Shown here one piece after another: positions 1 through 64,000 of a stretch of 64,000 nt of DNA. The notes under the pieces were generated by a model. That model ran no database searches and was not told the DNA's origin. It worked only from the letters and a program-made list of their open reading frames with translations. The stretch is from NCBI RefSeq assembly GCF_014773545.1, contig NZ_SDDV01000009.1, positions 16,836-80,835 on the forward strand, given 5' to 3'. Positions within the stretch are counted from its first letter, which is position 1, and every line of letters starts with the position of its first letter. This stretch comes from Hydrogenophaga sp. (GTDB taxonomy: Bacteria; Pseudomonadota; Gammaproteobacteria; Burkholderiales; Burkholderiaceae_C). A program made the position numbers and the translations under genes.

Positions 1-221
1 TGCAAGCCGGCGCATTTGCCAACCCTGAAGAAGCCCAGACCCAGCGCGCCAAACTGGTGCTGATGGGCCAGAACGCCAGCATCAGCGAACGCGAACAAGC
101 CGGCCGCACGGTGCACCGGGTGCGGCTGGGGCCGTTTGATCAACAAGCTGCAGCCGAAGCCGTGCGCGACCAGTTGCAGGCCCAGGGTCTGGACGCGACG
201 CTGGTGCACGTGCAGCGCTGA
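1..221 (+). CDS. SPOR-domain cell division protein, C-terminal part (5' end outside window)
   Basis: Frame from nt 3 reads QAGAFANPEEAQTQRAKL...HRVRLGPF...DATLVHVQR* (TGA 219-221), a typical SPOR pattern; lies directly upstream of dsbA. Confidence 0.85.
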   Translation, partial: QAGAFANPEEAQTQRAKLVLMGQNASISEREQAGRTVHRVRLGPFDQQAAAEAVRDQLQAQGLDATLVHVQR

Positions 222-289
222 AACCCGAGCTGACGGGAACTTGGCAACCCGGCCTCGACTCCCAAGAACGCCATCAAGGAGCTTGACCC

Positions 290-943
290 ATGCAAAGACG
301 AGAGTTCTCACGCGCCGCTTTGCTCAGCGGCGCCGCTGCCAGCGTCGGCCTGGCGGGCCTGCTGAGCCAGCGGCCCGCGCACGCGCAAACCGCCGCCCCC
401 AGGGAAGGCCGCGATTTTCTTCGCCTGGCGCGCCCCGCCCCGGTGGACAGCCCGCCCGGCAAGATTGAGGTGCTGGAGTTTTTTGCCTACACCTGCGTCC
501 ACTGCTTCAACTTTGAGCCGCTGCTGAGCGCCTGGATGCGCACCCAGGCAGCCGACGTGGTAGTGCGCCGCACGCCGGTGGCCTTCAGCGACGCCTTCGT
601 GCCCTACCAGCGCCTGTACTACGCGCTTGAAGCCATGAGCCAAATCGACGCACTGCATGCGCGCGTGTTTCGCGCCATTCATGTCGACCGGCAGCGCCTG
701 GGAACCCCAGAAGCCATCACCGACTGGGTCGTCAGACAAGGCGTCGATCGGGAAAAATTCAGCGGCTTTTACAACTCTTTCGCGGTCGCCGGCCGGGTGC
801 GGCGTGCCACCCAACTGCAAGAGGCCTACCTGGTCGAGGGCACGCCCTCGCTCGGTGTGGCGGGGCGCTTTTACGTGCCGGGCCAAGGCGCGCGCACCCT
901 GCAGGTGGCGCAAGCGCTGATCGCCGGTCTGCGCAGCGCCTGA
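290..943 (+). CDS. dsbA: Thiol:disulfide interchange protein DsbA
   Basis: IEVLEFFAYTCVHC CXXC motif, thioredoxin-fold cis-Pro loop (EGTP), N-terminal export signal. Confidence 0.9.
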   Translation: MQRREFSRAALLSGAAASVGLAGLLSQRPAHAQTAAPREGRDFLRLARPAPVDSPPGKIEVLEFFAYTCVHCFNFEPLLSAWMRTQAADVVVRRTPVAFSDAFVPYQRLYYALEAMSQIDALHARVFRAIHVDRQRLGTPEAITDWVVRQGVDREKFSGFYNSFAVAGRVRRATQLQEAYLVEGTPSLGVAGRFYVPGQGARTLQVAQALIAGLRSA

Positions 944-953
944 GCGCCCGATC

Positions 954-978
954 AAAAACCCGCTGCGCGCGGGTCTTT
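954..978 (+). terminator. Terminator-like hairpin after dsbA
   Basis: AAAAACCCGC-tgcgc-GCGGGTCTTT, near-perfect stem flanked by A/T runs. Confidence 0.5.
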
Positions 979-1059
979 GGCAGGCCGACTTGCCGAGCGG
1001 CCAGACACGCGCCAGCGAGCTGGGTACAATAGACGCAAGTTCCGTGCCCAATTTCCGCC

Positions 1060-1686
1060 ATGCCCCCTTTGCCCCTCACCCGCCTATTTTGCTCGCTGGC
1101 TGTCGCGCTGGCGCTGGCGCTGCCTGCTTGGGCTGCCACGCAAACGCAGCGGCCAGATCGCGAGCAACCGATGCTCATCGAAGCCGACGCGCTGCGCCAC
1201 GATGACGCGCGTCAGATCAGCGTGTTCACCGGCAACGTCGTCATCACCCAGGGCAGCCTGCAAATACGCGGCGCCGAGGTGGAAATCAGCCGCAACGCCC
1301 AGGGCCAGCAACGAGGCATCATTACCGGCAATCCGGCGTTTTTTCGCCAGCAGCGCAGCGGTCTGAACGAATTCATTGAAGGCCAGGCGCTGCGCATCGA
1401 GCACGACGGCCAGGCCGACGCAGTGCGCCTGATCGGCAACGCCGTGCTGCGCCGGTTTCTGGACGCGCGGCTCAACGATGAAACCTCGGGCCACCTGATC
1501 ACCTACAACAACCGCGACGGCATGTTCACGGTCGAAGGCGGCGCTGCCAGCCGCACCCCGGCCAACCCGCTCGGGCGCGTGCGCGCCATGATCACTCCGA
1601 CGCCGCGCGCCGCCGCGCCCACCGCGCCAGCGCCTGCCCCGCTGCCCTTGCGTCCCAGCGGCGAACTCGGCGGGGCGCGCCCGTGA
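1060..1686 (+). CDS. lptA: LPS transport periplasmic protein LptA
   Basis: [11 protein letters not shown]...[17 protein letters not shown] OstA-like pattern; overlaps the lptB start. Confidence 0.9.
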
Positions 1687-2462
1687 CGGCGGCCGCCACC
1701 GGCAGCCCCAGCGCCCCCGCCTGCCACCGATTGGAGGCGCACGGACTGAAAAAGTCCTACGGCAGCCGCCAGGTGATCAAAAGCGTATCGCTGACGGTCA
1801 GCCAAGGTGAGGTGGTTGGCCTGCTCGGGCCCAACGGCGCCGGCAAGACCACCACCTTTTACATGCTGGTCGGTCTGCTGCGCGCCGACGGCGGACAGAT
1901 CGTGCTCGACGGTCAGCCCATCGAGCGCGCGCCCATGCACCGGCGCGCGCGCCTCGGCCTGGGGTATTTGCCGCAGGAAGCCTCCATTTTCCGCAAACTG
2001 ACCGTGGCCGAGAACGTGCGTGCGGTGCTCGAACTGCAAACCGGCGCCAACGGTCGGCCGCTGGGCCAAGCCGCCATGGAACAGCGCCTCGACGCCCTGC
2101 TGCAAGACCTGCACGTCGAGCATCTGCGCAACGCACCAGCACCCGCCCTCTCGGGGGGCGAGCGGCGCCGGGTCGAAATTGCGCGCGCGCTGGCCACCAG
2201 CCCGCGCTTTATCTTGCTCGACGAGCCGTTTGCCGGCATCGACCCGATCGCGGTGATAGAGATCCAGCGCATCATCGGTTTTCTAAAGTCACGCGGTATC
2301 GGCGTGCTGATCACCGACCACAACGTGCGCGAAACACTGGGCATCTGCGACCGCGCCTACATCATCAACGACGGCCAGGTACTCGCCAGCGGCACGCCGG
2401 CCGAGATCGTCGCCAACGCCGAGGTGCGCCGGGTCTATCTCGGCGAACACTTCAAGATGTGA
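1683..2462 (+). CDS. lptB: LPS export ABC ATPase LptB
   Basis: [53 protein letters not shown]. Confidence 0.95.
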
Positions 2463-2475
2463 GGCGCGCCTGAAC

Positions 2476-4053
2476 ATGAAACAGGGCCTGTCGCTGCGCG
2501 TCTCGCAACACCTGGCGCTGACACCACAGTTGCAGCAATCGATCCGCCTGCTGCAACTCTCGACGCTGGAGATGGCACAGGAAGTCGAGCAGATGCTGGA
2601 CGACAACCCATTTCTGGAGCGCGAGCAAGAAGCCGCCGAAGGCGAATACTTTGAACCGCAGCCGGCCGATGCGCCCGGGGGTGCGGGCGAACCCAGCGCT
2701 GATGCCGCCAGCGCGCCGCCCGAACGCGGCCAAGACGCGGCTGCGCCTGATGAGCCGCTGCAGAGCCCCCTCGACGCGGCGCCTGCGCTGGAGCAGAGCT
2801 GGGACGGCGACGGCAGCCTGGAACAAAGCGGCGACGACGGCGAATGGGGCGGCGAAGCCGCAGCCCGCCAGTCTGAGTCGATCGACGACGAAAACGCCAG
2901 CGCGAGCGATCTAGCGCGCGCGCCGATCACGCTGCAAGACCACTTGCACGAGCAAGCGCGCTGTCTGCGCCTGGACGAACCCGACCGCGCCGCGCTGCAC
3001 CTGCTGATCGAATCGATCAACGACGACGGCTATCTGGAAGAAAGCCTGGACGAACTGGCTGCTGCCTGGCTGCGCCTGTCGAACCCGGCAACGGGGCCAG
3101 ACGCCGCCGACGCGTCCGAGCGCCTGGCCCTGGAGCAGCGCCTGGCGCGGGCCTTGCACCTGTTGCAGCAGATGGATCCCATCGGAGTCGGCGCGCGCGA
3201 CCTGGCCGAATGCCTGCGGCTGCAAATTCTGGAGCAACGCAACAGCCCGCAGGCGCGCGCGGCGCTGGCGATCTGCGAGCAAGCGCTGGAACTCATCGCC
3301 AAACGCGACTGCAAGCGCCTGTGCCTGCTGTGCGGCATCGATGAAGCCTGCGCCCGCGCCGCACTGGCGCTGATCGCGCGCCTGGAGCCCAAGCCCGGGC
3401 GCCGCTTTGCCGATGTCGAGCGCAACGTGGTGCTGCCCGACGTCATCGTCACGCGCGCCGGACGCGGCTTCAAAGTGCAGCTCAACCCACAAGTGATGCC
3501 GCGCCTGCGCGTACACGACGTCTACGCCAACGCCCTGCGGCAACAGCGCAGCTCCAGCAGCAACGCCGCCCACGCCGGCCTGCAGCAACGGCTGCAGGAG
3601 GCGCGCTGGTTCATCAAGAACATCCAGCAGCGTTTCGACACCATCTTGCGCGTCTCCAGCGCCATCGTCGAGCGCCAGCGCAGCTTCTTCATGCATGGCG
3701 AGCTCGCCATGCGTCCACTGGTGCTGCGTGAAATCGCCGACGAACTCAGCCTGCACGAGTCGACCATCAGCCGCGTCACCAGCGCCAAGTACATGGCAAC
3801 ACCGTTTGGCACTTTCGAACTGAAGTATTTTTTTGGCTCCGCACTGGCCACCGAGACCGGCGGCAACGCCTCGAGCACCGCCGTGCGCGCACTGATCAGG
3901 CAGTTCGTTGCCGCCGAGCCCGCATCGCAGCCGCTGTCGGACCAACAGCTCTGCGAGCTGCTGCGCGAACAAGGCATCGAATGCGCGCGCCGCACCGTGG
4001 CCAAATACCGTGAAGCCCTGCGCATCGCGCCCGCCAGCCTGCGCAAACGCTAA
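2476..4053 (+). CDS. rpoN: RNA polymerase sigma-54 factor
   Basis: LTPQLQQSIRLLQLS region I, LHESTISR HTH, RpoN box ARRTVAKYRE. Confidence 0.97.
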   Translation: MKQGLSLRVSQHLALTPQLQQSIRLLQLSTLEMAQEVEQMLDDNPFLEREQEAAEGEYFEPQPADAPGGAGEPSADAASAPPERGQDAAAPDEPLQSPLDAAPALEQSWDGDGSLEQSGDDGEWGGEAAARQSESIDDENASASDLARAPITLQDHLHEQARCLRLDEPDRAALHLLIESINDDGYLEESLDELAAAWLRLSNPATGPDAADASERLALEQRLARALHLLQQMDPIGVGARDLAECLRLQILEQRNSPQARAALAICEQALELIAKRDCKRLCLLCGIDEACARAALALIARLEPKPGRRFADVERNVVLPDVIVTRAGRGFKVQLNPQVMPRLRVHDVYANALRQQRSSSSNAAHAGLQQRLQEARWFIKNIQQRFDTILRVSSAIVERQRSFFMHGELAMRPLVLREIADELSLHESTISRVTSAKYMATPFGTFELKYFFGSALATETGGNASSTAVRALIRQFVAAEPASQPLSDQQLCELLREQGIECARRTVAKYREALRIAPASLRKR

Positions 4054-4061
4054 GCAGCGCT

Positions 4062-4111
4062 AACGGGCATGACTTTGAAAGCCACCCCAAAAAATGAAAG
4101 TCATGCCCGTT
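4062..4111. repeat. 15-bp perfect inverted repeat after rpoN
   Basis: AACGGGCATGACTTT (4062-4076) and AAAGTCATGCCCGTT (4097-4111), 20-nt spacer. Confidence 0.8.
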
Positions 4112-4113
4112 CT

Positions 4114-4154
4114 CCCTCACCCCCAACCCCTCTCCCGCACGCGGGAGAGGGGAG
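4114..4154. repeat. REP-like palindromic element
   Basis: CCCTCACCCCCAACCCCTCTCCCGCACGCGGGAGAGGGGAG with stem CCCCTCTCCCGC/GCGGGAGAGGGG; resembles a widespread proteobacterial intergenic repeat class. Confidence 0.65.
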
Positions 4155-4226
4155 CGAAGTGAGTCGCGGCCCGACTCTCACGTTAACGCCCTCCCACTGC
4201 GGCGCACCCGGGCCCACCCTACACCC

Positions 4227-5504
4227 ATGAACCCATTGAACCTGTTCTTGCCCTGCGCCGCTGGCGTGGAGGATTATCTGGCCGACGAGGTGCAGCGCAT
4301 CACGGCGCAACCGCTGGCGTTCAAGACGCGCGGCGGCGTCGGCGTACAGGCGTCCTGGCGCGAAGCCATGCGGCTGAACCTGCACAGCCGACTCTCTCAA
4401 CGGGTATTGGTGCAGCTGTGGCACGGTGGCTACCGCAACGAACAAGACCTGTACCAAGCGGCCAGCGCGGTGGCGTGGGAGGCCTGGTTCACCCCGGCGC
4501 AGACCATCAAGGTCGAAATCACCGCCCAGCACAGCCCGCTGACCAGTCTGAACTTTGCCGCGCTCAAGATCAAAGACGCGCTGTGCGACCGCTTTCGCAC
4601 CACCTGCGGCGCACGCCCGAGTGTCAACACCACCTGGCCCGACGTGCGCATTCATGCCCACCTGGGCACCGACCAACTCACGCTCTACATCGACACCTCA
4701 GGCGAGCCGCTGTTCAAGCGCGGCTGGCGGCAAGACACGGGCGACGCGCCGCTGAAAGAAACCCTGGCCGCAGCGCTGATTGCCGCTTGCGGATGGAATG
4801 GCGCGCAGGCGCAGACGCTGGAGCAGATCGAACCGCTGGTCGACCCCTGCTGCGGCAGCGGCACGCTGCTGATCGAGGCGGCACAGATCGCGCTGCGAAT
4901 AGCGCCCGGGCTGCAACGCCGCTTTGCTTTTGAACAACTGCTGCCGTTCCAGCCCCACGTCTGGAACGCGCTCCAGGACGAAGCGATCCGCCAACAACGC
5001 GCCTGGCCAGCCGGCCACGGCCCGATCGTCTTTGGCAGCGACGTCTCGCACCGCATGGTCGATTTTGCCCAGCGCAACGCCGAACGCGCCGGCGTGGCGC
5101 AAGCAATCCTGCTGCGCGGCGGCGACGCGCTGCAACGCCTGCCGCCTTGCCCGCGCGCCGGGCTGCTGCTGCTCAACCCGCCTTATGGGCAGCGCCTAGC
5201 CGCCGCCGGCGTGGCCGGCCAGCGCGCGCACGAACGCGCCCAGACCAGCGCACGCGAGAGCGCACAAATGGCCGACGGCGGTGACGCCGACGCATTCTTC
5301 GAGCAGTTGGCCGCGCACTGGAAAAGCCACTACGCCGGCTGGACCGCCTGGGTGCTGACGCCAGACCTCAAGCTGCCAGGCAAAATGCGACTGAAAGAAA
5401 CGCGCCGGGTGCCGCTGTGGAACGGCCCGATTGAATGCCGCTTGTTCCGCTTTGACCTGACGGCACGGCGCAGCCCGGCCGCAGCCCAGAGCGCTAGCCA
5501 CTGA
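4227..5504 (+). CDS. THUMP-domain class I SAM-dependent RNA methyltransferase (RlmL/RlmKL N-terminal-like)
   Basis: [34 protein letters not shown] motifs. Confidence 0.85.
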
Positions 5505-5589
5505 GAGGCCGAGCGTGTTTCGCTCTCCTGCCCGCCGGGCAATTGAAGGACAATGCCGCTTGCCCGCCGTCACCTCACCCTGCCAGCCC

Positions 5590-6210
5590 ATGCCACACTG
5601 CGCCAACCTGTATGTCGTCGCCGCCCCCAGCGGGGCCGGCAAGTCCAGTCTGGTCAAGGCGCTGATGGAGCTGGACGCGCGCGTTGCGCCCTCGATCTCA
5701 CACACCACCCGGTCACCGCGTGGGCAAGAACTGCACGGGCGCGAGTACTACTTTGTTGGCAACGACCGTTTCGACCAGATGGTGGCTCAGGACGCGTTTC
5801 TGGAATGGGCCCAGGTGCATGGCAACCGCTACGGCACCAGCAAAGCCGCAGTTGAGCAGCGGCTGGCACAGGGCGCCGACGTGGTGCTGGAAATCGACTA
5901 CCAAGGCGCCATCCAGGTCAAGCGCATCTTCCCCGCAGCGGTGCTGGTTTTCATTCTGCCGCCCAGCTGGGAAGAGCTGCGCGCGCGCCTCGAACGCCGC
6001 GCCGAAGACAGCGCCGCCGTGATCGAGCTGCGACTGCAAAACGCCGCCACCGAGATGGCGCACGCGCAGGAATTCGACTTCGTTATAATCAACGACCTGT
6101 TCGAGCGGGCCTTGTTTGATCTCAAGACCATCGTCCACGCCCAGCGGCTTCGGTTTTACGCCCAGCGTGCCACCCGCAGCGACACCTTCCGTTCGCTGCG
6201 CCTCCTTTGA
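5590..6210 (+). CDS. gmk: Guanylate kinase
   Basis: [28 protein letters not shown]; start placed at ATG 5590. Confidence 0.95.
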
Positions 6211-6235
6211 CTACCCTTTTTTTAAGAGTCTGCCC

Positions 6236-6439
6236 ATGGCACGCATCACCGTCGAAGATTGTCTGGAAAAAATCCCGAATCGCTTTCAGCTCGTGCTGGC
6301 CGCCACCTACCGCGCCCGCATGCTCAGCCAGGGTCATGCGGCCAAGATCGAGAGCAAGAACAAGCCCGGGGTGACCGCGCTGCGCGAGATTGCCGAAGGC
6401 AAAATCGGCCTCGAAATGCTGAAAAAAGTGCCTCTTTAA
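6236..6439 (+). CDS. rpoZ: RNA polymerase omega subunit
   Basis: [28 protein letters not shown]...ALREIAEG; gmk-rpoZ-spoT order. Confidence 0.97.
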
Positions 6440-6454
6440 AGCGCCTCAGCCCAG

Positions 6455-6486
6455 AACACCGCACCGCCCCGTGCGGTGTTTTTTTT
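6455..6486 (+). terminator. Intrinsic terminator between rpoZ and spoT
   Basis: AACACCGCAC-cgcccc-GTGCGGTGTT followed by TTTTTT. Confidence 0.75.
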
Positions 6487-6526
6487 GGCTTGAGCGATGC
6501 CGCTCAGAAGGCGCTAAAGTAGCAAG

Positions 6527-8785
6527 ATGAGCACCGCAGTCGATTCCGCTGTGCGCCCACCCGGCGCCGCCGCATCCGGCCCCACCACCAGTGCGGCCGC
6601 GGCCAGCTTCGCCGCCTTGTTGAGCCGGCTCGACTATCTGGGCGCGGGCGAAATCGAGCACGTCCGCCGCGCCTACCGCTTTGCCGACGAAGCCCATCTG
6701 GGGCAACTGCGCCGCAATGGCGACCCCTACATCACGCATCCGATCGCGGTCGCCGCCCAGTGCGCCGAATGGAAGCTCGACGCACAAGCGCTGATGGCCG
6801 CCCTGATGCACGACGCGATGGAAGATTGCAGCGTCAGCAAACCCGAGCTGACCGAGCGCTTTGGCGCGCCGGTGGCCGAATTGGTGGACGGCCTGACCAA
6901 GCTGGAAAAACTCGAATTCGACACCCGTGAGCAAAACCAGGCCGAGTCGTTTCGCAAAATGCTGCTGGCCATGGCGCGCGACGTGCGCGTCATCCTCATC
7001 AAGCTGGCCGACCGCATGCACAACATGCGCACCATGGACGACATGCCACGCAGCAAGTGGCAGCGCATCAGCAGCGAAACGCTGGAGATTTACGCCCCGA
7101 TTGCGCACCGGCTGGGCTTGAACTTCGCGTACCGCGAATTGCAAGACCTGTCTTTTCGTTTCCTGCACCCCTGGCGCTACGCGGTGCTGAACAAGGCGCT
7201 GAACAAGGCGCGCACGCGCCGCAAAGACCTGATCGCGCGCGTGCAGCGCGAGGTGGAAAACGTCTTTGCCGCGCACGGCACGGCCGCGCGCATCGTCGGG
7301 CGTGAGAAAACGCTGCACTCGGTCTATCAGAAAATGAAGTTCAAGCGCCTGTCATTTTCACAGGTGACTGACATTTACGGCTTTCGCATCGTCGTGCCCG
7401 AAATCAATGACTGCTACTGCGGCCTGGGGCTGCTGCATCAGCTCTACAAGCCCTTGCCGAGCAAGTTCCACGACTACGTGGCCATCCCCAAGCTCAACGG
7501 CTACCAGTCGCTGCACACCACACTGGTGGGCCCGTTTGGCACCAACATCGAATTCCAGTTGCGCACCCATTCGATGGATGTGGTGGCCGAATCGGGCGTG
7601 GCGGCGCACTGGCTCTATAAAGCCAACGAGCCCGGCAGCGACACCTCGCAGCGCCTGGGCGCACAGTGGCTGCAGTCGTTGCTCGACATCCAGCAAGAAA
7701 CCCACGACGCGGCAGAATTCTGGGATCACATCAAAGTCGACCTGTTTCCCGACGCGGTCTACGTGTTCACGCCCAAGGGCAAGATCATGTCGCTGCCGCG
7801 CGGCGCGACTGTGGTGGACTTTGCCTACGCCATCCACAGCGGCGTGGGCAACCGCACGGTGGCTGCGCGCATCAACGGCGAGCAACAGTCGCTGCGCACC
7901 GAACTGAACAACGGTGACGTGGTGGAGATCATCACGGGCGAGAACGCCGAACCCAACCCGGCCTGGCTCTCGTTCGTCAAGACCGGACGCGCGCGCTCCA
8001 AGATACGCCACCATCTGAAGACCGCGACGCAAGAAAAATCGATCGAACTGGGTGAGCGCATGCTCAGTCAGGCGCTGCGCTCCGAAGGCATGGCCGCTCT
8101 GCCGGCCGCCAACGGTGAGCACAAAGCCCTGTGGGACAAGCTGCTGCGCTTTACCGGCAACAAATCGCGCGCCGAACTCCTGACCGACATCGGCACCGGC
8201 AAGCGCATCGCCAACATGGTCGGCAAAAAACTCGCTGTGCTGCTGACCGAGGCCGGGCACAGGCCAGACGCCTTGCTCATCAGCACCGAACGCTACGCCA
8301 GCGGCGCTGACGGTTCCAGCGCGCAAGGCGTGGTCTCGCTCGACGGCAGCGAAGGTCTGTCGGTGGAATACGCTGCCTGCTGCAAGCCGATTCCAGGTGA
8401 CCGCATCGTCGGCCACATCGGCCGTGGCGAGGGTCTGGCAGTACACACCGACGAATGCCCGGTCGGCAAGCGGCTGCTGCGGCGCGACAGCGAGCGCTTC
8501 CTGGAGGTGGAATGGTCAGATGAACCGAGCCGGGCCTTCGAGTCCACCATCGCCGTCACGGTAGCCAACGGCAAGGGCGTGCTGGCCAAAGTGGCGGCCG
8601 CGATTGCCGCCGCCGAGTCCGACATCACCCACGTGTACATGGGCGACGAGCCCGATCTGAGCGCGGACGACATTCGCTTTTCGATCGCGGTGCGCGACCG
8701 AAAACACCTGGCCGAGGTGTTGCGCAGCCTCAAACGGTGTGCGCCGGTGCTCAAGGCGCAGCGCGTCAAAAGTGTCAAGACCTGA
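6527..8785 (+). CDS. spoT: Bifunctional (p)ppGpp synthetase/hydrolase
   Basis: HD-domain HDAMED, IKLADRMHNMRT, GYQSLHT, TGS (VFTPKG, TVVDFAYAIH), C-terminal ACT-like region. Confidence 0.95.
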   Translation: MSTAVDSAVRPPGAAASGPTTSAAAASFAALLSRLDYLGAGEIEHVRRAYRFADEAHLGQLRRNGDPYITHPIAVAAQCAEWKLDAQALMAALMHDAMEDCSVSKPELTERFGAPVAELVDGLTKLEKLEFDTREQNQAESFRKMLLAMARDVRVILIKLADRMHNMRTMDDMPRSKWQRISSETLEIYAPIAHRLGLNFAYRELQDLSFRFLHPWRYAVLNKALNKARTRRKDLIARVQREVENVFAAHGTAARIVGREKTLHSVYQKMKFKRLSFSQVTDIYGFRIVVPEINDCYCGLGLLHQLYKPLPSKFHDYVAIPKLNGYQSLHTTLVGPFGTNIEFQLRTHSMDVVAESGVAAHWLYKANEPGSDTSQRLGAQWLQSLLDIQQETHDAAEFWDHIKVDLFPDAVYVFTPKGKIMSLPRGATVVDFAYAIHSGVGNRTVAARINGEQQSLRTELNNGDVVEIITGENAEPNPAWLSFVKTGRARSKIRHHLKTATQEKSIELGERMLSQALRSEGMAALPAANGEHKALWDKLLRFTGNKSRAELLTDIGTGKRIANMVGKKLAVLLTEAGHRPDALLISTERYASGADGSSAQGVVSLDGSEGLSVEYAACCKPIPGDRIVGHIGRGEGLAVHTDECPVGKRLLRRDSERFLEVEWSDEPSRAFESTIAVTVANGKGVLAKVAAAIAAAESDITHVYMGDEPDLSADDIRFSIAVRDRKHLAEVLRSLKRCAPVLKAQRVKSVKT

Positions 8786-8790
8786 TCAGG

Positions 8791-9342
8791 CTAGGGCTGC
8801 GGGTAACGCACCGCCAGCAGTTCGAGCTCCTGCGCGCCGTCCGGCAGCAGCAGACGCACCACGTCACCCGCCCGCGCCTTGAGCAGCGCGCGCGCCACCG
8901 GTGCAACCCAACTGATCTGACCCTGCGCGCTGTCGGCTTCGTCCACGCCCAAAATGTGGATCGTGGTCTGCCGGCCCGCCGCATCGGCATAGGTCACGCA
9001 GGCGCCAAAAAACACCTGATCGCTGCCGTGGTGCCTGCAAGCGTCGACCACCTCGGCGATTTCGAGCCGCTGGCTCAGGTAGCGAATGCGTCGGTCGATT
9101 TCACGCAGACGCTTCTTGCCGTACAAGTAGTCGCCATTTTCAGAGCGGTCGCCGTTGCCGGCGGCCCAGTGGACGATCTCGACGATTTTTGGCCGTTCGA
9201 CGTCGAGCAGGGCGAACAACTCAGCGCGCAGACGCTCGTAGCCGGCCCGGCTGATGTAATTCTTGCCGCCCGGGATGTTCAGTTCGGGCGGCTGCTCGTC
9301 GGCATCGTCCGCCTCAGACTCGCGCGTAAAGGCCTTGCTCAT
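8791..9342 (-). CDS. greB: Transcription elongation factor GreB
   Basis: MSKAFTRESE...WAAGNGDRSENGDYLYGKKRLREIDRRIRYL...ISWVAPVARAL; start at CAT 9340-9342. Confidence 0.95.
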   Translation of the reverse strand: MSKAFTRESEADDADEQPPELNIPGGKNYISRAGYERLRAELFALLDVERPKIVEIVHWAAGNGDRSENGDYLYGKKRLREIDRRIRYLSQRLEIAEVVDACRHHGSDQVFFGACVTYADAAGRQTTIHILGVDEADSAQGQISWVAPVARALLKARAGDVVRLLLPDGAQELELLAVRYPQP

Positions 9343-9406
9343 GCGCGCATCATAAAACGACTGCAGCACCAAGACCACGGATGACGCAGCGCTGGCTGGC
9401 CGGCTC

Positions 9407-10945
9407 TCAGGACGCGGACTTCCTTGCGCGGGCAAGCATTCTGCTGCCCAGGGCAGCGGCGACCCGTTCCAGCGCGCACACCAGATCGCCCGGTGGCAGC
9501 GCGGGTGCGCGCCAGCGCAGGCGCCGCGCCAGCAGCAGCAGCAAAACCGCCAGCCCGATTGGCCCCAACGCCAGCGCCAGCGTGCCCAGCTCCAGGTGAT
9601 GCGCCGCGCTGAGGACGGGCGCCACCCCCCACGGAGCCGCCCAACCAGCCAGCAGCAGCAACCCCCACGGGAGCGCCAGACCGGGTGGGGCCGCTGCGGC
9701 TGGCCGGGCCGCGACCAGCCACAACAGGCGCAGCATCAACACCCCGGTGCCGACGGCGGCCAGCGCCAGCAGCAGTGGCCACCAGGCCGCCATACCGCCC
9801 TCCCAGGGCAGCAGCGCGTCTTTGAGTTGCGCCTTGGCCAGCAAGCCGCTGGTCAGCGGTGCACCAGCCAGCGCCAGCGCCGGCAGCGCCAGCCCAGCCA
9901 GCACCCAGGCACGCGCGCCATGTGCCTGCGCCACGCCCAGGCCAAGAAACAAGGCGCTCTTGGCCAACGCATGGTGCAGGGCGTAAAAACAAAGCGCCGG
10001 CAACAACAGCGGCCACAAGGTCGGCGTATGCAGCCCGGCGCCCACCGCCAGCGCCATGAAGCCCATCTGGCTGATGCTGGAGTAAGCCAGCAGCACCTTG
10101 GGCTCGCGCTGCATCAAGCCGGCGGCGACGCCGAAAAACAGCGCCAGCACACCAGCCGATAGCAAGGCCGTGCCGATTTCGGGCAAGGCCACGTTGCCCA
10201 GCGGCAAAAAGCGCAGCCAACCCAGCAAGCCGGCCTTGAGGATGACGCCCGAGAGCAGCGCCGAGGCCGGCAGCGGCGCCACCGGATGCGCCAGCGGCAG
10301 CCACATGTGCAGCAGCGGCAGACCGACCTTGACCCCAAAGCCAAGCAACAACAGCACTACCGCCGTGGGCGCAGCAACCTGAGTCAGATCGGCCAGCAGC
10401 AAGGAATCGGCGGCGTATGCAGTCAGCCACATGCCGGCCACCAGCGCGCCTTCGGCCAGCAGTGCCATGACGATGTACACCCGCCCGGCGCGCCGGGCCT
10501 CGGCGCTGCCGCTGTGTACCACCAGCCCGTAGGCGGCAAACGTCATGAGCGCGAACAACAGGTAAAAACTGGCCAGGTCGGCAGCCAGGCAAAGCCCCAG
10601 GTTGGCGCCCTGGGTGGCCAGGAAAAAAAACCAGAAGCGATGCCGGCGCGCGTCAGCGCGCAGATAAGCCCGGGCATAGCAGCCCGCCAGCAGCCAGACC
10701 AGCGCGGAAAACCCCAGGAACAGCCGTCCGGTGGCGTCGAGTTGCAAGCGCGCACCCAGCAGCAGCCAGGGCAAATCCAGCGTCAGACCCACAGGGGCGC
10801 CCAGGACCAACAGCAGCGCCGGCAGCGGCGCCAGCAAAGCCAGCCGCTCGATCAGCGGACGACCCGCGCGCCAGCCCAGCAGTGGCAGCAGCAGCAGCGG
10901 CGCCAGCAGCGCCAGCGGCAGCAACCAGGGCGCCAGTGCATTCAT
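9407..10945 (-). CDS. Proton-conducting membrane transporter, MrpD/NuoL-like subunit (D3)
   Basis: Highly hydrophobic; KVGLPLLHMWLPLAHPVAP, ILKAG, LAYSSISQMG, HHALAKSALF; start MNALAPW overlaps the upstream stop (ATGA). Confidence 0.85.
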   Translation of the reverse strand: MNALAPWLLPLALLAPLLLLPLLGWRAGRPLIERLALLAPLPALLLVLGAPVGLTLDLPWLLLGARLQLDATGRLFLGFSALVWLLAGCYARAYLRADARRHRFWFFFLATQGANLGLCLAADLASFYLLFALMTFAAYGLVVHSGSAEARRAGRVYIVMALLAEGALVAGMWLTAYAADSLLLADLTQVAAPTAVVLLLLGFGVKVGLPLLHMWLPLAHPVAPLPASALLSGVILKAGLLGWLRFLPLGNVALPEIGTALLSAGVLALFFGVAAGLMQREPKVLLAYSSISQMGFMALAVGAGLHTPTLWPLLLPALCFYALHHALAKSALFLGLGVAQAHGARAWVLAGLALPALALAGAPLTSGLLAKAQLKDALLPWEGGMAAWWPLLLALAAVGTGVLMLRLLWLVAARPAAAAPPGLALPWGLLLLAGWAAPWGVAPVLSAAHHLELGTLALALGPIGLAVLLLLLARRLRWRAPALPPGDLVCALERVAAALGSRMLARARKSAS

Positions 10946-12444
10946 GGCAAATAAGCGCGCGCGGCGATCGAACGCGCCCACTCGAGCGGGCTGACGCTGC
11001 TGCCCGCCAGCAGCCCGAGCGCCAACACGGCGGCGGCGGTAAACAGCGGTGGCAGCAGCAACAAGCCGGAAGTCTCCCAGGCGCCGCGCCGCGCCAGGTT
11101 CTCGTGCCGCCAGGGCCCGGCCGGCGGGTTGAACCAGATGCGCTGCAAAATGGGCAAAAAGTAAGCAGCGTTGAGCAAGCTGGAGAGCACCAACACCGCC
11201 AGCACCCAGGGCATGCCGGCTGCCAGTGCGCCCTGGCCCAGGTACCACTTGCTGATGAAGCCGGCCGTCGGCGCGACGGCGATCATGCCGAAGGCCGCCA
11301 CGCTGAAGGCCGCGCTGGTCCAGGGCATGCGGCGGCCAACGCCGTCGAGTTCGCTGACCCGATGCAGTCCGAGCGTCTCGGCGTAGTTGCCCGCGCAAAA
11401 AAAGAGCGTGATTTTCATGACGCCCTGATGCACCAGGTGCACCAGGGCGCCGATGGTGCCCAGCGGGCCCAGCAGCGCGGTGCCGAGCGCGATGTACGAC
11501 ACCTGGCTAACGGTCGAATAAGCCAGGCGCTTTTTCAGATCGTCTTGCTGCAGCGCGCGCAGCGAGCCCCAGACGATGGTGGCGCAGGCCAGCAAAACCA
11601 GCGGCAGCAGCAGGCCAAGCGCATGCGCGAACTCGACGCCGTAGACCTCATAGACGATGCGCACGATGCCGAAGGCGCCGGCCTTGACCACCGCCACCGC
11701 GTGCAGCAGCGCCGACACCGGCGCCGGCGCCACCATGGCTTGCGGCAACCAGCCGTGCAGCGGCACCAGCGCCGCCTTCACGCCGACCCCGGCAATCAAC
11801 AGCACGAAAATGATTTGCAATTCAAGCGTGTGCTGCGGCGCCAGTGGCGCCAGCACGCCACCGGCGCTGAACTCGGGCTGGCCGACCAGGCTGTGCAGCC
11901 AGACGATGCCGCCCAGCAACAGCGCGCCGCCGGCCAGCGTGTAGGCCAGGTAAATGCTGCCACCGCGCAGCGCTGCCGGACTGCCGCGGTGCAACACCAG
12001 CGGCAGCGTAGCGAGCGTCAGCAGCTCGTAGAAAATGAAAAAGGTGAACAAATTGCCGGCCATGGCAATACCGACCGTGGCGGTCACGCACAGGCTGAAA
12101 AACCCAAAAAAACGGCTGCGCTGCGGCGAGGTTTCCAAGTAACCGATGGCGTACAGCGTGGTGCACAGCCACAGCAGCGCCGACAGGGTGACGAACAGCA
12201 GCGCCAGCGGGTCGGCATTGAACACCAGTTCGATGCCGGGCAGCATCGCAAAGCTGAATTCGTAGCTCTGCCCGGCCTGCACGCCGCGCAGCAGCACGCC
12301 CACCAGCACCAGCTTGGCCAGGGCGCCGAACAGGTTGAGCGCGCTGCGCAGTTTGACGCTGTGTTCGGGCAATAGAAAAATCAGCAGCCCCGGCAGCAGC
12401 GAAGAAGCCAGCAAGGCCAGCGGCAGCGCTTCGTTCAGGCTCAT
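10942..12444 (-). CDS. Monovalent cation/H+ antiporter subunit D family (D2; MrpA-like His in TM8)
   Basis: FYELLTL, KAALVPLHGWLPQAM, ALLHAVAVVKAG, LAYSTVSQVSY, GFISKW; start MSLNEAL. Confidence 0.88.
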   Translation of the reverse strand: MSLNEALPLALLASSLLPGLLIFLLPEHSVKLRSALNLFGALAKLVLVGVLLRGVQAGQSYEFSFAMLPGIELVFNADPLALLFVTLSALLWLCTTLYAIGYLETSPQRSRFFGFFSLCVTATVGIAMAGNLFTFFIFYELLTLATLPLVLHRGSPAALRGGSIYLAYTLAGGALLLGGIVWLHSLVGQPEFSAGGVLAPLAPQHTLELQIIFVLLIAGVGVKAALVPLHGWLPQAMVAPAPVSALLHAVAVVKAGAFGIVRIVYEVYGVEFAHALGLLLPLVLLACATIVWGSLRALQQDDLKKRLAYSTVSQVSYIALGTALLGPLGTIGALVHLVHQGVMKITLFFCAGNYAETLGLHRVSELDGVGRRMPWTSAAFSVAAFGMIAVAPTAGFISKWYLGQGALAAGMPWVLAVLVLSSLLNAAYFLPILQRIWFNPPAGPWRHENLARRGAWETSGLLLLPPLFTAAAVLALGLLAGSSVSPLEWARSIAARAYLP

Positions 12445-13895
12445 GCCAGCCCCAGCGACAGCAGGCGCCCCAGCGCAACGCCAAAAAAACCCAGCAGCAC
12501 GCTGGCGGCGGCCAGCCCGAAGGCGACCCATTCCAGGCTGCGCGGCACGGCGTGGCGCCGAATCGGTTGCGGCGCCAGTTGAAAAGCCGGACGCAGCACC
12601 CGATACACATAAGCCGCCGTCAGCAAGCTCGCGCCAAGCAGCAGCGGCACCCAGCCCCACTGGCCCTGGGTCAGCGCGGCGTCGATCAGCAGCCACTTGG
12701 CGAGAAAGCCGCCCGAAGGGGGCAGGCCGCACAGCGTCAGGCCCGCCAGTGCAAAGGCAAACAGCGTCAGCGGCTGCGTCTGCGCCGTGCCACGCAAACC
12801 CGCCACCAGGGGCTGTCCGGTCGCCAGCAGCAGCACGCCGGCGGCGGCGAACATGGCGGCCTTGGCCAAACCGTGCGCCAGCGCTTGCAACACGCCGGCC
12901 TGCACGGCCACGCCGTCGGCGGCCAGCAAGGGGAAGATCAAAAACAAATAGCCCAGTTGCGCCACAGTGGAATACGCCACCAGCAGCTTGAGTTCAGGCG
13001 CGCGCAGCGCCTGCCAGCCACCCCAGAGCACGGCAGCCGCGCCCAACAGCCCGAGCGCCAGCGCGGCCACCTCGGCCAGCGGCGCGAACACGCCCAGCGC
13101 GAGCCGCAGCACGAGGTAAAAACCGGCTTTAACCACCAGCGCCGACAGCAGCGCCGACACCGGTGCGGCGGCGCTGGCGTGCGCTGCGGGGAGCCAGAAA
13201 TGAAACGGCAACAGCGCGGTCTTGGCCAGCAGTGCCAGCAACATCAACGCCGCCGCCGCCCACGCCGCCAGCGGCACGTGCGCGCGCAGCAAGGGCGTCA
13301 GGGAGGCGATGTCTACGCTGCCGTAGACGCCGTAGAGCAAGGCCACGCCGAGCAAATAACAGCCCGAGGCGGCCAGACTGACCAGCAGGTAACGCAGCGC
13401 CGCTTGCAGCCGCGCTGCGCCGCCGCCGGCGGCCACCAGCGCCACGGCCGCCAGGCTCAAGAGTTCGAGCGTGACGTAGATATTGAACAAATCGGCCGAC
13501 AGCAGCAGGCTGTTCATGCCGGCGAGCAAAAAACCGCTCAGCGGCCAGAACCAGGCCGCTGCCGCGCCCTGCCCCGGCAGACGGAAATAGGCGCGCGCGT
13601 ACAGCGCCAGCGGCCAGGCGACGGCCTGCGTCAGCAGCAGCATGAGCACGCTCAGGCCGTCGGCCAGCAGGTCTATGCCCAGCGGCGCGCCCCAGCCGCC
13701 GACGGCGTGCGTGCGCGGCCCCTCAGTCAGCAGTTGTGCGGCCAGCAGCAGCGCCAGCGCCAGTTGCACGCCCAGGCAGGCGATCGCCAGCCGCGCGCCA
13801 CGCCCCGGGCCGAGCACGAAGGCCAGCGTGGCCCAGGCCAGCGGCAGCACGATCAGCCAGGGCAGCGGATCGAGCAAGGAATCAAGTGCAGTCAT
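12441..13895 (-). CDS. mrpD: Monovalent cation/H+ antiporter subunit D (D1)
   Basis: DLFNIYVTLELLS, KTALLPFHFWLP, VVKAG, AYSTVAQLGY, GLPPSGGFLAKW; follows mrpC. Confidence 0.88.
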   Translation of the reverse strand: MTALDSLLDPLPWLIVLPLAWATLAFVLGPGRGARLAIACLGVQLALALLLAAQLLTEGPRTHAVGGWGAPLGIDLLADGLSVLMLLLTQAVAWPLALYARAYFRLPGQGAAAAWFWPLSGFLLAGMNSLLLSADLFNIYVTLELLSLAAVALVAAGGGAARLQAALRYLLVSLAASGCYLLGVALLYGVYGSVDIASLTPLLRAHVPLAAWAAAALMLLALLAKTALLPFHFWLPAAHASAAAPVSALLSALVVKAGFYLVLRLALGVFAPLAEVAALALGLLGAAAVLWGGWQALRAPELKLLVAYSTVAQLGYLFLIFPLLAADGVAVQAGVLQALAHGLAKAAMFAAAGVLLLATGQPLVAGLRGTAQTQPLTLFAFALAGLTLCGLPPSGGFLAKWLLIDAALTQGQWGWVPLLLGASLLTAAYVYRVLRPAFQLAPQPIRRHAVPRSLEWVAFGLAAASVLLGFFGVALGRLLSLGLA

Positions 13896-14196
13896 GCTGC
13901 TGCTCGGGCGCGCGTTCGGCCGGCGCCGCCGCAGCCTCCTGCAGACGGCGCAGCAGCGCCAGCGCCAGCGCGGTGGCCGCCACCGTCACCACGATGCCGG
14001 TCAACACCATGGCCTGCGGCAGCGGGTCGGCCCCGCCAGCGCGTTGCGCCAGCCCGACAAACACCAAAAAAGCTCCGCTGCCCATGATGTTGAAGGCCAG
14101 AATTTTGCGCAGCGGCTGCGCCAGCAGCAGCATGGCGCCCAGGCCGAGCACGAACAGCGCGACCCCGGCCAGGGCGTAGAGCAACCCCGTGCTCAT
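13882..14196 (-). CDS. mrpC: Monovalent cation/H+ antiporter subunit C
   Basis: 104 aa, three TM segments, LRKILAFNIMGSG...ADPLPQAMVLTGIVV. Confidence 0.9.
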   Translation of the reverse strand: MSTGLLYALAGVALFVLGLGAMLLLAQPLRKILAFNIMGSGAFLVFVGLAQRAGGADPLPQAMVLTGIVVTVAATALALALLRRLQEAAAAPAERAPEQQHDCT

Positions 14197-15101
14197 GGCA
14201 GGCCGCGCTGCTGCGCCAGCAGCAGGTACAAGCCGGCCAGCAGCAAGCCGAGCGAGAGCGTCAGACCGGCCTCGATCAGCAGGATCAGCGCACCGGCCCA
14301 GGCCGGCGGGTAAAGCAACAGCGCGCCTTGGCTCAGCAAGAGCGCGGCCAGCAGCAAAAACAACCCAAAACCCGCCGCCAGACCCAGGCGCAGCAGGCGG
14401 CTGGGCTCACCCCAGGCTGGCAGCAGCCCGGCCAGATGCAGCAGCACAGCGGCCGCACCCAGCACGGCAGCGGCCTGAAAAGCGCCGCCGGGCTGGTGTG
14501 CGCCGGCCCACAGCATGTAGCCGGCCACCAGAATCATGAGCGGGGTCAGCAGCCGCGCCAGCGTTTGCAGCAGGGGATCGGCGCTGGCCGGTGCGGGCAG
14601 CGCCTGCGGGTGCCGGCCCAGCGCCAGCAGGCCGAGCAAGGCCACCAGCAACACCGCCACTTCGAGCAAGGTGTCGTAAGCCCGAAAGTTCAGCAGCACC
14701 GCCGTCACCGGGTGCGTCACGCCGCTGCTGGCCATCTGCGCCTCCAGCAGCGGGGCCACGCGCTGGCTGGCCAGCGGCGCCTGCAACACCGCCAGCAGCA
14801 GCCCGGCGCCCAGCGCTGCAAGGCCAGTCAGCAGCAGCCAGCGCACGGCACGCCGCTGCGGCAACGGGGTGGTCGCTGGCACGCCCAAGGCGTCGAGCAG
14901 CAGGGCGCCGGTCAGGCCGGCGCCGATGGCAGCCTCGGCCAGCGCCAGGTCGGGCGCGTCCAGCCGCACCCAGGCCAGCGTCATCAGCAGGCCAAAGACG
15001 ATGAACAGCACCACCGCGCGCACCAGCTCGGGCGCTGCCAGCGCGCGCCAGGCGCTCCACAGCAGCGCGGCGACCAGCAGGGTATCGAACGCCAGGCTCA
15101 T
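14193..15101 (-). CDS. mrpB: Fused MrpA C-terminal (DUF4040-like) and MrpB domain protein
   Basis: LDAPDLALAEAAIGAG, VTAVLLNFRAYDTLLE, HQPGGAFQAA motifs. Confidence 0.85.
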   Translation of the reverse strand: MSLAFDTLLVAALLWSAWRALAAPELVRAVVLFIVFGLLMTLAWVRLDAPDLALAEAAIGAGLTGALLLDALGVPATTPLPQRRAVRWLLLTGLAALGAGLLLAVLQAPLASQRVAPLLEAQMASSGVTHPVTAVLLNFRAYDTLLEVAVLLVALLGLLALGRHPQALPAPASADPLLQTLARLLTPLMILVAGYMLWAGAHQPGGAFQAAAVLGAAAVLLHLAGLLPAWGEPSRLLRLGLAAGFGLFLLLAALLLSQGALLLYPPAWAGALILLIEAGLTLSLGLLLAGLYLLLAQQRGLP

Positions 15102-15105
15102 GGCC

Positions 15106-17496
15106 TCAGCCGCCGGCGATGGCGGCGGGCCAACGCCAATCCCGAATCTGCGGCAAATCTTCTCCGTGGCGTTCGATGTACTCGCGGTGCTCGATCAGTT
15201 TGTCGCGCATCAATTGCCGGATGCGCGCGGCCTTGTAGCCCAGCGTGGGCACGCGGTCTATCACGTCGCACACCAGGTGGTAGCGGTCCAGGTCGTTGCG
15301 CACCGCCATGTCGAACGGCGTCGTGGTGCCGCCCTCCTCCTTGTAGCCGCGCACGTGCAGGTTGCCGTGGTTGCGCCGCCGGTAGCTCAGGCGGTGGATC
15401 AGCCAGGGGTAGCCGTGGTAGGCGAAGATGATGGGCTGTTTAGTGGTGAACAAGGTGTCGAAGTCGCGCTCCGACAGGCCGTGCGGGTGTTCTTCGCGCG
15501 GCTGCAAGCTCATCAGATCGACCACGTTGACGACGCGCACCTTGAGCGCGGGCAGGTGCTGGCGCAGCAGATCGACGGCGGCCAGCGTCTCCAGCGTCGG
15601 CACGTCGCCAGCGCAGGCCAGCACCACGTCGGGCTCGCCATCCACGTCGTTGCTGGCCCATTCGAAAATGCCGATGCCGACCGCGCAGTGCTTGATCGCG
15701 GCATCCATATCCAGCCACTGCGGCGCCGCTTGCTTGCCGGCCACGATGACGTTGACCAGGTTGCGCGAGCGCAGGCAGCGGTCGGTCACGCACAGCAGCG
15801 TGTTCGCGTCCGGCGGCAGATAGACCCGGATGACGTCGGCTTTCTTGTTCACCACGTGGTCGATGAAGCCGGGGTCCTGGTGCGAGAAGCCGTTGTGATC
15901 TTGGCGCCAGACGTGCGATGTCAGCAGATAGTTGAGCGAGGCGATCGGGCGGCGCCAGGGGACCTCTCTGCACACCTTGAGCCATTTGGCGTGCTGGTTG
16001 AACATCGAACTGACCAGGTGGATGAAGGCCTCGTAGCAAGAAAAAAAACCGTGCCGCCCGGTCAGCAAATAGCCTTCCAGCCAGCCCTGGCAGGTGTGCT
16101 CGGAGAGGATTTCCATCACGCGGCCATCGGCCGACAAGCCCTCGTCGTCGGGTTGGTACTCACCCAGCCAGGTGCGCCCCGTCACCTCGAACAAAGCATC
16201 CAGCCGGTTGGAGGCGGTTTCGTCCGGGCCGACGACGCGAAAATTACGCGCCGCCAGGTTGCACCGCATCACCTCGCGCAAATAGCCACCCAGCACGCGC
16301 GTGGCCTGTGCATCGCACGCGCCGGGCTGCGGTACGGCCACGGCCGAGGCGCGAAAATCCGGCAGCCGCAGCGCGCGCAGCAGCAGGCCGCCGTTGGCGT
16401 GCGGGTTGCTTCCCATGCGGCGCGTCCCTTGGGGCGCCAGGGCGGCTATTTCAGCCCGCGGCGCGCCCTGTGCATCAAACAATTCCTGCGGCCGGTAGCT
16501 CAGCAGCCAGTCTTGCAACTGCTGCAACTGGACCGGATCGTGCGCGGTGTTGGCCAGCGGCACCTGGTGCGAACGCCAACTGCCCTCGCTCGGCTTGCCG
16601 TCGACGTGCTTGGGGCCGGTCCAGCCCTTGGGGCTGCGCAGCACGATCATCGGCCAGCGCGGCCGCTGCAGCGGCGTGCTGCGGGCGCCAGCGCGTGCGG
16701 CGCGCTGAATGGCACGAATCTCGGCCAGCACCGCGTCGAGCGTGGCCGCCATCTGCGCGTGCATCGCCGCCGGCTCTGAACCTTCGACGAAATACGGCTG
16801 GTAGCCATAACCCTGCAACAGCGCCAGCAGCTCGGCGTGCGGGATGCGCGCCAGCAACGCCGGGTTGGCGATTTTGTAGCCGTTGAGGTGCAGGATAGGC
16901 AACACCGCGCCGTCGCTGGCGGGGTTGAGGAATTTATTCGAGTGCCAGGCAGCAGCCAGCGGCCCGGTCTCGGCCTCGCCGTCGCCAATGACGCAAGCAA
17001 CGATCAACTCCGGGTTGTCGAACGCCGCACCGAAGGCATGCGAGAGCGCATAACCGAGTTCACCGCCCTCGTGGATCGAGCCCGGCGTTTCGGCGCCGAC
17101 GTGGCTGCCCACTCCGCCGGGAAAAGAGAACTGCCGCAGCAACTCGCGCATGCCCTCGGCGTCGCGCCTCAGGTGGGGATAGATCTCGCCGCAACTGCCT
17201 TCGAGCCAGGTGTTGGCAAACAGCGCCGGGCCACCGTGGCCGGGGCCGGCAATGTAGAGCACGTCAAGGTCGAACCTGTTGATGACGCGGTTGAGGTGCG
17301 CGTAGATGAAGTTCAGCCCCGGCGTTGTACCCCAGTGGCCAAGCAGCCGCGGCTTGACGTGTGCGGCACTCAGTGGCTCGCGCAGCAGCGGGTTCTCGAG
17401 CAGGTAAATCTGTCCGACCGAGATGTAGTTGGCCGCGCGCCACCAGGCGTCTAGCCAATAGAGCTCGGTGCCGGACTCAGTGGCTGTAAGGGTCAT
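15106..17496 (-). CDS. xfp: Phosphoketolase (XFP family)
   Basis: [23 protein letters not shown], ThDP motif GDGEAETGP...[19 protein letters not shown]; 796 aa. Confidence 0.96.
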
Positions 17497-17962
17497 GGGG
17501 TGCTCCGTTGCCTGCCGCTGGCTGGGCTGGGTCGGTCTCGTCGTCGCCGCATTCGTCCGGGTGCAGCAGCGGCGGCTGGCCCGAACGTGCGCGCATCCAG
17601 TTCACGCCCGAGAGCGCGCGCGGGCGTTTGATCAGCCAGCGCTCCAGGGCGTATTTGCCCGGGTAGTTGGCGATCATCAGCCCGGCCAGCAGCGTCACCA
17701 GCCCCTGACCAGGGGTAAAGAGCGTGATCAGCCCGACCAGCACCAGCAAGCCGCCGATCAGGTTTCGCAGCAGCGCCAGCGCCAGCGCCAGCACGGGGTG
17801 GCGCTGGGGCACGGCACGGCGTCGGCGCGCACAGAAATAATCGACCGGCAGGCGCGAGAGCACCAGCGGCAGCAGCGCCAGCGCCGCCACCAGTCCCAGC
17901 ACCGAGAACGCCAGCGCCCAGGCTGCGTGCAGCGCCAACCAGTCGAGCCAGGCCGCCGTCAT
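17477..17962 (-). CDS. Small membrane protein, PGPGW-like family
   Basis: MTAAWLDW start overlapping the mrpG stop (ATGA); [41 protein letters not shown]. Confidence 0.7.
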
Positions 17963-18276
17963 GAGCGCGCAGACCCTTGCTGGGCGGGTTTGATGCCCAA
18001 CGCGTCGGCACGCCCGGCAATGGCGTAGCCCAGCATGGTGCTGGCCAGCAGCACCAGCGCCCAGATCAGCAACAGCTTGAGCACCAGACTCAGGTGCTCG
18101 GCCTGCAAGGCCAGCCCGAGCACGATGCAGCCCAGCCCCAGGTTGTCGGCCTTGGTCAGCGCGTGCAAGCGGGCGTAGACGTCCGGAAAGCGCAGCAGGC
18201 CGACGGTGCCGGCGAAATAAAAGCCTGCACCCAGCAGCAGCAAGGCGTGACTCAACCAGGTCAGCAGCTCGCTCAT
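17959..18276 (-). CDS. mrpG: Monovalent cation/H+ antiporter subunit G
   Basis: GTVGLLRFPDVYARLHALTKADNLG. Confidence 0.92.
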   Translation of the reverse strand: MSELLTWLSHALLLLGAGFYFAGTVGLLRFPDVYARLHALTKADNLGLGCIVLGLALQAEHLSLVLKLLLIWALVLLASTMLGYAIAGRADALGIKPAQQGSARS

Positions 18277-19373
18277 GGCTCGCTCCGCACACCGGGGTCA
18301 GCATGGGCGGCGGCCCATTCGCGCCACAGCGCCAGCAGCACGGCCAGAATCACCGGCCCGACGAACAGGCCGACCAGGCCGAAGGCGGCCAAGCCACCGA
18401 GCACGCCAAACAACACCAGCAGAAACGGGATGTTGGCCACGCCGCTGATGACCAGCGGGCGCACCAGGTTGTCGATCCAGCTCACCGCCAGCATGCCCCA
18501 CAGCAGCAGGCCGATGCCGGCGCCGATCTGGCCTTGCAGCAGCAGCCAGATGCCGATCGGACCCCAGATCAGCGGCGCACCAAACGGAATCAGCGCCACC
18601 AGCGCGGTGGTCGCACCCCAGAACGCCGGCGCCGTCACCCCGGCGGCCCAATAACCCAGACCGGCCATCACGCCTTGGGTGATGGCCGCCAGCAAAATGC
18701 CATAGACCACCGCCCGCGTGGTGTCTCCCACAGCGGCAAAATAGCTCTGCACGCGCTCGCCGAGCAGGCCGCGCAGGATGTTGCGCAACTGCTCGAGCAG
18801 GCGGTCGCCATCGCGAAAGAGAAAGAAGCAGGTCAGCAGCGAGACCACGAACAGCATCAGGTTGACGCCCAGGTCGCCAGCGACGCGCAGCGCCGAACCG
18901 GCCCATTGTTGGGCCAGCGTGCTGGCGTAACGGCCCCAGGCGGCCTGATCGGCGCCGATTTCGAGCACCAACTCCTGCAGCCAGGGGCCCAGCCAGGGCA
19001 GGCGCAAAACAGCCTCGGGCAGTTGCACGCCGCCTTCGAGCAGCGCGGCCAACTCGGTCAGCGCCAGCGTCAGCTCGCCGCGCAGCAGCAACACCATCCA
19101 CAGCAAGATGCCGCTGAGCAGCAGGGTCAGCAGCAGCGTCATGACGAATGCCGCCCAGGCCCGGTGGCCGCCCAGCCGCGCCTGCACCCGCAGCAGCAGC
19201 GGCCAGGTGACAAAGCTCAGGATCGCGGCCCAGGCCAGCGCGACCAGGAATGGCTGCATGACGACGAAGCCGACCAGCAACAGGCCGGCCAGCAAAGCGG
19301 CGATGACGGCACGGCGCAGCCACGGCGGGGTTGGCCCCTGGCCGCTGCGCAGGTCGGCTTCAGGCTCGGTCAT
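18273..19373 (-). CDS. AI-2E (UPF0118/PerM) family transporter
   Basis: LALIPFGAPLIWGP, IDNLVRPLVIS, VLFGVLGGLAAFGLVGLFVGPVILAV; start MTEPEAD. Confidence 0.9.
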   Translation of the reverse strand: MTEPEADLRSGQGPTPPWLRRAVIAALLAGLLLVGFVVMQPFLVALAWAAILSFVTWPLLLRVQARLGGHRAWAAFVMTLLLTLLLSGILLWMVLLLRGELTLALTELAALLEGGVQLPEAVLRLPWLGPWLQELVLEIGADQAAWGRYASTLAQQWAGSALRVAGDLGVNLMLFVVSLLTCFFLFRDGDRLLEQLRNILRGLLGERVQSYFAAVGDTTRAVVYGILLAAITQGVMAGLGYWAAGVTAPAFWGATTALVALIPFGAPLIWGPIGIWLLLQGQIGAGIGLLLWGMLAVSWIDNLVRPLVISGVANIPFLLVLFGVLGGLAAFGLVGLFVGPVILAVLLALWREWAAAHADPGVRSEP

Positions 19374-19647
19374 TGCGGCTCTCCCGGCCCCAGGCGCGCA
19401 GGGCGAAGGCCAGACCGGCAATGGCGGCCAGCAAGGCCAGCAGCAGCGCCACGTCCAGCAGCGCCGCCCGCACCGCTGCGGCGCCGTCGGCGTGCGCCAG
19501 CAGCAGCAGCGCACCGACGCCGGTGCTGCCAAACAGCAAGGCGGCCAACATGCGGTCGGCGGCGGTGGGTCCGCGTGCCGCGCGCACCAGGGCCAGCAAC
19601 AGATTGCACAGCAAAAACAGCGCCAGCGCGCCTTCCAGGTGGTTCAT
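19360..19647 (-). CDS. mrpF: Monovalent cation/H+ antiporter subunit F
   Basis: MNHLEGALA...RAARGPTAADRMLAA...LLDVALLLALL; 95 aa. Confidence 0.88.
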   Translation of the reverse strand: MNHLEGALALFLLCNLLLALVRAARGPTAADRMLAALLFGSTGVGALLLLAHADGAAAVRAALLDVALLLALLAAIAGLAFALRAWGRESRNDRA

Positions 19648-20141
19648 GTCGATGATCTCCAAATGCGCGCGACCGCCGCCTCGGCGGCGCGCATCTCTTC
19701 GCGGACGGCCAGACGCCGATCGAGCGCGTGCAAGCGCAGCGTGTCGCCCAGGACGCGCACGCTCAGGGTGCCGGGCAGCAGGCTCAGGGTGCAAAGCAGC
19801 AGCACGCGCGCGGCGCCGGGCGCGAGCGTCAGGGGCAGATCGAGCAGGGCCGGCTCGATGTCCAGGCGCGGGCGCAGCGCCAGCGCAGCGACCTGCAGAC
19901 CGCCCTGGATCGAGTGGCGCAGAAAGAAGCCGGCAAAAGCCAGGCAACCGAGCAACGAGAGCGGCTTCGAAGCGGGCGGCAACAGGTGCAGACTGGCCAG
20001 CAGCGCCAAGGCCACGCTGGCCGCGCCCACGCCCCAGGCATAGGTGCGGCCATCGGTCAGGGTCCACCACAGGGCGGCCAACAGCAGGCCGCGCCCCAGC
20101 GTGGCGAGCAGCCAATCGGTTGCAGCGACGCGCCGTTTCAT
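19644..20141 (-). CDS. mrpE: Monovalent cation/H+ antiporter subunit E
   Basis: LRPRLDIEPALL...SLLPGTLSV...LHALD. Confidence 0.88.
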   Translation of the reverse strand: MKRRVAATDWLLATLGRGLLLAALWWTLTDGRTYAWGVGAASVALALLASLHLLPPASKPLSLLGCLAFAGFFLRHSIQGGLQVAALALRPRLDIEPALLDLPLTLAPGAARVLLLCTLSLLPGTLSVRVLGDTLRLHALDRRLAVREEMRAAEAAVARIWRSST

Positions 20142-20150
20142 GTGCTGGCC

Positions 20151-23030
20151 TCAACCGGTGTTGCGCAGACCAGCCGCGATGCCGTTGATCGAGAGATGGA
20201 TGCCGCGCTTGACCTTGTCGTCGCGGTCACTCGGGTGCAGACCGGCGCGAAAACGCCGCACCAGCTCGACTTGCAGGTGGTGCAGCGGATCGATGTAGGG
20301 GAAGCGGTGCTGCATCGAGCGTTGCAGCGCGGCGTTGTTGGCCAGCCGCTGCGCCTGGCCGGTGATCAGCGTGAGCGCGTCGGCGCTGCGCTGCCATTCG
20401 GCTTCGATGGCGCCAAACACGCGCTGGCGCAGCGCCAGGTCGGGCACCAGCTCGGCGTAGCGCGAGGCCAGCGCCAGGTCGCTCTTGGCCAGCACCATGT
20501 CGATGTTGGACAGCAGGGTGCTGAAAAACGGCCATTGCTGCAGCATCGCCTGCAACAGCGCGTGTTGCTGCGCTGCGCCGCCGGGGCCGTGCTGCTGCAC
20601 AAACGCCTGCACCGCAGAACCAAAGCCGTACCAGCCCGGCAACGTCAGGCGGCACTGGCCCCAACTGAAACCCCAGGGAATGGCGCGCAGGTCTTCGATT
20701 CTCTGCGTTGCCCTGCGCGAGGCCGGGCGCGAGCCGATGTTGAGCTCGGCGATCTCACGGATCGGCGTGGCGGCAAAAAAGTAGTCGGCAAAACCAGGTG
20801 TCTCGTACACCAGCGCGCGGTAGGCCGCCATGCTGCGGCGCGAGAGCTCGGCCGCCGCCGCCACGAACTCAGGCGGCGCACTGCGCGTGGTTTGCAGCAG
20901 CGTGGCCTCCAGCGTGGCGGCGACCAGGGTTTCCAGGTTGCGCTGCCCGATCTCGGGGTTGGCGTATTTGGAGCCGATCACCTCGCCCTGCTCGGTCAGG
21001 CGAATCTGGCCGCGCACCGTGCCCGGCGGCTGGGCCAGAATCGCCTGGTAGCTCGGCCCGCCGCCGCGCCCGACGGTGCCGCCGCGGCCGTGGAACAGCC
21101 GCAGTTGAATCGGTCTGGCCTGGGCTTGGTTGATTTCGTCAAACACCGCCACCAGCGCGATTTCAGCCTGATACAAGGCCCAGTTGCTGGTAAAAATGCC
21201 GCCGTCCTTGTTGCTGTCGGAGTAGCCGAGCATGATTTCTTGCTCACCGTAGCCGTCGGCGGCGCCGCGCTGCACCAGCTCGCGCACGCCGGGCAGGGCA
21301 AAATAATCGCGCATGATGGTGGCCGACTGCGCCAGGTCTTCGATGGTCTCGAACAAGGGCACCACGATCAGCTCGCAGACGGCGTTGGGCGGGCCGGCAC
21401 TCAGCAGGCCGCGCAGCAGACCGGTTTCTTTTTGCAGCAACAGCACTTCGAGCAAATCGCTGACCGCTTCGGTATGGCTGATGATGGCGTGGCGAATCGC
21501 CGCTGCGCCCAGGCGCTCGCGCCCCTGGCGTGCCGCCTCGAAGATCGCCAACTCGCTGTGCGTGTGGGCCGAATAGGCCGCGCCCGGCACGCGCAGCGGC
21601 CGCACGTCGTTCAACTGGCGCAGCAGCACGGCGCGCTTGCCGGCCTCGCCCTGCGCGCTGTAAGCGGGCTCGACGCGCGCCGCAGCCAGCAATTCGGCCA
21701 CCACTGCCTCGTGCTGCTCGGAACTCTGGCGCAGGTCCAGCGTGGCCAGATGAAAGCCAAACACATCGACCGACCGCAGCAGCGCTTGCAGCCGCACGCG
21801 CACCAGCGCCGCGCCGTGGTGGGCCAGCAAAGAGTCTTCTATGGTGCGCAAATCGGCCAAAAATTCGCTTGCGCTGGCGTAGGGGTCTTGCGGCGCCAGC
21901 GCGTGGCGCATCGCATCGGTGCCGCTGAGCTTTTTCAGCGTGGCGGCCAGGCGCGCATAAATGCCGGTCAGCGCACGCCGGTACGGCTCGTCCTGACGGT
22001 GCGCGTTGCGGTCGGGCGAGCGCTCGGCCAGCGCTTGCATGGCCGCACTGACCGGAACCAGCACGGCCGACATCGATAGCTCGCCACCCAGCAGATGCAC
22101 CTGCGTCAGGTGCTGGCGCAACACCAGCTCGGCCTGGCGTTGCAGCGCCAGCTCCAGCGTCTGCGCCGTCACGTTCGGGTTGCCGTCGCGGTCGCCGCCA
22201 ATCCACTGGCCCATGCGCAAAAAACTGGCAACCGGCGCCGGCGGCGCGCCCGGCGCCGACAGCCCTTGCTCCAACTCGCGATAAAGCTGCGGCAGTTGCG
22301 GCAGGAAGGTGCTTTCGTAATAGCCCAGCGCGTTTTCAATTTCGTCGGACACACTCAGCTTGGTAAAGCGCAGCAGCCGGGTCTGCCACAACTGCGTCAC
22401 GCGCGCGCGCATCTGCGCCTCGATGTCGGCCTGCTCGCGCGGGGGCAACTGGTCGCGGTGCTCGCGCTGGCTCAGCAAGCGCGCCAGCGCGCGTTCGGCG
22501 TCCAGAATGCTTTTGCGCTGCACTTCGGTCGGATGCGCAGTCAGCACCGGCGAAATGTGGCACTTCGCCAGCGCGCGCCGCACCTGGTCGGACGTGATAC
22601 CGGCGTCTTGCAGGCGTTGCAGCGTCAGCGCCAGACTGCCTTGCTGCAACTTGCCGGCGCGCTCGTGCACCGCGCGGCGGCGCACGTGGTGGCGGTCTTC
22701 GGCCAGATTGGCCAGGTGGCTAAAGAAAGTGAAGGCGCGGATTACGCTCACCGCCTGCTCGCTGGGCAAGCCTTCGAGCAGGCTTTTCAGCGCCAGATCG
22801 GCCGCCGGGTCGGCGTGGCGACGAAACGAGACCGAGAGCTGGCGGATTTGCTCGATCAGATCGAACACCGCCTGCCCTTCTTGCTCGCGAATCACGTCAC
22901 CCAGCAAACGCCCGAGCAGACGGATGTCGTCGATCAAGGGTTGATCCTTGCCGTTGCGGGCCTGGGGCCTGGCCACAGGCTCGATCCAGTCGGCGAGGGC
23001 GGCAGCGGGCTGGGCGGTGCTCAGACTCAT
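20151..23030 (-). CDS. ppc: Phosphoenolpyruvate carboxylase
   Basis: [50 protein letters not shown]-terminal LRNTG. Confidence 0.97.
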
Positions 23031-23159
23031 GCGGGACTTGCGCAGCGGGAGCGCGAAAATGTTTTGACAGGGCCCATGCTAGCATCCAAAGCCGCCTCAA
23101 CGGCAAGCTGCGGCGTAACCACACCGCCTTGGCCGTGAACATTTTTTTTTCGACCCACC

Positions 23160-24122
23160 GTGCCCGATTCAAACGCCTGCCCCGCCTTGTCCATCACCAT
23201 TGCCACCCGCGAGAGCCGCCTGGCGCTGTGGCAGGCTGAACACGTCAAAGCCCGGCTCGAGCAGGGCGGCCATCGCGTCAACCTGCTCGGCATGACCACC
23301 TTGGGCGATCAGATTCTGGATCGCAGCCTGTCCCAAGTGGGCGGCAAGGGCTTGTTCGTCAAGGAGTTGGAACTGGCGCTGCAAGAAGGCCGGGCCGACA
23401 TCGCGGTGCATTCCCTCAAAGACGTACCGATGACGCTGCCTGATGGCCTGCTGCTGGGCTGCGTGCTGGAGCGCGAAGACCCACGCGACGCATGGGTCTC
23501 GCCGACTTGCGCCGGTCTGGCCGATTTGCCTGCGCAGGCCGTGGTCGGCACCTCCAGCCTGCGCCGCCTGGTGCTGTTGCGTGCCGCGCTGCACGCGCTC
23601 GGGCGCGACGACGTGCGCATCGAGCCGCTGCGCGGCAACCTGGACACTCGCCTGCGCAAGTTGGACCAAGGTCAGTACCACGCCATCGTGCTGGCGGCGG
23701 CCGGCCTCAAACGGCTGGGCTTGGCGTCGCGCATCCGCCACATTTTCGAGCCTAGCGACGCGCTGCCCGCCGCTGGGCAGGGTGCGCTGGGCATAGAACT
23801 GTGCGCCGGGCGCAGCGACCTGATCGAAGCGCTGGCCCCGCTGGTGCACCAGCCGACCTGGCTGTGCGTGGCGGCCGAGCGCACGGTGTCGCGCGAACTG
23901 GGCGGCAGTTGCTCGGTGCCGCTGGCCGCTTATGCCCACTGGACGGCGCCAGACTGCTTGCAGCTCGATGCCGCCTGGGGCGACCCGGACGGCCGCGGGC
24001 CACTGCTGCGCGTCGTTGAGCACGCGCAGGTGAGCACGCTGGCGCAGGCTGAGTTGCTGGGCCAGCGCGCCGCTGCTGCGCTGCGCGCCGCTGGCGCCCA
24101 GCCGGCCGCTGTTACCGGCTGA
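23160..24122 (+). CDS. hemC: Hydroxymethylbilane synthase
   Basis: [49 protein letters not shown]; GTG start. Confidence 0.96.
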
Positions 24123-24129
24123 TACGGTC

Positions 24130-25005
24130 ATGCCCGCGTTGGCCTTTGCGCCCGAACGCAGCCGCTTGCAGCGCCTGCTCGTCACCCGGCCCGAACCCGA
24201 GGCCAGCGCCTGGGCGCACGACTTGCGTGCCCACGGCTGGCCGGCCCAGGCCTTGCCGCTGCTCGAGATCGCCGCAGCGCAAGACCCGCTGGCACACCAA
24301 GCGCTGCAGCGGTGGCGTTCGCACTGGCTTGCCACCGATGCCATCATGTTCGTCAGCACGGCGGCGGTGCGGTATTTTTTTTCCGACCCGGCGGCGTTTG
24401 CGCCGCCACCTCCTGGCAGTCTGGTTCGCACCCGTTTCTGGGCACCCGGCCCCGGCACTGCCCGCGCCCTTGGCCTGGCGCTGGCGCACTTTGGCATCAG
24501 CGCCGATCGCATTGATGCGCCGCCCGCCAGCGCCGCCCAGTTCGACTCGCAAGCCCTGTGGCCGCTGGTGGCAGCCAGACTGCGCAGCGGCGACCGCATT
24601 TTGATCGTGCGCGGCCATACCTGCGCCGACACCAGCGAGCCCAGCGACGCAGCACTGGCCGACAGCGGGCGCGACTGGCTGATCCGACAATGCCAGGCTG
24701 TCGGCGCCCGGGTTGAAAGCTGCGTCGCCTACGAGCGCCGCGCACCGATCTGGAGCCCAACGCAGCGCGCCCTGGCTGCTGGCGCGCTTGAAGCAGGCAG
24801 CGCCTGGTTGTTCAGCAGCTCCGAAGCGGTGGCGTCCCTGGCGGACCGGGCGGTGCCGTCGGCCGAGATACGGGCCGGCGCGCTGTGCACGCATCCACGC
24901 ATCGCCGCTGCCGCCCGCGCCGCCGGTTTCGGCCAGACATGGGAAATCAGACCGACGCTGCCCGATCTGTTGCGCGCTCTAGAATCAGACTGGAGCCGCC
25001 CATGA
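24130..25005 (+). CDS. hemD: Uroporphyrinogen-III synthase
   Basis: LLVTRPEPEA, WLFSSSEAV, THPRIAAAA; follows hemC. Confidence 0.88.
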   Translation: MPALAFAPERSRLQRLLVTRPEPEASAWAHDLRAHGWPAQALPLLEIAAAQDPLAHQALQRWRSHWLATDAIMFVSTAAVRYFFSDPAAFAPPPPGSLVRTRFWAPGPGTARALGLALAHFGISADRIDAPPASAAQFDSQALWPLVAARLRSGDRILIVRGHTCADTSEPSDAALADSGRDWLIRQCQAVGARVESCVAYERRAPIWSPTQRALAAGALEAGSAWLFSSSEAVASLADRAVPSAEIRAGALCTHPRIAAAARAAGFGQTWEIRPTLPDLLRALESDWSRP

Positions 25006-26177
25006 ACACACCCGATTCACCGCCCCCCGGCACCGCCGCGCCGCCGCTCGCTTGGCCTGTGGCCGACGCCGCAACGGCAGCGCCCGCTGCGCCGGTGCCG
25101 GGGGGCGGCCGCTGGCCGCTGCGGCTGGCGCTGCTGCTGGCCGCGCTGGCACTGCTGCTCAGCGGACTGACCTGGCAGCGACTGGCTTTCACGCAGCAGG
25201 AATTGGCGCGGCGCAGTCAGGACAGTGCGGCGCTGGCGGCGCAAGCCAGCACCCTGGCGGCCCAGACGCAGGCACAGACCCAAGCGCTGGCGACCCAGCT
25301 GGCGGCAGCGGAGCTGCGCCTGTCTGAAGTCAGTCTGCAGCGCACCCAGCTCGAAGAGCTGGTGCTGACGCTGTCGCGCTCGCGCGATGACGCCCTGGTG
25401 CAAGAACTCGAATCCAGCCTGCGGCTGGCGCAGCAACAAACCGAACTCACCGGCAGCGCCAGACCCCTGATTGCCGCCCTGCAAGCGGCCGACCAGCGCA
25501 TCGCGCGCGCTGCGCAGCCGCGCCTGAATCCGGTGCAGCGCGCCATCGCGCGCGACATCGAGATCATTCACTCAGCCACGCTGGCCGATATTGCAACGCT
25601 GGTGCTGCGGCTGGACCAGCTCGGCCGTCAAGTCGATCACTGGCCACTGCTGAACGCGGTCGGGCCCCAGCGTGCGGCGCCCGCGCCGACCCCGCCCGCA
25701 CCGGCTGCTGTGGCAGCCGATGCGGTGGCAGCCGATGCGGTGGCGGTCGAAGCTGCGCCAGCCGCACCGGGTGTGCTGGCGCAGACCTTGGACCGCCTGG
25801 CGCCGGCTTGGCGCAGCACATGGGAGCGCGTCTGGGCCGACTTCACGCTCGCGGCGCGCGATCTGGTGCGCGTGCGCCGCATCGAGCAGCCCGAGGCCCT
25901 TTTGCTGGCGCCCGAACAAGCGGTTTTCCTGCGCGAAAATCTGCGCTTCACCTTGCTCAACGCCCGGCTTGGCTTGCTGGGGCGCCACCTGCTTAGCAGC
26001 CAGTCCGACGTGCTGACGGTGCACGCTGCCTTGACGCGCTACTTCGACCCGCTGTCGCCGCAGGTGCAAGAAGCAAAAAGCATTTTGAGCGCAGTACACA
26101 AAGACCTGCTGGCGCATCAGGTGCCGCGCCCTGATGCCACCCTGGCTGCATTGGCTGCGGCCGCAGGAGGACGCTGA
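25002..26177 (+). CDS. hemX: HemX family membrane protein
   Basis: N-terminal TM plus coiled coil, LLAPEQAVFLRENL; hemCDXY order. Confidence 0.85.
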   Translation: MNTPDSPPPGTAAPPLAWPVADAATAAPAAPVPGGGRWPLRLALLLAALALLLSGLTWQRLAFTQQELARRSQDSAALAAQASTLAAQTQAQTQALATQLAAAELRLSEVSLQRTQLEELVLTLSRSRDDALVQELESSLRLAQQQTELTGSARPLIAALQAADQRIARAAQPRLNPVQRAIARDIEIIHSATLADIATLVLRLDQLGRQVDHWPLLNAVGPQRAAPAPTPPAPAAVAADAVAADAVAVEAAPAAPGVLAQTLDRLAPAWRSTWERVWADFTLAARDLVRVRRIEQPEALLLAPEQAVFLRENLRFTLLNARLGLLGRHLLSSQSDVLTVHAALTRYFDPLSPQVQEAKSILSAVHKDLLAHQVPRPDATLAALAAAAGGR

Positions 26178-27481
26178 TGGCGGTCAAAGCAGATGGGGTT
26201 TTGCGCAAGCTGTTCTGGTGGCTCGGACTGGCGGCGCTGGCGGTGGCACTGGCCTTGCTGGTGGGGCGCAACGCGGCCGTGCTGACGCTGTTTTGGCCGC
26301 CGTACCGCTTTGACATCTCCTTTAATCTCGCGCTGTTTGCGCTGGTCTGCACTTTTGTGTTACTGCATCTGGCGCTGCGCGCTTTTTCAGCGCTGCGCGC
26401 CTTGCCCGCCCAGGCCCGGCGCTGGCGCAACCAGCAGGCCGAGCGCGCCGCCGTGGGCGCGCTGCTGGACGCGCTGTCCAACCAGTTGGCTGGCCGTTTC
26501 GTGCGTTCCCAGGCCGCCGCGCAACAGGCGCTGGCGCAGTTGAAATCGCTCACGCCTGATCTGTTGCCGCGCCGCGAGCAGATCGAACTGCTGGCCCATT
26601 TGCTGTTTGCCGAGAGCGCGCACGCGCTGCAAGACCGGCTGCGGCGCGATCAGCACCTGCAAGCGGCACTGGCGCCGGCGCTGGCGCGCCACGCCGCACA
26701 GGCGCACGAAGGCGCACAGTTGCGCGCGCTGCGCTGGGCGCTGCAAGACCGGGACGCCGAGACAGCGCGCATCCGCTTGGCAGAACTGCCGCCTGGCCTG
26801 GCGCGCCGCACACAGGCGCTGCGCCTGCGCCTGCGCCTGGCGCAACTCATGGGCCAGAGCACAGAGGCGCTGGAAACCGCCCGTCTGCTGGCCAAGCACC
26901 GGGCGTTTACGCCCAGCGCGGCACGCAGCATGGTGCGTGGTCTGGCGCTCGAAGCGCTGCGCCAGACGCACGATCTGGATCAACTCGAACAGCTCTGGAG
27001 CAGCCTGGACATCAGCGAACGCCAGTGGCCCGATCTGGCTCTGGCGGCAGCACAGCGCGCCAACCAGTTGTGCGCCGGCTCGGCCACAGCGGCCGAGCGT
27101 GCCAGAGCCGCAACCCTGGTGCGCGACTGGCTCGATTCACTCTGGAGCGACTTCGATGCGCTAGACGCAGCGCAGCAACGGCTGCTGGTGCTGGCCTTCG
27201 AGCCTGGCCTGGGCGACCTGGACGCCACCTGGCTGGAACGGCTGGAACAGGCGCAGCGCCAGCGGCCCAGCAACCCGTTTTTGCACTATCTGGCCGGTCA
27301 GGCTTTTTTGCAGCGTCAGCTCTGGGGCAAGGCGGCGCAACTGCTCGGGCTGGCCAGCCAGAGCCTGCGCGAACCCGATTTGCTGCGCCGCACCTGGTGC
27401 GCGCTTGCGCTGCTGGCCGAAGAACGCGCTGACCAGCCGGCGGCGCAGGCGGCCTGGAAAAAAGCCGCCCTGCTGCCCTGA
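26177..27481 (+). CDS. hemY: HemY family TPR-like membrane protein
   Basis: Two N-terminal TMs, LFWPPYRFDISFN, QLWGKA; follows hemX. Confidence 0.85.
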   Translation: MAVKADGVLRKLFWWLGLAALAVALALLVGRNAAVLTLFWPPYRFDISFNLALFALVCTFVLLHLALRAFSALRALPAQARRWRNQQAERAAVGALLDALSNQLAGRFVRSQAAAQQALAQLKSLTPDLLPRREQIELLAHLLFAESAHALQDRLRRDQHLQAALAPALARHAAQAHEGAQLRALRWALQDRDAETARIRLAELPPGLARRTQALRLRLRLAQLMGQSTEALETARLLAKHRAFTPSAARSMVRGLALEALRQTHDLDQLEQLWSSLDISERQWPDLALAAAQRANQLCAGSATAAERARAATLVRDWLDSLWSDFDALDAAQQRLLVLAFEPGLGDLDATWLERLEQAQRQRPSNPFLHYLAGQAFLQRQLWGKAAQLLGLASQSLREPDLLRRTWCALALLAEERADQPAAQAAWKKAALLP

Positions 27482-27510
27482 GAGCGAAGAGGCTCAGCGG
27501 CTCCCCGGGC

Positions 27511-29199
<1,689 letters not shown>

Positions 29200-29216
29200 A
29201 GTAACTCTCCTGGGGG

Positions 29217-32200
29217 TTAGTGCATGGCGGCGATCGGAATCACCCGCCGCGCCGACGTGGCGCTGGGCTGCGGGCTTGGCGGTGACTGGTAGTGGCGCAC
29301 GCGTTCGCGCAGGGTGGCGATTTCCTGCACCAGACCCAAGTCGGCCTGATGGCGCGCGGCCAACTGCGCGCTCTTGAGTTGCAGCAGCTCGAGCCGCTTC
29401 TCATCGATGCGCTGCACCAGCTCCTGCTTCTTGCGTGCCACGTCCTGCAAGCGCTCCTGGTGCAGCTTGAGCGCGTGCTCGTAGGTCTTGACGCGAATCT
29501 TGATCGAGCCACCGGGCTTGTTGGCGTCGATGTCGTGCAAGGCCGAATAAGGCGTGGCGGAGGCGCCGATCACGCTGTCGATCAGGCCGTAGGTGGGCGC
29601 GTCGTGACCGCACTTGAACGACGACAGATCGAGCACCACCACGTTCGGGTGGCGCGCGGCAAATTTGGCGGCCCACACCTTGAGCGCCGAGTTGGCCGAG
29701 TAGTTCTCTGGCCAGACGTCGCGAATGTCCAGCGGCGAAGCGATGCTCCCCTTGCTCAGGTCGGCTTCAAAGAAACGCGCCAGCCAGGCTTCGTCCTTGG
29801 GGATAGAGCGGATCGACAAAATCGGGTAGCCCAGCGCCTGGAACTCTTCCAGTACGCCGTGATTGAGCCCGGGGTCGGTGTGGTAGGGGCGCGCCAGCAG
29901 CAACAATGCGATGCTGTTCTTGGCTTCGACCTCCTCCAGAATGGCGCGTCCGCGCTGTTCGAGATCGGCGTCGAATTGCTCCAGCGCCAGCGCGCCTTGC
30001 TCGCAGGCGAAGTCGGACTCGTCCTCGGTCACGCCCAGCAGCTCGGCAAAGCACTCGAACAGGCGTTTTTTCAGCAGCGCTGGCTCGGTAAAGGGCAGCG
30101 ACGGCGCCAGGTAGCTGATACCGCGGCTGGCGAAAAAGTCAGATTCCTTGGTAAAGGCAGCCCGGATCACCAGCGGCGCACCGGCGATGATGGGGCACGA
30201 GGTGTTTCCCATCACGTGCTTGAGCGGCGAGCCGATGCTGGTGATGCAGGGGAAGAACACGTAATCGAGCGGTTTTTTCTCGCTGTGGTGGTGAAACAGC
30301 AAGTTGTGCACGTGCGCTTGCACCACTTTGGCCGGAAAGCAGGGATCGACCGAGCCGTATTTCCCGCCCTCGACCCACATGGGCTCGGTGGTTTCATCGG
30401 AAAACACCACGTTTTGCCGCAGCAGGCCCAGGGTCTCGAAATAAGTTCGAACGAACGGCGCCACCGTCCACAGGCTGAGCACGCGCGGAATGCCGATGCG
30501 CAGCTTTTCACGCCGCTGGGCCGCCGCCTCGGGCGAGCGCCGAAACGGCCGCAGCACCGGCTTGCGCTCGATCTTGCCGCTCCAGGTTTTCCTCACCGCG
30601 ATGTCCTGCACCGGGCTGTCGGCGCCCGGCAGCGGCGCTTCGTCGTAGCCGTGGCGAAACACGTGTTCGGCCTCGTAGTGCACCAGGTTCGGGTACTGCT
30701 TCATCAGCTCCTTGCGCCGGCGCGTCAACTGCTTCAAAGCCTCCTTCGATTCGACCGTTCCCTGCTCGCAGGAAAAACCCGCGATGTAGCGCGCGGTGAA
30801 ACCGTCCGGCGTGCTCGCGTCGATGAAGGTGCGCGAGCACTCGTTGGCGCACGAGCGGCAGACCGTGCTGTCGTCGTTGCGCGTCGTGTATTGCAGGTTG
30901 ATCGCCGCGTCCAGCCCGATGAACCGGGAGCCGTTGCGCTTGACCACGCGCAGCGTCTCCATGGCCGCGCCAATGGCGCCGGCTTCGCCCGCATGGGGAT
31001 GCACGTAGACCTCGGCGTCGGGCACGCGCTCTTTGATGTAGTCCACCTGCGCCTTGACCGCCGCCAGGTTGTACTGGGTGCCGCCTTGCAGCACGAACTT
31101 GCGCCCGAGCGCCGCCATGCGCGGAATTTGCACCACGTACTGCCAGACGTTTTTCGGCAGCACCTGCGCCAGACCGGCCAGCATCTCGTCCTTGGAGTAG
31201 CCCTCTTTTTGGAAGTTGACGCGGTCAGAGTCGAGGAACACCGCGCAGCCGTAGCTGAACTTGGGTGCCAGCGCGGCCTGGAAGGCGCTGTCGGCGTATT
31301 CGGTGACTTTCAGGCCGAACTGAGCGGCCATGGCCTGCAACAGCATGCCGTTGCCGGCCGAGCACTGATTGGAGAGGCGAAAGTTGTTGATGTCGCCGTT
31401 TTTGATGAACAAGACCTTGATGTCTTGGCCGCCGATGTCGCAGATGACGTCGATGTCGCCGAAGAAATGCACCGCCGAGAGCATGTGCGCCACCGTCTCG
31501 ACCACGTTGACGTCGGCGCGCACGCACTGCTCGAGCACGTCGGCGGCATAACCGGTGGCGCCAAAACCGCGCACCGACAGCGTGGCGCCGCAGTCTTCAT
31601 GCACGTAGCGCTTGAGCTTGGCCAGCAGCTCCTTGGTGTCCTGGATCGGGTTGCCGCCGGAGAGCTGGTATTCCTTGCGCAGCAGCCGCCCCTGCATGTC
31701 CACCAGCACCGCTTTCGACGAGGTCGAACCGCCATCGACGCCAATCACGGCCTCTACCACCGAGCCGCAAGCGATCAGCGGCGGTTTCCAGGGCGCAATG
31801 GCGTAACGTTCGCGGAAAATATCGAGTTCGGTCGTCGAAGCCACCAGCGGCGGACCGGCCTGCGCACCCAGCCGCGCCTTGCGGCCGTGGGTGATGTACT
31901 CCAGCAGTGCGGACGTGCCCAGGTAGCGCCCGACTTCGGCCGCCTCATGCGCCGCGTACAGCGCCGCGCCAAAGGCGGCGTAATACTGGGCGTTGTCGGG
32001 GGTGATGATCAGCTCTTCGACCGGCAGCTCGCGCGCGTAGTCGTAACCGCGCTCTTGCCAGGTGGCGACGATGCGCTGGCGCCAGCAGGCTTTGAGAAAC
32101 GGCAGGTAGGTGTTGGGGCCGCCGAGCAACAGCACCTTGGCGCGCAGCGTGTTGCCGCGCGTGAGAACCGAGAGGTTTTGCAGCACGATGGCGTCGGCCA

Positions 32201-32828
32201 GCGAGCAGATGATCTCGGTTGCCGGCACACCGGTTTTCACCAGGTTGACGATGTCGGTCTCGGCAAACACACCGCATTTGGCGGCCACGTGGTGCAGGCG
32301 GCTGTCGTCCCAGGCGATGCTGGCGACCTGCTCTTGCGACAGCCCGACCTTGATCAGGCATTTGTCGATGGTGGCGCCGGTGCCGGAGGCGCACTTGTCG
32401 TTCATCGAGGTGAACACCGAACGGCCGCCGTTTTCGGTTTCTTTGAAGATGATGATCTTGGCGTCCTGCCCACCGAGTTCGACCACCGAACCGACATCCG
32501 GGTGCAGCGTCTCGACCGCCAGCGTGACGGCGTTGACCTCTTGTACGAACTTGGCGCCGAGTTGCGGCGCCAGCGGCGAGCCGCCCGAGCCGGTGATGAA
32601 AATGCGCATGTCTTGCCGCGCGACCGTGGAAAAAGCGGCTTCGATTTCGCCCAGAAACTCCAGCACCAGCTCAGGCTGGCGGGTCTGGTGGCGCCGGTAG
32701 TCGGACCACAAGATCGCCTTGCTGTGTGCATCCACCACGGTCGCCTTCACGGTGGTCGAGCCGACGTCGATGCCGATGACGATTGCTTGCCCGATTTCGG
32801 CGCCGCTGCCGGGCTGAATGGTTTGCAT
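29217..32828 (-). CDS. Tandem BadF/BadG/BcrA/BcrD activase domains fused to a DUF2229-like reductase domain (PlsA-like), 1203 aa
   Basis: GIDVGSTT...ELGGQDAK...NDKCASGTG...KCGVFAETD; second copy GVDGGSTS...DIGGQDIK...NQCSAGNG...GCAVFLDSD; CRSCANEC; IGIPRVL, CFPAKV, RPYHTDPGLNHG, SFKCGHDA. Confidence 0.85.
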   Translation of the reverse strand: MQTIQPGSGAEIGQAIVIGIDVGSTTVKATVVDAHSKAILWSDYRRHQTRQPELVLEFLGEIEAAFSTVARQDMRIFITGSGGSPLAPQLGAKFVQEVNAVTLAVETLHPDVGSVVELGGQDAKIIIFKETENGGRSVFTSMNDKCASGTGATIDKCLIKVGLSQEQVASIAWDDSRLHHVAAKCGVFAETDIVNLVKTGVPATEIICSLADAIVLQNLSVLTRGNTLRAKVLLLGGPNTYLPFLKACWRQRIVATWQERGYDYARELPVEELIITPDNAQYYAAFGAALYAAHEAAEVGRYLGTSALLEYITHGRKARLGAQAGPPLVASTTELDIFRERYAIAPWKPPLIACGSVVEAVIGVDGGSTSSKAVLVDMQGRLLRKEYQLSGGNPIQDTKELLAKLKRYVHEDCGATLSVRGFGATGYAADVLEQCVRADVNVVETVAHMLSAVHFFGDIDVICDIGGQDIKVLFIKNGDINNFRLSNQCSAGNGMLLQAMAAQFGLKVTEYADSAFQAALAPKFSYGCAVFLDSDRVNFQKEGYSKDEMLAGLAQVLPKNVWQYVVQIPRMAALGRKFVLQGGTQYNLAAVKAQVDYIKERVPDAEVYVHPHAGEAGAIGAAMETLRVVKRNGSRFIGLDAAINLQYTTRNDDSTVCRSCANECSRTFIDASTPDGFTARYIAGFSCEQGTVESKEALKQLTRRRKELMKQYPNLVHYEAEHVFRHGYDEAPLPGADSPVQDIAVRKTWSGKIERKPVLRPFRRSPEAAAQRREKLRIGIPRVLSLWTVAPFVRTYFETLGLLRQNVVFSDETTEPMWVEGGKYGSVDPCFPAKVVQAHVHNLLFHHHSEKKPLDYVFFPCITSIGSPLKHVMGNTSCPIIAGAPLVIRAAFTKESDFFASRGISYLAPSLPFTEPALLKKRLFECFAELLGVTEDESDFACEQGALALEQFDADLEQRGRAILEEVEAKNSIALLLLARPYHTDPGLNHGVLEEFQALGYPILSIRSIPKDEAWLARFFEADLSKGSIASPLDIRDVWPENYSANSALKVWAAKFAARHPNVVVLDLSSFKCGHDAPTYGLIDSVIGASATPYSALHDIDANKPGGSIKIRVKTYEHALKLHQERLQDVARKKQELVQRIDEKRLELLQLKSAQLAARHQADLGLVQEIATLRERVRHYQSPPSPQPSATSARRVIPIAAMH

Positions 32829-32858
32829 GCTGGAATCCTTCGAAAGGTTTAGAAAGGT

Positions 32859-33467
32859 CTATGAACGCGGCAAGGGCTTGAGCAAGCCGTACAGGGCAAT
32901 GTCGAGCATCTGGTCGGCGATGGACTTGACCGCCGGCGTGGGTTGCATGCGCGTAGCCAGCGCCACAATGCCCTGGCCTGCGCCCAAAATGGCGGCGGCA
33001 GCCAGCCGTGGATCGCAAGTGCGCACCAGACCCATGCTCATGCCCATGCGCAGCGCCGACTCGATCAAAACCAGAATGCTCTGATAGAACTGTTCAAGCT
33101 TGTCCTGGCAATCGCCATCGAGTCCCTGCGCCTGGTGCAACAGAATCACCACCAGGTCGCGGTCGCTCAAAACCAGGGCCAGCACCCGTTCCAGGTTGGC
33201 GCGCAATTGCTCCAGCGGCGCCGGCATGAGCGGGCTGATTTCGATCACCTCGATCTGCTGGCCGATGCTGGCCAGCAGATCGTCCAGAATGACGTCGAAG
33301 ATCTGGCGCTTGCCGTCGAAGTACAGGTAGAAAGTGCCGCGTGCCACGTCGGCGGCGTCGATGATGTCGGCCACGCTGGCGGCGTGGTAGCCGCGCTGCG
33401 CGAACACCATCTTGGCGCAGCGCAGCAGTTGTTCGCGGCGGTCTTCACCTGTGGCTTTGGGCAGCAA
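32859..33467 (-). CDS. TetR/AcrR family transcriptional regulator
   Basis: RREQLLRCAKMVFAQRGYHAASVADIIDAADVARGTFYLYFDGK HTH; AGGAGA RBS before a TTG start. Confidence 0.93.
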   Translation of the reverse strand: MLPKATGEDRREQLLRCAKMVFAQRGYHAASVADIIDAADVARGTFYLYFDGKRQIFDVILDDLLASIGQQIEVIEISPLMPAPLEQLRANLERVLALVLSDRDLVVILLHQAQGLDGDCQDKLEQFYQSILVLIESALRMGMSMGLVRTCDPRLAAAAILGAGQGIVALATRMQPTPAVKSIADQMLDIALYGLLKPLPRS

Positions 33468-33527
33468 GAGCTTCTCCTGTGATTTAGATGGAACAGGCAG
33501 CCGGGCTCCAAGACGAACACCCGCTGA

Positions 33528-33567
33528 ACTGACATGTCAGTCTAGTGGTGCGCCGTGCTACCGTCAA
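33528..33567 (-). promoter_or_regulatory. Sigma70-like promoter with an overlapping 14-bp palindromic operator candidate
   Basis: Minus strand reads TTGACG-N17-TAGACT (-35 at 33567-33562, -10 at 33544-33539); ACTGACATGTCAGT (33528-33541) is a perfect palindrome overlapping the -10 and predicted start region. Confidence 0.7.
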
Positions 33568-33768
33568 GTGTTGTGACGTGTCTGAGTCCGGTTTTTTTTC
33601 CTGCTCGCGCCACCCGCTTCTGCGCGAGTGCAGCGATGAAGGACGCAGCCTCGCCGCAAGAAGCGGCTCAGCCTCAGGTCCAAACGCCCCTGGGCACGTC
33701 AAGCCGGTCTCGATCCCGCCCGGCCAAGGCAGGCCGGCACGTTCTGCCCGACCCGCCTGCGCCAGCGT

Positions 33769-36603
33769 TCAGCGCGTCTCAAACGGGAGCGTCAGCTTGC
33801 TCAGGTCTTTGCGGGTTTCTACCAACACCAGCGCAGCGTCGTCGACCACGGCGACCTGCCGGGGCTGGCGCGGCGTGTGGATCGACGGCAGTTCGGCGGC
33901 GATGCTGGCTTGTGCCTGCGCCACTTTGCCGGCGTCTGAATTCACCCATTCCAACCCGCCGGCTTGCGCCACTTGTTTGAGTTCATCGAGTGCCAAGGCA
34001 AATGGCTGCACCTGGGGCAAGCTGCGGCTGCTGGCGGCCAGGGGCGCAGCGGCCACAGGTGCAGCAGCAGGCAGCGGCGGCGCCACAAGGGTGGGTGGCG
34101 GCGGCGCCAGCGGCTCGTCCTGCAGCGCAGCATGGGCCGCATGGACGGGTGCGCTGCTCTGCGACTGGTTGAAGTAGCTGCGCAGCGGCGCCTCGAGCGG
34201 GACAACGTTTCCGGTCGGCTTGGACTCGGCGGCAGCCGCCGTGCTGTCAGTTGGAGCGGTCACAGCAGTGGCATCGCCGGCGGTGCGTTCACGCCGCTCG
34301 CGTCCGTAGCGGTCGCGGCTGCGGCGCTCGCGTGGCTCACGCGGCGCCTCGCTGGCTGCTGCAGCGTCAGGCTGCACGGCAACTGAACGGGTTGTGGCGG
34401 CATCTTGCAGCGGCGCAAGCTCTGCCTGCGGGCTATCTGCCTCGGGCTGGCGTCTTCGGCTGTCATTGCGCGGCGCGCGCTCGCGGCGCACAGGGGCGCC
34501 AGCGTCGGCTGGTGCGGCCAACGGGGCGCTGCTGGCCGGTGCAGCCTGGTCTGCGCCCAAGGCTTCGGGGGCGATTGGGGTGTCGCGCCGCTGTTCGCGC
34601 CGACCGCTGCTGCGCGCTTCGGGGCGACCTGCATCCCGGGCTTCTGTGCGCGCCTCGCCACGCCTGGGTTCATTGCGGATGGGCGGGCGGCTGTCGCCCT
34701 CGCGCCGTTCGCCGCGGCCGTTGCGGCTCTCGGGCCGCGCCGCGCGTGGCTCTCGCGCCTCGGCCGTCGTGTGGCCGCTGCCCTCGCGCCGCACGGGCGC
34801 CAGGGTAGCGCGCGGGCTTGCGGCTGCTGTCGGTGCCGCCGCTGGAGCGGGCACTGACGCGCCACCGCCGCCGAACAGGCTTTTGATCCAGCCGAAAAAG
34901 CCTTTTTCGGATGTCACCGTGGGCTGGGCCACTGCTGTAGCTGCTGGCTGGGCCAGCGCCTCAGGGGGGGGTGTGGTGCGCGCGGCGGACAGCGGGGCCG
35001 GTCCATCGGGCAGCACACCCTTGATGACCGGCTCTTGCTTGTTGCTGCGTTCTTGACTGCGGCGCGTGAAGGTGGCGATGGCGTCGACTTCCTCGGCCAG
35101 CTTGTAGCTGGCGTCCAGGCTCTCCAGGCGCAGGTCGTCGTGTTTGAGGCGTTCGAGCTTGTAGTTTGGCGTCTCGAACGACTTGTTCGGCACCAACAGC
35201 ACGTTGATGCGCTGCTTGAGTTCGATCTTGGTGATTTCGGTGCGCTTTTCATTGAGCAAGAAACTGGCCACTTCGACCGGCACCTGCACCAGCACCGCCG
35301 CCGTGCTGTCTTTGAGCGACTCTTCCTGGATGATGCGCAGGATTTGCAGCGCCGAACTTTCGGTATCGCGGATATGGCCCGAGCCCCCGCAGCGCGGGCA
35401 GGGTATGGACGCGCCTTCGTTGAGCGCGGGCTTCAGGCGCTGGCGGCTCATCTCGAGCAGACCGAACTTGCTGATGGCGCTGAACTGGACGCGCGCGCGA
35501 TCCTGGCGCAGCGCGTCGCGCAGGCGGTTTTCCACCTCGCGGCGGTTCTTGCTCTCATCCATGTCGATGAAGTCGATCACGATCAGGCCGCCGAGGTCGC
35601 GCAGACGGGCCTGGCGCGCCACTTCGTCGGCCGCTTCCAGATTGGTGCGGGTGGCGGTCTCCTCGATGTCCGAGCCTTTGATGGCGCGCGCCGAGTTGAC
35701 ATCCACCGCCACCAGCGCTTCGGTCTGGTCGATCACGATGGCGCCACCCGAAGGCAGGTTGACCGTTCGGCTGTAGGCGGTCTCGATCTGGTGTTCGATC
35801 TGAAAACGCGAAAACAGCGGCGCGTCGTCGCGGTAGCGCTTGACGCGATGCCTCTGCTCGGGCATCACGTGGCTCATGAACTGGTGCGCCTGCTCAAATA
35901 TGTCATCGGTGTCGATCAAAATCTCACCAATGTCGCTGTTGAAATAGTCGCGAATGGCTCGAATCACCAGGCTTGACTCCTGGTAGATCAAAAACGCGCC
36001 CTTGCCGCTTTGCGCTGCGCCGTCGATCGCGCTCCACAATTTGAGCAGGTAATTCAGATCCCATTGCAACTCGGGTGCGTCGCGGCCAATGCCGGCGGTG
36101 CGCGCGATGATGCTCATGCCGCCGGGGTACTCCAGTTGGTCGAGCGCAGCCTTGAGATCTTGCCGGTCCTCGCCTTCAATGCGCCGCGAGACGCCGCCAC
36201 CGCGCGGGTTGTTGGGCATCAGCACCACGTAGCGCCCGGCCAGGCTGATGAACGTAGTCAGGGCTGCGCCCTTGCTGCCGCGCTCTTCCTTTTCAACCTG
36301 AATCAGCAGACCCTGACCTTCGCGGATGACGTCGTTGATGCGTGCCTGCGCCGGCGCCGCATTGCCCTGGAAGTACTGGCGTGAAATTTCTTTGAACGGC
36401 AAGAAACCGTGCCGGTCTTCACCGTAATCGACGAAACACGCTTCCAGCGCGGGCTCGACGCGCGTGACGATGGCCTTGTAGATATTTCCCTTGCGCTGCT
36501 CGCGTCCCTCGATTTCGATTTCGTAGTCGAGCAGTTTTTGCCCGTCCACAATCGCCAGGCGGCGCTCTTCGGCCTGCGTGGCGTTGATCAACATGCGTTT
36601 CAT
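33769..36603 (-). CDS. rne: Ribonuclease E
   Basis: MKRMLINATQAEERRLAIVDGQ, VDVNSARA, DFIDM, CPRC Zn-link, long disordered Arg/Pro/Ala-rich C-terminus. Confidence 0.97.
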   Translation of the reverse strand: MKRMLINATQAEERRLAIVDGQKLLDYEIEIEGREQRKGNIYKAIVTRVEPALEACFVDYGEDRHGFLPFKEISRQYFQGNAAPAQARINDVIREGQGLLIQVEKEERGSKGAALTTFISLAGRYVVLMPNNPRGGGVSRRIEGEDRQDLKAALDQLEYPGGMSIIARTAGIGRDAPELQWDLNYLLKLWSAIDGAAQSGKGAFLIYQESSLVIRAIRDYFNSDIGEILIDTDDIFEQAHQFMSHVMPEQRHRVKRYRDDAPLFSRFQIEHQIETAYSRTVNLPSGGAIVIDQTEALVAVDVNSARAIKGSDIEETATRTNLEAADEVARQARLRDLGGLIVIDFIDMDESKNRREVENRLRDALRQDRARVQFSAISKFGLLEMSRQRLKPALNEGASIPCPRCGGSGHIRDTESSALQILRIIQEESLKDSTAAVLVQVPVEVASFLLNEKRTEITKIELKQRINVLLVPNKSFETPNYKLERLKHDDLRLESLDASYKLAEEVDAIATFTRRSQERSNKQEPVIKGVLPDGPAPLSAARTTPPPEALAQPAATAVAQPTVTSEKGFFGWIKSLFGGGGASVPAPAAAPTAAASPRATLAPVRREGSGHTTAEAREPRAARPESRNGRGERREGDSRPPIRNEPRRGEARTEARDAGRPEARSSGRREQRRDTPIAPEALGADQAAPASSAPLAAPADAGAPVRRERAPRNDSRRRQPEADSPQAELAPLQDAATTRSVAVQPDAAAASEAPREPRERRSRDRYGRERRERTAGDATAVTAPTDSTAAAAESKPTGNVVPLEAPLRSYFNQSQSSAPVHAAHAALQDEPLAPPPPTLVAPPLPAAAPVAAAPLAASSRSLPQVQPFALALDELKQVAQAGGLEWVNSDAGKVAQAQASIAAELPSIHTPRQPRQVAVVDDAALVLVETRKDLSKLTLPFETR

Positions 36604-37184
36604 GAGACGTTTTCCTTCGTTCAAACTCAAACAAGACACCGGGAAGAACCCAGGCGTCGACCGGCCATGAACCAGCGGAAAAGCACGAACGGGGGGAGGA
36701 ATTGCCGGAGAGCCGATGACCCGCGATTCGGGGCGGCGGCCAGCGCATGGAAGCGCCAAGCATGCCGCGTCGAACCACCGGGTCAGGGCGTAGGCGCGTG
36801 GAGTCGGGTGAGCAGGGAATTGGCCAGTGGCTTGTCAGTGACATGAACCGGCTCGCAGTGTCTCTGGTTTCACTTTGTCCTCGGACAGCCGTTTTGCGCC
36901 GGCTGGCCGATTGGGGTATTCCGTATTCAGGTTCGCAGTTTTCTTGGCGGGTTCGCCCGCCGCCTAAACCAGGGCTGGCGCCACACCTGGATTCACCTCG
37001 GAATGCAGCAGGAAACGGACGCAGAGCCCCGCTGGCGCGGGTGGCAACTTCAACCAGTCACGTGCGGTCCCTTGCCAGACTCCAGGGCTAACCTTAAACT
37101 TCTGGCGAATCAAACACTTACGGCGTATGACTGGCGTGACGCATTATAGTCCTGCTTTTGCTCAACGATTGCCGCCCTCTGCCC

Positions 37185-38171
37185 ATGTCCCACGCCCCCT
37201 CCCCTGTTGCCGTGCGGCACCTCACGGTCGATGTCGAATCGGACGGCCAGCGGCTGGACAATTTTTTGCTGCGCGAGCTCAAGGGCGTTCCCAAGTCGCA
37301 CATCTACCGCATCATCCGCTCCGGCGAGGTGCGCCGCAACAAGGGCCGCGTGCGCGCCGACGAGCGCGTCGCCGCCGGTGACGCGCTGCGCATTCCACCC
37401 TTGCGCGTGTCCGAGCGCGCCCAAGAGAAAATTGACCATCCCGCACCCGCGCGAGACTTCCCCGTGCTGTACGAGGACGATTTCTTTTTGGCCATTGACA
37501 AGCCGGCTGGGGTCGCCGTGCACGGTGGCAGTGGCGTCAGTTTTGGCGTGATCGAGCAAATGCGCCAAGCCCGACCGCAGGCGCCGATGCTCGAACTGGT
37601 GCACAGACTCGACCGTGATACCAGCGGTCTGCTCTTGATTGCCAAGAAAAAAAACGCGCTCAAATCCTTGCAAGACCAGTTTCGTTCCCGTGCCACTGGC
37701 AAAACCTATTTGGCGCTGGTCAAAGGCCATTGGCCTGCACAACTGAAACAACTGGATCAACCGCTGCACAAATATGTGCTGGCCGACGGCGAACGGCGGG
37801 TCAAAGTCACCACCGCCGCCGACCCCGACGGTCAATACGCGCTGACCCAGGTTCGGGTGCTCAAGCGCCTGACGGCAGCGGCGGGACTGGCGGCGGCGCC
37901 GACGATTGGCTTGAGTTTGCTCGAAGTCAACATCAAAACCGGACGCACACATCAGATTCGGGTGCATCTGGCGAGTGCTGGCCACCCAATAGCGGGCGAC
38001 GACAAATACGGCGATTTCGAATTCAACCGCCAATGGAGCCAGTGCGGCTGCAAACGCATGTTCCTGCATGCCTGGCGGCTGCGGCTGACGCACCCCATCA
38101 CGGCTGATGCCCTCGAGTTACATTCCGAATTGCCTGCCGCTTTGCATATCTGGCTGCAAACCGTGGCCTAG
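37185..38171 (+). CDS. rluC: RluA-family 23S rRNA pseudouridine synthase (RluC)
   Basis: S4 domain GQRLDNFL, VHRLDRDTSG, TGRTHQIRVH, FLHAWRL; divergent from rne. Confidence 0.9.
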   Translation: MSHAPSPVAVRHLTVDVESDGQRLDNFLLRELKGVPKSHIYRIIRSGEVRRNKGRVRADERVAAGDALRIPPLRVSERAQEKIDHPAPARDFPVLYEDDFFLAIDKPAGVAVHGGSGVSFGVIEQMRQARPQAPMLELVHRLDRDTSGLLLIAKKKNALKSLQDQFRSRATGKTYLALVKGHWPAQLKQLDQPLHKYVLADGERRVKVTTAADPDGQYALTQVRVLKRLTAAAGLAAAPTIGLSLLEVNIKTGRTHQIRVHLASAGHPIAGDDKYGDFEFNRQWSQCGCKRMFLHAWRLRLTHPITADALELHSELPAALHIWLQTVA

Positions 38172-38252
38172 CGAGTTACAATGCCGCGCAGCAGACTTGT
38201 GCTGCCCACGTCATCCGCATCACAACCTACCGACCCCTCCAGGATTCATAAA

Positions 38253-38567
38253 ATGTCCACTTATTCCGAACTCATGGCACAGGCGCAGGCACTTATTGCC
38301 CAAGCCGAACAGGCGCGCAAAGATGAACTCTCCGCCGTCATTGCAGACATCAAAGCCAAAATGAAAGAGTACGGCATCAAGGTCGCCGACCTAGGCAGTG
38401 CCAATGCAAGCGCAGGAGTGCGCAAAGGTGCCAAGTCAAAAGCAGTTCTGCCAGCGAAATTCCGTGGCCCGAGCGGCGAACTTTGGGCCGGTGGCCCGGG
38501 CCGCAAACCCGAATGGGTGCGCGATGCGCTGGCGGCCGGCCGGTCGCTGGATGAATTTCGCATCTGA
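38253..38567 (+). CDS. hns: H-NS family nucleoid-associated protein
   Basis: MSTYSELMAQAQALIAQAEQARKDELSAVIADIKAKMKEYGI...PAKFRGPSGELWAGGPGRKPEW. Confidence 0.85.
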   Translation: MSTYSELMAQAQALIAQAEQARKDELSAVIADIKAKMKEYGIKVADLGSANASAGVRKGAKSKAVLPAKFRGPSGELWAGGPGRKPEWVRDALAAGRSLDEFRI

Positions 38568-38616
38568 TCGACAGCGCAGCAGCGCTGCCAGCTCCGTCGG
38601 CCGGTTTTCTGGCCAC

Positions 38617-38653
38617 TCATGAAAAAACCCGCTCAAAGCGGGTTTTTTCATGA
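38617..38653. terminator. Bidirectional intrinsic terminator-like hairpin after hns
   Basis: TCATGAAAAAACCCGCT-caa-AGCGGGTTTTTTCATGA, perfect 17-bp stem. Confidence 0.85.
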
Positions 38654-38787
38654 GAAAAACCGCTTGCGACACTTTTTCTCCAGGCGTTTATCACCGAAAG
38701 TTATAAAGAAACAAAAATAAAGTCGTTTGCGATTCAAAATCATCCACTCAGAATCGACGCCATTCCCCTGTTTGTTTTGGAGTTTTG

Positions 38788-39786
38788 ATGAAACATTTTC
38801 TGCGCGCTGCGCTTGTCGCACTCACTTTGAGCGCTTCGGCCCTGGCGGGAGCCCAGACCACGCTGCTAAATGTCTCTTACGACCTGTCGCGCGAATACTT
38901 CCGCGACATCAACGCCGCTTTCATTGCCCAGCAACTGGCCAGCAGCGGCCAGACCATCACCATCAACCAGTCGCACGGTGGCTCCAGCGCGCAGGCGCGC
39001 GCCGTCTCCGACGGCTTGGCGGCCGACGTGGTGACCATGAACACCGTTACCGACTTGGAATTTCTGGCCGGCCGCGGCGTGATTGCCGCCGACTGGGCGC
39101 GCCAATTTCCACACAACGCCGCACCCACCACTTCGACCATCTTGTTTCTGGTGCGCAACGGCAACCCCAAAGGCATCAAAGACTGGAACGACCTGATTCG
39201 TCCCGGCGTGCAGGTGGTGGTGGCGAATCCGAAAACCAGCGGCAACGGCCGCATGGCTTATCTGGCAGCCTGGGGCTTTGTGCGCAGCCAAGGCGGCAGC
39301 GACGCGCAGGCGGCAGAGTTTGTGCGCCAGCTCTACCGCAACGTGCCCTTGCTGGCACGTGCCGGACGCGACGCCACCGGGGCCTTTTTGCAGCGCAACA
39401 TAGGCGACGTGCTGCTTACTTTTGAATCCGAGGTGGTGCTGGTCGAGCGTGAATTCGGCCTGGGCCGGGTCGATGTGGTGCACCCGTCGGTCAGCATCAA
39501 AGCGGAAAACCCGGTGGCGCTGGTGCAGCGCACCATAGAGCGCAAGGGCACGCAGGCGCTGGCCCGCGCCTACCTGGACTTTCTCTACAGCGAGCCAGCG
39601 CAGGAAATCGCCGCCCGCCACGGTCTGCGCCCGCGCTCGCAGGCGGTGCTGCAGCGGCACGCCAATACCTTTAGGCCGATCAGGCTATTCACCATTTCCG
39701 AGTACTTTGGCTCGCCCGCACAGGCGCAGCGGGTGCATTTCAACGACGGTGGCACCTTCGACCAGATTTTTACCCAGGGGCGCTAA
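38788..39786 (+). CDS. sbp: Sulfate/thiosulfate ABC transporter substrate-binding protein
   Basis: LLNVSYD, QSHGGSSAQARAV, NPKTSGNGR, HFNDGGTFDQI. Confidence 0.92.
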   Translation: MKHFLRAALVALTLSASALAGAQTTLLNVSYDLSREYFRDINAAFIAQQLASSGQTITINQSHGGSSAQARAVSDGLAADVVTMNTVTDLEFLAGRGVIAADWARQFPHNAAPTTSTILFLVRNGNPKGIKDWNDLIRPGVQVVVANPKTSGNGRMAYLAAWGFVRSQGGSDAQAAEFVRQLYRNVPLLARAGRDATGAFLQRNIGDVLLTFESEVVLVEREFGLGRVDVVHPSVSIKAENPVALVQRTIERKGTQALARAYLDFLYSEPAQEIAARHGLRPRSQAVLQRHANTFRPIRLFTISEYFGSPAQAQRVHFNDGGTFDQIFTQGR

Positions 39787-40677
39787 ATGAGTTCGTCTGC
39801 CACTTTGGCAGCAGCGCGGCCAGACCTGCTGCCTGCCGCCGGCAAACGGCGCCCCAATCGGCGCGTGCTGCCGGGGCTGAACCTGACCTTGGGTTTCACC
39901 GTTTTTTACCTCAGCCTGATCGTGCTGATTCCGCTGTCGGCGCTGGTGCTCAAAACGTTCACCCTGAGTTGGGCCGAATTTTGGGACGCCGTGACGACGC
40001 CGCGCGCGCTCGCCTCGTACCGCCTGACCTTTGGCGCGTCTTTGCTGGCCGCACTGGTGAATGCGTTCTTTGGCTTGTTGGTGGCCTGGGTGCTGGTGCG
40101 CTACCGATTTCCAGGCAAGAAAATCGTCGATGCCCTGGTTGATCTGCCGTTTGCCTTGCCCACCGCGGTGGCCGGTATTTCGCTGGCGGCGTTGTTGGCT
40201 GGCAATGGCTGGATCGGCCGCTTTCTGGAGCCGCACGGGATTCAGATTGCCTTTACCCCGGCCGGGGTGGTGGTGGCGCTGATCTTCATTGGACTGCCCT
40301 TCGTCGTGCGCACGGTGCAGCCGGTGCTGCAAGACTTGGAAAAGGAGCTGGAAGAGGCCGCGATGTGCCTGGGTGCAACGCGCTGGCAGACTTTTGCCCG
40401 CATCATTTTTCCCGCCATTGGCCCGGCCTTGCTGACCGGTTTTGCCATGGCTTTTGCGCGCGCCGTGGGCGAATACGGCTCGGTGATATTCATTGCGGGC
40501 AATATTCCGCTGGTGTCGGAGATTACGCCGCTGATCATCATCAGCCGCCTGGAGCAGTTTGATTACGCCGGCGCCACCGCCGTCGCATCGGTCATGCTGC
40601 TCGCCTCATTCCTGCTGCTGCTGCTCATCAATGGCCTGCAGAGCTGGCAGCGCAAGCGTTCGGGAGGCAGCATATGA
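39787..40677 (+). CDS. cysT: Sulfate ABC transporter permease CysT
   Basis: [32 protein letters not shown]. Confidence 0.95.
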
Positions 40678-41585
40678 GCCGCAGCCAGCAAAGTGTGGCT
40701 CAGTTGAGGCTGCCGCGCACGACGGAGTCGGCATGGGTGCGCCGCACCCTGATCGGGGTGGCGCTGGGCTTTATGTTTTTGTTCCTGGTGCTGCCGCTGG
40801 CGGCTGTCTTTACCGAAGCCCTGCGACTGGGTTGGTTTGCCTACCTGAGCGCGATTCAAGAGCCCGACGCGCAGGCCGCGATTCGCCTGACACTGCTGAC
40901 CGCCGCCGTGGCCGTGCCGCTGAACCTGCTGTTTGGCGTGGCGGCCGCCTGGGCGGTGGCCAAGCACGAGTTCTGGGGCAAGTCGTTCCTGACCACGCTG
41001 ATCGACCTGCCGTTTTCGGTCTCACCGGTGGTCGCCGGCCTGATTTACGTGCTGGTATTTGGCGCCCACGGATGGCTGGGGCCTTGGCTGCTGGAGCATG
41101 ACATCCAGATCATCTTCGCCGTGCCCGGAATCATTTTGGTCACGCTGTTCGTCACTTTTCCTTTCATCGCCCGCGAACTGATTCCGCTCATGCAAGCGCA
41201 GGGCAACGAAGAAGAACAGGCCGCACTGGTGCTGGGTGCCAGCGGCTGGCAGACCTTTTGGCGCGTCACCGTGCCCAACATCAAATGGGGGCTGATCTAC
41301 GGCGTGATTCTGTGCAACGCACGCGCCATGGGCGAGTTCGGCGCCGTCTCGGTGGTTTCGGGCCACATTCGCGGCCAGACCAACACCATGCCGCTGCACG
41401 TCGAGGTGCTCTACAACGAATACCAGGCGGTGGCGGCGTTTGCGGTGGCCTCGCTGTTGGCGCTGCTGGCGATCGTCACGCTGGTGATCAAATCGGTGGT
41501 CGAATGGCGGCACGAAAACGAACTCAGGGCCAGCGTCGAGCTGGCGCCCGAGCGCGCACCCGTGATTATGAAAGCAAGCACATGA
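40674..41585 (+). CDS. cysW: Sulfate ABC transporter permease CysW
   Basis: [36 protein letters not shown]. Confidence 0.95.
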
Positions 41586-42664
41586 GCATAGAAATTCGCA
41601 AAGTCGACAAGCAATTCGGCGACTTTCAAGCCCTCAAACAGGTCAACCTGGACATTGCTTCGGGCGAGCTGCTGGCTTTGCTCGGACCGTCGGGTTGCGG
41701 CAAGACCACGCTGCTGCGCATTATTGCCGGACTGGAAACGGCCGATCGGGGCAGCATTTTGTTTGCCGGTGAAGACGCAACCGACAAGCACGTGCGCGAT
41801 CGCAACGTGGGTTTTGTCTTTCAGCACTACGCGCTGTTTCGCCACATGACGGTGTTCGAGAACGTGGCCTTTGGTCTGCGCGTCAAGCCGCGCGCACTGC
41901 GCCCGAGCGAGGCACAGATCAAGAAAAAAGTGCACGACCTGCTGGCACTGGTGCAGCTCGACTGGCTGGCCGACCGCTTCCCGGCGCAGCTCTCGGGCGG
42001 GCAGCGTCAGCGCATCGCGCTGGCGCGCGCGCTGGCGGTCGAGCCCAAGGTGCTGCTGCTGGACGAGCCCTTTGGCGCGCTCGACGCCAAAGTGCGCAAG
42101 GAACTGCGGCGTTGGCTGCGCCGTCTGCACGACGAACTGCACGTGACCAGCATCTTCGTCACCCACGACCAGGAGGAGGCGCTGGAAGTGGCCGACCGCG
42201 TGGTGCTGATGAACAAGGGCCAGATCGAGCAGGTCGGAACGCCACAAGAGGTGTGGGAGCACCCGGCCAACCCCTTTGTGTATGGTTTTCTGGGCGACGT
42301 GAACCTGTTTCATGGCCGCGCGCACGAAGGCTTGCTGCACCTGGACGGCGTCTCGATAGAATCGCCCGAGCACGCCCAGGCACAAGACGCCAAAGCCTTT
42401 GCCTACGTGCGGCCGCACGACCTGGACGTGCAGCACTACCGCGCCGGCTTGGTCGGCATCGTCGCCACGCTCGAGCGCGCCATCGTAGTCGGGCCGCTGG
42501 CGCGGCTGGAGTTGCTGCCAGTCGACGCGCAGGGCCGCGCCGGCGCCGACGCGCTGATCGAGGCGCAGATTTCAGCCGAACACTTTCGAGCGCTCGCCCT
42601 CAAGGACGGCGACACCGTGGTGCTGGCACCGAAAAAGGCGCGCGTTTTTCTGCAGCCGGCTTGA
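41582..42664 (+). CDS. cysA: Sulfate ABC transporter ATPase CysA
   Basis: [32 protein letters not shown]-like C-terminus; start MSIEIRK. Confidence 0.95.
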
Positions 42665-42723
42665 ATAATGTGCCAGGCGTACCGTTTTCTGATTCCTGTT
42701 CAATCACATTTTTGGAGGTGACG

Positions 42724-43041
42724 ATGGTGAAATCGACCAAGCGGCTGATGGCAGCCGCGTTGTGTGTCGCAGCCGCTGGGGCGCACGCCCAGAGCACCCC
42801 GATAGACCCGCTGCAAGTGCGGGTCTGGGCGGCGTCTTGTGCAGCCTGTCATGGCACGGCAGGCCGCGCCCAGCCTGGCATGGCATCGCTGGCCGGCAGA
42901 AGTGCGGCAGAGCTGACCCGTCTGATGATGGACTTCAAAGCCGACCGCAAACCCGCCACCGTCATGCACCAACTCGCCAAGGGTTTTTCGGACGAACAGA
43001 TCCAGCAGATCTCGGCTTATTTTGCCGCCCAACCGAAATAA
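42724..43041 (+). CDS. fccA: Monoheme c-type cytochrome, flavocytochrome c subunit
   Basis: Signal peptide, one CAACH, MHQLAKGFSDEQI; directly upstream of the flavoprotein. Confidence 0.8.
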   Translation: MVKSTKRLMAAALCVAAAGAHAQSTPIDPLQVRVWAASCAACHGTAGRAQPGMASLAGRSAAELTRLMMDFKADRKPATVMHQLAKGFSDEQIQQISAYFAAQPK

Positions 43042-43051
43042 GAAAGCCGCC

Positions 43052-44332
43052 ATGAAAAGACGTCAATTTGTACATGCCGCTACAGCGACTTCTGCCATTG
43101 CCGGTCTGGGCTTGCTCGGCGGTTGCGCCACCCCTGGGCCCGGTGCGCCCAAAGTGGTCGTGGTCGGTGCCGGCTATGGTGGTGCCACGGCGGCCAAATA
43201 CCTGCGCTTGTTTTCCAACCAGGGCATAGACGTGACCCTGGTCGAACCCAACGCCAGCTTCATTTCTTGCCCGATCTCCAATCTGGTGCTGGGTGGCCAC
43301 AAAAACATGGCTTTCATCACCCACTCCTACGAGAACCTGCAACGCCGCCACGGCGTCAAGTTGGTGCGCGATAGCGTGACCCGGATCGACGCCGAGCAGC
43401 GCCGCGTCCGCCTGGCTGGCGGTGGCGAACTGCCTTACGACCGCCTGATTCTCTCTCCTGGCATCGACTTCATGTGGGAAACCCTGCCCGGCATGGCCAG
43501 CCAGGCTGCCAAAGACAAGGTGTTGCACGCCTGGAAGGCCGGCCCGCAAACGGCGGCGCTGCGCCAACAACTGCAAGCCATGCCGGATGGCGGCGTCTAC
43601 GCCCTTTCGATTCCCATGGTTCCGTATCGCTGCCCGCCCGGCCCTTACGAGCGCGCCTGTATGGTGGCCAGCTATTTCAAGCAAGCCAAACCCCGCAGCA
43701 AGGTCATCATTTTCGACGCCAACGACGACGTCACCTCCAAACGCGGTCTGTTCCTCAGGGCCTGGGCCGATCACTACAAAGACATCATCGAATACCGGCC
43801 CAAGCACCGCGTCATCGACGTCGATGCCGCCACCAACACGCTGCAGTTCGAATTCAATGACCCCTTCACCGCCAGCGTGGCCAATGTGGTTCCCAGCCAG
43901 CGCGCTGGCGCCATCGCCGTCCAGTCCGGACTGGCCACCGCCAACCAGCGCTGGTGCGAGGTCGATTTCCTGAGCTTCGAATCCAAGGCTGCGAAGCATA
44001 TCCACGTGCTGGGCGACGCGATTCAGATCGCACCAGGCATGCCCAAATCGGGCCACATGGCGAACCAGCACGCCAAGGTCTGCGCGGCGGCGGTGCTGTC
44101 CTTGTTGCAAGGCAAAGAGCCCCCGAGTCTGCCGCTTTACGCCAACACCTGCTACAGCTTTGTGACGGCCGAGGAGGCGATTCACGTCGCCAGCGTGCAC
44201 CGTTTTGACGCCGCACAAAGAACCATGCTCACCGTGCCGGGCTCAGGCGGCGTCTCAAGCGCCGCCAATGAACTCGAAGCCTTCTACGCCATCGGTTGGG
44301 CGCGCAACATCTGGGCCGATTCTCTGGGTTGA
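43052..44332 (+). CDS. fccB: Flavocytochrome c sulfide dehydrogenase flavoprotein (FccB/SoxF)
   Basis: Tat/lipoprotein leader MKRRQF...LGGC, VVVGAGYGGATAAKY, SCPISN, YRCPPGPYERA, PKSGHMAN, NTCYS. Confidence 0.92.
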   Translation: MKRRQFVHAATATSAIAGLGLLGGCATPGPGAPKVVVVGAGYGGATAAKYLRLFSNQGIDVTLVEPNASFISCPISNLVLGGHKNMAFITHSYENLQRRHGVKLVRDSVTRIDAEQRRVRLAGGGELPYDRLILSPGIDFMWETLPGMASQAAKDKVLHAWKAGPQTAALRQQLQAMPDGGVYALSIPMVPYRCPPGPYERACMVASYFKQAKPRSKVIIFDANDDVTSKRGLFLRAWADHYKDIIEYRPKHRVIDVDAATNTLQFEFNDPFTASVANVVPSQRAGAIAVQSGLATANQRWCEVDFLSFESKAAKHIHVLGDAIQIAPGMPKSGHMANQHAKVCAAAVLSLLQGKEPPSLPLYANTCYSFVTAEEAIHVASVHRFDAAQRTMLTVPGSGGVSSAANELEAFYAIGWARNIWADSLG

Positions 44333-44345
44333 CCTTGAACATTGC

Positions 44346-44559
44346 CTATTTGTCAAGTTCCGCCTGTTTATAGACGCGCTGGATGAAGAGTTCCGGTTTT
44401 TTCTCGCGCCAGGACTTGAGGGCATCGACCGGTGAAAGATGTCCAAGCGAGCGCTGCGGGATGTGGTGGTTGTACGTAAACATGTAGTTGTTCAAAGTCG
44501 CATCGAGGCCGAGCGGCCGATGCGAACCGGGTTTACTGGACAAGCTCACTGATGCGGCC
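44346..44559 (-). mobile_element. Decayed 3' end of an IS481-family-like transposase
   Basis: GRISELVQ*TRFASAA[+1]LDATLNNYMFTYNHHIPQRSLGHLSPVDALKSW...; in-frame TAA at 44533-44535, frameshift near 44510, TGT terminus at 44351. Confidence 0.7.
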
Positions 44560-44810
44560 CCTGCTGGGGCTCAATGACAGAAAATCCAAAGACACAAACA
44601 GCCAACTTGACCGTCAGACCAGCACGGTCTGACTCAAGCCAGCAGGCCTCCTCGAATCCCGGTGCGGGTCAGTTTACACATTCCAGCGCGACCATGGCAG
44701 CACCCGTCAAACGCCGCGCCACCGATCCGGGCTTGCCGGACAATTGAATTAATGCCGCTGCAACGAATCTATAAACTACGTCCAGTCTCTTCTCATTGCC
44801 GGAACACGAT

Positions 44811-45266
44811 ATGAACCCATCACGCCGCGTTGCACTCAAAGCCAGCGGGGCCTTTGCTGTGCTGGTTTCGTTGGGCATCGCCACCCCAAGTCAGGCCCAG
44901 AGCGCCATGAACCGCGCCGGTTTTCAAGCAAAAACCCTCAGCGATGCCCTGCGTGCCCTGGGAAGCACCCCCGCCACCAGCGATCAGGTCAGCGTCGTCT
45001 CGCCCGACGTTGCGGAAAACGGTGCCGTGGTACCGGTGAGCGCGATCAGCAGGCTGCTCAACACCACAGAGATTTATTTTCTGGTCGAGAAGAATCCGCT
45101 GCCGCTGGCGGCCGCCTTCTTCTTACCTGCCGGCACCGCAGCCGACGTTCAAACGCGACTGAAAATGAGCGAGAGCAGCAACGTGGTGGTGGTGGTGCGT
45201 GCAGGTGGGCGGCTGTTTTCAGCCGTCAAGGCAACCCGGGTGACGCTGGGCGGCTGCGGTGGCTGA
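44811..45266 (+). CDS. soxY: Sulfur carrier protein SoxY
   Basis: Tat leader SRRVALK, PDVAENGAVVPV, C-terminal VTLGGCGG swinging arm. Confidence 0.95.
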   Translation: MNPSRRVALKASGAFAVLVSLGIATPSQAQSAMNRAGFQAKTLSDALRALGSTPATSDQVSVVSPDVAENGAVVPVSAISRLLNTTEIYFLVEKNPLPLAAAFFLPAGTAADVQTRLKMSESSNVVVVVRAGGRLFSAVKATRVTLGGCGG

Positions 45267-45330
45267 GTGCGGCTGCAAATCTCAGACCTTACGGCAAGCA
45301 CACCTTCATTGAACTTTTCAGGAGTCCCTC

Positions 45331-45642
45331 ATGGCTGATCCGATGCGCATTCGCGCCGCCCTTGCCGGTGAGGAAACCACCGTGCGCGTGTTGATGTCCC
45401 ACCCCATGGAGACCGGGCTTCGCAGAGACGCGGCCGGGGCCCTCGTGCCGGCCCACTACATCAGGGATGTGCAGGCCACGCACAACGGCCGCACGGTGCT
45501 CAGGGCGGCATTCAGCACCGCGGTATCGCAAAACCCGTTCATCTTGTTCAAATTTCGCGGTGCGGCCAGGGGTGACAAGGTCAGCATCCGCTGGGTCGAC
45601 AACCGCGGTGCAACCCGCACCGACGAGGCCACCATCACCTGA
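45331..45642 (+). CDS. soxZ: Sulfur carrier partner SoxZ
   Basis: MSHPMETGLRRD...PAHYI...VSQNPF...WVDNRG. Confidence 0.95.
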   Translation: MADPMRIRAALAGEETTVRVLMSHPMETGLRRDAAGALVPAHYIRDVQATHNGRTVLRAAFSTAVSQNPFILFKFRGAARGDKVSIRWVDNRGATRTDEATIT

Positions 45643-45650
45643 GCAGACGC

Positions 45651-46046
45651 CCTTGTGCCGGACGCGCCTTCCTTGTCGGCAGTTACACCCACCCCGAATA
45701 CGCGGTCTCCATGGCCGCGACTTTCGCGCTGATGGGTGCAAACGCCATGCTGCTGCGCGGCACAGAGGGCGAACCGGTGGCCGATGCGCGCCGCATACCG
45801 CAGATGGAGCTGTTTCGTGGCGGACAACGAATTGCCACCCAGGCGGCACAAAGCGGCCCCTTGTCCGATCTGCCTGCGCTGCCCAGAACGGTCGATGCCG
45901 CGCGCACCGCAGATGACATCCGAATCGTGCTGACGGGGGCGTTGCCGCTTGCAGCGCCGATTGCGTTGCAGGTCGAACTCATCCGGCGTGGAATTTCCCA
46001 CCTGCAAGCACGGGTACGAGAGGCCAGTGCCCAGGCCAGCGCCTGA
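45651..46046 (+). pseudogene. ybiB: 5'-truncated YbiB (TrpD-like DNA-binding protein), C-terminal portion only
   Basis: PCAGRAFLVGSYTHPEYAVSM...LLRGTEGEPVADARRIPQM matches the YbiB SHPEY/GTEGE motifs; there is no room for the N-terminal part because soxZ ends 9 nt upstream. Confidence 0.7.
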
Positions 46047-46240
46047 CGGTCTACCCCGGCGCAGGTGCCGCTGCGCAATAAGGGCTATCAAGCCGGCGCC
46101 GCCCGGGTGGCTGCCTCGGGACAGCGCAAACTTGGCCCATGCGCTGAAACCGGCATTGAACAGCACAGCGCCAGCAGGTATCGAGTGGACGCTGCGCCGG
46201 TTGCGCTGGCGCGCCCAGGCGCAACCCAAGGGTCTGGCGC

Positions 46241-47701
46241 TCAGGCGGTGCCGCCGACCGTCAGGCCGTCGATGCGCAGCGTCGGCTGGCCCACGCCGAC
46301 CGGAACACTCTGGCCTTCTTTTCCGCAAACGCCCACGCCGCTGTCGAGCCGCATGTCGTTGCCTATCATACAGACGCGGGTCAGTGTGTCCGGGCCGCTG
46401 CCGACCAGGGTGGCCCCCTTGACCGGGTACTGAATGCGACCGTTTTCAACCCAGTACGCCAGGCTGGCAGAGAAGACGAATTTGCCGCTGGTGATGTCGA
46501 CTTGACCGCCACCGAAGTGGGTGGCGTACAAGCCGCGCTCGATGCTGGCGATGATTTCCTCCGGTGCCCGGTCGCCGCTCAGCATATAGGTGTTGGTCAT
46601 GCGCGGCATCGGCACGTGCGCGTAGCTCTCGCGCCGCGCGTTGCCGGTCGGCGAGACGCCGAGCAGGCGCGCATTTTGTGCGTCTTGCAAATAGCCGCGC
46701 AAAATACCGTCTTCGATCAGCACGTTTTTTTGCGTCGGACAACCTTCGTCGTCGATGTTGAGCGAGCCGCGCCGATCGGGCAAGGTGCCGTCGTCGAGAA
46801 CGGTCACGCCCTTGGCCGCCACGCGCTGGCCGATGCGCCCGGCAAAGGCGCTCGATCCCTTGCGGTTGAAATCGCCCTCGAGTCCGTGCCCCACCGCTTC
46901 GTGCAGCAGCACACCGGGCCAACCTGGCCCCAGCACCACCACCATTTCACCGGCCGGCGCGGGCCGGGCATCCAGATTGGTCAGCGCCGCAGATACCGCC
47001 TCGTCGACATAGGACTGCAGCATGGCGGCGTCAAAGTACGCCAGACCAAAGCGGCCGCCGCCGCCCGAGCTGCCCACTTCGCGGCGGCCGTTGTACTCGG
47101 CAATCACGCTGACCGACAAGCGAACCAGCGGCCGCACGTCGGCCGCCAGGGTGCCGTCGGCGCGCGCCACCAGCACCACGTCGTGCTCACTGGCCAAGCC
47201 GGCCATGACCTGCACCACGCGCGGGTCTTTGGCCTTGGCCAGCCGCTCGACTTGTTCGAGCAGTGCCACCTTGGCGCTGCTGTCTAGCGTGCCGATCGGG
47301 TCCAGGCCGGGGTAGAGCGAGCGCGACCGGGCCACTTTGCTGCGCGGCAGTCGCACCTGGCCCGACTGCCCCTGCGCGCTGATCGAGCGCACGGTGTGGG
47401 CGGCGTCGAGCAGCGCACTCCAGGACAAGTCGTCCGAGTAGGCAAAAGCGGTTTTCTCACCGCTGACGGCGCGCACCCCCACGCCTTGATCGATGCTGAA
47501 GCTGCCGGTCTTGACGATGCCCTCTTCCAGGCTCCAGCCTTCGCTGCGGGTGGACTGGAAATACAGGTCGGCGTCGTGCGCGCCGTGCGCCATGATCTCG
47601 CTCAGCGCGCGGCGCAGCTTGGCGATGTTCAGGCCATAGGGTTCGAGCAGCAGGCTCTGGGCGCTGGCCAGTCGGGCCAAGGTGGGTTCGCGTGCAATCA
47701 T
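46241..47701 (-). CDS. tldD: Metalloprotease TldD
   Basis: MIAREPT, GVLLHEAVGHGLEGDFNRKG, PRMTNTYM, CGKEGQSVPVGVGQPT. Confidence 0.96.
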   Translation of the reverse strand: MIAREPTLARLASAQSLLLEPYGLNIAKLRRALSEIMAHGAHDADLYFQSTRSEGWSLEEGIVKTGSFSIDQGVGVRAVSGEKTAFAYSDDLSWSALLDAAHTVRSISAQGQSGQVRLPRSKVARSRSLYPGLDPIGTLDSSAKVALLEQVERLAKAKDPRVVQVMAGLASEHDVVLVARADGTLAADVRPLVRLSVSVIAEYNGRREVGSSGGGGRFGLAYFDAAMLQSYVDEAVSAALTNLDARPAPAGEMVVVLGPGWPGVLLHEAVGHGLEGDFNRKGSSAFAGRIGQRVAAKGVTVLDDGTLPDRRGSLNIDDEGCPTQKNVLIEDGILRGYLQDAQNARLLGVSPTGNARRESYAHVPMPRMTNTYMLSGDRAPEEIIASIERGLYATHFGGGQVDITSGKFVFSASLAYWVENGRIQYPVKGATLVGSGPDTLTRVCMIGNDMRLDSGVGVCGKEGQSVPVGVGQPTLRIDGLTVGGTA

Positions 47702-47746
47702 GCCGCACATTGTAGGCAGACCGGGCGCTGGCCGCTGGCCGCGCGC

Positions 47747-48907
47747 TCAGGACGGCATCAGCCGCCGGGCTCTGGCAATCGACAGCAACATGCCCAGCCC
47801 CACGCCCAGTGTGACCATGGCGGTGCCGCCGTAGCTGATAAAGGGCAGCGGCAGACCCACCACCGGCAAGATGCCACTGACCATGCCGATATTGACGAAC
47901 ACATGCACGAAAATACTCAGCGACAAGGCTGCGGCGAGCAAGCGGGCAAACAGCGTCGGCGCCTCCAGCGCGATTTGCAAGCCGCGCACGATGAGAAAAA
48001 GGAAACCACCGAACAGAATCAACACGCCGACAAGACCGAATTCTTCGGCAAAGGCGGCGTAGACAAAGTCGGTGGTGCGCTCGGGAATGAATTCCAGGTG
48101 GGTCTGGGTGCCCTGCATGAAACCCTTGCCCCAGATGCCGCCCGAGCCGATGGCGATCGTGCTCTGGATGACGTGAAAACCCTGGCCGAGCGGGTCTTCC
48201 AGCGGGTCGAGCAAGGTACAGACCCGGCGGCGCTGGTATTCGTGCAGCACCTGCCAGTCAACCCCGGGCGCGCACCACTGCGGCTCCATCACGATCAGCG
48301 CAACCACGCCAAGCGCCGCCAGCAGCAACGGTGGCAGGATGAATTTCCAGCTCAGGCCGGCGAAGAAAATTACAAACAAGCCAGTCGCCAGCACCAGCAA
48401 GGCGGTGCCCAGATCGGGCTGGTTGATGATGAGTGCGGTCGGCAGCGCCAGCACCAGCAGCGCGACGACGAAGTCAAGCGGCATCAAACGCCCTTCGCGG
48501 CGGTGAAACCACCAGGCCAGCATCAGCGGCATGGCGATTTTCAGCAGCTCGCTGGGCTGAATGACGACGCCCAGATCGATCCAGCGCTGCGAGCCCTTGC
48601 GCTCGATGCCAAACAGCTCGACCCCGAGCAGCAGCAATACCCCGGCGACGTAGATGGGCAGCGCCAGCGCCATCAGCCGCTGCGGCGGGATCTGCGCCAC
48701 CAGCAGCAGCACCAGCAGCGCAATCAGCATGTTGCGGCCGTGCTGGGAAAAACGCGCGCCGTGGTCAAAACCCACCGAATACATGGTCAGCAAACCCAGG
48801 CCGGCCAGCAGTGCCATGGCCAGCAGCAGCGGCGCGTCAAAACCCCGGAAAACCGGGGCGATACGCTGGCGCAAGGGGAGCTTGTTGAGGACGAGGGGCA
48901 CGGTCAT
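47747..48907 (-). CDS. rodA: Rod shape-determining SEDS protein RodA
   Basis: IQPSELLK, QPDLGT, GYHVIQS-like GFHVIQSTIAIGSGG, FIPERTTDF, LPFISYGGT. Confidence 0.93.
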   Translation of the reverse strand: MTVPLVLNKLPLRQRIAPVFRGFDAPLLLAMALLAGLGLLTMYSVGFDHGARFSQHGRNMLIALLVLLLVAQIPPQRLMALALPIYVAGVLLLLGVELFGIERKGSQRWIDLGVVIQPSELLKIAMPLMLAWWFHRREGRLMPLDFVVALLVLALPTALIINQPDLGTALLVLATGLFVIFFAGLSWKFILPPLLLAALGVVALIVMEPQWCAPGVDWQVLHEYQRRRVCTLLDPLEDPLGQGFHVIQSTIAIGSGGIWGKGFMQGTQTHLEFIPERTTDFVYAAFAEEFGLVGVLILFGGFLFLIVRGLQIALEAPTLFARLLAAALSLSIFVHVFVNIGMVSGILPVVGLPLPFISYGGTAMVTLGVGLGMLLSIARARRLMPS

Positions 48908-48991
48908 GGATTATCCGAGATTGTCCCGGATTGCCCGCCTGTGCTACTGGCGGGCGCGCCGGCGGGGCGCATGCATGGGACAATTCCGCCC

Positions 48992-51091
48992 ATGCACATC
49001 TTGTTCGACGAAGCCGGCAAACTGCTGACCGGACGCTTGCTGTCCGAAACAGACCATTCACTCCAGGTGGAATTGGACTCGGGCAAGCGCTTGAAAGTAA
49101 AAACCACCAACGCCTTGCTGCGTTTCGATAAACCCGCGCCGGCCCAGCTCATGGCTGCCGCGAGCGCGCTGGCGGCAGCCATGGAGCTGGAGCTGGCGTA
49201 CGAGTTTGCGCCGCCAGACGAGTTTGGTTTTGTCGATCTGGCGCATGAATACTTCAGCCGCCCGGCCGACGCCGAACACCAGGTGGCCGCGCTGCTGTGC
49301 ATGCACGGTGCGCCGCACTACTTTCGCCGCGCCGGCAAAGGCCGCTTCAAGAAGGCGCCGGCCGACATTCTGGCGCAGGCGCTGGCGGCCATAGAGAAAA
49401 AGCGCGTCCTGCAAGAGCAAATCGACGCCTGGGCCGCCGAGTTGCTCAGCGGGCAGTGTCCGGCGCCGGTGCGCGATCAGCTCTACAAAATCCTGTTCCA
49501 GCCGGACAAAAACGCACCCGCGTACAAGGCCGTGGTGCATGCCGCGCGCCACAGCCACAGCGCGCCGCTGGCCCTGCTGCAAAACGCCGGCGCGATTGAA
49601 AGCGCCTACCAGTTCCACTGGCAGCGTTTTCTGCACGAGCAGTTTCCCAAGGGAGCGGGTTTTGCGTCCGTTCCAGTGCCGCTGCCAGGCAACGGCGAGG
49701 AGCTGCCGCTGGCAGCGGTGCAGGCGTTTTCCATCGACGACTCGCACACCACCGAGATCGACGACGCGCTCTCGCTGCAAGGCCTGGGCACGGGCACGGT
49801 GACGCTGGGCATACACATTGCCGCCCCCGCTTTGGGCATCAGCCCGAACGGCGCGCTCGACCAGATAGCGCGCGCGCGCCTGTCCACGGTCTACATGCCA
49901 GGCCACAAAATCACCATGCTGCCCGACGCCGTGGTGCAAGCCTACACACTGGAGGCCGGACGCGATTGCCCGGCCGTCTCACTCTACCTGACGTTTGACG
50001 AGGGCACGCTGGCGCTGCAAGATAGCCGCACCGCCGTCGAGCGGGTGCCGATAGCACACAACCTGCGCCACGACCAACTCGACACCGTCATCACCCCAGA
50101 CTGGCTGCTCGGCCAAGTCAGCGCCAGCACGGCAGCGCCTGATGTTGCCACGCTGCAACCCACGCTGGCCTTCATCCACCGGCTGGCGCTGCAACTCAAA
50201 GCCGAGCGCGAGCTGCAGCGCGGCAAACCCGAAACCTTTACCCGCCCGGACTACAACTTCCGCCTTGAAGGCCTCAGTGGCCACGCACCCACCGGAGACG
50301 AAACCGTCGTCATCAGCACCCGCCAGCGCGGCGCGCCGCTGGACTTGATGGTGGCCGAGACCATGATTCTGGCCAACAGCCACTGGGGCCAGTGGCTGGC
50401 CGAGTGCGGCGTGCCCGGCATCTACCGCAGCCAGGCCAGTCTGGCGCCCGGCGTCAAGGTGCGCATGGGCAGCAAAGCGCTGCCGCACGCCGGCCTGGGC
50501 GTCAAAAGCTACGCCTGGAGCAGCTCGCCGCTGCGCCGCTACGTCGATCTGGTCAACCAGTGGCAAATCATTGCCTGCGCACGCCACGGCAAAGCGGCTG
50601 CGTTGGCCGCACCATTCAAACCCAAAGACGTCAACCTGTTTGCGGTCATCAGCGCATTTGACGCCGCCTACACCGCTTACCACGCGTTCCAGTCCGGCAT
50701 GGAGCGCTACTGGACGCTGCAGTACCTGCGGCAAAACGGCATTACCGAACTGAGCGCCACCTTGATCAAGGACAATCTGGTGCGCGCCGATACGCTGCCG
50801 CTGGTGCTGCCGGTGCTGGGCGCAGAAGGCCTGCCGCGCGGTGCGCACCTGCGGGTGCGGCTGGGCCAGATCGACCTCATGACGCTGGAGCTCAACGCCA
50901 GCGTGCAAGAGCGGCTAGACCTGCCGCTGGCCGAGCTGCCCGACAACGGCGATGCGGCCGACGAAGACGGCGACGATGCCTTGCTGGCGGCGCCGCTGGC
51001 GCTGGCCATCGACGTCAACGAGAACGAGGGCGAAGACCCGGCGGCGGCCCCAACCCAGCAGCCCGCCCTGAGCCCCACGGCCGAACCCTGA
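48992..51091 (+). CDS. RNB-domain (RNase II/R family) exoribonuclease
   Basis: Start MHILFDEAGK; SIDDSHTTEIDDA catalytic motif, SSPLRRYVDLVNQ. Confidence 0.88.
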   Translation: MHILFDEAGKLLTGRLLSETDHSLQVELDSGKRLKVKTTNALLRFDKPAPAQLMAAASALAAAMELELAYEFAPPDEFGFVDLAHEYFSRPADAEHQVAALLCMHGAPHYFRRAGKGRFKKAPADILAQALAAIEKKRVLQEQIDAWAAELLSGQCPAPVRDQLYKILFQPDKNAPAYKAVVHAARHSHSAPLALLQNAGAIESAYQFHWQRFLHEQFPKGAGFASVPVPLPGNGEELPLAAVQAFSIDDSHTTEIDDALSLQGLGTGTVTLGIHIAAPALGISPNGALDQIARARLSTVYMPGHKITMLPDAVVQAYTLEAGRDCPAVSLYLTFDEGTLALQDSRTAVERVPIAHNLRHDQLDTVITPDWLLGQVSASTAAPDVATLQPTLAFIHRLALQLKAERELQRGKPETFTRPDYNFRLEGLSGHAPTGDETVVISTRQRGAPLDLMVAETMILANSHWGQWLAECGVPGIYRSQASLAPGVKVRMGSKALPHAGLGVKSYAWSSSPLRRYVDLVNQWQIIACARHGKAAALAAPFKPKDVNLFAVISAFDAAYTAYHAFQSGMERYWTLQYLRQNGITELSATLIKDNLVRADTLPLVLPVLGAEGLPRGAHLRVRLGQIDLMTLELNASVQERLDLPLAELPDNGDAADEDGDDALLAAPLALAIDVNENEGEDPAAAPTQQPALSPTAEP

Positions 51092-51098
51092 GGCTGGC

Positions 51099-51965
51099 GT
51101 GAAAACCCTGCTGTCTGGACTCGGCAAGCTCAGTGCCCTGCACCTGGCGCTGGGCCTGTCGCTGGCGGTGCACGCTGCGCTGCTGACGGTGCGCTTTATC
51201 GACCCGCAAAGTTTTGACCGCGTGTTCAAGGATACGCCGCTGGAGGTGATTTTGGTCAACGCCGCCAGCGAGCAAGCGCCCGAACAGGCGCAGGCGATTG
51301 CCCAGGTCGCGCTGGCCGGCGGCGGCGCGGCCGACCGCGGCCGCGCCAGCTCACCGCTGCCACCGGCGGCGCAGGCACGCCTGGGTGAGTCAGCGCAGGA
51401 AGACCAGCAGCGCATAGACGCGCTCAAAGAACAGCAACACCAGTTATTGGTGCAGGTCAGGCAACAACTGGCCATGCTGGCGCTGCCCGAGCTGCCCGCC
51501 GAGCGCCAAAACCCGCAAGCCAGCGAGCGCGAACAGCAGCGCTTGGCGCTGGTGAACATGCTGGCCGCGATCGAGCAGCGCATCCAGGAAGAAAACCAGC
51601 GCCCCAGAAAACGCTTCATCAGCCCGGCCACACGCGAGGCGGTGTACGCCATCTACCATGACGAACTGCGCCGCCGTATCGAGGACCACGGCACGCGCAA
51701 CTTTCCAAGCGCCGGTGGACGCAAACTCCACGGTGAACTCACCATGTTGATCACGGTCAACCACACGGGTGAGGTGCTGCACACCGAAGTGGTGCAGGCG
51801 TCGGACATTCCCCTGCTGGACCGGCGCGCGCAGGCAATCGTGCACAGCCTGCGCTTTGATCGGTTCACGCCAGCCATGCGCCGCCAGGCCGATCAACTGG
51901 TGGTGGTGTCGCGCTTTCGCTTCACGCGCGACGAAACCCTGCAAGCTCAACTCTCCAACCCATGA
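51099..51965 (+). CDS. TonB C-terminal-domain protein
   Basis: N-terminal TM SLAVHAALL, LEVILVN, C-terminal TonB-like beta region (SDIPLLDRRA). Confidence 0.75.
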   Translation: MKTLLSGLGKLSALHLALGLSLAVHAALLTVRFIDPQSFDRVFKDTPLEVILVNAASEQAPEQAQAIAQVALAGGGAADRGRASSPLPPAAQARLGESAQEDQQRIDALKEQQHQLLVQVRQQLAMLALPELPAERQNPQASEREQQRLALVNMLAAIEQRIQEENQRPRKRFISPATREAVYAIYHDELRRRIEDHGTRNFPSAGGRKLHGELTMLITVNHTGEVLHTEVVQASDIPLLDRRAQAIVHSLRFDRFTPAMRRQADQLVVVSRFRFTRDETLQAQLSNP

Positions 51966-52759
51966 CCGAAACCCGCCCCCGCCTGAAATCGCTTGGCCGT
52001 TGGCTGATGTGGCTGTTGCTGGCCGGGGTGGCGCTGCAACTCTTTTTTGTGCTGCGCATTGCGCTGCTGCTTGTGCTGGACCCGCACAGCACGGCTTTCA
52101 TGCGATCGGAAGCCTGGCGGCTGGCCAGCCAAAGCCTGGTTGGTACAGAAAACTGGCGCTGGTCGCACCAGTGGGTAGACGCCGAGCAAATCAGCCCCAA
52201 CCTCAAGCGAGCCGTGATTGCCTCTGAAGACGCCGGCTTCATCGAACACGCAGGCGTCGACTGGGAGGCCATCGAAGCGGCCTGGGAGAAAAACGAACAC
52301 CGCCAGCAACTGGCCGAACAACGCGCCGAGCGGCTGCAGCGCCAGCAGGCCCGAAACCCCAGCGCCAGCGCGGCGCCGCAGCGCCCGGTCAGAATCATCG
52401 GCGGATCGACCATCACGCAGCAACTGGCAAAAAACCTGCTGCTCTCGGGCGAGCGCACCCTGCTGCGCAAAGGCCAGGAGCTGGTGCTGGCGCTGGCGCT
52501 GGAGACCTTGCTCAGCAAAGACCGGATTCTGGAGCTCTACCTCAACAGCGTCGAATGGGGCGAAGGCGTGTTCGGCGCCGAAGCCGCCGCCCAGCGTTAT
52601 TTCAGAAAATCGGCGCACCAACTCAGCGCGCATGAAGCGGCGCGGCTGGCAGTGATGCTGCCGCGGCCCAAGTTTTTCGAAACCCGCCAAAATTCGGCTT
52701 TTCTGGCGCGCCGCGCTGCCACCATCGTCGCGCGCATGGGCGACGTCAGCCTGCCCTGA
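51962..52759 (+). CDS. mtgA: Monofunctional biosynthetic peptidoglycan transglycosylase
   Basis: AVIASEDAGF, GGSTITQQLAKNL, RKGQEL, ELYLNSVEWG. Confidence 0.95.
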   Translation: MTETRPRLKSLGRWLMWLLLAGVALQLFFVLRIALLLVLDPHSTAFMRSEAWRLASQSLVGTENWRWSHQWVDAEQISPNLKRAVIASEDAGFIEHAGVDWEAIEAAWEKNEHRQQLAEQRAERLQRQQARNPSASAAPQRPVRIIGGSTITQQLAKNLLLSGERTLLRKGQELVLALALETLLSKDRILELYLNSVEWGEGVFGAEAAAQRYFRKSAHQLSAHEAARLAVMLPRPKFFETRQNSAFLARRAATIVARMGDVSLP

Positions 52760-52783
52760 CCAAAACCCCCCACATCCCCCCAC

Positions 52784-53332
52784 ATGCGCATCCTCGGCAT
52801 AGACCCGGGCCTGCAGTGCACCGGATTTGGCGTCATTGACGCCGACGGCGCCAGCCTGCGCTACGTCGCCAGCGGCACCATCCGAACGCGGCCAAGCGAC
52901 GGCGCCTTGCTGCCGGCGCGCCTGAAGCTGCTGTTTGACGGCATCGGCGAGGTGGTGCAACGCTACCAGCCCGAGGCCTCGGCCTGCGAGATCGTGTTTG
53001 TCAACATCAACCCGCAAGCCACGCTGCTGCTGGGTCAGGCACGCGGCGCCTGCCTGACCGCGCTGGTGGCCAACCAACTGCCCGTGGCCGAATACACCGC
53101 GCTGCAACTCAAGAAAGCGGTGGTCGGCTACGGCCGGGCCAGCAAGCCCCAGGTGCAGGAAATGGTCAAACGCCTTCTGCTGCTGCCCGGCCTACCCGGC
53201 CCGGACGCCGCCGATGCGCTCGGGCTGGCGATCACGCACGCCCAGGTCAGCCGCACGCTGCAAGCCATTGGCCAAGTCGGCAACTTGCAAGCGCGCACCC
53301 ACGCGGCTTACAAGGGCGGGCGCAGCTATTGA
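52784..53332 (+). CDS. ruvC: Holliday junction resolvase RuvC
   Basis: [44 protein letters not shown]. Confidence 0.96.
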
Positions 53333-53499
53333 ATCTGGCACCGGCAGATGAGCGCTTGATTGTGCGCACAAGGGTTTGATATGCAAAAGTTTTTTGACAT
53401 TCAGGTCGATCACCTTGCTGGTGCGAGCGCTGCACGCCCGGACACCGTATGAAGTACGGCTCAGGGCGCTGGTTTTCTCTTTACGGATCACTTCTTAAG

Positions 53500-53717
53500 C
53501 CCTTCGACAGGCTCAGGGCGAACGGTTCAGGGGCTCAGGGTGAACACTTGACACTTCAGTAATCTCCACTGCCGTCTCGATGGAATCTCCACTGCCGTCT
53601 CGATGAAATCTCCACTGCCGTCTCGATGGAATCTCCACTGCCGTTCGGGCTGAGCCTGTCGAAGCCCAGCCCGAACGCGCCGCCCTTCGCCAAGCCGGCC
53701 CTGAGCCGGTTGAAGGG
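53500..53717. repeat. REP-like cluster 1 with an internal 23-bp tandem array
   Basis: CCCTTCGACAGGCTCAGGGCGAACGG (53500-53525), inverted copy at 53641-53666, partial copies at 53532-53545 and 53697-53717; AATCTCCACTGCCGTCTCGATG(G/A) x3 plus 15 nt at 53561-53644. Confidence 0.85.
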
Positions 53718-53764
53718 CCGGCCGAAGGGGGAATTCATCTGACCGGGCCCCCTATCATCGGCGC

Positions 53765-54637
53765 ATGTCCAAATCCGCCCCCCCTGCCCCGGCAGTCACA
53801 TTGCAACACCATCTGCCCGACTTGCGCGCCGGGCAGTCCGTCGAGTTGCTCAAAGAGCTGCACATTCTGACCCGTGACGGCCGTATCAACCAAGATTCGC
53901 GGCGCAAGCTCAAGCAAGTCAACCACCTGCTGCAATTCATCGAGCCGCTGCTGGCCGAGGTGCTGGCGGCTCAGGCTGAGGTGACGCTGGCCGACCATGG
54001 CGCCGGCAAGTCTTATCTGGGCTTCATGCTGTACGACTTGTTTTTCAAGGACAAACCGGCTGGCGCGGTGCTGGGGGTGGAGTCGCGCGCCGAATTGGTG
54101 CAACACTCCCGTGCGCTGGCGCAGCGTCTGGGGTTTACCCGCATGAGTTTTCTGGCCGGCACGGTGCAACAGGCGCTGACGCACCCGCAACTGCCTGCGC
54201 GCATAGACGTGGTGACTGCCCTGCACGCCTGCGACACTGCCACCGACGACGCCATTGCTTTCGGGCTGGCGCGCCAGGCACGCTTCATGGTGCTGGTGCC
54301 CTGTTGTCAGGCCGAGGTGGCGGGCGTGCTGCGTCAACACAAGGCCTTGAATCTGCGCCGCACGCCGCTGGCAGAACTCTGGCGCCACCCCTTGCACACG
54401 CGCGAGTTGGGCAGCCAGATCACCAATGTGTTGCGCTGCCTGCTGTTGCAGGCGCAGGGCTACAGCGTCACCGTGACCGAGCTGGTGGGTTGGGAGCATT
54501 CAATGAAAAACGAGCTGATTCTGGCGCGCCGCGTGCAACCCGATCAGCCCGATCAGCGCGCGCAGGCACGCACACGCTTGCAACAGTTGCTGCAAACCTT
54601 CGATCTGCAAGCGCTCGGGCCGCGCTTTGCGGCCTGA
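53765..54637 (+). CDS. Class I SAM-dependent methyltransferase, substrate unknown
   Basis: DHGAGKSYLGF, ALHACDTATDDAI, VPCCQAE, HSMKN. Confidence 0.8.
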   Translation: MSKSAPPAPAVTLQHHLPDLRAGQSVELLKELHILTRDGRINQDSRRKLKQVNHLLQFIEPLLAEVLAAQAEVTLADHGAGKSYLGFMLYDLFFKDKPAGAVLGVESRAELVQHSRALAQRLGFTRMSFLAGTVQQALTHPQLPARIDVVTALHACDTATDDAIAFGLARQARFMVLVPCCQAEVAGVLRQHKALNLRRTPLAELWRHPLHTRELGSQITNVLRCLLLQAQGYSVTVTELVGWEHSMKNELILARRVQPDQPDQRAQARTRLQQLLQTFDLQALGPRFAA

Positions 54638-54833
54638 TGGCTGCTGCGGCACGGACCCGCGCCGGCGCAGCGCAGAACTGGCCGGCCAAGACCCGGCATT
54701 TCTGCGTTTGTCTGGCTATTTCCTACACGTGGAATGGATGGCTGCCGACTCAACAATCTGCTTGCGCTTGAATACAGTTGCAGACATGAACAAACGCCTT
54801 GTTTGCCCGCCCTGCATCGAACCGGAACACGCC

Positions 54834-55088
54834 ATGAAACACAGCCCAAGCCCTGTCAACCCTTTTGTTCTCATGCTTGACCCCGAGGCCGTGCTGCGGG
54901 TGATCGAAAACAGCAGCAAACTGAACAGCCTGCGCCAGCACATCTGCCGCCCGCTCGACAAGCCACTGATTCCCAAGACGCACGGGGTGGCACAGGCTTT
55001 CGATGCCACCCTGGACAGCCAAGACTTCATGGACAGCGGCAGCAATCCTTATCTGCGGGCGCAGCCCGCGCTGCAAGCCTTGCACTGA
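54834..55088 (+). CDS. Small hypothetical protein (84 aa)
   Basis: MKHSPSPVNPFVLMLDPEAVL...ICRPLDKPLIPK; fills the gap before the convergent ABC permease; start uncertain. Confidence 0.5.
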   Translation: MKHSPSPVNPFVLMLDPEAVLRVIENSSKLNSLRQHICRPLDKPLIPKTHGVAQAFDATLDSQDFMDSGSNPYLRAQPALQALH

Positions 55089-55109
55089 GGACGCAGCGCG
55101 GATATTGCT

Positions 55110-55940
55110 TCAGCGCGCAAAGCGCTTGCGCGTGAGCGCCAGCGCCAGCCAGAACGCCGCCACGCCGTAGCCCAGCAGCGCCCCGCCATGCAGCCAGGCC
55201 TGTGCTGGCCACTGGTTCAGAAACAGCGGGCGCACCAGTTCAACCGCGTGCGTCAGCGGCAGCCAGTCTGAAACGTCTTGCACCAAGTCCGGCAACTGCT
55301 CACGCGGGAAAAACACCCCAGACAAAAACATCATCGGCGTCAGAAACAGCGTGAAGTAATAGGTGAAAAAGTCATAACCCTTGGCCAGCGCATTGAATAC
55401 CAGGGCCAGACAGGAAAACACAATGCCCACGCCCAGCAGCACCGGCAAAGCCAGCAACAGCTTGGGGGCGTGGCTGATGCCCAGCGCCAGCATCACCAGC
55501 AAAATCGCGCTGACTGCAAACAAGGCTTTGAAGGCAGCCCACAGCATCTCGGCCAGCAGCACGTCGTCCAGGCTGACCGGGGCGTTCAAAATACCGTCCC
55601 AGGTCTTTTGCACGTGCATGCGTGAAAAAGCCGAATACAGCGCCTCGAAGCTGGCCGCGTTCATGGCGCTCAGGCAGATGCTGCCGCTGGCCAGAAACAA
55701 AATATAGGGCAGCAGCACCTGCCCCTGCGGCGTGCTCAGCTCAACCTGGCCGACCAGCATGCCCATGCCGTAACCAAACGCCACCAACCACATCAGCGGC
55801 TCGGCAATATTGCCCACCAAGCTGGGCACGGCCAGCTTGCGCCAGACCAGCAGGTTGCGCAAGAAAACCGGCCACCAACGCATCGACAAGCGCGGCGCGG
55901 CCCAGGGTGAAGCTTGGCGTGGCGTTGCGGTAGGCGTCAT
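55110..55940 (-). CDS. ABC-2 transporter permease, NodJ-like
   Basis: [33 protein letters not shown]. Confidence 0.88.
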
Positions 55941-56872
55941 GAGTCAACCCGTATCTGGCGTCCGGTCAGTTTCAAAAAGAGGTCTTCCAGGTTGGCCGGT
56001 CGGTGCAAGGTGCGCAAGGCCGCGTGCTCTGCCAGCGCGGCCAGCAGCGGACGCGCCTGTGCGGTGTAAAAAAACACCGTCTCACCGCTGACCTCGACGC
56101 GTGCGGCCAAAGCGCGCAACGCGGCATGCTGCGGCGCGCGCGCCAGCGTCAGCGCACCGCCGCCGTAGACCTCGACCACGTCGGGCTCCAGGTGCTGGGC
56201 GATCAGCTCGCGCGGCCTGCCTTCGGCAATTTTGCGGCCGTGGTCCAGCACCAGCAAGCGCGAACACAGGCGCTCGGCCTCGTCCATGAAATGGGTGGTG
56301 AGCAAAATGCTCTTGCCCTGTTGCAGCAAGCGCTGCAGCCGCTCCCACAGCAGGTGGCGCGCCTGCGGGTCCAGCCCAGTGGTGGGCTCATCGAGCAACA
56401 GCAGCCGCGGGTCGTTGACCAGCGCGCGCGCCAGCGACAAGCGCCGCTTCATGCCGCCCGAGAGCTCACCTGGCTTGGCATCGGCACGATGCGCCAGCGC
56501 GGCAAACTCCAGCAACGGGGCAATGCGCGGGCGCATCTGCGCTGCCGTCAGCCCGAAATAACGGCCGTAGACCAGCAGGTTTTCAGCGCAGGAAAAATCC
56601 GGGTCCAAGGTGTCGAGCTGGCTGACCACGCCCAGTTGCGCCTTGATCGCCAGCGCATCGCGCGGCATCTGCAGTCCAAAGGCCGAAATGTGTCCGCTGT
56701 CGGGAACGGTCAGCCCCAGGCACAGGCGAATGGTGGTGGTCTTGCCCGCGCCGTTGGGGCCAATGACGCCCAGACATTCGCCGGGCTCGATCACAAAACT
56801 CAGGTCATCCACCACGGTGGCAGCGCCGTAGCGCTTGACGAGGTGCTGGCAGTCGAACAGTGCTTTGGTCAC
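55937..56872 (-). CDS. ABC transporter ATPase, NodI-like
   Basis: [53 protein letters not shown]. Confidence 0.9.
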
Positions 56873-56965
56873 GGCTGGGAATTGTGCGGCTAAAGGCTGC
56901 GATTATGCTTGCGTTACGATGCACAATGATGTAAATTGACACACCACTCATCCCGGGAGGAAAAA

Positions 56966-57932
56966 ATGATCAGGACTTGCATTGTCGCACTCGCATTCGG
57001 CTCCAGTTTGCTGTTGGTCGCCTGTGGCGGCGGCGGCGGTGGCACTGGCGGTGCAGCGCTCACCGCGTCAACTCCTCTGACGGCTGCCAACTACAGCGAC
57101 ATCTCGCGCAACGTGGTCAATCCGCTGATCCACAGCGGCATCGTTTATTCATTCATTCCCTTGCAGACGGCCAGCAGCGCCGCCAGCCCTGCGCCATCCG
57201 GCGTACACGCGCTGGCCACGGGTCGGGTGGCGGACATGGCCCGCTTTGCCATTGACCGTTTGAAGCAGCGGCAAACGCCGCTGGAACGGCCCATGTCTAT
57301 TTACACCGAGGTGGTTGATTGTCCGATTAGCGGCACATTAGAAACCACCCTTAACGACGCCGACAACAACCAGGCACCGTCCAGTGGTGACTCGATGACC
57401 GTGCATGCAGAGGCATGTGTGCTTGAAGCCGGCCTTGCGCCGGTCAGCGGACGTCTGCGCTTTGATTTGGAACACATCAGCTTTGTTGCAAATCGATTGG
57501 ACGAATGGGACGCTGTCACGCTGAAGTTGACGTTCGACAACTTCAGCAGCGCTGGCGAGGTAGGGGCTGGTTCAGTCCGAATGGTGGCCGACACCGGCAG
57601 CATTACCCTTGACTACGATCGCCTGCTGGTCAGCTCCGCGGTCGGCACCATGACGCTCGACTACACCCACCGTGATGCGGCATGATGTTTCGCCCCGCAC
57701 CGCAACCTTCAGCGGCCACATCGCCCTCGACGACAGTTGGTACGGCGTGAACACCCCGCAACCCTTGCAGATGGGCGCGTTCTACCCCGTGGCAGGCGTC
57801 TTGCAGCTTAGCGACGGGCACGGCAGCCGGGTTGACGTCCACATGGGTCAGGTCGGCTTCACTCTGACCCTGTATTTGCCGGGTGACGATGAAGCCGATG
57901 CCGAATCCGAAGAGTTCCCCTGGACCGATTGA
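56966..57932 (+). pseudogene. Predicted lipoprotein gene split by a +1 frameshift (56966-57685 and 57672-57932)
   Basis: GGGAGG RBS, lipobox LLVAC followed by poly-Gly; the second ORF starts at the first ORF's stop and continues the same beta-rich composition. Confidence 0.6.
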
Positions 57933-58043
57933 CGGCGGCGCACGGGATTGGACAGCCGCTGACGGCGGCTGCCGTCTGAGCCGTGCGCGGTGTGGGCGGC
58001 AAAGTGCGGATAATCAGGCCCTTTCGCCCCAGGATTGCCCGCC

Positions 58044-58907
58044 GTGTCCAGCACTTTGCACCTTGCCCTCCAGCACCTGCTGCCCAAGCGCGCCCTGACC
58101 GAACTCGCCGGACGCCTGGCCGCTGCCCAGGGCGGGCGCTTGACGCAGGCTGTCTTGCGCTGGTTTGTGCGCCGCTACCAGGTCAACATGAGCGAAGCGG
58201 CCAATCCCGATTTGCGCAGCTACGCCAGTTTCAACGACTTTTTCAGCCGCGCGCTGCGCCCAGGCGCTCGGGCGCTGGCGCCGGCCGACTGGGTTTGCCC
58301 GGTCGACGGCGCCATCAGCCAATGTGGCCCGATCGAGCGCGACCAGATTTTCCAGGCCAAAGGCCACCGCTACAGCACGCAAGCGCTGCTGGGCGGCGAC
58401 GCGGCGCTGGCAGCACAGTTCGACGACGGCGTGTTTGCCACCATTTACCTCAGCCCGCGCGACTACCACCGCATCCACATGCCGGCGCGCGCACGGCTGC
58501 GGCGCATGCTGCACGTGCCGGGCGAGCTGTTTTCTGTCAACCCGGCGACGGCGCGCGGCGTGCCGGGGCTGTTTGCGCGCAACGAGCGCGTGGTCTGCGT
58601 GTTCGATCTGCCGCTGCCAGCCGGCGGCCAGACCCGCCCTTTTGCGCTGGTGCTGGTGGGCGCAACGGTGGTCGGCAGCATGGCCACCGTCTGGCACGGC
58701 GTGGTCAACCCGCCGCGCCCGGGCCACCTGCGCCAGTGGCATTACGACGAACCGGCGATCACGCTGGAGCAAGGCGCGGAAATGGGGCGCTTTTTGCTCG
58801 GCTCGACCGTGGTGCTGCTGTGGCCCAAAGGCTGTATGGCTTTGCACCCCGACTGGGCTGCAGGTCGCAGCGTGCGCATGGGCGAGGCCATGGGCCGCCT
58901 GATGTGA
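58044..58907 (+). CDS. psd: Phosphatidylserine decarboxylase proenzyme
   Basis: SFNDFFSR, CPVDG, YLSPRDYHR, RNER, self-cleavage motif LGST. Confidence 0.92.
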   Translation: MSSTLHLALQHLLPKRALTELAGRLAAAQGGRLTQAVLRWFVRRYQVNMSEAANPDLRSYASFNDFFSRALRPGARALAPADWVCPVDGAISQCGPIERDQIFQAKGHRYSTQALLGGDAALAAQFDDGVFATIYLSPRDYHRIHMPARARLRRMLHVPGELFSVNPATARGVPGLFARNERVVCVFDLPLPAGGQTRPFALVLVGATVVGSMATVWHGVVNPPRPGHLRQWHYDEPAITLEQGAEMGRFLLGSTVVLLWPKGCMALHPDWAAGRSVRMGEAMGRLM

Positions 58908-59080
58908 CGGCTTTCACAAGCGCGCGGCGGTTGCGCGCGCGCCGCTTCGGGTGGATTAAACCTAAATCCGGCAGTTCAGGCTATCGAATCCGGCTGAAAG
59001 CTATTGATCCGGCCCGCAGAAGTCTGTCGAAAAACGATCGCATGATGAAGCCCGCGGGCATTGTTGAAACACCCAGACCC

Positions 59081-59298
59081 CCGTTCGGGCTGAGCCTGTA
59101 TTTCCGACTGGCCTGAGCTTGTCGAAGGAAGCCCTTCGACAAGCTCAGGGCGAACGGGGATCGGCGGCACGTCGGTGCCGGTGCTGCGTTGCGGCCCTTC
59201 GACAGGCTTCCTTCGACAAGCTCAGGACAGGCCCTTCGACAGGCTCAGGGCGAACGGTTTGCAGGGCGAACGGTTTGCAGGGCGAACGGTTTGCAGGG
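59081..59298. repeat. REP-like cluster 2 with nested copies and a 16-bp tandem array
   Basis: Full copies at 59132-59157 and 59232-59257 (the latter identical to 53500-53525), partial copies at 59081-59099 and 59195-59208, 22-bp perfect inverted pair 59112-59133/59205-59226, CAGGGCGAACGGTTTG x3 at 59246-59293. Confidence 0.85.
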
Positions 59299-59481
59299 AA
59301 TTGCTATCGTCCCAAAACCGGCTTTCACCCTTGCTGAATCCGAAAAGCTCCATCATTGACGCGGGACATAATCACACGGAACTCGACAGGCGTTTTTGGA
59401 TGCGGGCTCGTGAACCTGAATCAGGTACTTGGCCGCGCAATTCCCGCTGGAGCCGCCCTGGGTCGCGTCCAACGGCCGGGT

Positions 59482-60795
59482 TCAGGTTGAATTTTTCTGC
59501 TGGTTGCGCCTTTTCAGCTCGCGCAGGCGCTCGGCAATACGAATCTCCAGCCCGCGCTCGACCGGACGGTAAAAACCCGGCTCGGCCATGCCGACGGGCA
59601 AATAGCGCTCACCGGCGGCAAAGCCATCTTGCTCATCGTGCGCGTAGCGGTAGCCTTTGCCGCAGTCCAGCGCCTTCATGAGATCAGTCGGTGCGTTGCG
59701 CAGGTGCTTGGGAACCGCTCGCGTGCCGTCTTTCTTGACCCAGGCGCGCGCCTCATTGAAAGCCTGGTAGGCCGCATTCGACTTCGGCGCCACAGCCAGG
59801 TACAGCACACACTGGGCCAGCGCCAGTTCGCCTTCGGGGCTGCCCAGGCGTTCGTACACCTCGGCCGCATCCAGCGCCAGGCGCAGCGCGCGCGGGTCGG
59901 CCAGGCCAATGTCTTCGCTGGCGGTGCGGATCAGGCGCCGCGCCAGGTAGCGCGGATCGGCCCCGCCGTCCAACATGCGCGCAAACCAGTACAGCGCGGC
60001 GTCCGGGTCGGAGCCGCGCAGGCTTTTGTGCAGCGCGCTGATGGTGTCGTAGAACTGATCGCCGCCCTTGTCGTAGCGCCGCATCCGCTCACCCAATACC
60101 TGCTGCACCCAGGCTGCGCTGACGCTGGTGCGCTGCTCTTGGCGGGCGGCCAGCGTCAGCGTCTCCAGTGTGTTGAGCAGCCGCCGCGCGTCGCCGTCGG
60201 CGTGGGCGATCAAGAGCGCGAGCGCTTCGGGCTCGATGTGCGGCACGGCGGCCTGGGCCTGCGCTTTGTCGACGATCTGGCGCAGGTCGTCTTCAGACAA
60301 AGGCAGCAGCACGTAGACGGTGGCGCGCGAGAGCAAGGCTGAATTGACCTCGAACGACGGGTTTTCGGTCGTGGCGCCGATGAAGGTGAACAGGCCGGAT
60401 TCGACGTGTGGCAAAAACGCATCTTGCTGGCTTTTGTTGAAGCGGTGCACCTCGTCGACGAACACCAGGGTGCGCCGGGCCGGCAAGCCGTCGCGCGCGG
60501 CCAGCGCCTGCTCGACCGCCTCGCGAATGTCTTTCATGCCGCCAAGCACCGCGCTGATGCTGATGAACTGGGCGTCAAAGGCGTGGGCCATCAGGCGTGC
60601 GATGGTGGTTTTGCCCACGCCGGGCGGGCCCCAGAGGATGCAACTGTGCGGCTGGCCCGATTCAAATGACAGGCGCAGCGCCGTGCCCGGGCCCAGCACC
60701 TGCTGCTGGCCGACCACCTCGGCCAACGTGTGCGGGCGCAGGCGCTCGGCCAGCGGCTCGTGCCTGGCAGCGGCCTGGCGCACGGCGGAACTCAA
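59482..60795 (-). CDS. rarA: Replication-associated recombination protein A (MgsA)
   Basis: PLAERLRP, WGPPGVGKTT, DEVHRFNKSQQD, GATTENP, ASEDIGLADP; start uncertain (TTG overlapping the lolA stop). Confidence 0.93.
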   Translation of the reverse strand: MSSAVRQAAARHEPLAERLRPHTLAEVVGQQQVLGPGTALRLSFESGQPHSCILWGPPGVGKTTIARLMAHAFDAQFISISAVLGGMKDIREAVEQALAARDGLPARRTLVFVDEVHRFNKSQQDAFLPHVESGLFTFIGATTENPSFEVNSALLSRATVYVLLPLSEDDLRQIVDKAQAQAAVPHIEPEALALLIAHADGDARRLLNTLETLTLAARQEQRTSVSAAWVQQVLGERMRRYDKGGDQFYDTISALHKSLRGSDPDAALYWFARMLDGGADPRYLARRLIRTASEDIGLADPRALRLALDAAEVYERLGSPEGELALAQCVLYLAVAPKSNAAYQAFNEARAWVKKDGTRAVPKHLRNAPTDLMKALDCGKGYRYAHDEQDGFAAGERYLPVGMAEPGFYRPVERGLEIRIAERLRELKRRNQQKNST

Positions 60796-61430
60796 GGGCG
60801 AATCACGCTCACGCCGGGCGGTGGCTGAAAGCGAAAGTGCTCGGCTTTGAGTGCCGTCGTTTCCTGCCAGGGACCAAAGCTCAGCACCGAGCGCTGACCC
60901 AGGCTGTCGGCGATTTCCAGCACGGCGAGTTGGCCCTGACGAAAACCGATGCGCACGCTTTGCAACTGTCCGTCTTGCAGCTTGGGACGCGCCAGCAGCC
61001 ATTGCAGACCGTCTTGCGCCGGTGCCGCCTGCAGGTAAAACAGATCAGACAAAGTGCGTATATCGGTGCCGGCGGCGATCAGCGCCGCCGGCGTGCTGCC
61101 CAGCACGTCTTGCTGGCGGCGCGCCGTCACCTGATCCAGATCGACGTCGTGCAACCACAGCGTTTGCCCGTCGGCCACGATGATCTGCTCGAACGGCCGG
61201 CTGTATTCGAAGCGAAACCGGTTCGGGCGCAAGAATTCAAAGCTTCCGCTCGATGTTCTGCTGCGCGCGGCAGTGTCGCCGGCGCGGCGCGGCAGGGTCA
61301 CGACCTGGGTGAAGCTGGCCTGCCCGCTGTGCACCTCACGCAAAAAGCGCTCCAAATCCTGCAGACCGTCGGCGCGCGCCGCAGCGGCGCTGAGCGCCAG
61401 TGCGGCGCAAACAAGAAGAAATTTGATCAT
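60792..61430 (-). CDS. lolA: Outer-membrane lipoprotein carrier LolA
   Basis: Signal peptide, ASFTQVV, RPNRFRFEY, IIVADGQTLW, STPAALI; ftsK-lolA-rarA order. Confidence 0.93.
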   Translation of the reverse strand: MIKFLLVCAALALSAAAARADGLQDLERFLREVHSGQASFTQVVTLPRRAGDTAARSRTSSGSFEFLRPNRFRFEYSRPFEQIIVADGQTLWLHDVDLDQVTARRQQDVLGSTPAALIAAGTDIRTLSDLFYLQAAPAQDGLQWLLARPKLQDGQLQSVRIGFRQGQLAVLEIADSLGQRSVLSFGPWQETTALKAEHFRFQPPPGVSVIRP

Positions 61431-61508
61431 GGCCCATGCTGGTCTGTGACTAAAAACGAAACCCGTCTGCGGTTGACCCGTTGGCGCGCACAAGGTTGCA
61501 TGCCGCCC

Positions 61509-63854
61509 TCATTCGCCGCGCGCCGGCAGCAAAATGTCGCGCTGACCGCTGGAGGTGAGTGCGCTGACCAGACCGGCTTTTTCCATCTCTTCGAGCAGGC
61601 GCGCGGCGCGGTTGTAGCCGATTTTGAGCTTGCGCTGCACGTAAGAGATGCTGGCCTTGCGGTCTTTCAGCACAATCTCGACCGCTTGGTCGTACAAAAC
61701 GTCTTTTTCTCCGCCCTCAGCGCCTGCTTCGCCCAGCGGATCCAGCGCGTCGCCGTCGGTCGCCGGGCTCTCGAGCACGCCTTCGATGTAGTTGGGCTCG
61801 CCGCCCTGGGCTTTGAGGTAGGCCACCACGCGGTGCACCTCGTCGTCGCTGACAAAGGCGCCGTGCACCCGGACCGGAAAACCGGTGCCCGAGGGCAAGT
61901 AGAGCATGTCGCCCATGCCGAGCAGGCTTTCTGCGCCCATCTGATCCAAAATGGTGCGGCTGTCGATCTTGCTGCTGACCTGAAAACTCAGGCGGGTGGG
62001 AATATTGGCCTTGATGAGCCCGGTGATCACGTCCACGCTGGGGCGCTGCGTGGCCAAGATGAGGTGGATGCCGGCTGCGCGCGCCTTTTGCGCCAGGCGC
62101 GCGATCAGTTCTTCGATTTTCTTGCCCACCACCATCATCAGGTCGGCCAGCTCGTCGATCACCACCACGATGTGTGGCAGCCGCGCCAGCGGTTCGGGCT
62201 GCTCGGGCGTGAGGCTGAACGGGTTGCCTATGGTCTCGCCGCGCGCATGGGCTTCGTCGATCTTGACGTTGTAGCCGGCCAGGTTGCGCACGCCGAGCTT
62301 GCTCATGAGCTGGTAGCGCTTGTCCATCTCGGCCACGCACCAGTTCAGGCCGTTGGCGGCGTGCTTCATGTCGGTCACCACCGGCGCCAGCAGGTGCGGT
62401 ATGCCTTCGTAAACGCTCAACTCCAGCATTTTGGGATCTATCAGCAGCAGCCGCACGTCTTTCGCGTCGGCTTTGTAGAGCAGCGACAAGATCATGGCGT
62501 TGATGCCCACCGACTTGCCCGAACCGGTGGTGCCGGCCACCAGGCAGTGCGGCATTTTGGCCAGATCGGCCACCACTGGCAGACCGGCAATGTCTTTGCC
62601 CAGCCCCATGGTCAGCAGACTCTTGGCGTCGTTGTAGACCTTCGAGCCCAGAATTTCACTCAGTTTGATGGTTTGGCGCTTGGCGTTGGGCAGCTCCAGC
62701 GCCATCAGGTTCTTACCCGGAATGGTCTCGATGACGCGGATCGACACCAGCGAGAGCGAACGCGCCAGATCGCGCCCCAGGCCAACGATCTGCGATCCCT
62801 TGACGCCGGTGGCCGGCTCGATCTCGTAGCGCGTAATCACCGGCCCCGGCGCAGCGGCCACCACCCGCACGTCAACGCCAAAGTCTTTCAGTTTTTTCTC
62901 GATCAGGCGGCTGGTCATCTCCAGCGTCTGGCTGTCCACGCCGGCTTGCTGCGCCGGTGCACCGTCGAGCAGATCGACCTGCGGCAGCTTGCTGTCGGGC
63001 AGTTCGGTGAACAGGGGTTTTTGCCGCTCTTTGGCGATGCGCTCGCTTTTTGGCGGCTCGACCGGTGTGGGTACGATCTGCACCGGCTTGAGCAGCGGCT
63101 CGACCGGCTCGCTGCGCTCGACCACCACTTCCTCGCGCTCGCGCACCGCTTGCGCGCCGATGCGCTGATCCTGCACTGCCTCGCGTTGCTCGCGCCGGGC
63201 CTGGAACCAGCGCTCCAATGTGCGGCCCAGCGCCTCGGCCCAGTGCGCCCAGGAAAAATGAAACACCCGCGGCAGGCAGACCAGCAGCAGCCCCAGCAAA
63301 ATCACGACCGAACCCGTGTTGCCCAGCCAGCGAAGCGCCAGCGGCCCCAGCAGATAGCCCGGCACGCCACCCGAATGACCGGGCAGCAGCGGCTCAAACC
63401 GATACAGGCGACTCCATTCGAGCGCTGCGCTGGCCAGCAGCAGCCATGCCAGCGCCAGCCAGAAGGAGGCGCGCCCGGCGCAAAAGCGTTGCCAGCGGCC
63501 AGGCGCAGCCAACCCCTGTGGCGGCTGCTGCGGCTGGCCGCGCAGCCCGCGAGCCAGCGTCGCCAGCCACAGCCGCAGGCCGACGAAGAAAATCCACCAG
63601 ACCGAAAAACCGAACAGAAAATAGCTTGCATCGGCCAACACGGCGCCGATTTGGCCGCCCCAGTTGCCAACGACAGGCTGGGTGCCGCTGGTGCTCCAGG
63701 CCGGATCGGCCAGCGAATGGCTCAGCATGGCCAGCAGCCAAAACAGCAGCGCCACCGCGCCCAACAGCAGCCCGATTTCTCGTGTGAAGCGCGCTGCGCC
63801 CTGCGCTTGGGGCGACAGGCGGTCGGCATTGAGCGTATTGAGTGAATAAGTCAT
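61509..63854 (-). CDS. ftsK: DNA translocase FtsK
   Basis: N-terminal TMs, [38 protein letters not shown], gamma domain IGYNRAAR. Confidence 0.96.
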
Positions 63855-63918
63855 GACGATGTGTACGTGCAGCAGCACGTTTGTATGTCTCGACCAACAA
63901 GAGCTCGGCTGGCCAAGT

Positions 63919-64000
63919 TCAGCTCAGGGTATTGATGCGTTCCTTGATGACGATGCTGCCGTCCTGTGCCAAGTCAGCGGCCAGCACCTCGGCCTGAGCC
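63919..64000 (-). CDS. C-terminal end of a probable Crp/Fnr-family regulator (5' end outside window)
   Basis: [26 protein letters not shown]; position upstream of ftsK is consistent with my recollection of Burkholderiales gene order. Confidence 0.45.

Follow-up and report, generated by a model that had tools for sequence, protein, structure and literature searches.

Our analysis of a 64,000-nt window (the whole stretch of Hydrogenophaga sp. DNA considered here) revealed that a phosphoketolase gene (xfp) is lodged inside a gene cluster that, by its sequence, is a group 3 Mrp cation/proton antiporter, and that xfp recurs in or beside Mrp clusters of this type in other genomes. According to the prevailing view, Mrp is a self-contained membrane machine and phosphoketolase a carbon-metabolism enzyme paired with acetate kinase. 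We lean towards reading the locus as a stress-type ion-homeostasis Mrp operon that recruited an energy/acetyl-phosphate enzyme and landed behind the phosphoenolpyruvate carboxylase gene (ppc). The tie to bicarbonate fixation, which was the most striking part of the original prediction, does not hold.

Results

Twelve tightly packed genes on one strand

The listed open reading frames and the mapping of their start codons place twelve co-directional genes on the minus strand, starting with ppc and ending with the third mrpD-like gene (Table 1). Gaps along this string reach at most 9 nt and the other junctions overlap. Pfam assigns all twelve genes, with marginal scores for MrpF and the PGPGW protein only, and coordinates, junctions and domains agree with the gene content and tight coupling that had been described at the outset. 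The host genome is small (2.2 Mb), and GC3, considered as a sign of recent transfer, is uniform over the locus (0.81-0.88) and gives no signal.

Table 1. Features of the ppc-mrp-xfp locus (positions in the window)
Feature	Positions	Strand	Product	Junction or location	Domain evidence
hemC/ppc intergenic region	23031-23159		129 nt, divergent; likely promoter region		
ppc	20151-23030	-	phosphoenolpyruvate carboxylase, 959 aa	heads the string	PF00311, E=0, full length
mrpE	19644-20141	-	MrpE, 165 aa	9-nt gap to ppc	PF01899 (MNHE), 74 bits
mrpF	19360-19647	-	MrpF, 95 aa	ATGA overlap with mrpE	PF04066, 19.9 bits (below gathering score)
AI-2E gene	18273-19373	-	AI-2E/UPF0118-family transporter, 366 aa	14-nt overlap with mrpF	PF01594, 136 bits (cut-off 34)
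mrpG	17959-18276	-	MrpG, 105 aa	ATGA overlap with AI-2E gene	PF03334 (PhaG_MnhG), 88 bits
PGPGW gene	17477-17962	-	small PGPGW-motif membrane protein, 161 aa	ATGA overlap with mrpG	PF09656, 25.8 bits (cut-off 23.3; marginal)
xfp	15106-17496	-	phosphoketolase, 796 aa	20-nt overlap with PGPGW gene	XFP_N, XFP, XFP_C
mrpA'/B	14193-15101	-	fused MrpA C-terminal part and MrpB, 302 aa	4-nt gap to xfp	MbhD, MbhE, MnhB
mrpC	13882-14196	-	MrpC, 104 aa	ATGA overlap with mrpA'/B	PF00420 (Oxidored_q2)
D1	12441-13895	-	MrpD-like, 484 aa	14-nt overlap with mrpC	PF00361 (Proton_antipo_M)
D2	10942-12444	-	MrpD-like, 500 aa	ATGA overlap with D1	PF00361 and PF00662 (Proton_antipo_N segment)
D3	9407-10945	-	MrpD-like, 512 aa	ATGA overlap with D2	PF00361, 110 bits
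greB	8791-9342	-	GreB	64 nt past D3	GreA_GreB_N and GreA_GreB

As originally noted, no canonical terminator was found at any junction; the terminator-like matches are weak hairpins within T-rich coding sequence for membrane proteins. None was found in the 64 nt between D3 and greB either, and the string may extend past D3 into greB, which may be read through from D3 and lies outside the module. The promoter probably lies in the region between hemC and ppc, since no other non-coding gap upstream of the string exceeds 9 nt; a consensus scan of these 129 nt gave no sigma-70 match, a scan that, like the one for terminators, is uninformative in a high-GC membrane-gene region. Judging by spacing, transcription from the ppc promoter now probably runs on into the operon, and xfp would be co-expressed with the mrp genes.

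The antiporter is a group 3 Mrp

The core of the string is a group 3 cluster, MrpA-less and multi-MrpD, with predicted cation/proton antiport activity; it comprises mrpE-F-G, mrpA'/B, mrpC and three mrpD-like genes. No full-length mrpA is present, and the three Proton_antipo_M genes (484-512 aa) are all closest to MbhH/MrpD. The best PDB matches of D1 are 6cfw_H (MbhH) and the MrpD chains 7qru_D and 6z16_D; 6cfw_H is also the best match of D2 and of D3, the most divergent of the three, which is 66-68% identical to D3 of two other loci (L198 and L202). As to the small subunits, MnhB, Oxidored_q2, MNHE and PhaG_MnhG score above their cut-offs, and mrpG also passes TIGR01300 (68.8 versus 63.1). 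MrpF is assigned by its 70-76% identity to homologues called MrpF, and MrpE is 57-64% identical to mrpE of L112 and L198. The mrpA'/B gene, with more than 5000 homologues, aligns at about positions 600-885 of MrpA models.

This core order, E-F-G-B-C-D-D(-D), is identical across all 85 independent loci examined. Together with the split MrpA domains, it rules out a group 1 or group 2 Mrp (mrpABCDEFG or mrpA'CDEFG). A respiratory complex of the Mbh, Mbx or complex I type is ruled out as well, none of the twelve genes matching NuoH-like or NuoB/C/D/I-like families, and DabA (DUF2309), looked for as the mark of a DAB or Mrp-linked inorganic-carbon pump, has no match in the cluster. The initial assumption that mrp operons read ABCDEFG was too narrow, as the order EFG-B-C-D is that of the known group 3 type (PMC8415708, PMC5703873). 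A canonical MrpA of 768 aa is encoded on contig C3 of the same genome, so that the Mrp of the locus is the second of this genome, alongside the canonical one elsewhere. Its closest plain relatives, L198 and L202, have no insertions and lack xfp.

Phosphoketolase genes recur beside this Mrp type

The xfp product is a phosphoketolase with full-length XFP_N, XFP and XFP_C domains (568, 291 and 316 bits), a score of 1446 against NF003619 (cut-off 962) and the motifs GPGHG, EGGELGY and GDGEAETG in its translation. Its gene is inserted between the PGPGW gene and mrpB. A sister genome holds an xfp (P0144) that is 97% identical to that of the window. We also considered Xfp as a docked peripheral arm of the Mrp complex and ruled this out, given the lack of a NuoH-like anchor, the standard length and domains of the enzyme and the absence of any extra segment.

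An xfp gene is found inside or beside this Mrp type in four of 85 mrpB-anchored loci, i.e. four genes in the 805 kb around the mrpB anchors versus 0.05-0.27 expected (P <= 2e-4). L201, whose mrpB is 71% identical, reads xfp-[508-aa membrane protein]-B-C-D1-D2, and Sulfuritalea L114 reads C-[P-type ATPase]-[Fre-like]-xfp-[Na/Pi]-D. In L150, the order is [P-type ATPase]-ackA-E-Usp-F-G-B-C-D1-D2-D3-xfp-[phosphorylase]; L136 has the same gene set, divergently arranged. A fifth locus, L213 from a 'Rubrivivax sp.' MAG (D-D-D-Usp-Na_Ca_ex-P-type ATPase-xfp), harbors a more divergent Mrp-like cluster. The position of xfp differs among these loci, and its frequent neighbours are acetate kinase, a glycogen-phosphorylase-like gene, a P-type cation ATPase and universal stress proteins (Usp). 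The two closest relatives of the window xfp, those of L201 (81.5%) and L213 (86%), are both Mrp-linked. The xfp tree requires at least two to three separate recruitments; since L136 and L150 belong to related lineages, about three to five independent events are counted, not more. Of the synteny expected by the original prediction, the xfp part is borne out (four of the 85 loci, and L213), and the full ppc-Mrp-xfp arrangement, ppc and the AI-2E gene do not recur in the roughly 90 Mrp loci compared.

Seen from the xfp side, the Mrp link is rare, and xfp genes mostly lie away from Mrp clusters. Neither this Mrp type nor ppc nor AI-2E was found near xfp in the 80 closest xfp loci among species-representative genomes, one of which had weak NuoN-like matches. 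Likewise, Mrp was near none of the 31 xfp loci from family- and order-level genomes, where ackA is the usual partner (13 loci) and a P-type ATPase lies within 10 kb in six.

Two further insertions

Between mrpF and mrpG sits a gene of the AI-2E/UPF0118 family, whose product stays below the cut-off of the YdiK equivalog model (127 bits versus 305). None of the other Mrp loci compared (about 90) carries it, and its insertion is specific to this lineage; the idea that AI-2E genes recur inside mrp clusters was thus not confirmed, this genome being the only case seen. A UPF0118 protein is known to act as a Na+(Li+)/H+ antiporter (PMC5379678). As in Methylotenera-type clusters, the PGPGW gene separates mrpG from mrpB, and homologues (61-64% identical) occupy the same G-PGPGW-B position in L112, L204 and L205.

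ppc as a probable housekeeping neighbour

Sequence conservation marks ppc as a core gene that the genus has inherited vertically, with 72-80% identity in complete matches (67% for one second copy). The divergent hemC-ppc pair is kept in G035, G002 and G023, and three relatives retain the order hemC-ppc-PHP-EamA-Sua5, hemC being divergent. In the present genome, the ancestral downstream neighbours of ppc (PHP, EamA, Sua5 and TrpRS) are on contig C14; as this block has moved to another contig, the junction between ppc and mrpE results from a local rearrangement. The greB gene was ruled out as the ancestral neighbour, since it lies elsewhere in those genus relatives where both genes can be placed. 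Furthermore, ppc occurs in none of about 90 homologous Mrp loci, and the sole genus relative with this Mrp type (G016) carries its cluster and ppc on different contigs and has no xfp. Contrary to the initial proposal, we read ppc as a housekeeping neighbour outside the module. Because it is a core gene, its junction is derived and other Mrp loci lack it, the bicarbonate link is an accident of gene order. On this reading, the locus is not a bicarbonate-fixation module, and Pfam detects neither carbonic anhydrase nor a bicarbonate transporter in the cluster, which also lacks DabA.

Possible outlets for acetyl-phosphate

Acetate kinase (PF00871) has no match in this genome, which is 99.98% complete, whereas control genomes do match, and tblastn with two AckA queries was negative. 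The genomic acetate kinase of an xfp-ackA pathway is thus lacking here. Besides a MaoC-PTA fusion protein, the genome encodes PTA_PTB domains in two long ORFs. In cyanobacteria, the XPK-ACK route yields ATP under dark, anoxic and osmotic stress (PMC10365998); with no ackA, this ATP-yield argument is not directly applicable to the present genome.

Discussion

The closest known parallels include other group 3 antiporters. The stand-alone Mrp of Pyrococcus furiosus (PF1147-53; order mrpEFGBB'CD) shares with our locus the order E-F-G-B...C-D and the group 3 definition, i.e. no full-length mrpA, antiporter subunits of MrpD type only and no redox module (PMC8415708). It differs by a single MrpD gene instead of three, by separate B' and B genes that are fused here (MbhD/E and MnhB), by the absence of the AI-2E, PGPGW and xfp genes that interrupt our operon and by its host, ours being bacterial. 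Among cyanobacterial group 3 systems, the Mrp of Aphanothece halophytica (operon mrpCD1D2EFGAB; Fukaya et al. 2009, cited in PMC5703873) was shown to work as a Na+/H+ antiporter and to make cells salt-tolerant. As here, this operon combines multiple mrpD genes with short MrpA- and MrpB-type genes, and its order is a cyclic permutation of EFG-AB-C-D1-D2-D3. Unlike ours, it starts with another gene, keeps A and B separate and contains no embedded metabolic enzyme.

On our preferred reading, a group 3 Mrp operon would have acquired three passengers in this lineage (the AI-2E/UPF0118 transporter, the PGPGW protein and phosphoketolase), and a rearrangement would have set it directly behind the housekeeping gene ppc. 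The Mrp complex would move H+ across the membrane in exchange for Na+ (or K+), and a shared stress, be it salt, alkaline pH or loss of respiration, may be the reason for co-expressing phosphoketolase. Under that stress, the enzyme would convert sugar phosphates and phosphate into acetyl-phosphate. In organisms with acetate kinase, acetyl-phosphate could provide respiration-free ATP for cation pumps and the upkeep of the proton gradient; in the present genome, it may instead be turned into acetyl-CoA by the MaoC-PTA fusion or serve as phosphoryl donor.

A bolder version can be put forward tentatively: group 3 Mrp and the phosphoketolase route may make up a recurring, co-regulated unit in which substrate-level phosphorylation drives ion homeostasis, with partners that vary by lineage (acetate kinase, a glycogen-phosphorylase-like enzyme, a type II P-type cation ATPase and Usp). 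The route of Synechococcus elongatus (PMC10365998) has a full-length phosphoketolase in common with our locus, and L150, L136 and L214, where xfp stands with ackA near ion transporters, fit a stress ATP supply of that kind. Unlike the canonical xfp-ackA pair, xfp is here translationally coupled to antiporter subunits, as judged from overlap and spacing, in a genome devoid of ackA.

Alternatively, the locus could be a pure mosaic in which AI-2E, PGPGW, xfp and ppc are unrelated passengers and the tight junctions merely reflect the gene density of a compacted 2.2 Mb genome. The genome is indeed small and rearranged (broken ppc-PHP synteny, relocated greB), the AI-2E insertion is unique, the closest clusters are free of insertions and the majority of xfp genes are away from Mrp. 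However, we find this account rather doubtful in view of the statistical enrichment of xfp in or beside this cluster type, the Mrp linkage of both closest relatives of the window xfp and a common theme among the neighbours (ackA, P-type cation ATPase, Usp, Na/Ca exchanger and Na/Pi symporter).

It is improbable that the locus belongs instead to a low-oxygen persistence island, i.e. a hypoxia/dormancy regulon rather than a salt or alkaline response. The model would be the lxa locus of Burkholderia cenocepacia, a Burkholderiales island with Usp proteins, acetate kinase, phosphate acetyl/butyryl transferase and a cation-transporting ATPase (PMC3721108). Genes of the same kinds flank xfp and Mrp in related loci (L213, L150, L136 and L214), in line with the P-type ATPases found near xfp in family- and order-level genomes. 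Nevertheless, the window lacks Usp and ackA, no FNR/Anr-type box was found within its positions 15213-26174, the tandem Usp gene of the other loci has no homologue in this genome, and the text of the lxa paper reports neither Mrp nor phosphoketolase (PMC3721108).

Least probable is the initial proposal of one selected module joining ppc, Mrp, AI-2E and xfp, i.e. cation/H+ exchange, bicarbonate fixation and acid or acetyl-phosphate production for high pH or carbon limitation: cells are known to answer alkaline stress by producing acid, and the 9-nt gap without terminator makes read-through from ppc likely, but the ancestry of ppc, its absence from related Mrp loci, the separate contigs in G016 and the lack of any other inorganic-carbon gene in the cluster all speak against it.

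To conclude, a repeated link between xfp and Mrp that arose independently, often alongside P-type cation ATPases and universal stress proteins, would suggest that uncultured environmental Proteobacteria couple ion homeostasis to a non-respiratory supply of ATP or acetyl-phosphate in a way so far unrecognised. If the recurrent module is real, Na+/H+ balance and membrane energisation would be sustained when respiration fails or ion stress rises, and the location of xfp inside the antiporter operon (here, in L201 and in L114) would hard-wire co-expression. Besides, such a link would suggest a concrete physiological role for group 3 Mrp antiporters, whose function in the cell is poorly known.

Results

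The original prediction of 12 contiguous minus-strand genes, ppc-mrpE-mrpF-AI-2E-mrpG-PGPGW-xfp-mrpA'/B-mrpC-D1-D2-D3 (xfp, phosphoketolase; D1 to D3, mrpD-like genes), was reproduced exactly by ORF listing and start-codon mapping, and Pfam confirmed the identities of all 12. NCBIfam agreed for the phosphoketolase and MrpG; the remaining Mrp subunits scored under the equivalog cut-offs, which marks the Mrp of the window as divergent. The mrpA'/B gene (302 aa) encodes MbhD, MbhE and MnhB domains and thus corresponds to a fusion of the MrpA C-terminal portion with MrpB; this fused protein has more than 5000 homologues.

Features of the gene string and of related loci (C1, C3 and C14, other contigs of the same genome; L201 and L176, compared loci)
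Feature	Position	Strand	Detail
ppc	20151-23030	-	first gene of string
ppc/mrpE junction			9-nt gap
mrpE/mrpF junction			4-nt ATGA overlap
mrpF/AI-2E junction			14-nt overlap
AI-2E/mrpG junction			4-nt ATGA overlap
mrpG/PGPGW junction			4-nt ATGA overlap
PGPGW/xfp junction			20-nt overlap
xfp/mrpB junction			4-nt gap
mrpB/mrpC junction			4-nt ATGA overlap
mrpC/D1 junction			14-nt overlap
D1/D2 junction			4-nt ATGA overlap
D2/D3 junction			4-nt ATGA overlap
D3 (third mrpD-like gene)	9407-10945	-	last gene of string
Terminator-like hairpin	13539-13561	-	8 pairs, 7 G-C
Canonical Mrp cluster	C3, ~22.9-27.6 kb		outside the window
MaoC-dehydratase/PTA_PTB fusion	C1:294612-296078		488-aa ORF
PHP-EamA-Sua5-TrpRS block	C14:67997-72451		intact
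Multi-pass membrane protein	L201:1675-3201		508 aa, no Pfam hit
Na/Ca exchanger (Na_Ca_ex)	L176:6533-7630		between D1 and D2

A terminator scan revealed no convincing terminator at any junction of the string, and none was found between D3 and the co-directional greB, 64 nt further on. At the other end, hemC is divergent from ppc, 129 nt upstream. The strongest terminator-like hairpin of the region lies within the D1 coding sequence, with a T-run beginning 5 nt past the stem; it is probably plain coding sequence and could conceivably serve as an attenuator. GC3 is uniform over the whole string; the insertions therefore do not represent recent transfers from a compositionally different donor. 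The palindrome TTGATNNNNATCAA occurs 32 times in the whole window with at most two mismatches, versus 6.6 expected from shuffles, and none of these matches is near the start of the Mrp cluster.

The three D proteins best match MrpD-type subunits (MbhH 6cfw_H; MrpD 7qru_D and 6z16_D), and MrpA C-terminal domains are absent from all of them. Judged by gene content and order, the core of the gene string fits a group 3 Mrp, the published definition being matched by the absence of mrpA, multiple mrpD genes and the E-F-G-B-C-D order (PMC8415708). This order also matches that of the stand-alone Mrp of Pyrococcus furiosus, mrpEFGBB'CD (PMC8415708), and is related by cyclic permutation to the cyanobacterial mrpCD1D2EFGAB, a functional Na+/H+ antiporter (PMC5703873). 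In a comparison that took in 80 loci from metagenomes and nine from assemblies, E-F-G-B-C-D1-D2(-D3) was identical in every locus long enough to judge, most of the supporting loci being metagenome contigs. The genome itself (2.2 Mb, 19 contigs, 99.98% complete) contains on C3 a canonical Mrp cluster with a 768-aa MrpA (Proton_antipo_N+M, MbhD and MbhE), an MrpC-like gene and a 484-aa MrpD. The window cluster is thus a second, accessory Mrp, and the organism combines Mrp systems of two groups. Within the genus, the only other species with a window-type Mrp is that of genome G016, where the cluster has neither xfp nor AI-2E, is not adjacent to ppc and is preceded by a P-type cation ATPase.

The headline claim that ppc belongs to a co-regulated module tied to bicarbonate fixation fails. 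Across the genus, ppc is a core gene whose complete matches are 72-80% identical, except for a single second copy with 67%. Three relatives (genomes G035, G002 and G023) retain the order hemC<>ppc-PHP-EamA-Sua5, with TrpRS next in two of them; the PHP-EamA-Sua5-TrpRS block is intact on C14 (compared with loci L209, L210 and L212), and greB is distant from ppc in the genus relatives for which positions could be assigned to both. The ppc/mrpE junction is therefore a derived breakpoint, which by these comparisons maps exactly to the 3' end of ppc. Moreover, ppc occurs in none of ~90 related Mrp loci, no sign of selection maintaining the pairing was seen, and the cluster contains no carbonic anhydrase, DabA or bicarbonate transporter. 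Because the gap is only 9 nt, read-through from ppc into mrpE is likely. The exact 12-gene arrangement appears to be confined to this genome or to its immediate sister lineage.

Synteny of xfp and AI-2E with mrp clusters was recovered for the former (inside or beside the cluster in 4/85 mrpB-anchored loci, plus L213, where the Mrp-like cluster that precedes xfp is more divergent) and in no other locus for the latter.

Compared loci with xfp near Mrp genes
Locus	Gene order	Remark
L201	xfp-(508-aa multi-TM protein)-B-C-D1-D2	xfp 81.5%, mrpB 71% identical to the window's
L114 (Sulfuritalea MAG)	E-F-G-B-C-(P-type ATPase)-(Fre-like)-xfp-(Na/Pi symporter)-D	
L150	(P-type ATPase)-ackA-E-Usp-F-G-B-C-D1-D2-D3-xfp-(phosphorylase)	
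L136	genes as in L150	xfp/ackA block divergent from mrpE
L213 ('Rubrivivax sp.' MAG)	D-D-D-Usp-(Na/Ca exchanger)-(P-type ATPase)-xfp	xfp 86%

Seen from Mrp, four xfp genes lie in the 805 kb around the 85 anchors versus 0.05-0.27 expected (P from 3e-7 to 2e-4); L198 and L202, the plain clusters most closely related to that of the window, have no insertions. Seen from xfp, Mrp linkage was found in 0/80 of the closest loci among species-representative genomes and in 0/31 loci of family- and order-level genomes. The association is statistically supported but loose, and a serious rival is that the mosaic arose purely by accident in a genome that is both compact and rearranged. The gene itself is patchy (2/36 other genus species, 15/61 relatives and 35/401 family genomes), and its tree mixes phyla and requires no fewer than two to three separate recruitments. 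Its closest named homologues come from MAGs labelled Rubrivivax sp. Among the 31 family- and order-level loci, ackA is the usual neighbour (13/31), with a P-type ATPase no more than 10 kb away in 6/31 (L217, L218, L222, L232, L026 and L028). This ATPase is a type II P-type cation ATPase (Cation_ATPase_N/C), also present near xfp and/or group 3 Mrp in L213, L150, L136, L114, L116 and L211.

Ion- or stress-related genes also make up the other insertions in group 3 Mrp clusters, the Na/Ca exchanger of L176 being one example. Ten of the metagenome loci listed have a tandem Usp gene separating mrpE from mrpF; L134 and L135 are copies of the same sequence, and counting them as one gives nine. The carriers (L127, L131, L134/L135, L136, L150, L154, L164, L187 and L188; Usp of ~326 aa) represent a whole sub-lineage of group 3 Mrp clusters, and a single metagenome project contributed several of them. 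The 508-aa protein between xfp and mrpB in L201 may be an uncharacterised transporter. Since Na+(Li+)/H+ antiport has been demonstrated for one AI-2E-family member (PMC5379678, PMC7221264), a role in ion transport is plausible by analogy for the window AI-2E, which no other examined locus carries between mrpF and mrpG. The PGPGW protein between mrpG and mrpB, also found in Methylotenera-type clusters (61-64% identity), with more distant homologues standing alone, is an accessory of one sub-lineage.

Discussion

The best-supported reading, we infer, is a stress-responsive group 3 Mrp cation/proton antiporter operon into which a phosphoketolase was recruited in several lineages. The phosphoketolase would provide ion homeostasis with ATP or acetyl-phosphate of non-respiratory origin, and the recurring neighbours (ackA, phosphorylase, P-type cation ATPase and Usp) would fit such a supply. 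In cyanobacteria, the phosphoketolase-acetate kinase route gives ATP for survival in dark, anoxic and osmotic stress (PMC10365998). No acetate kinase was found in the present genome at its 99.98% completeness, and the only plausible phosphate acetyltransferase is the MaoC-PTA fusion on C1; acetyl-phosphate is thus more likely to be converted to acetyl-CoA or to act as a phosphoryl donor. Two further PTA_PTB domains occur in ORFs of ~780-820 aa, probably malic enzymes. No Anr-type box was found in window positions 15213-26174.

A full-text literature search returned no paper about a phosphoketolase-Mrp link, as far as titles and abstracts indicate. The window locus is not a new system; it is a known group 3 Mrp type in a new arrangement.
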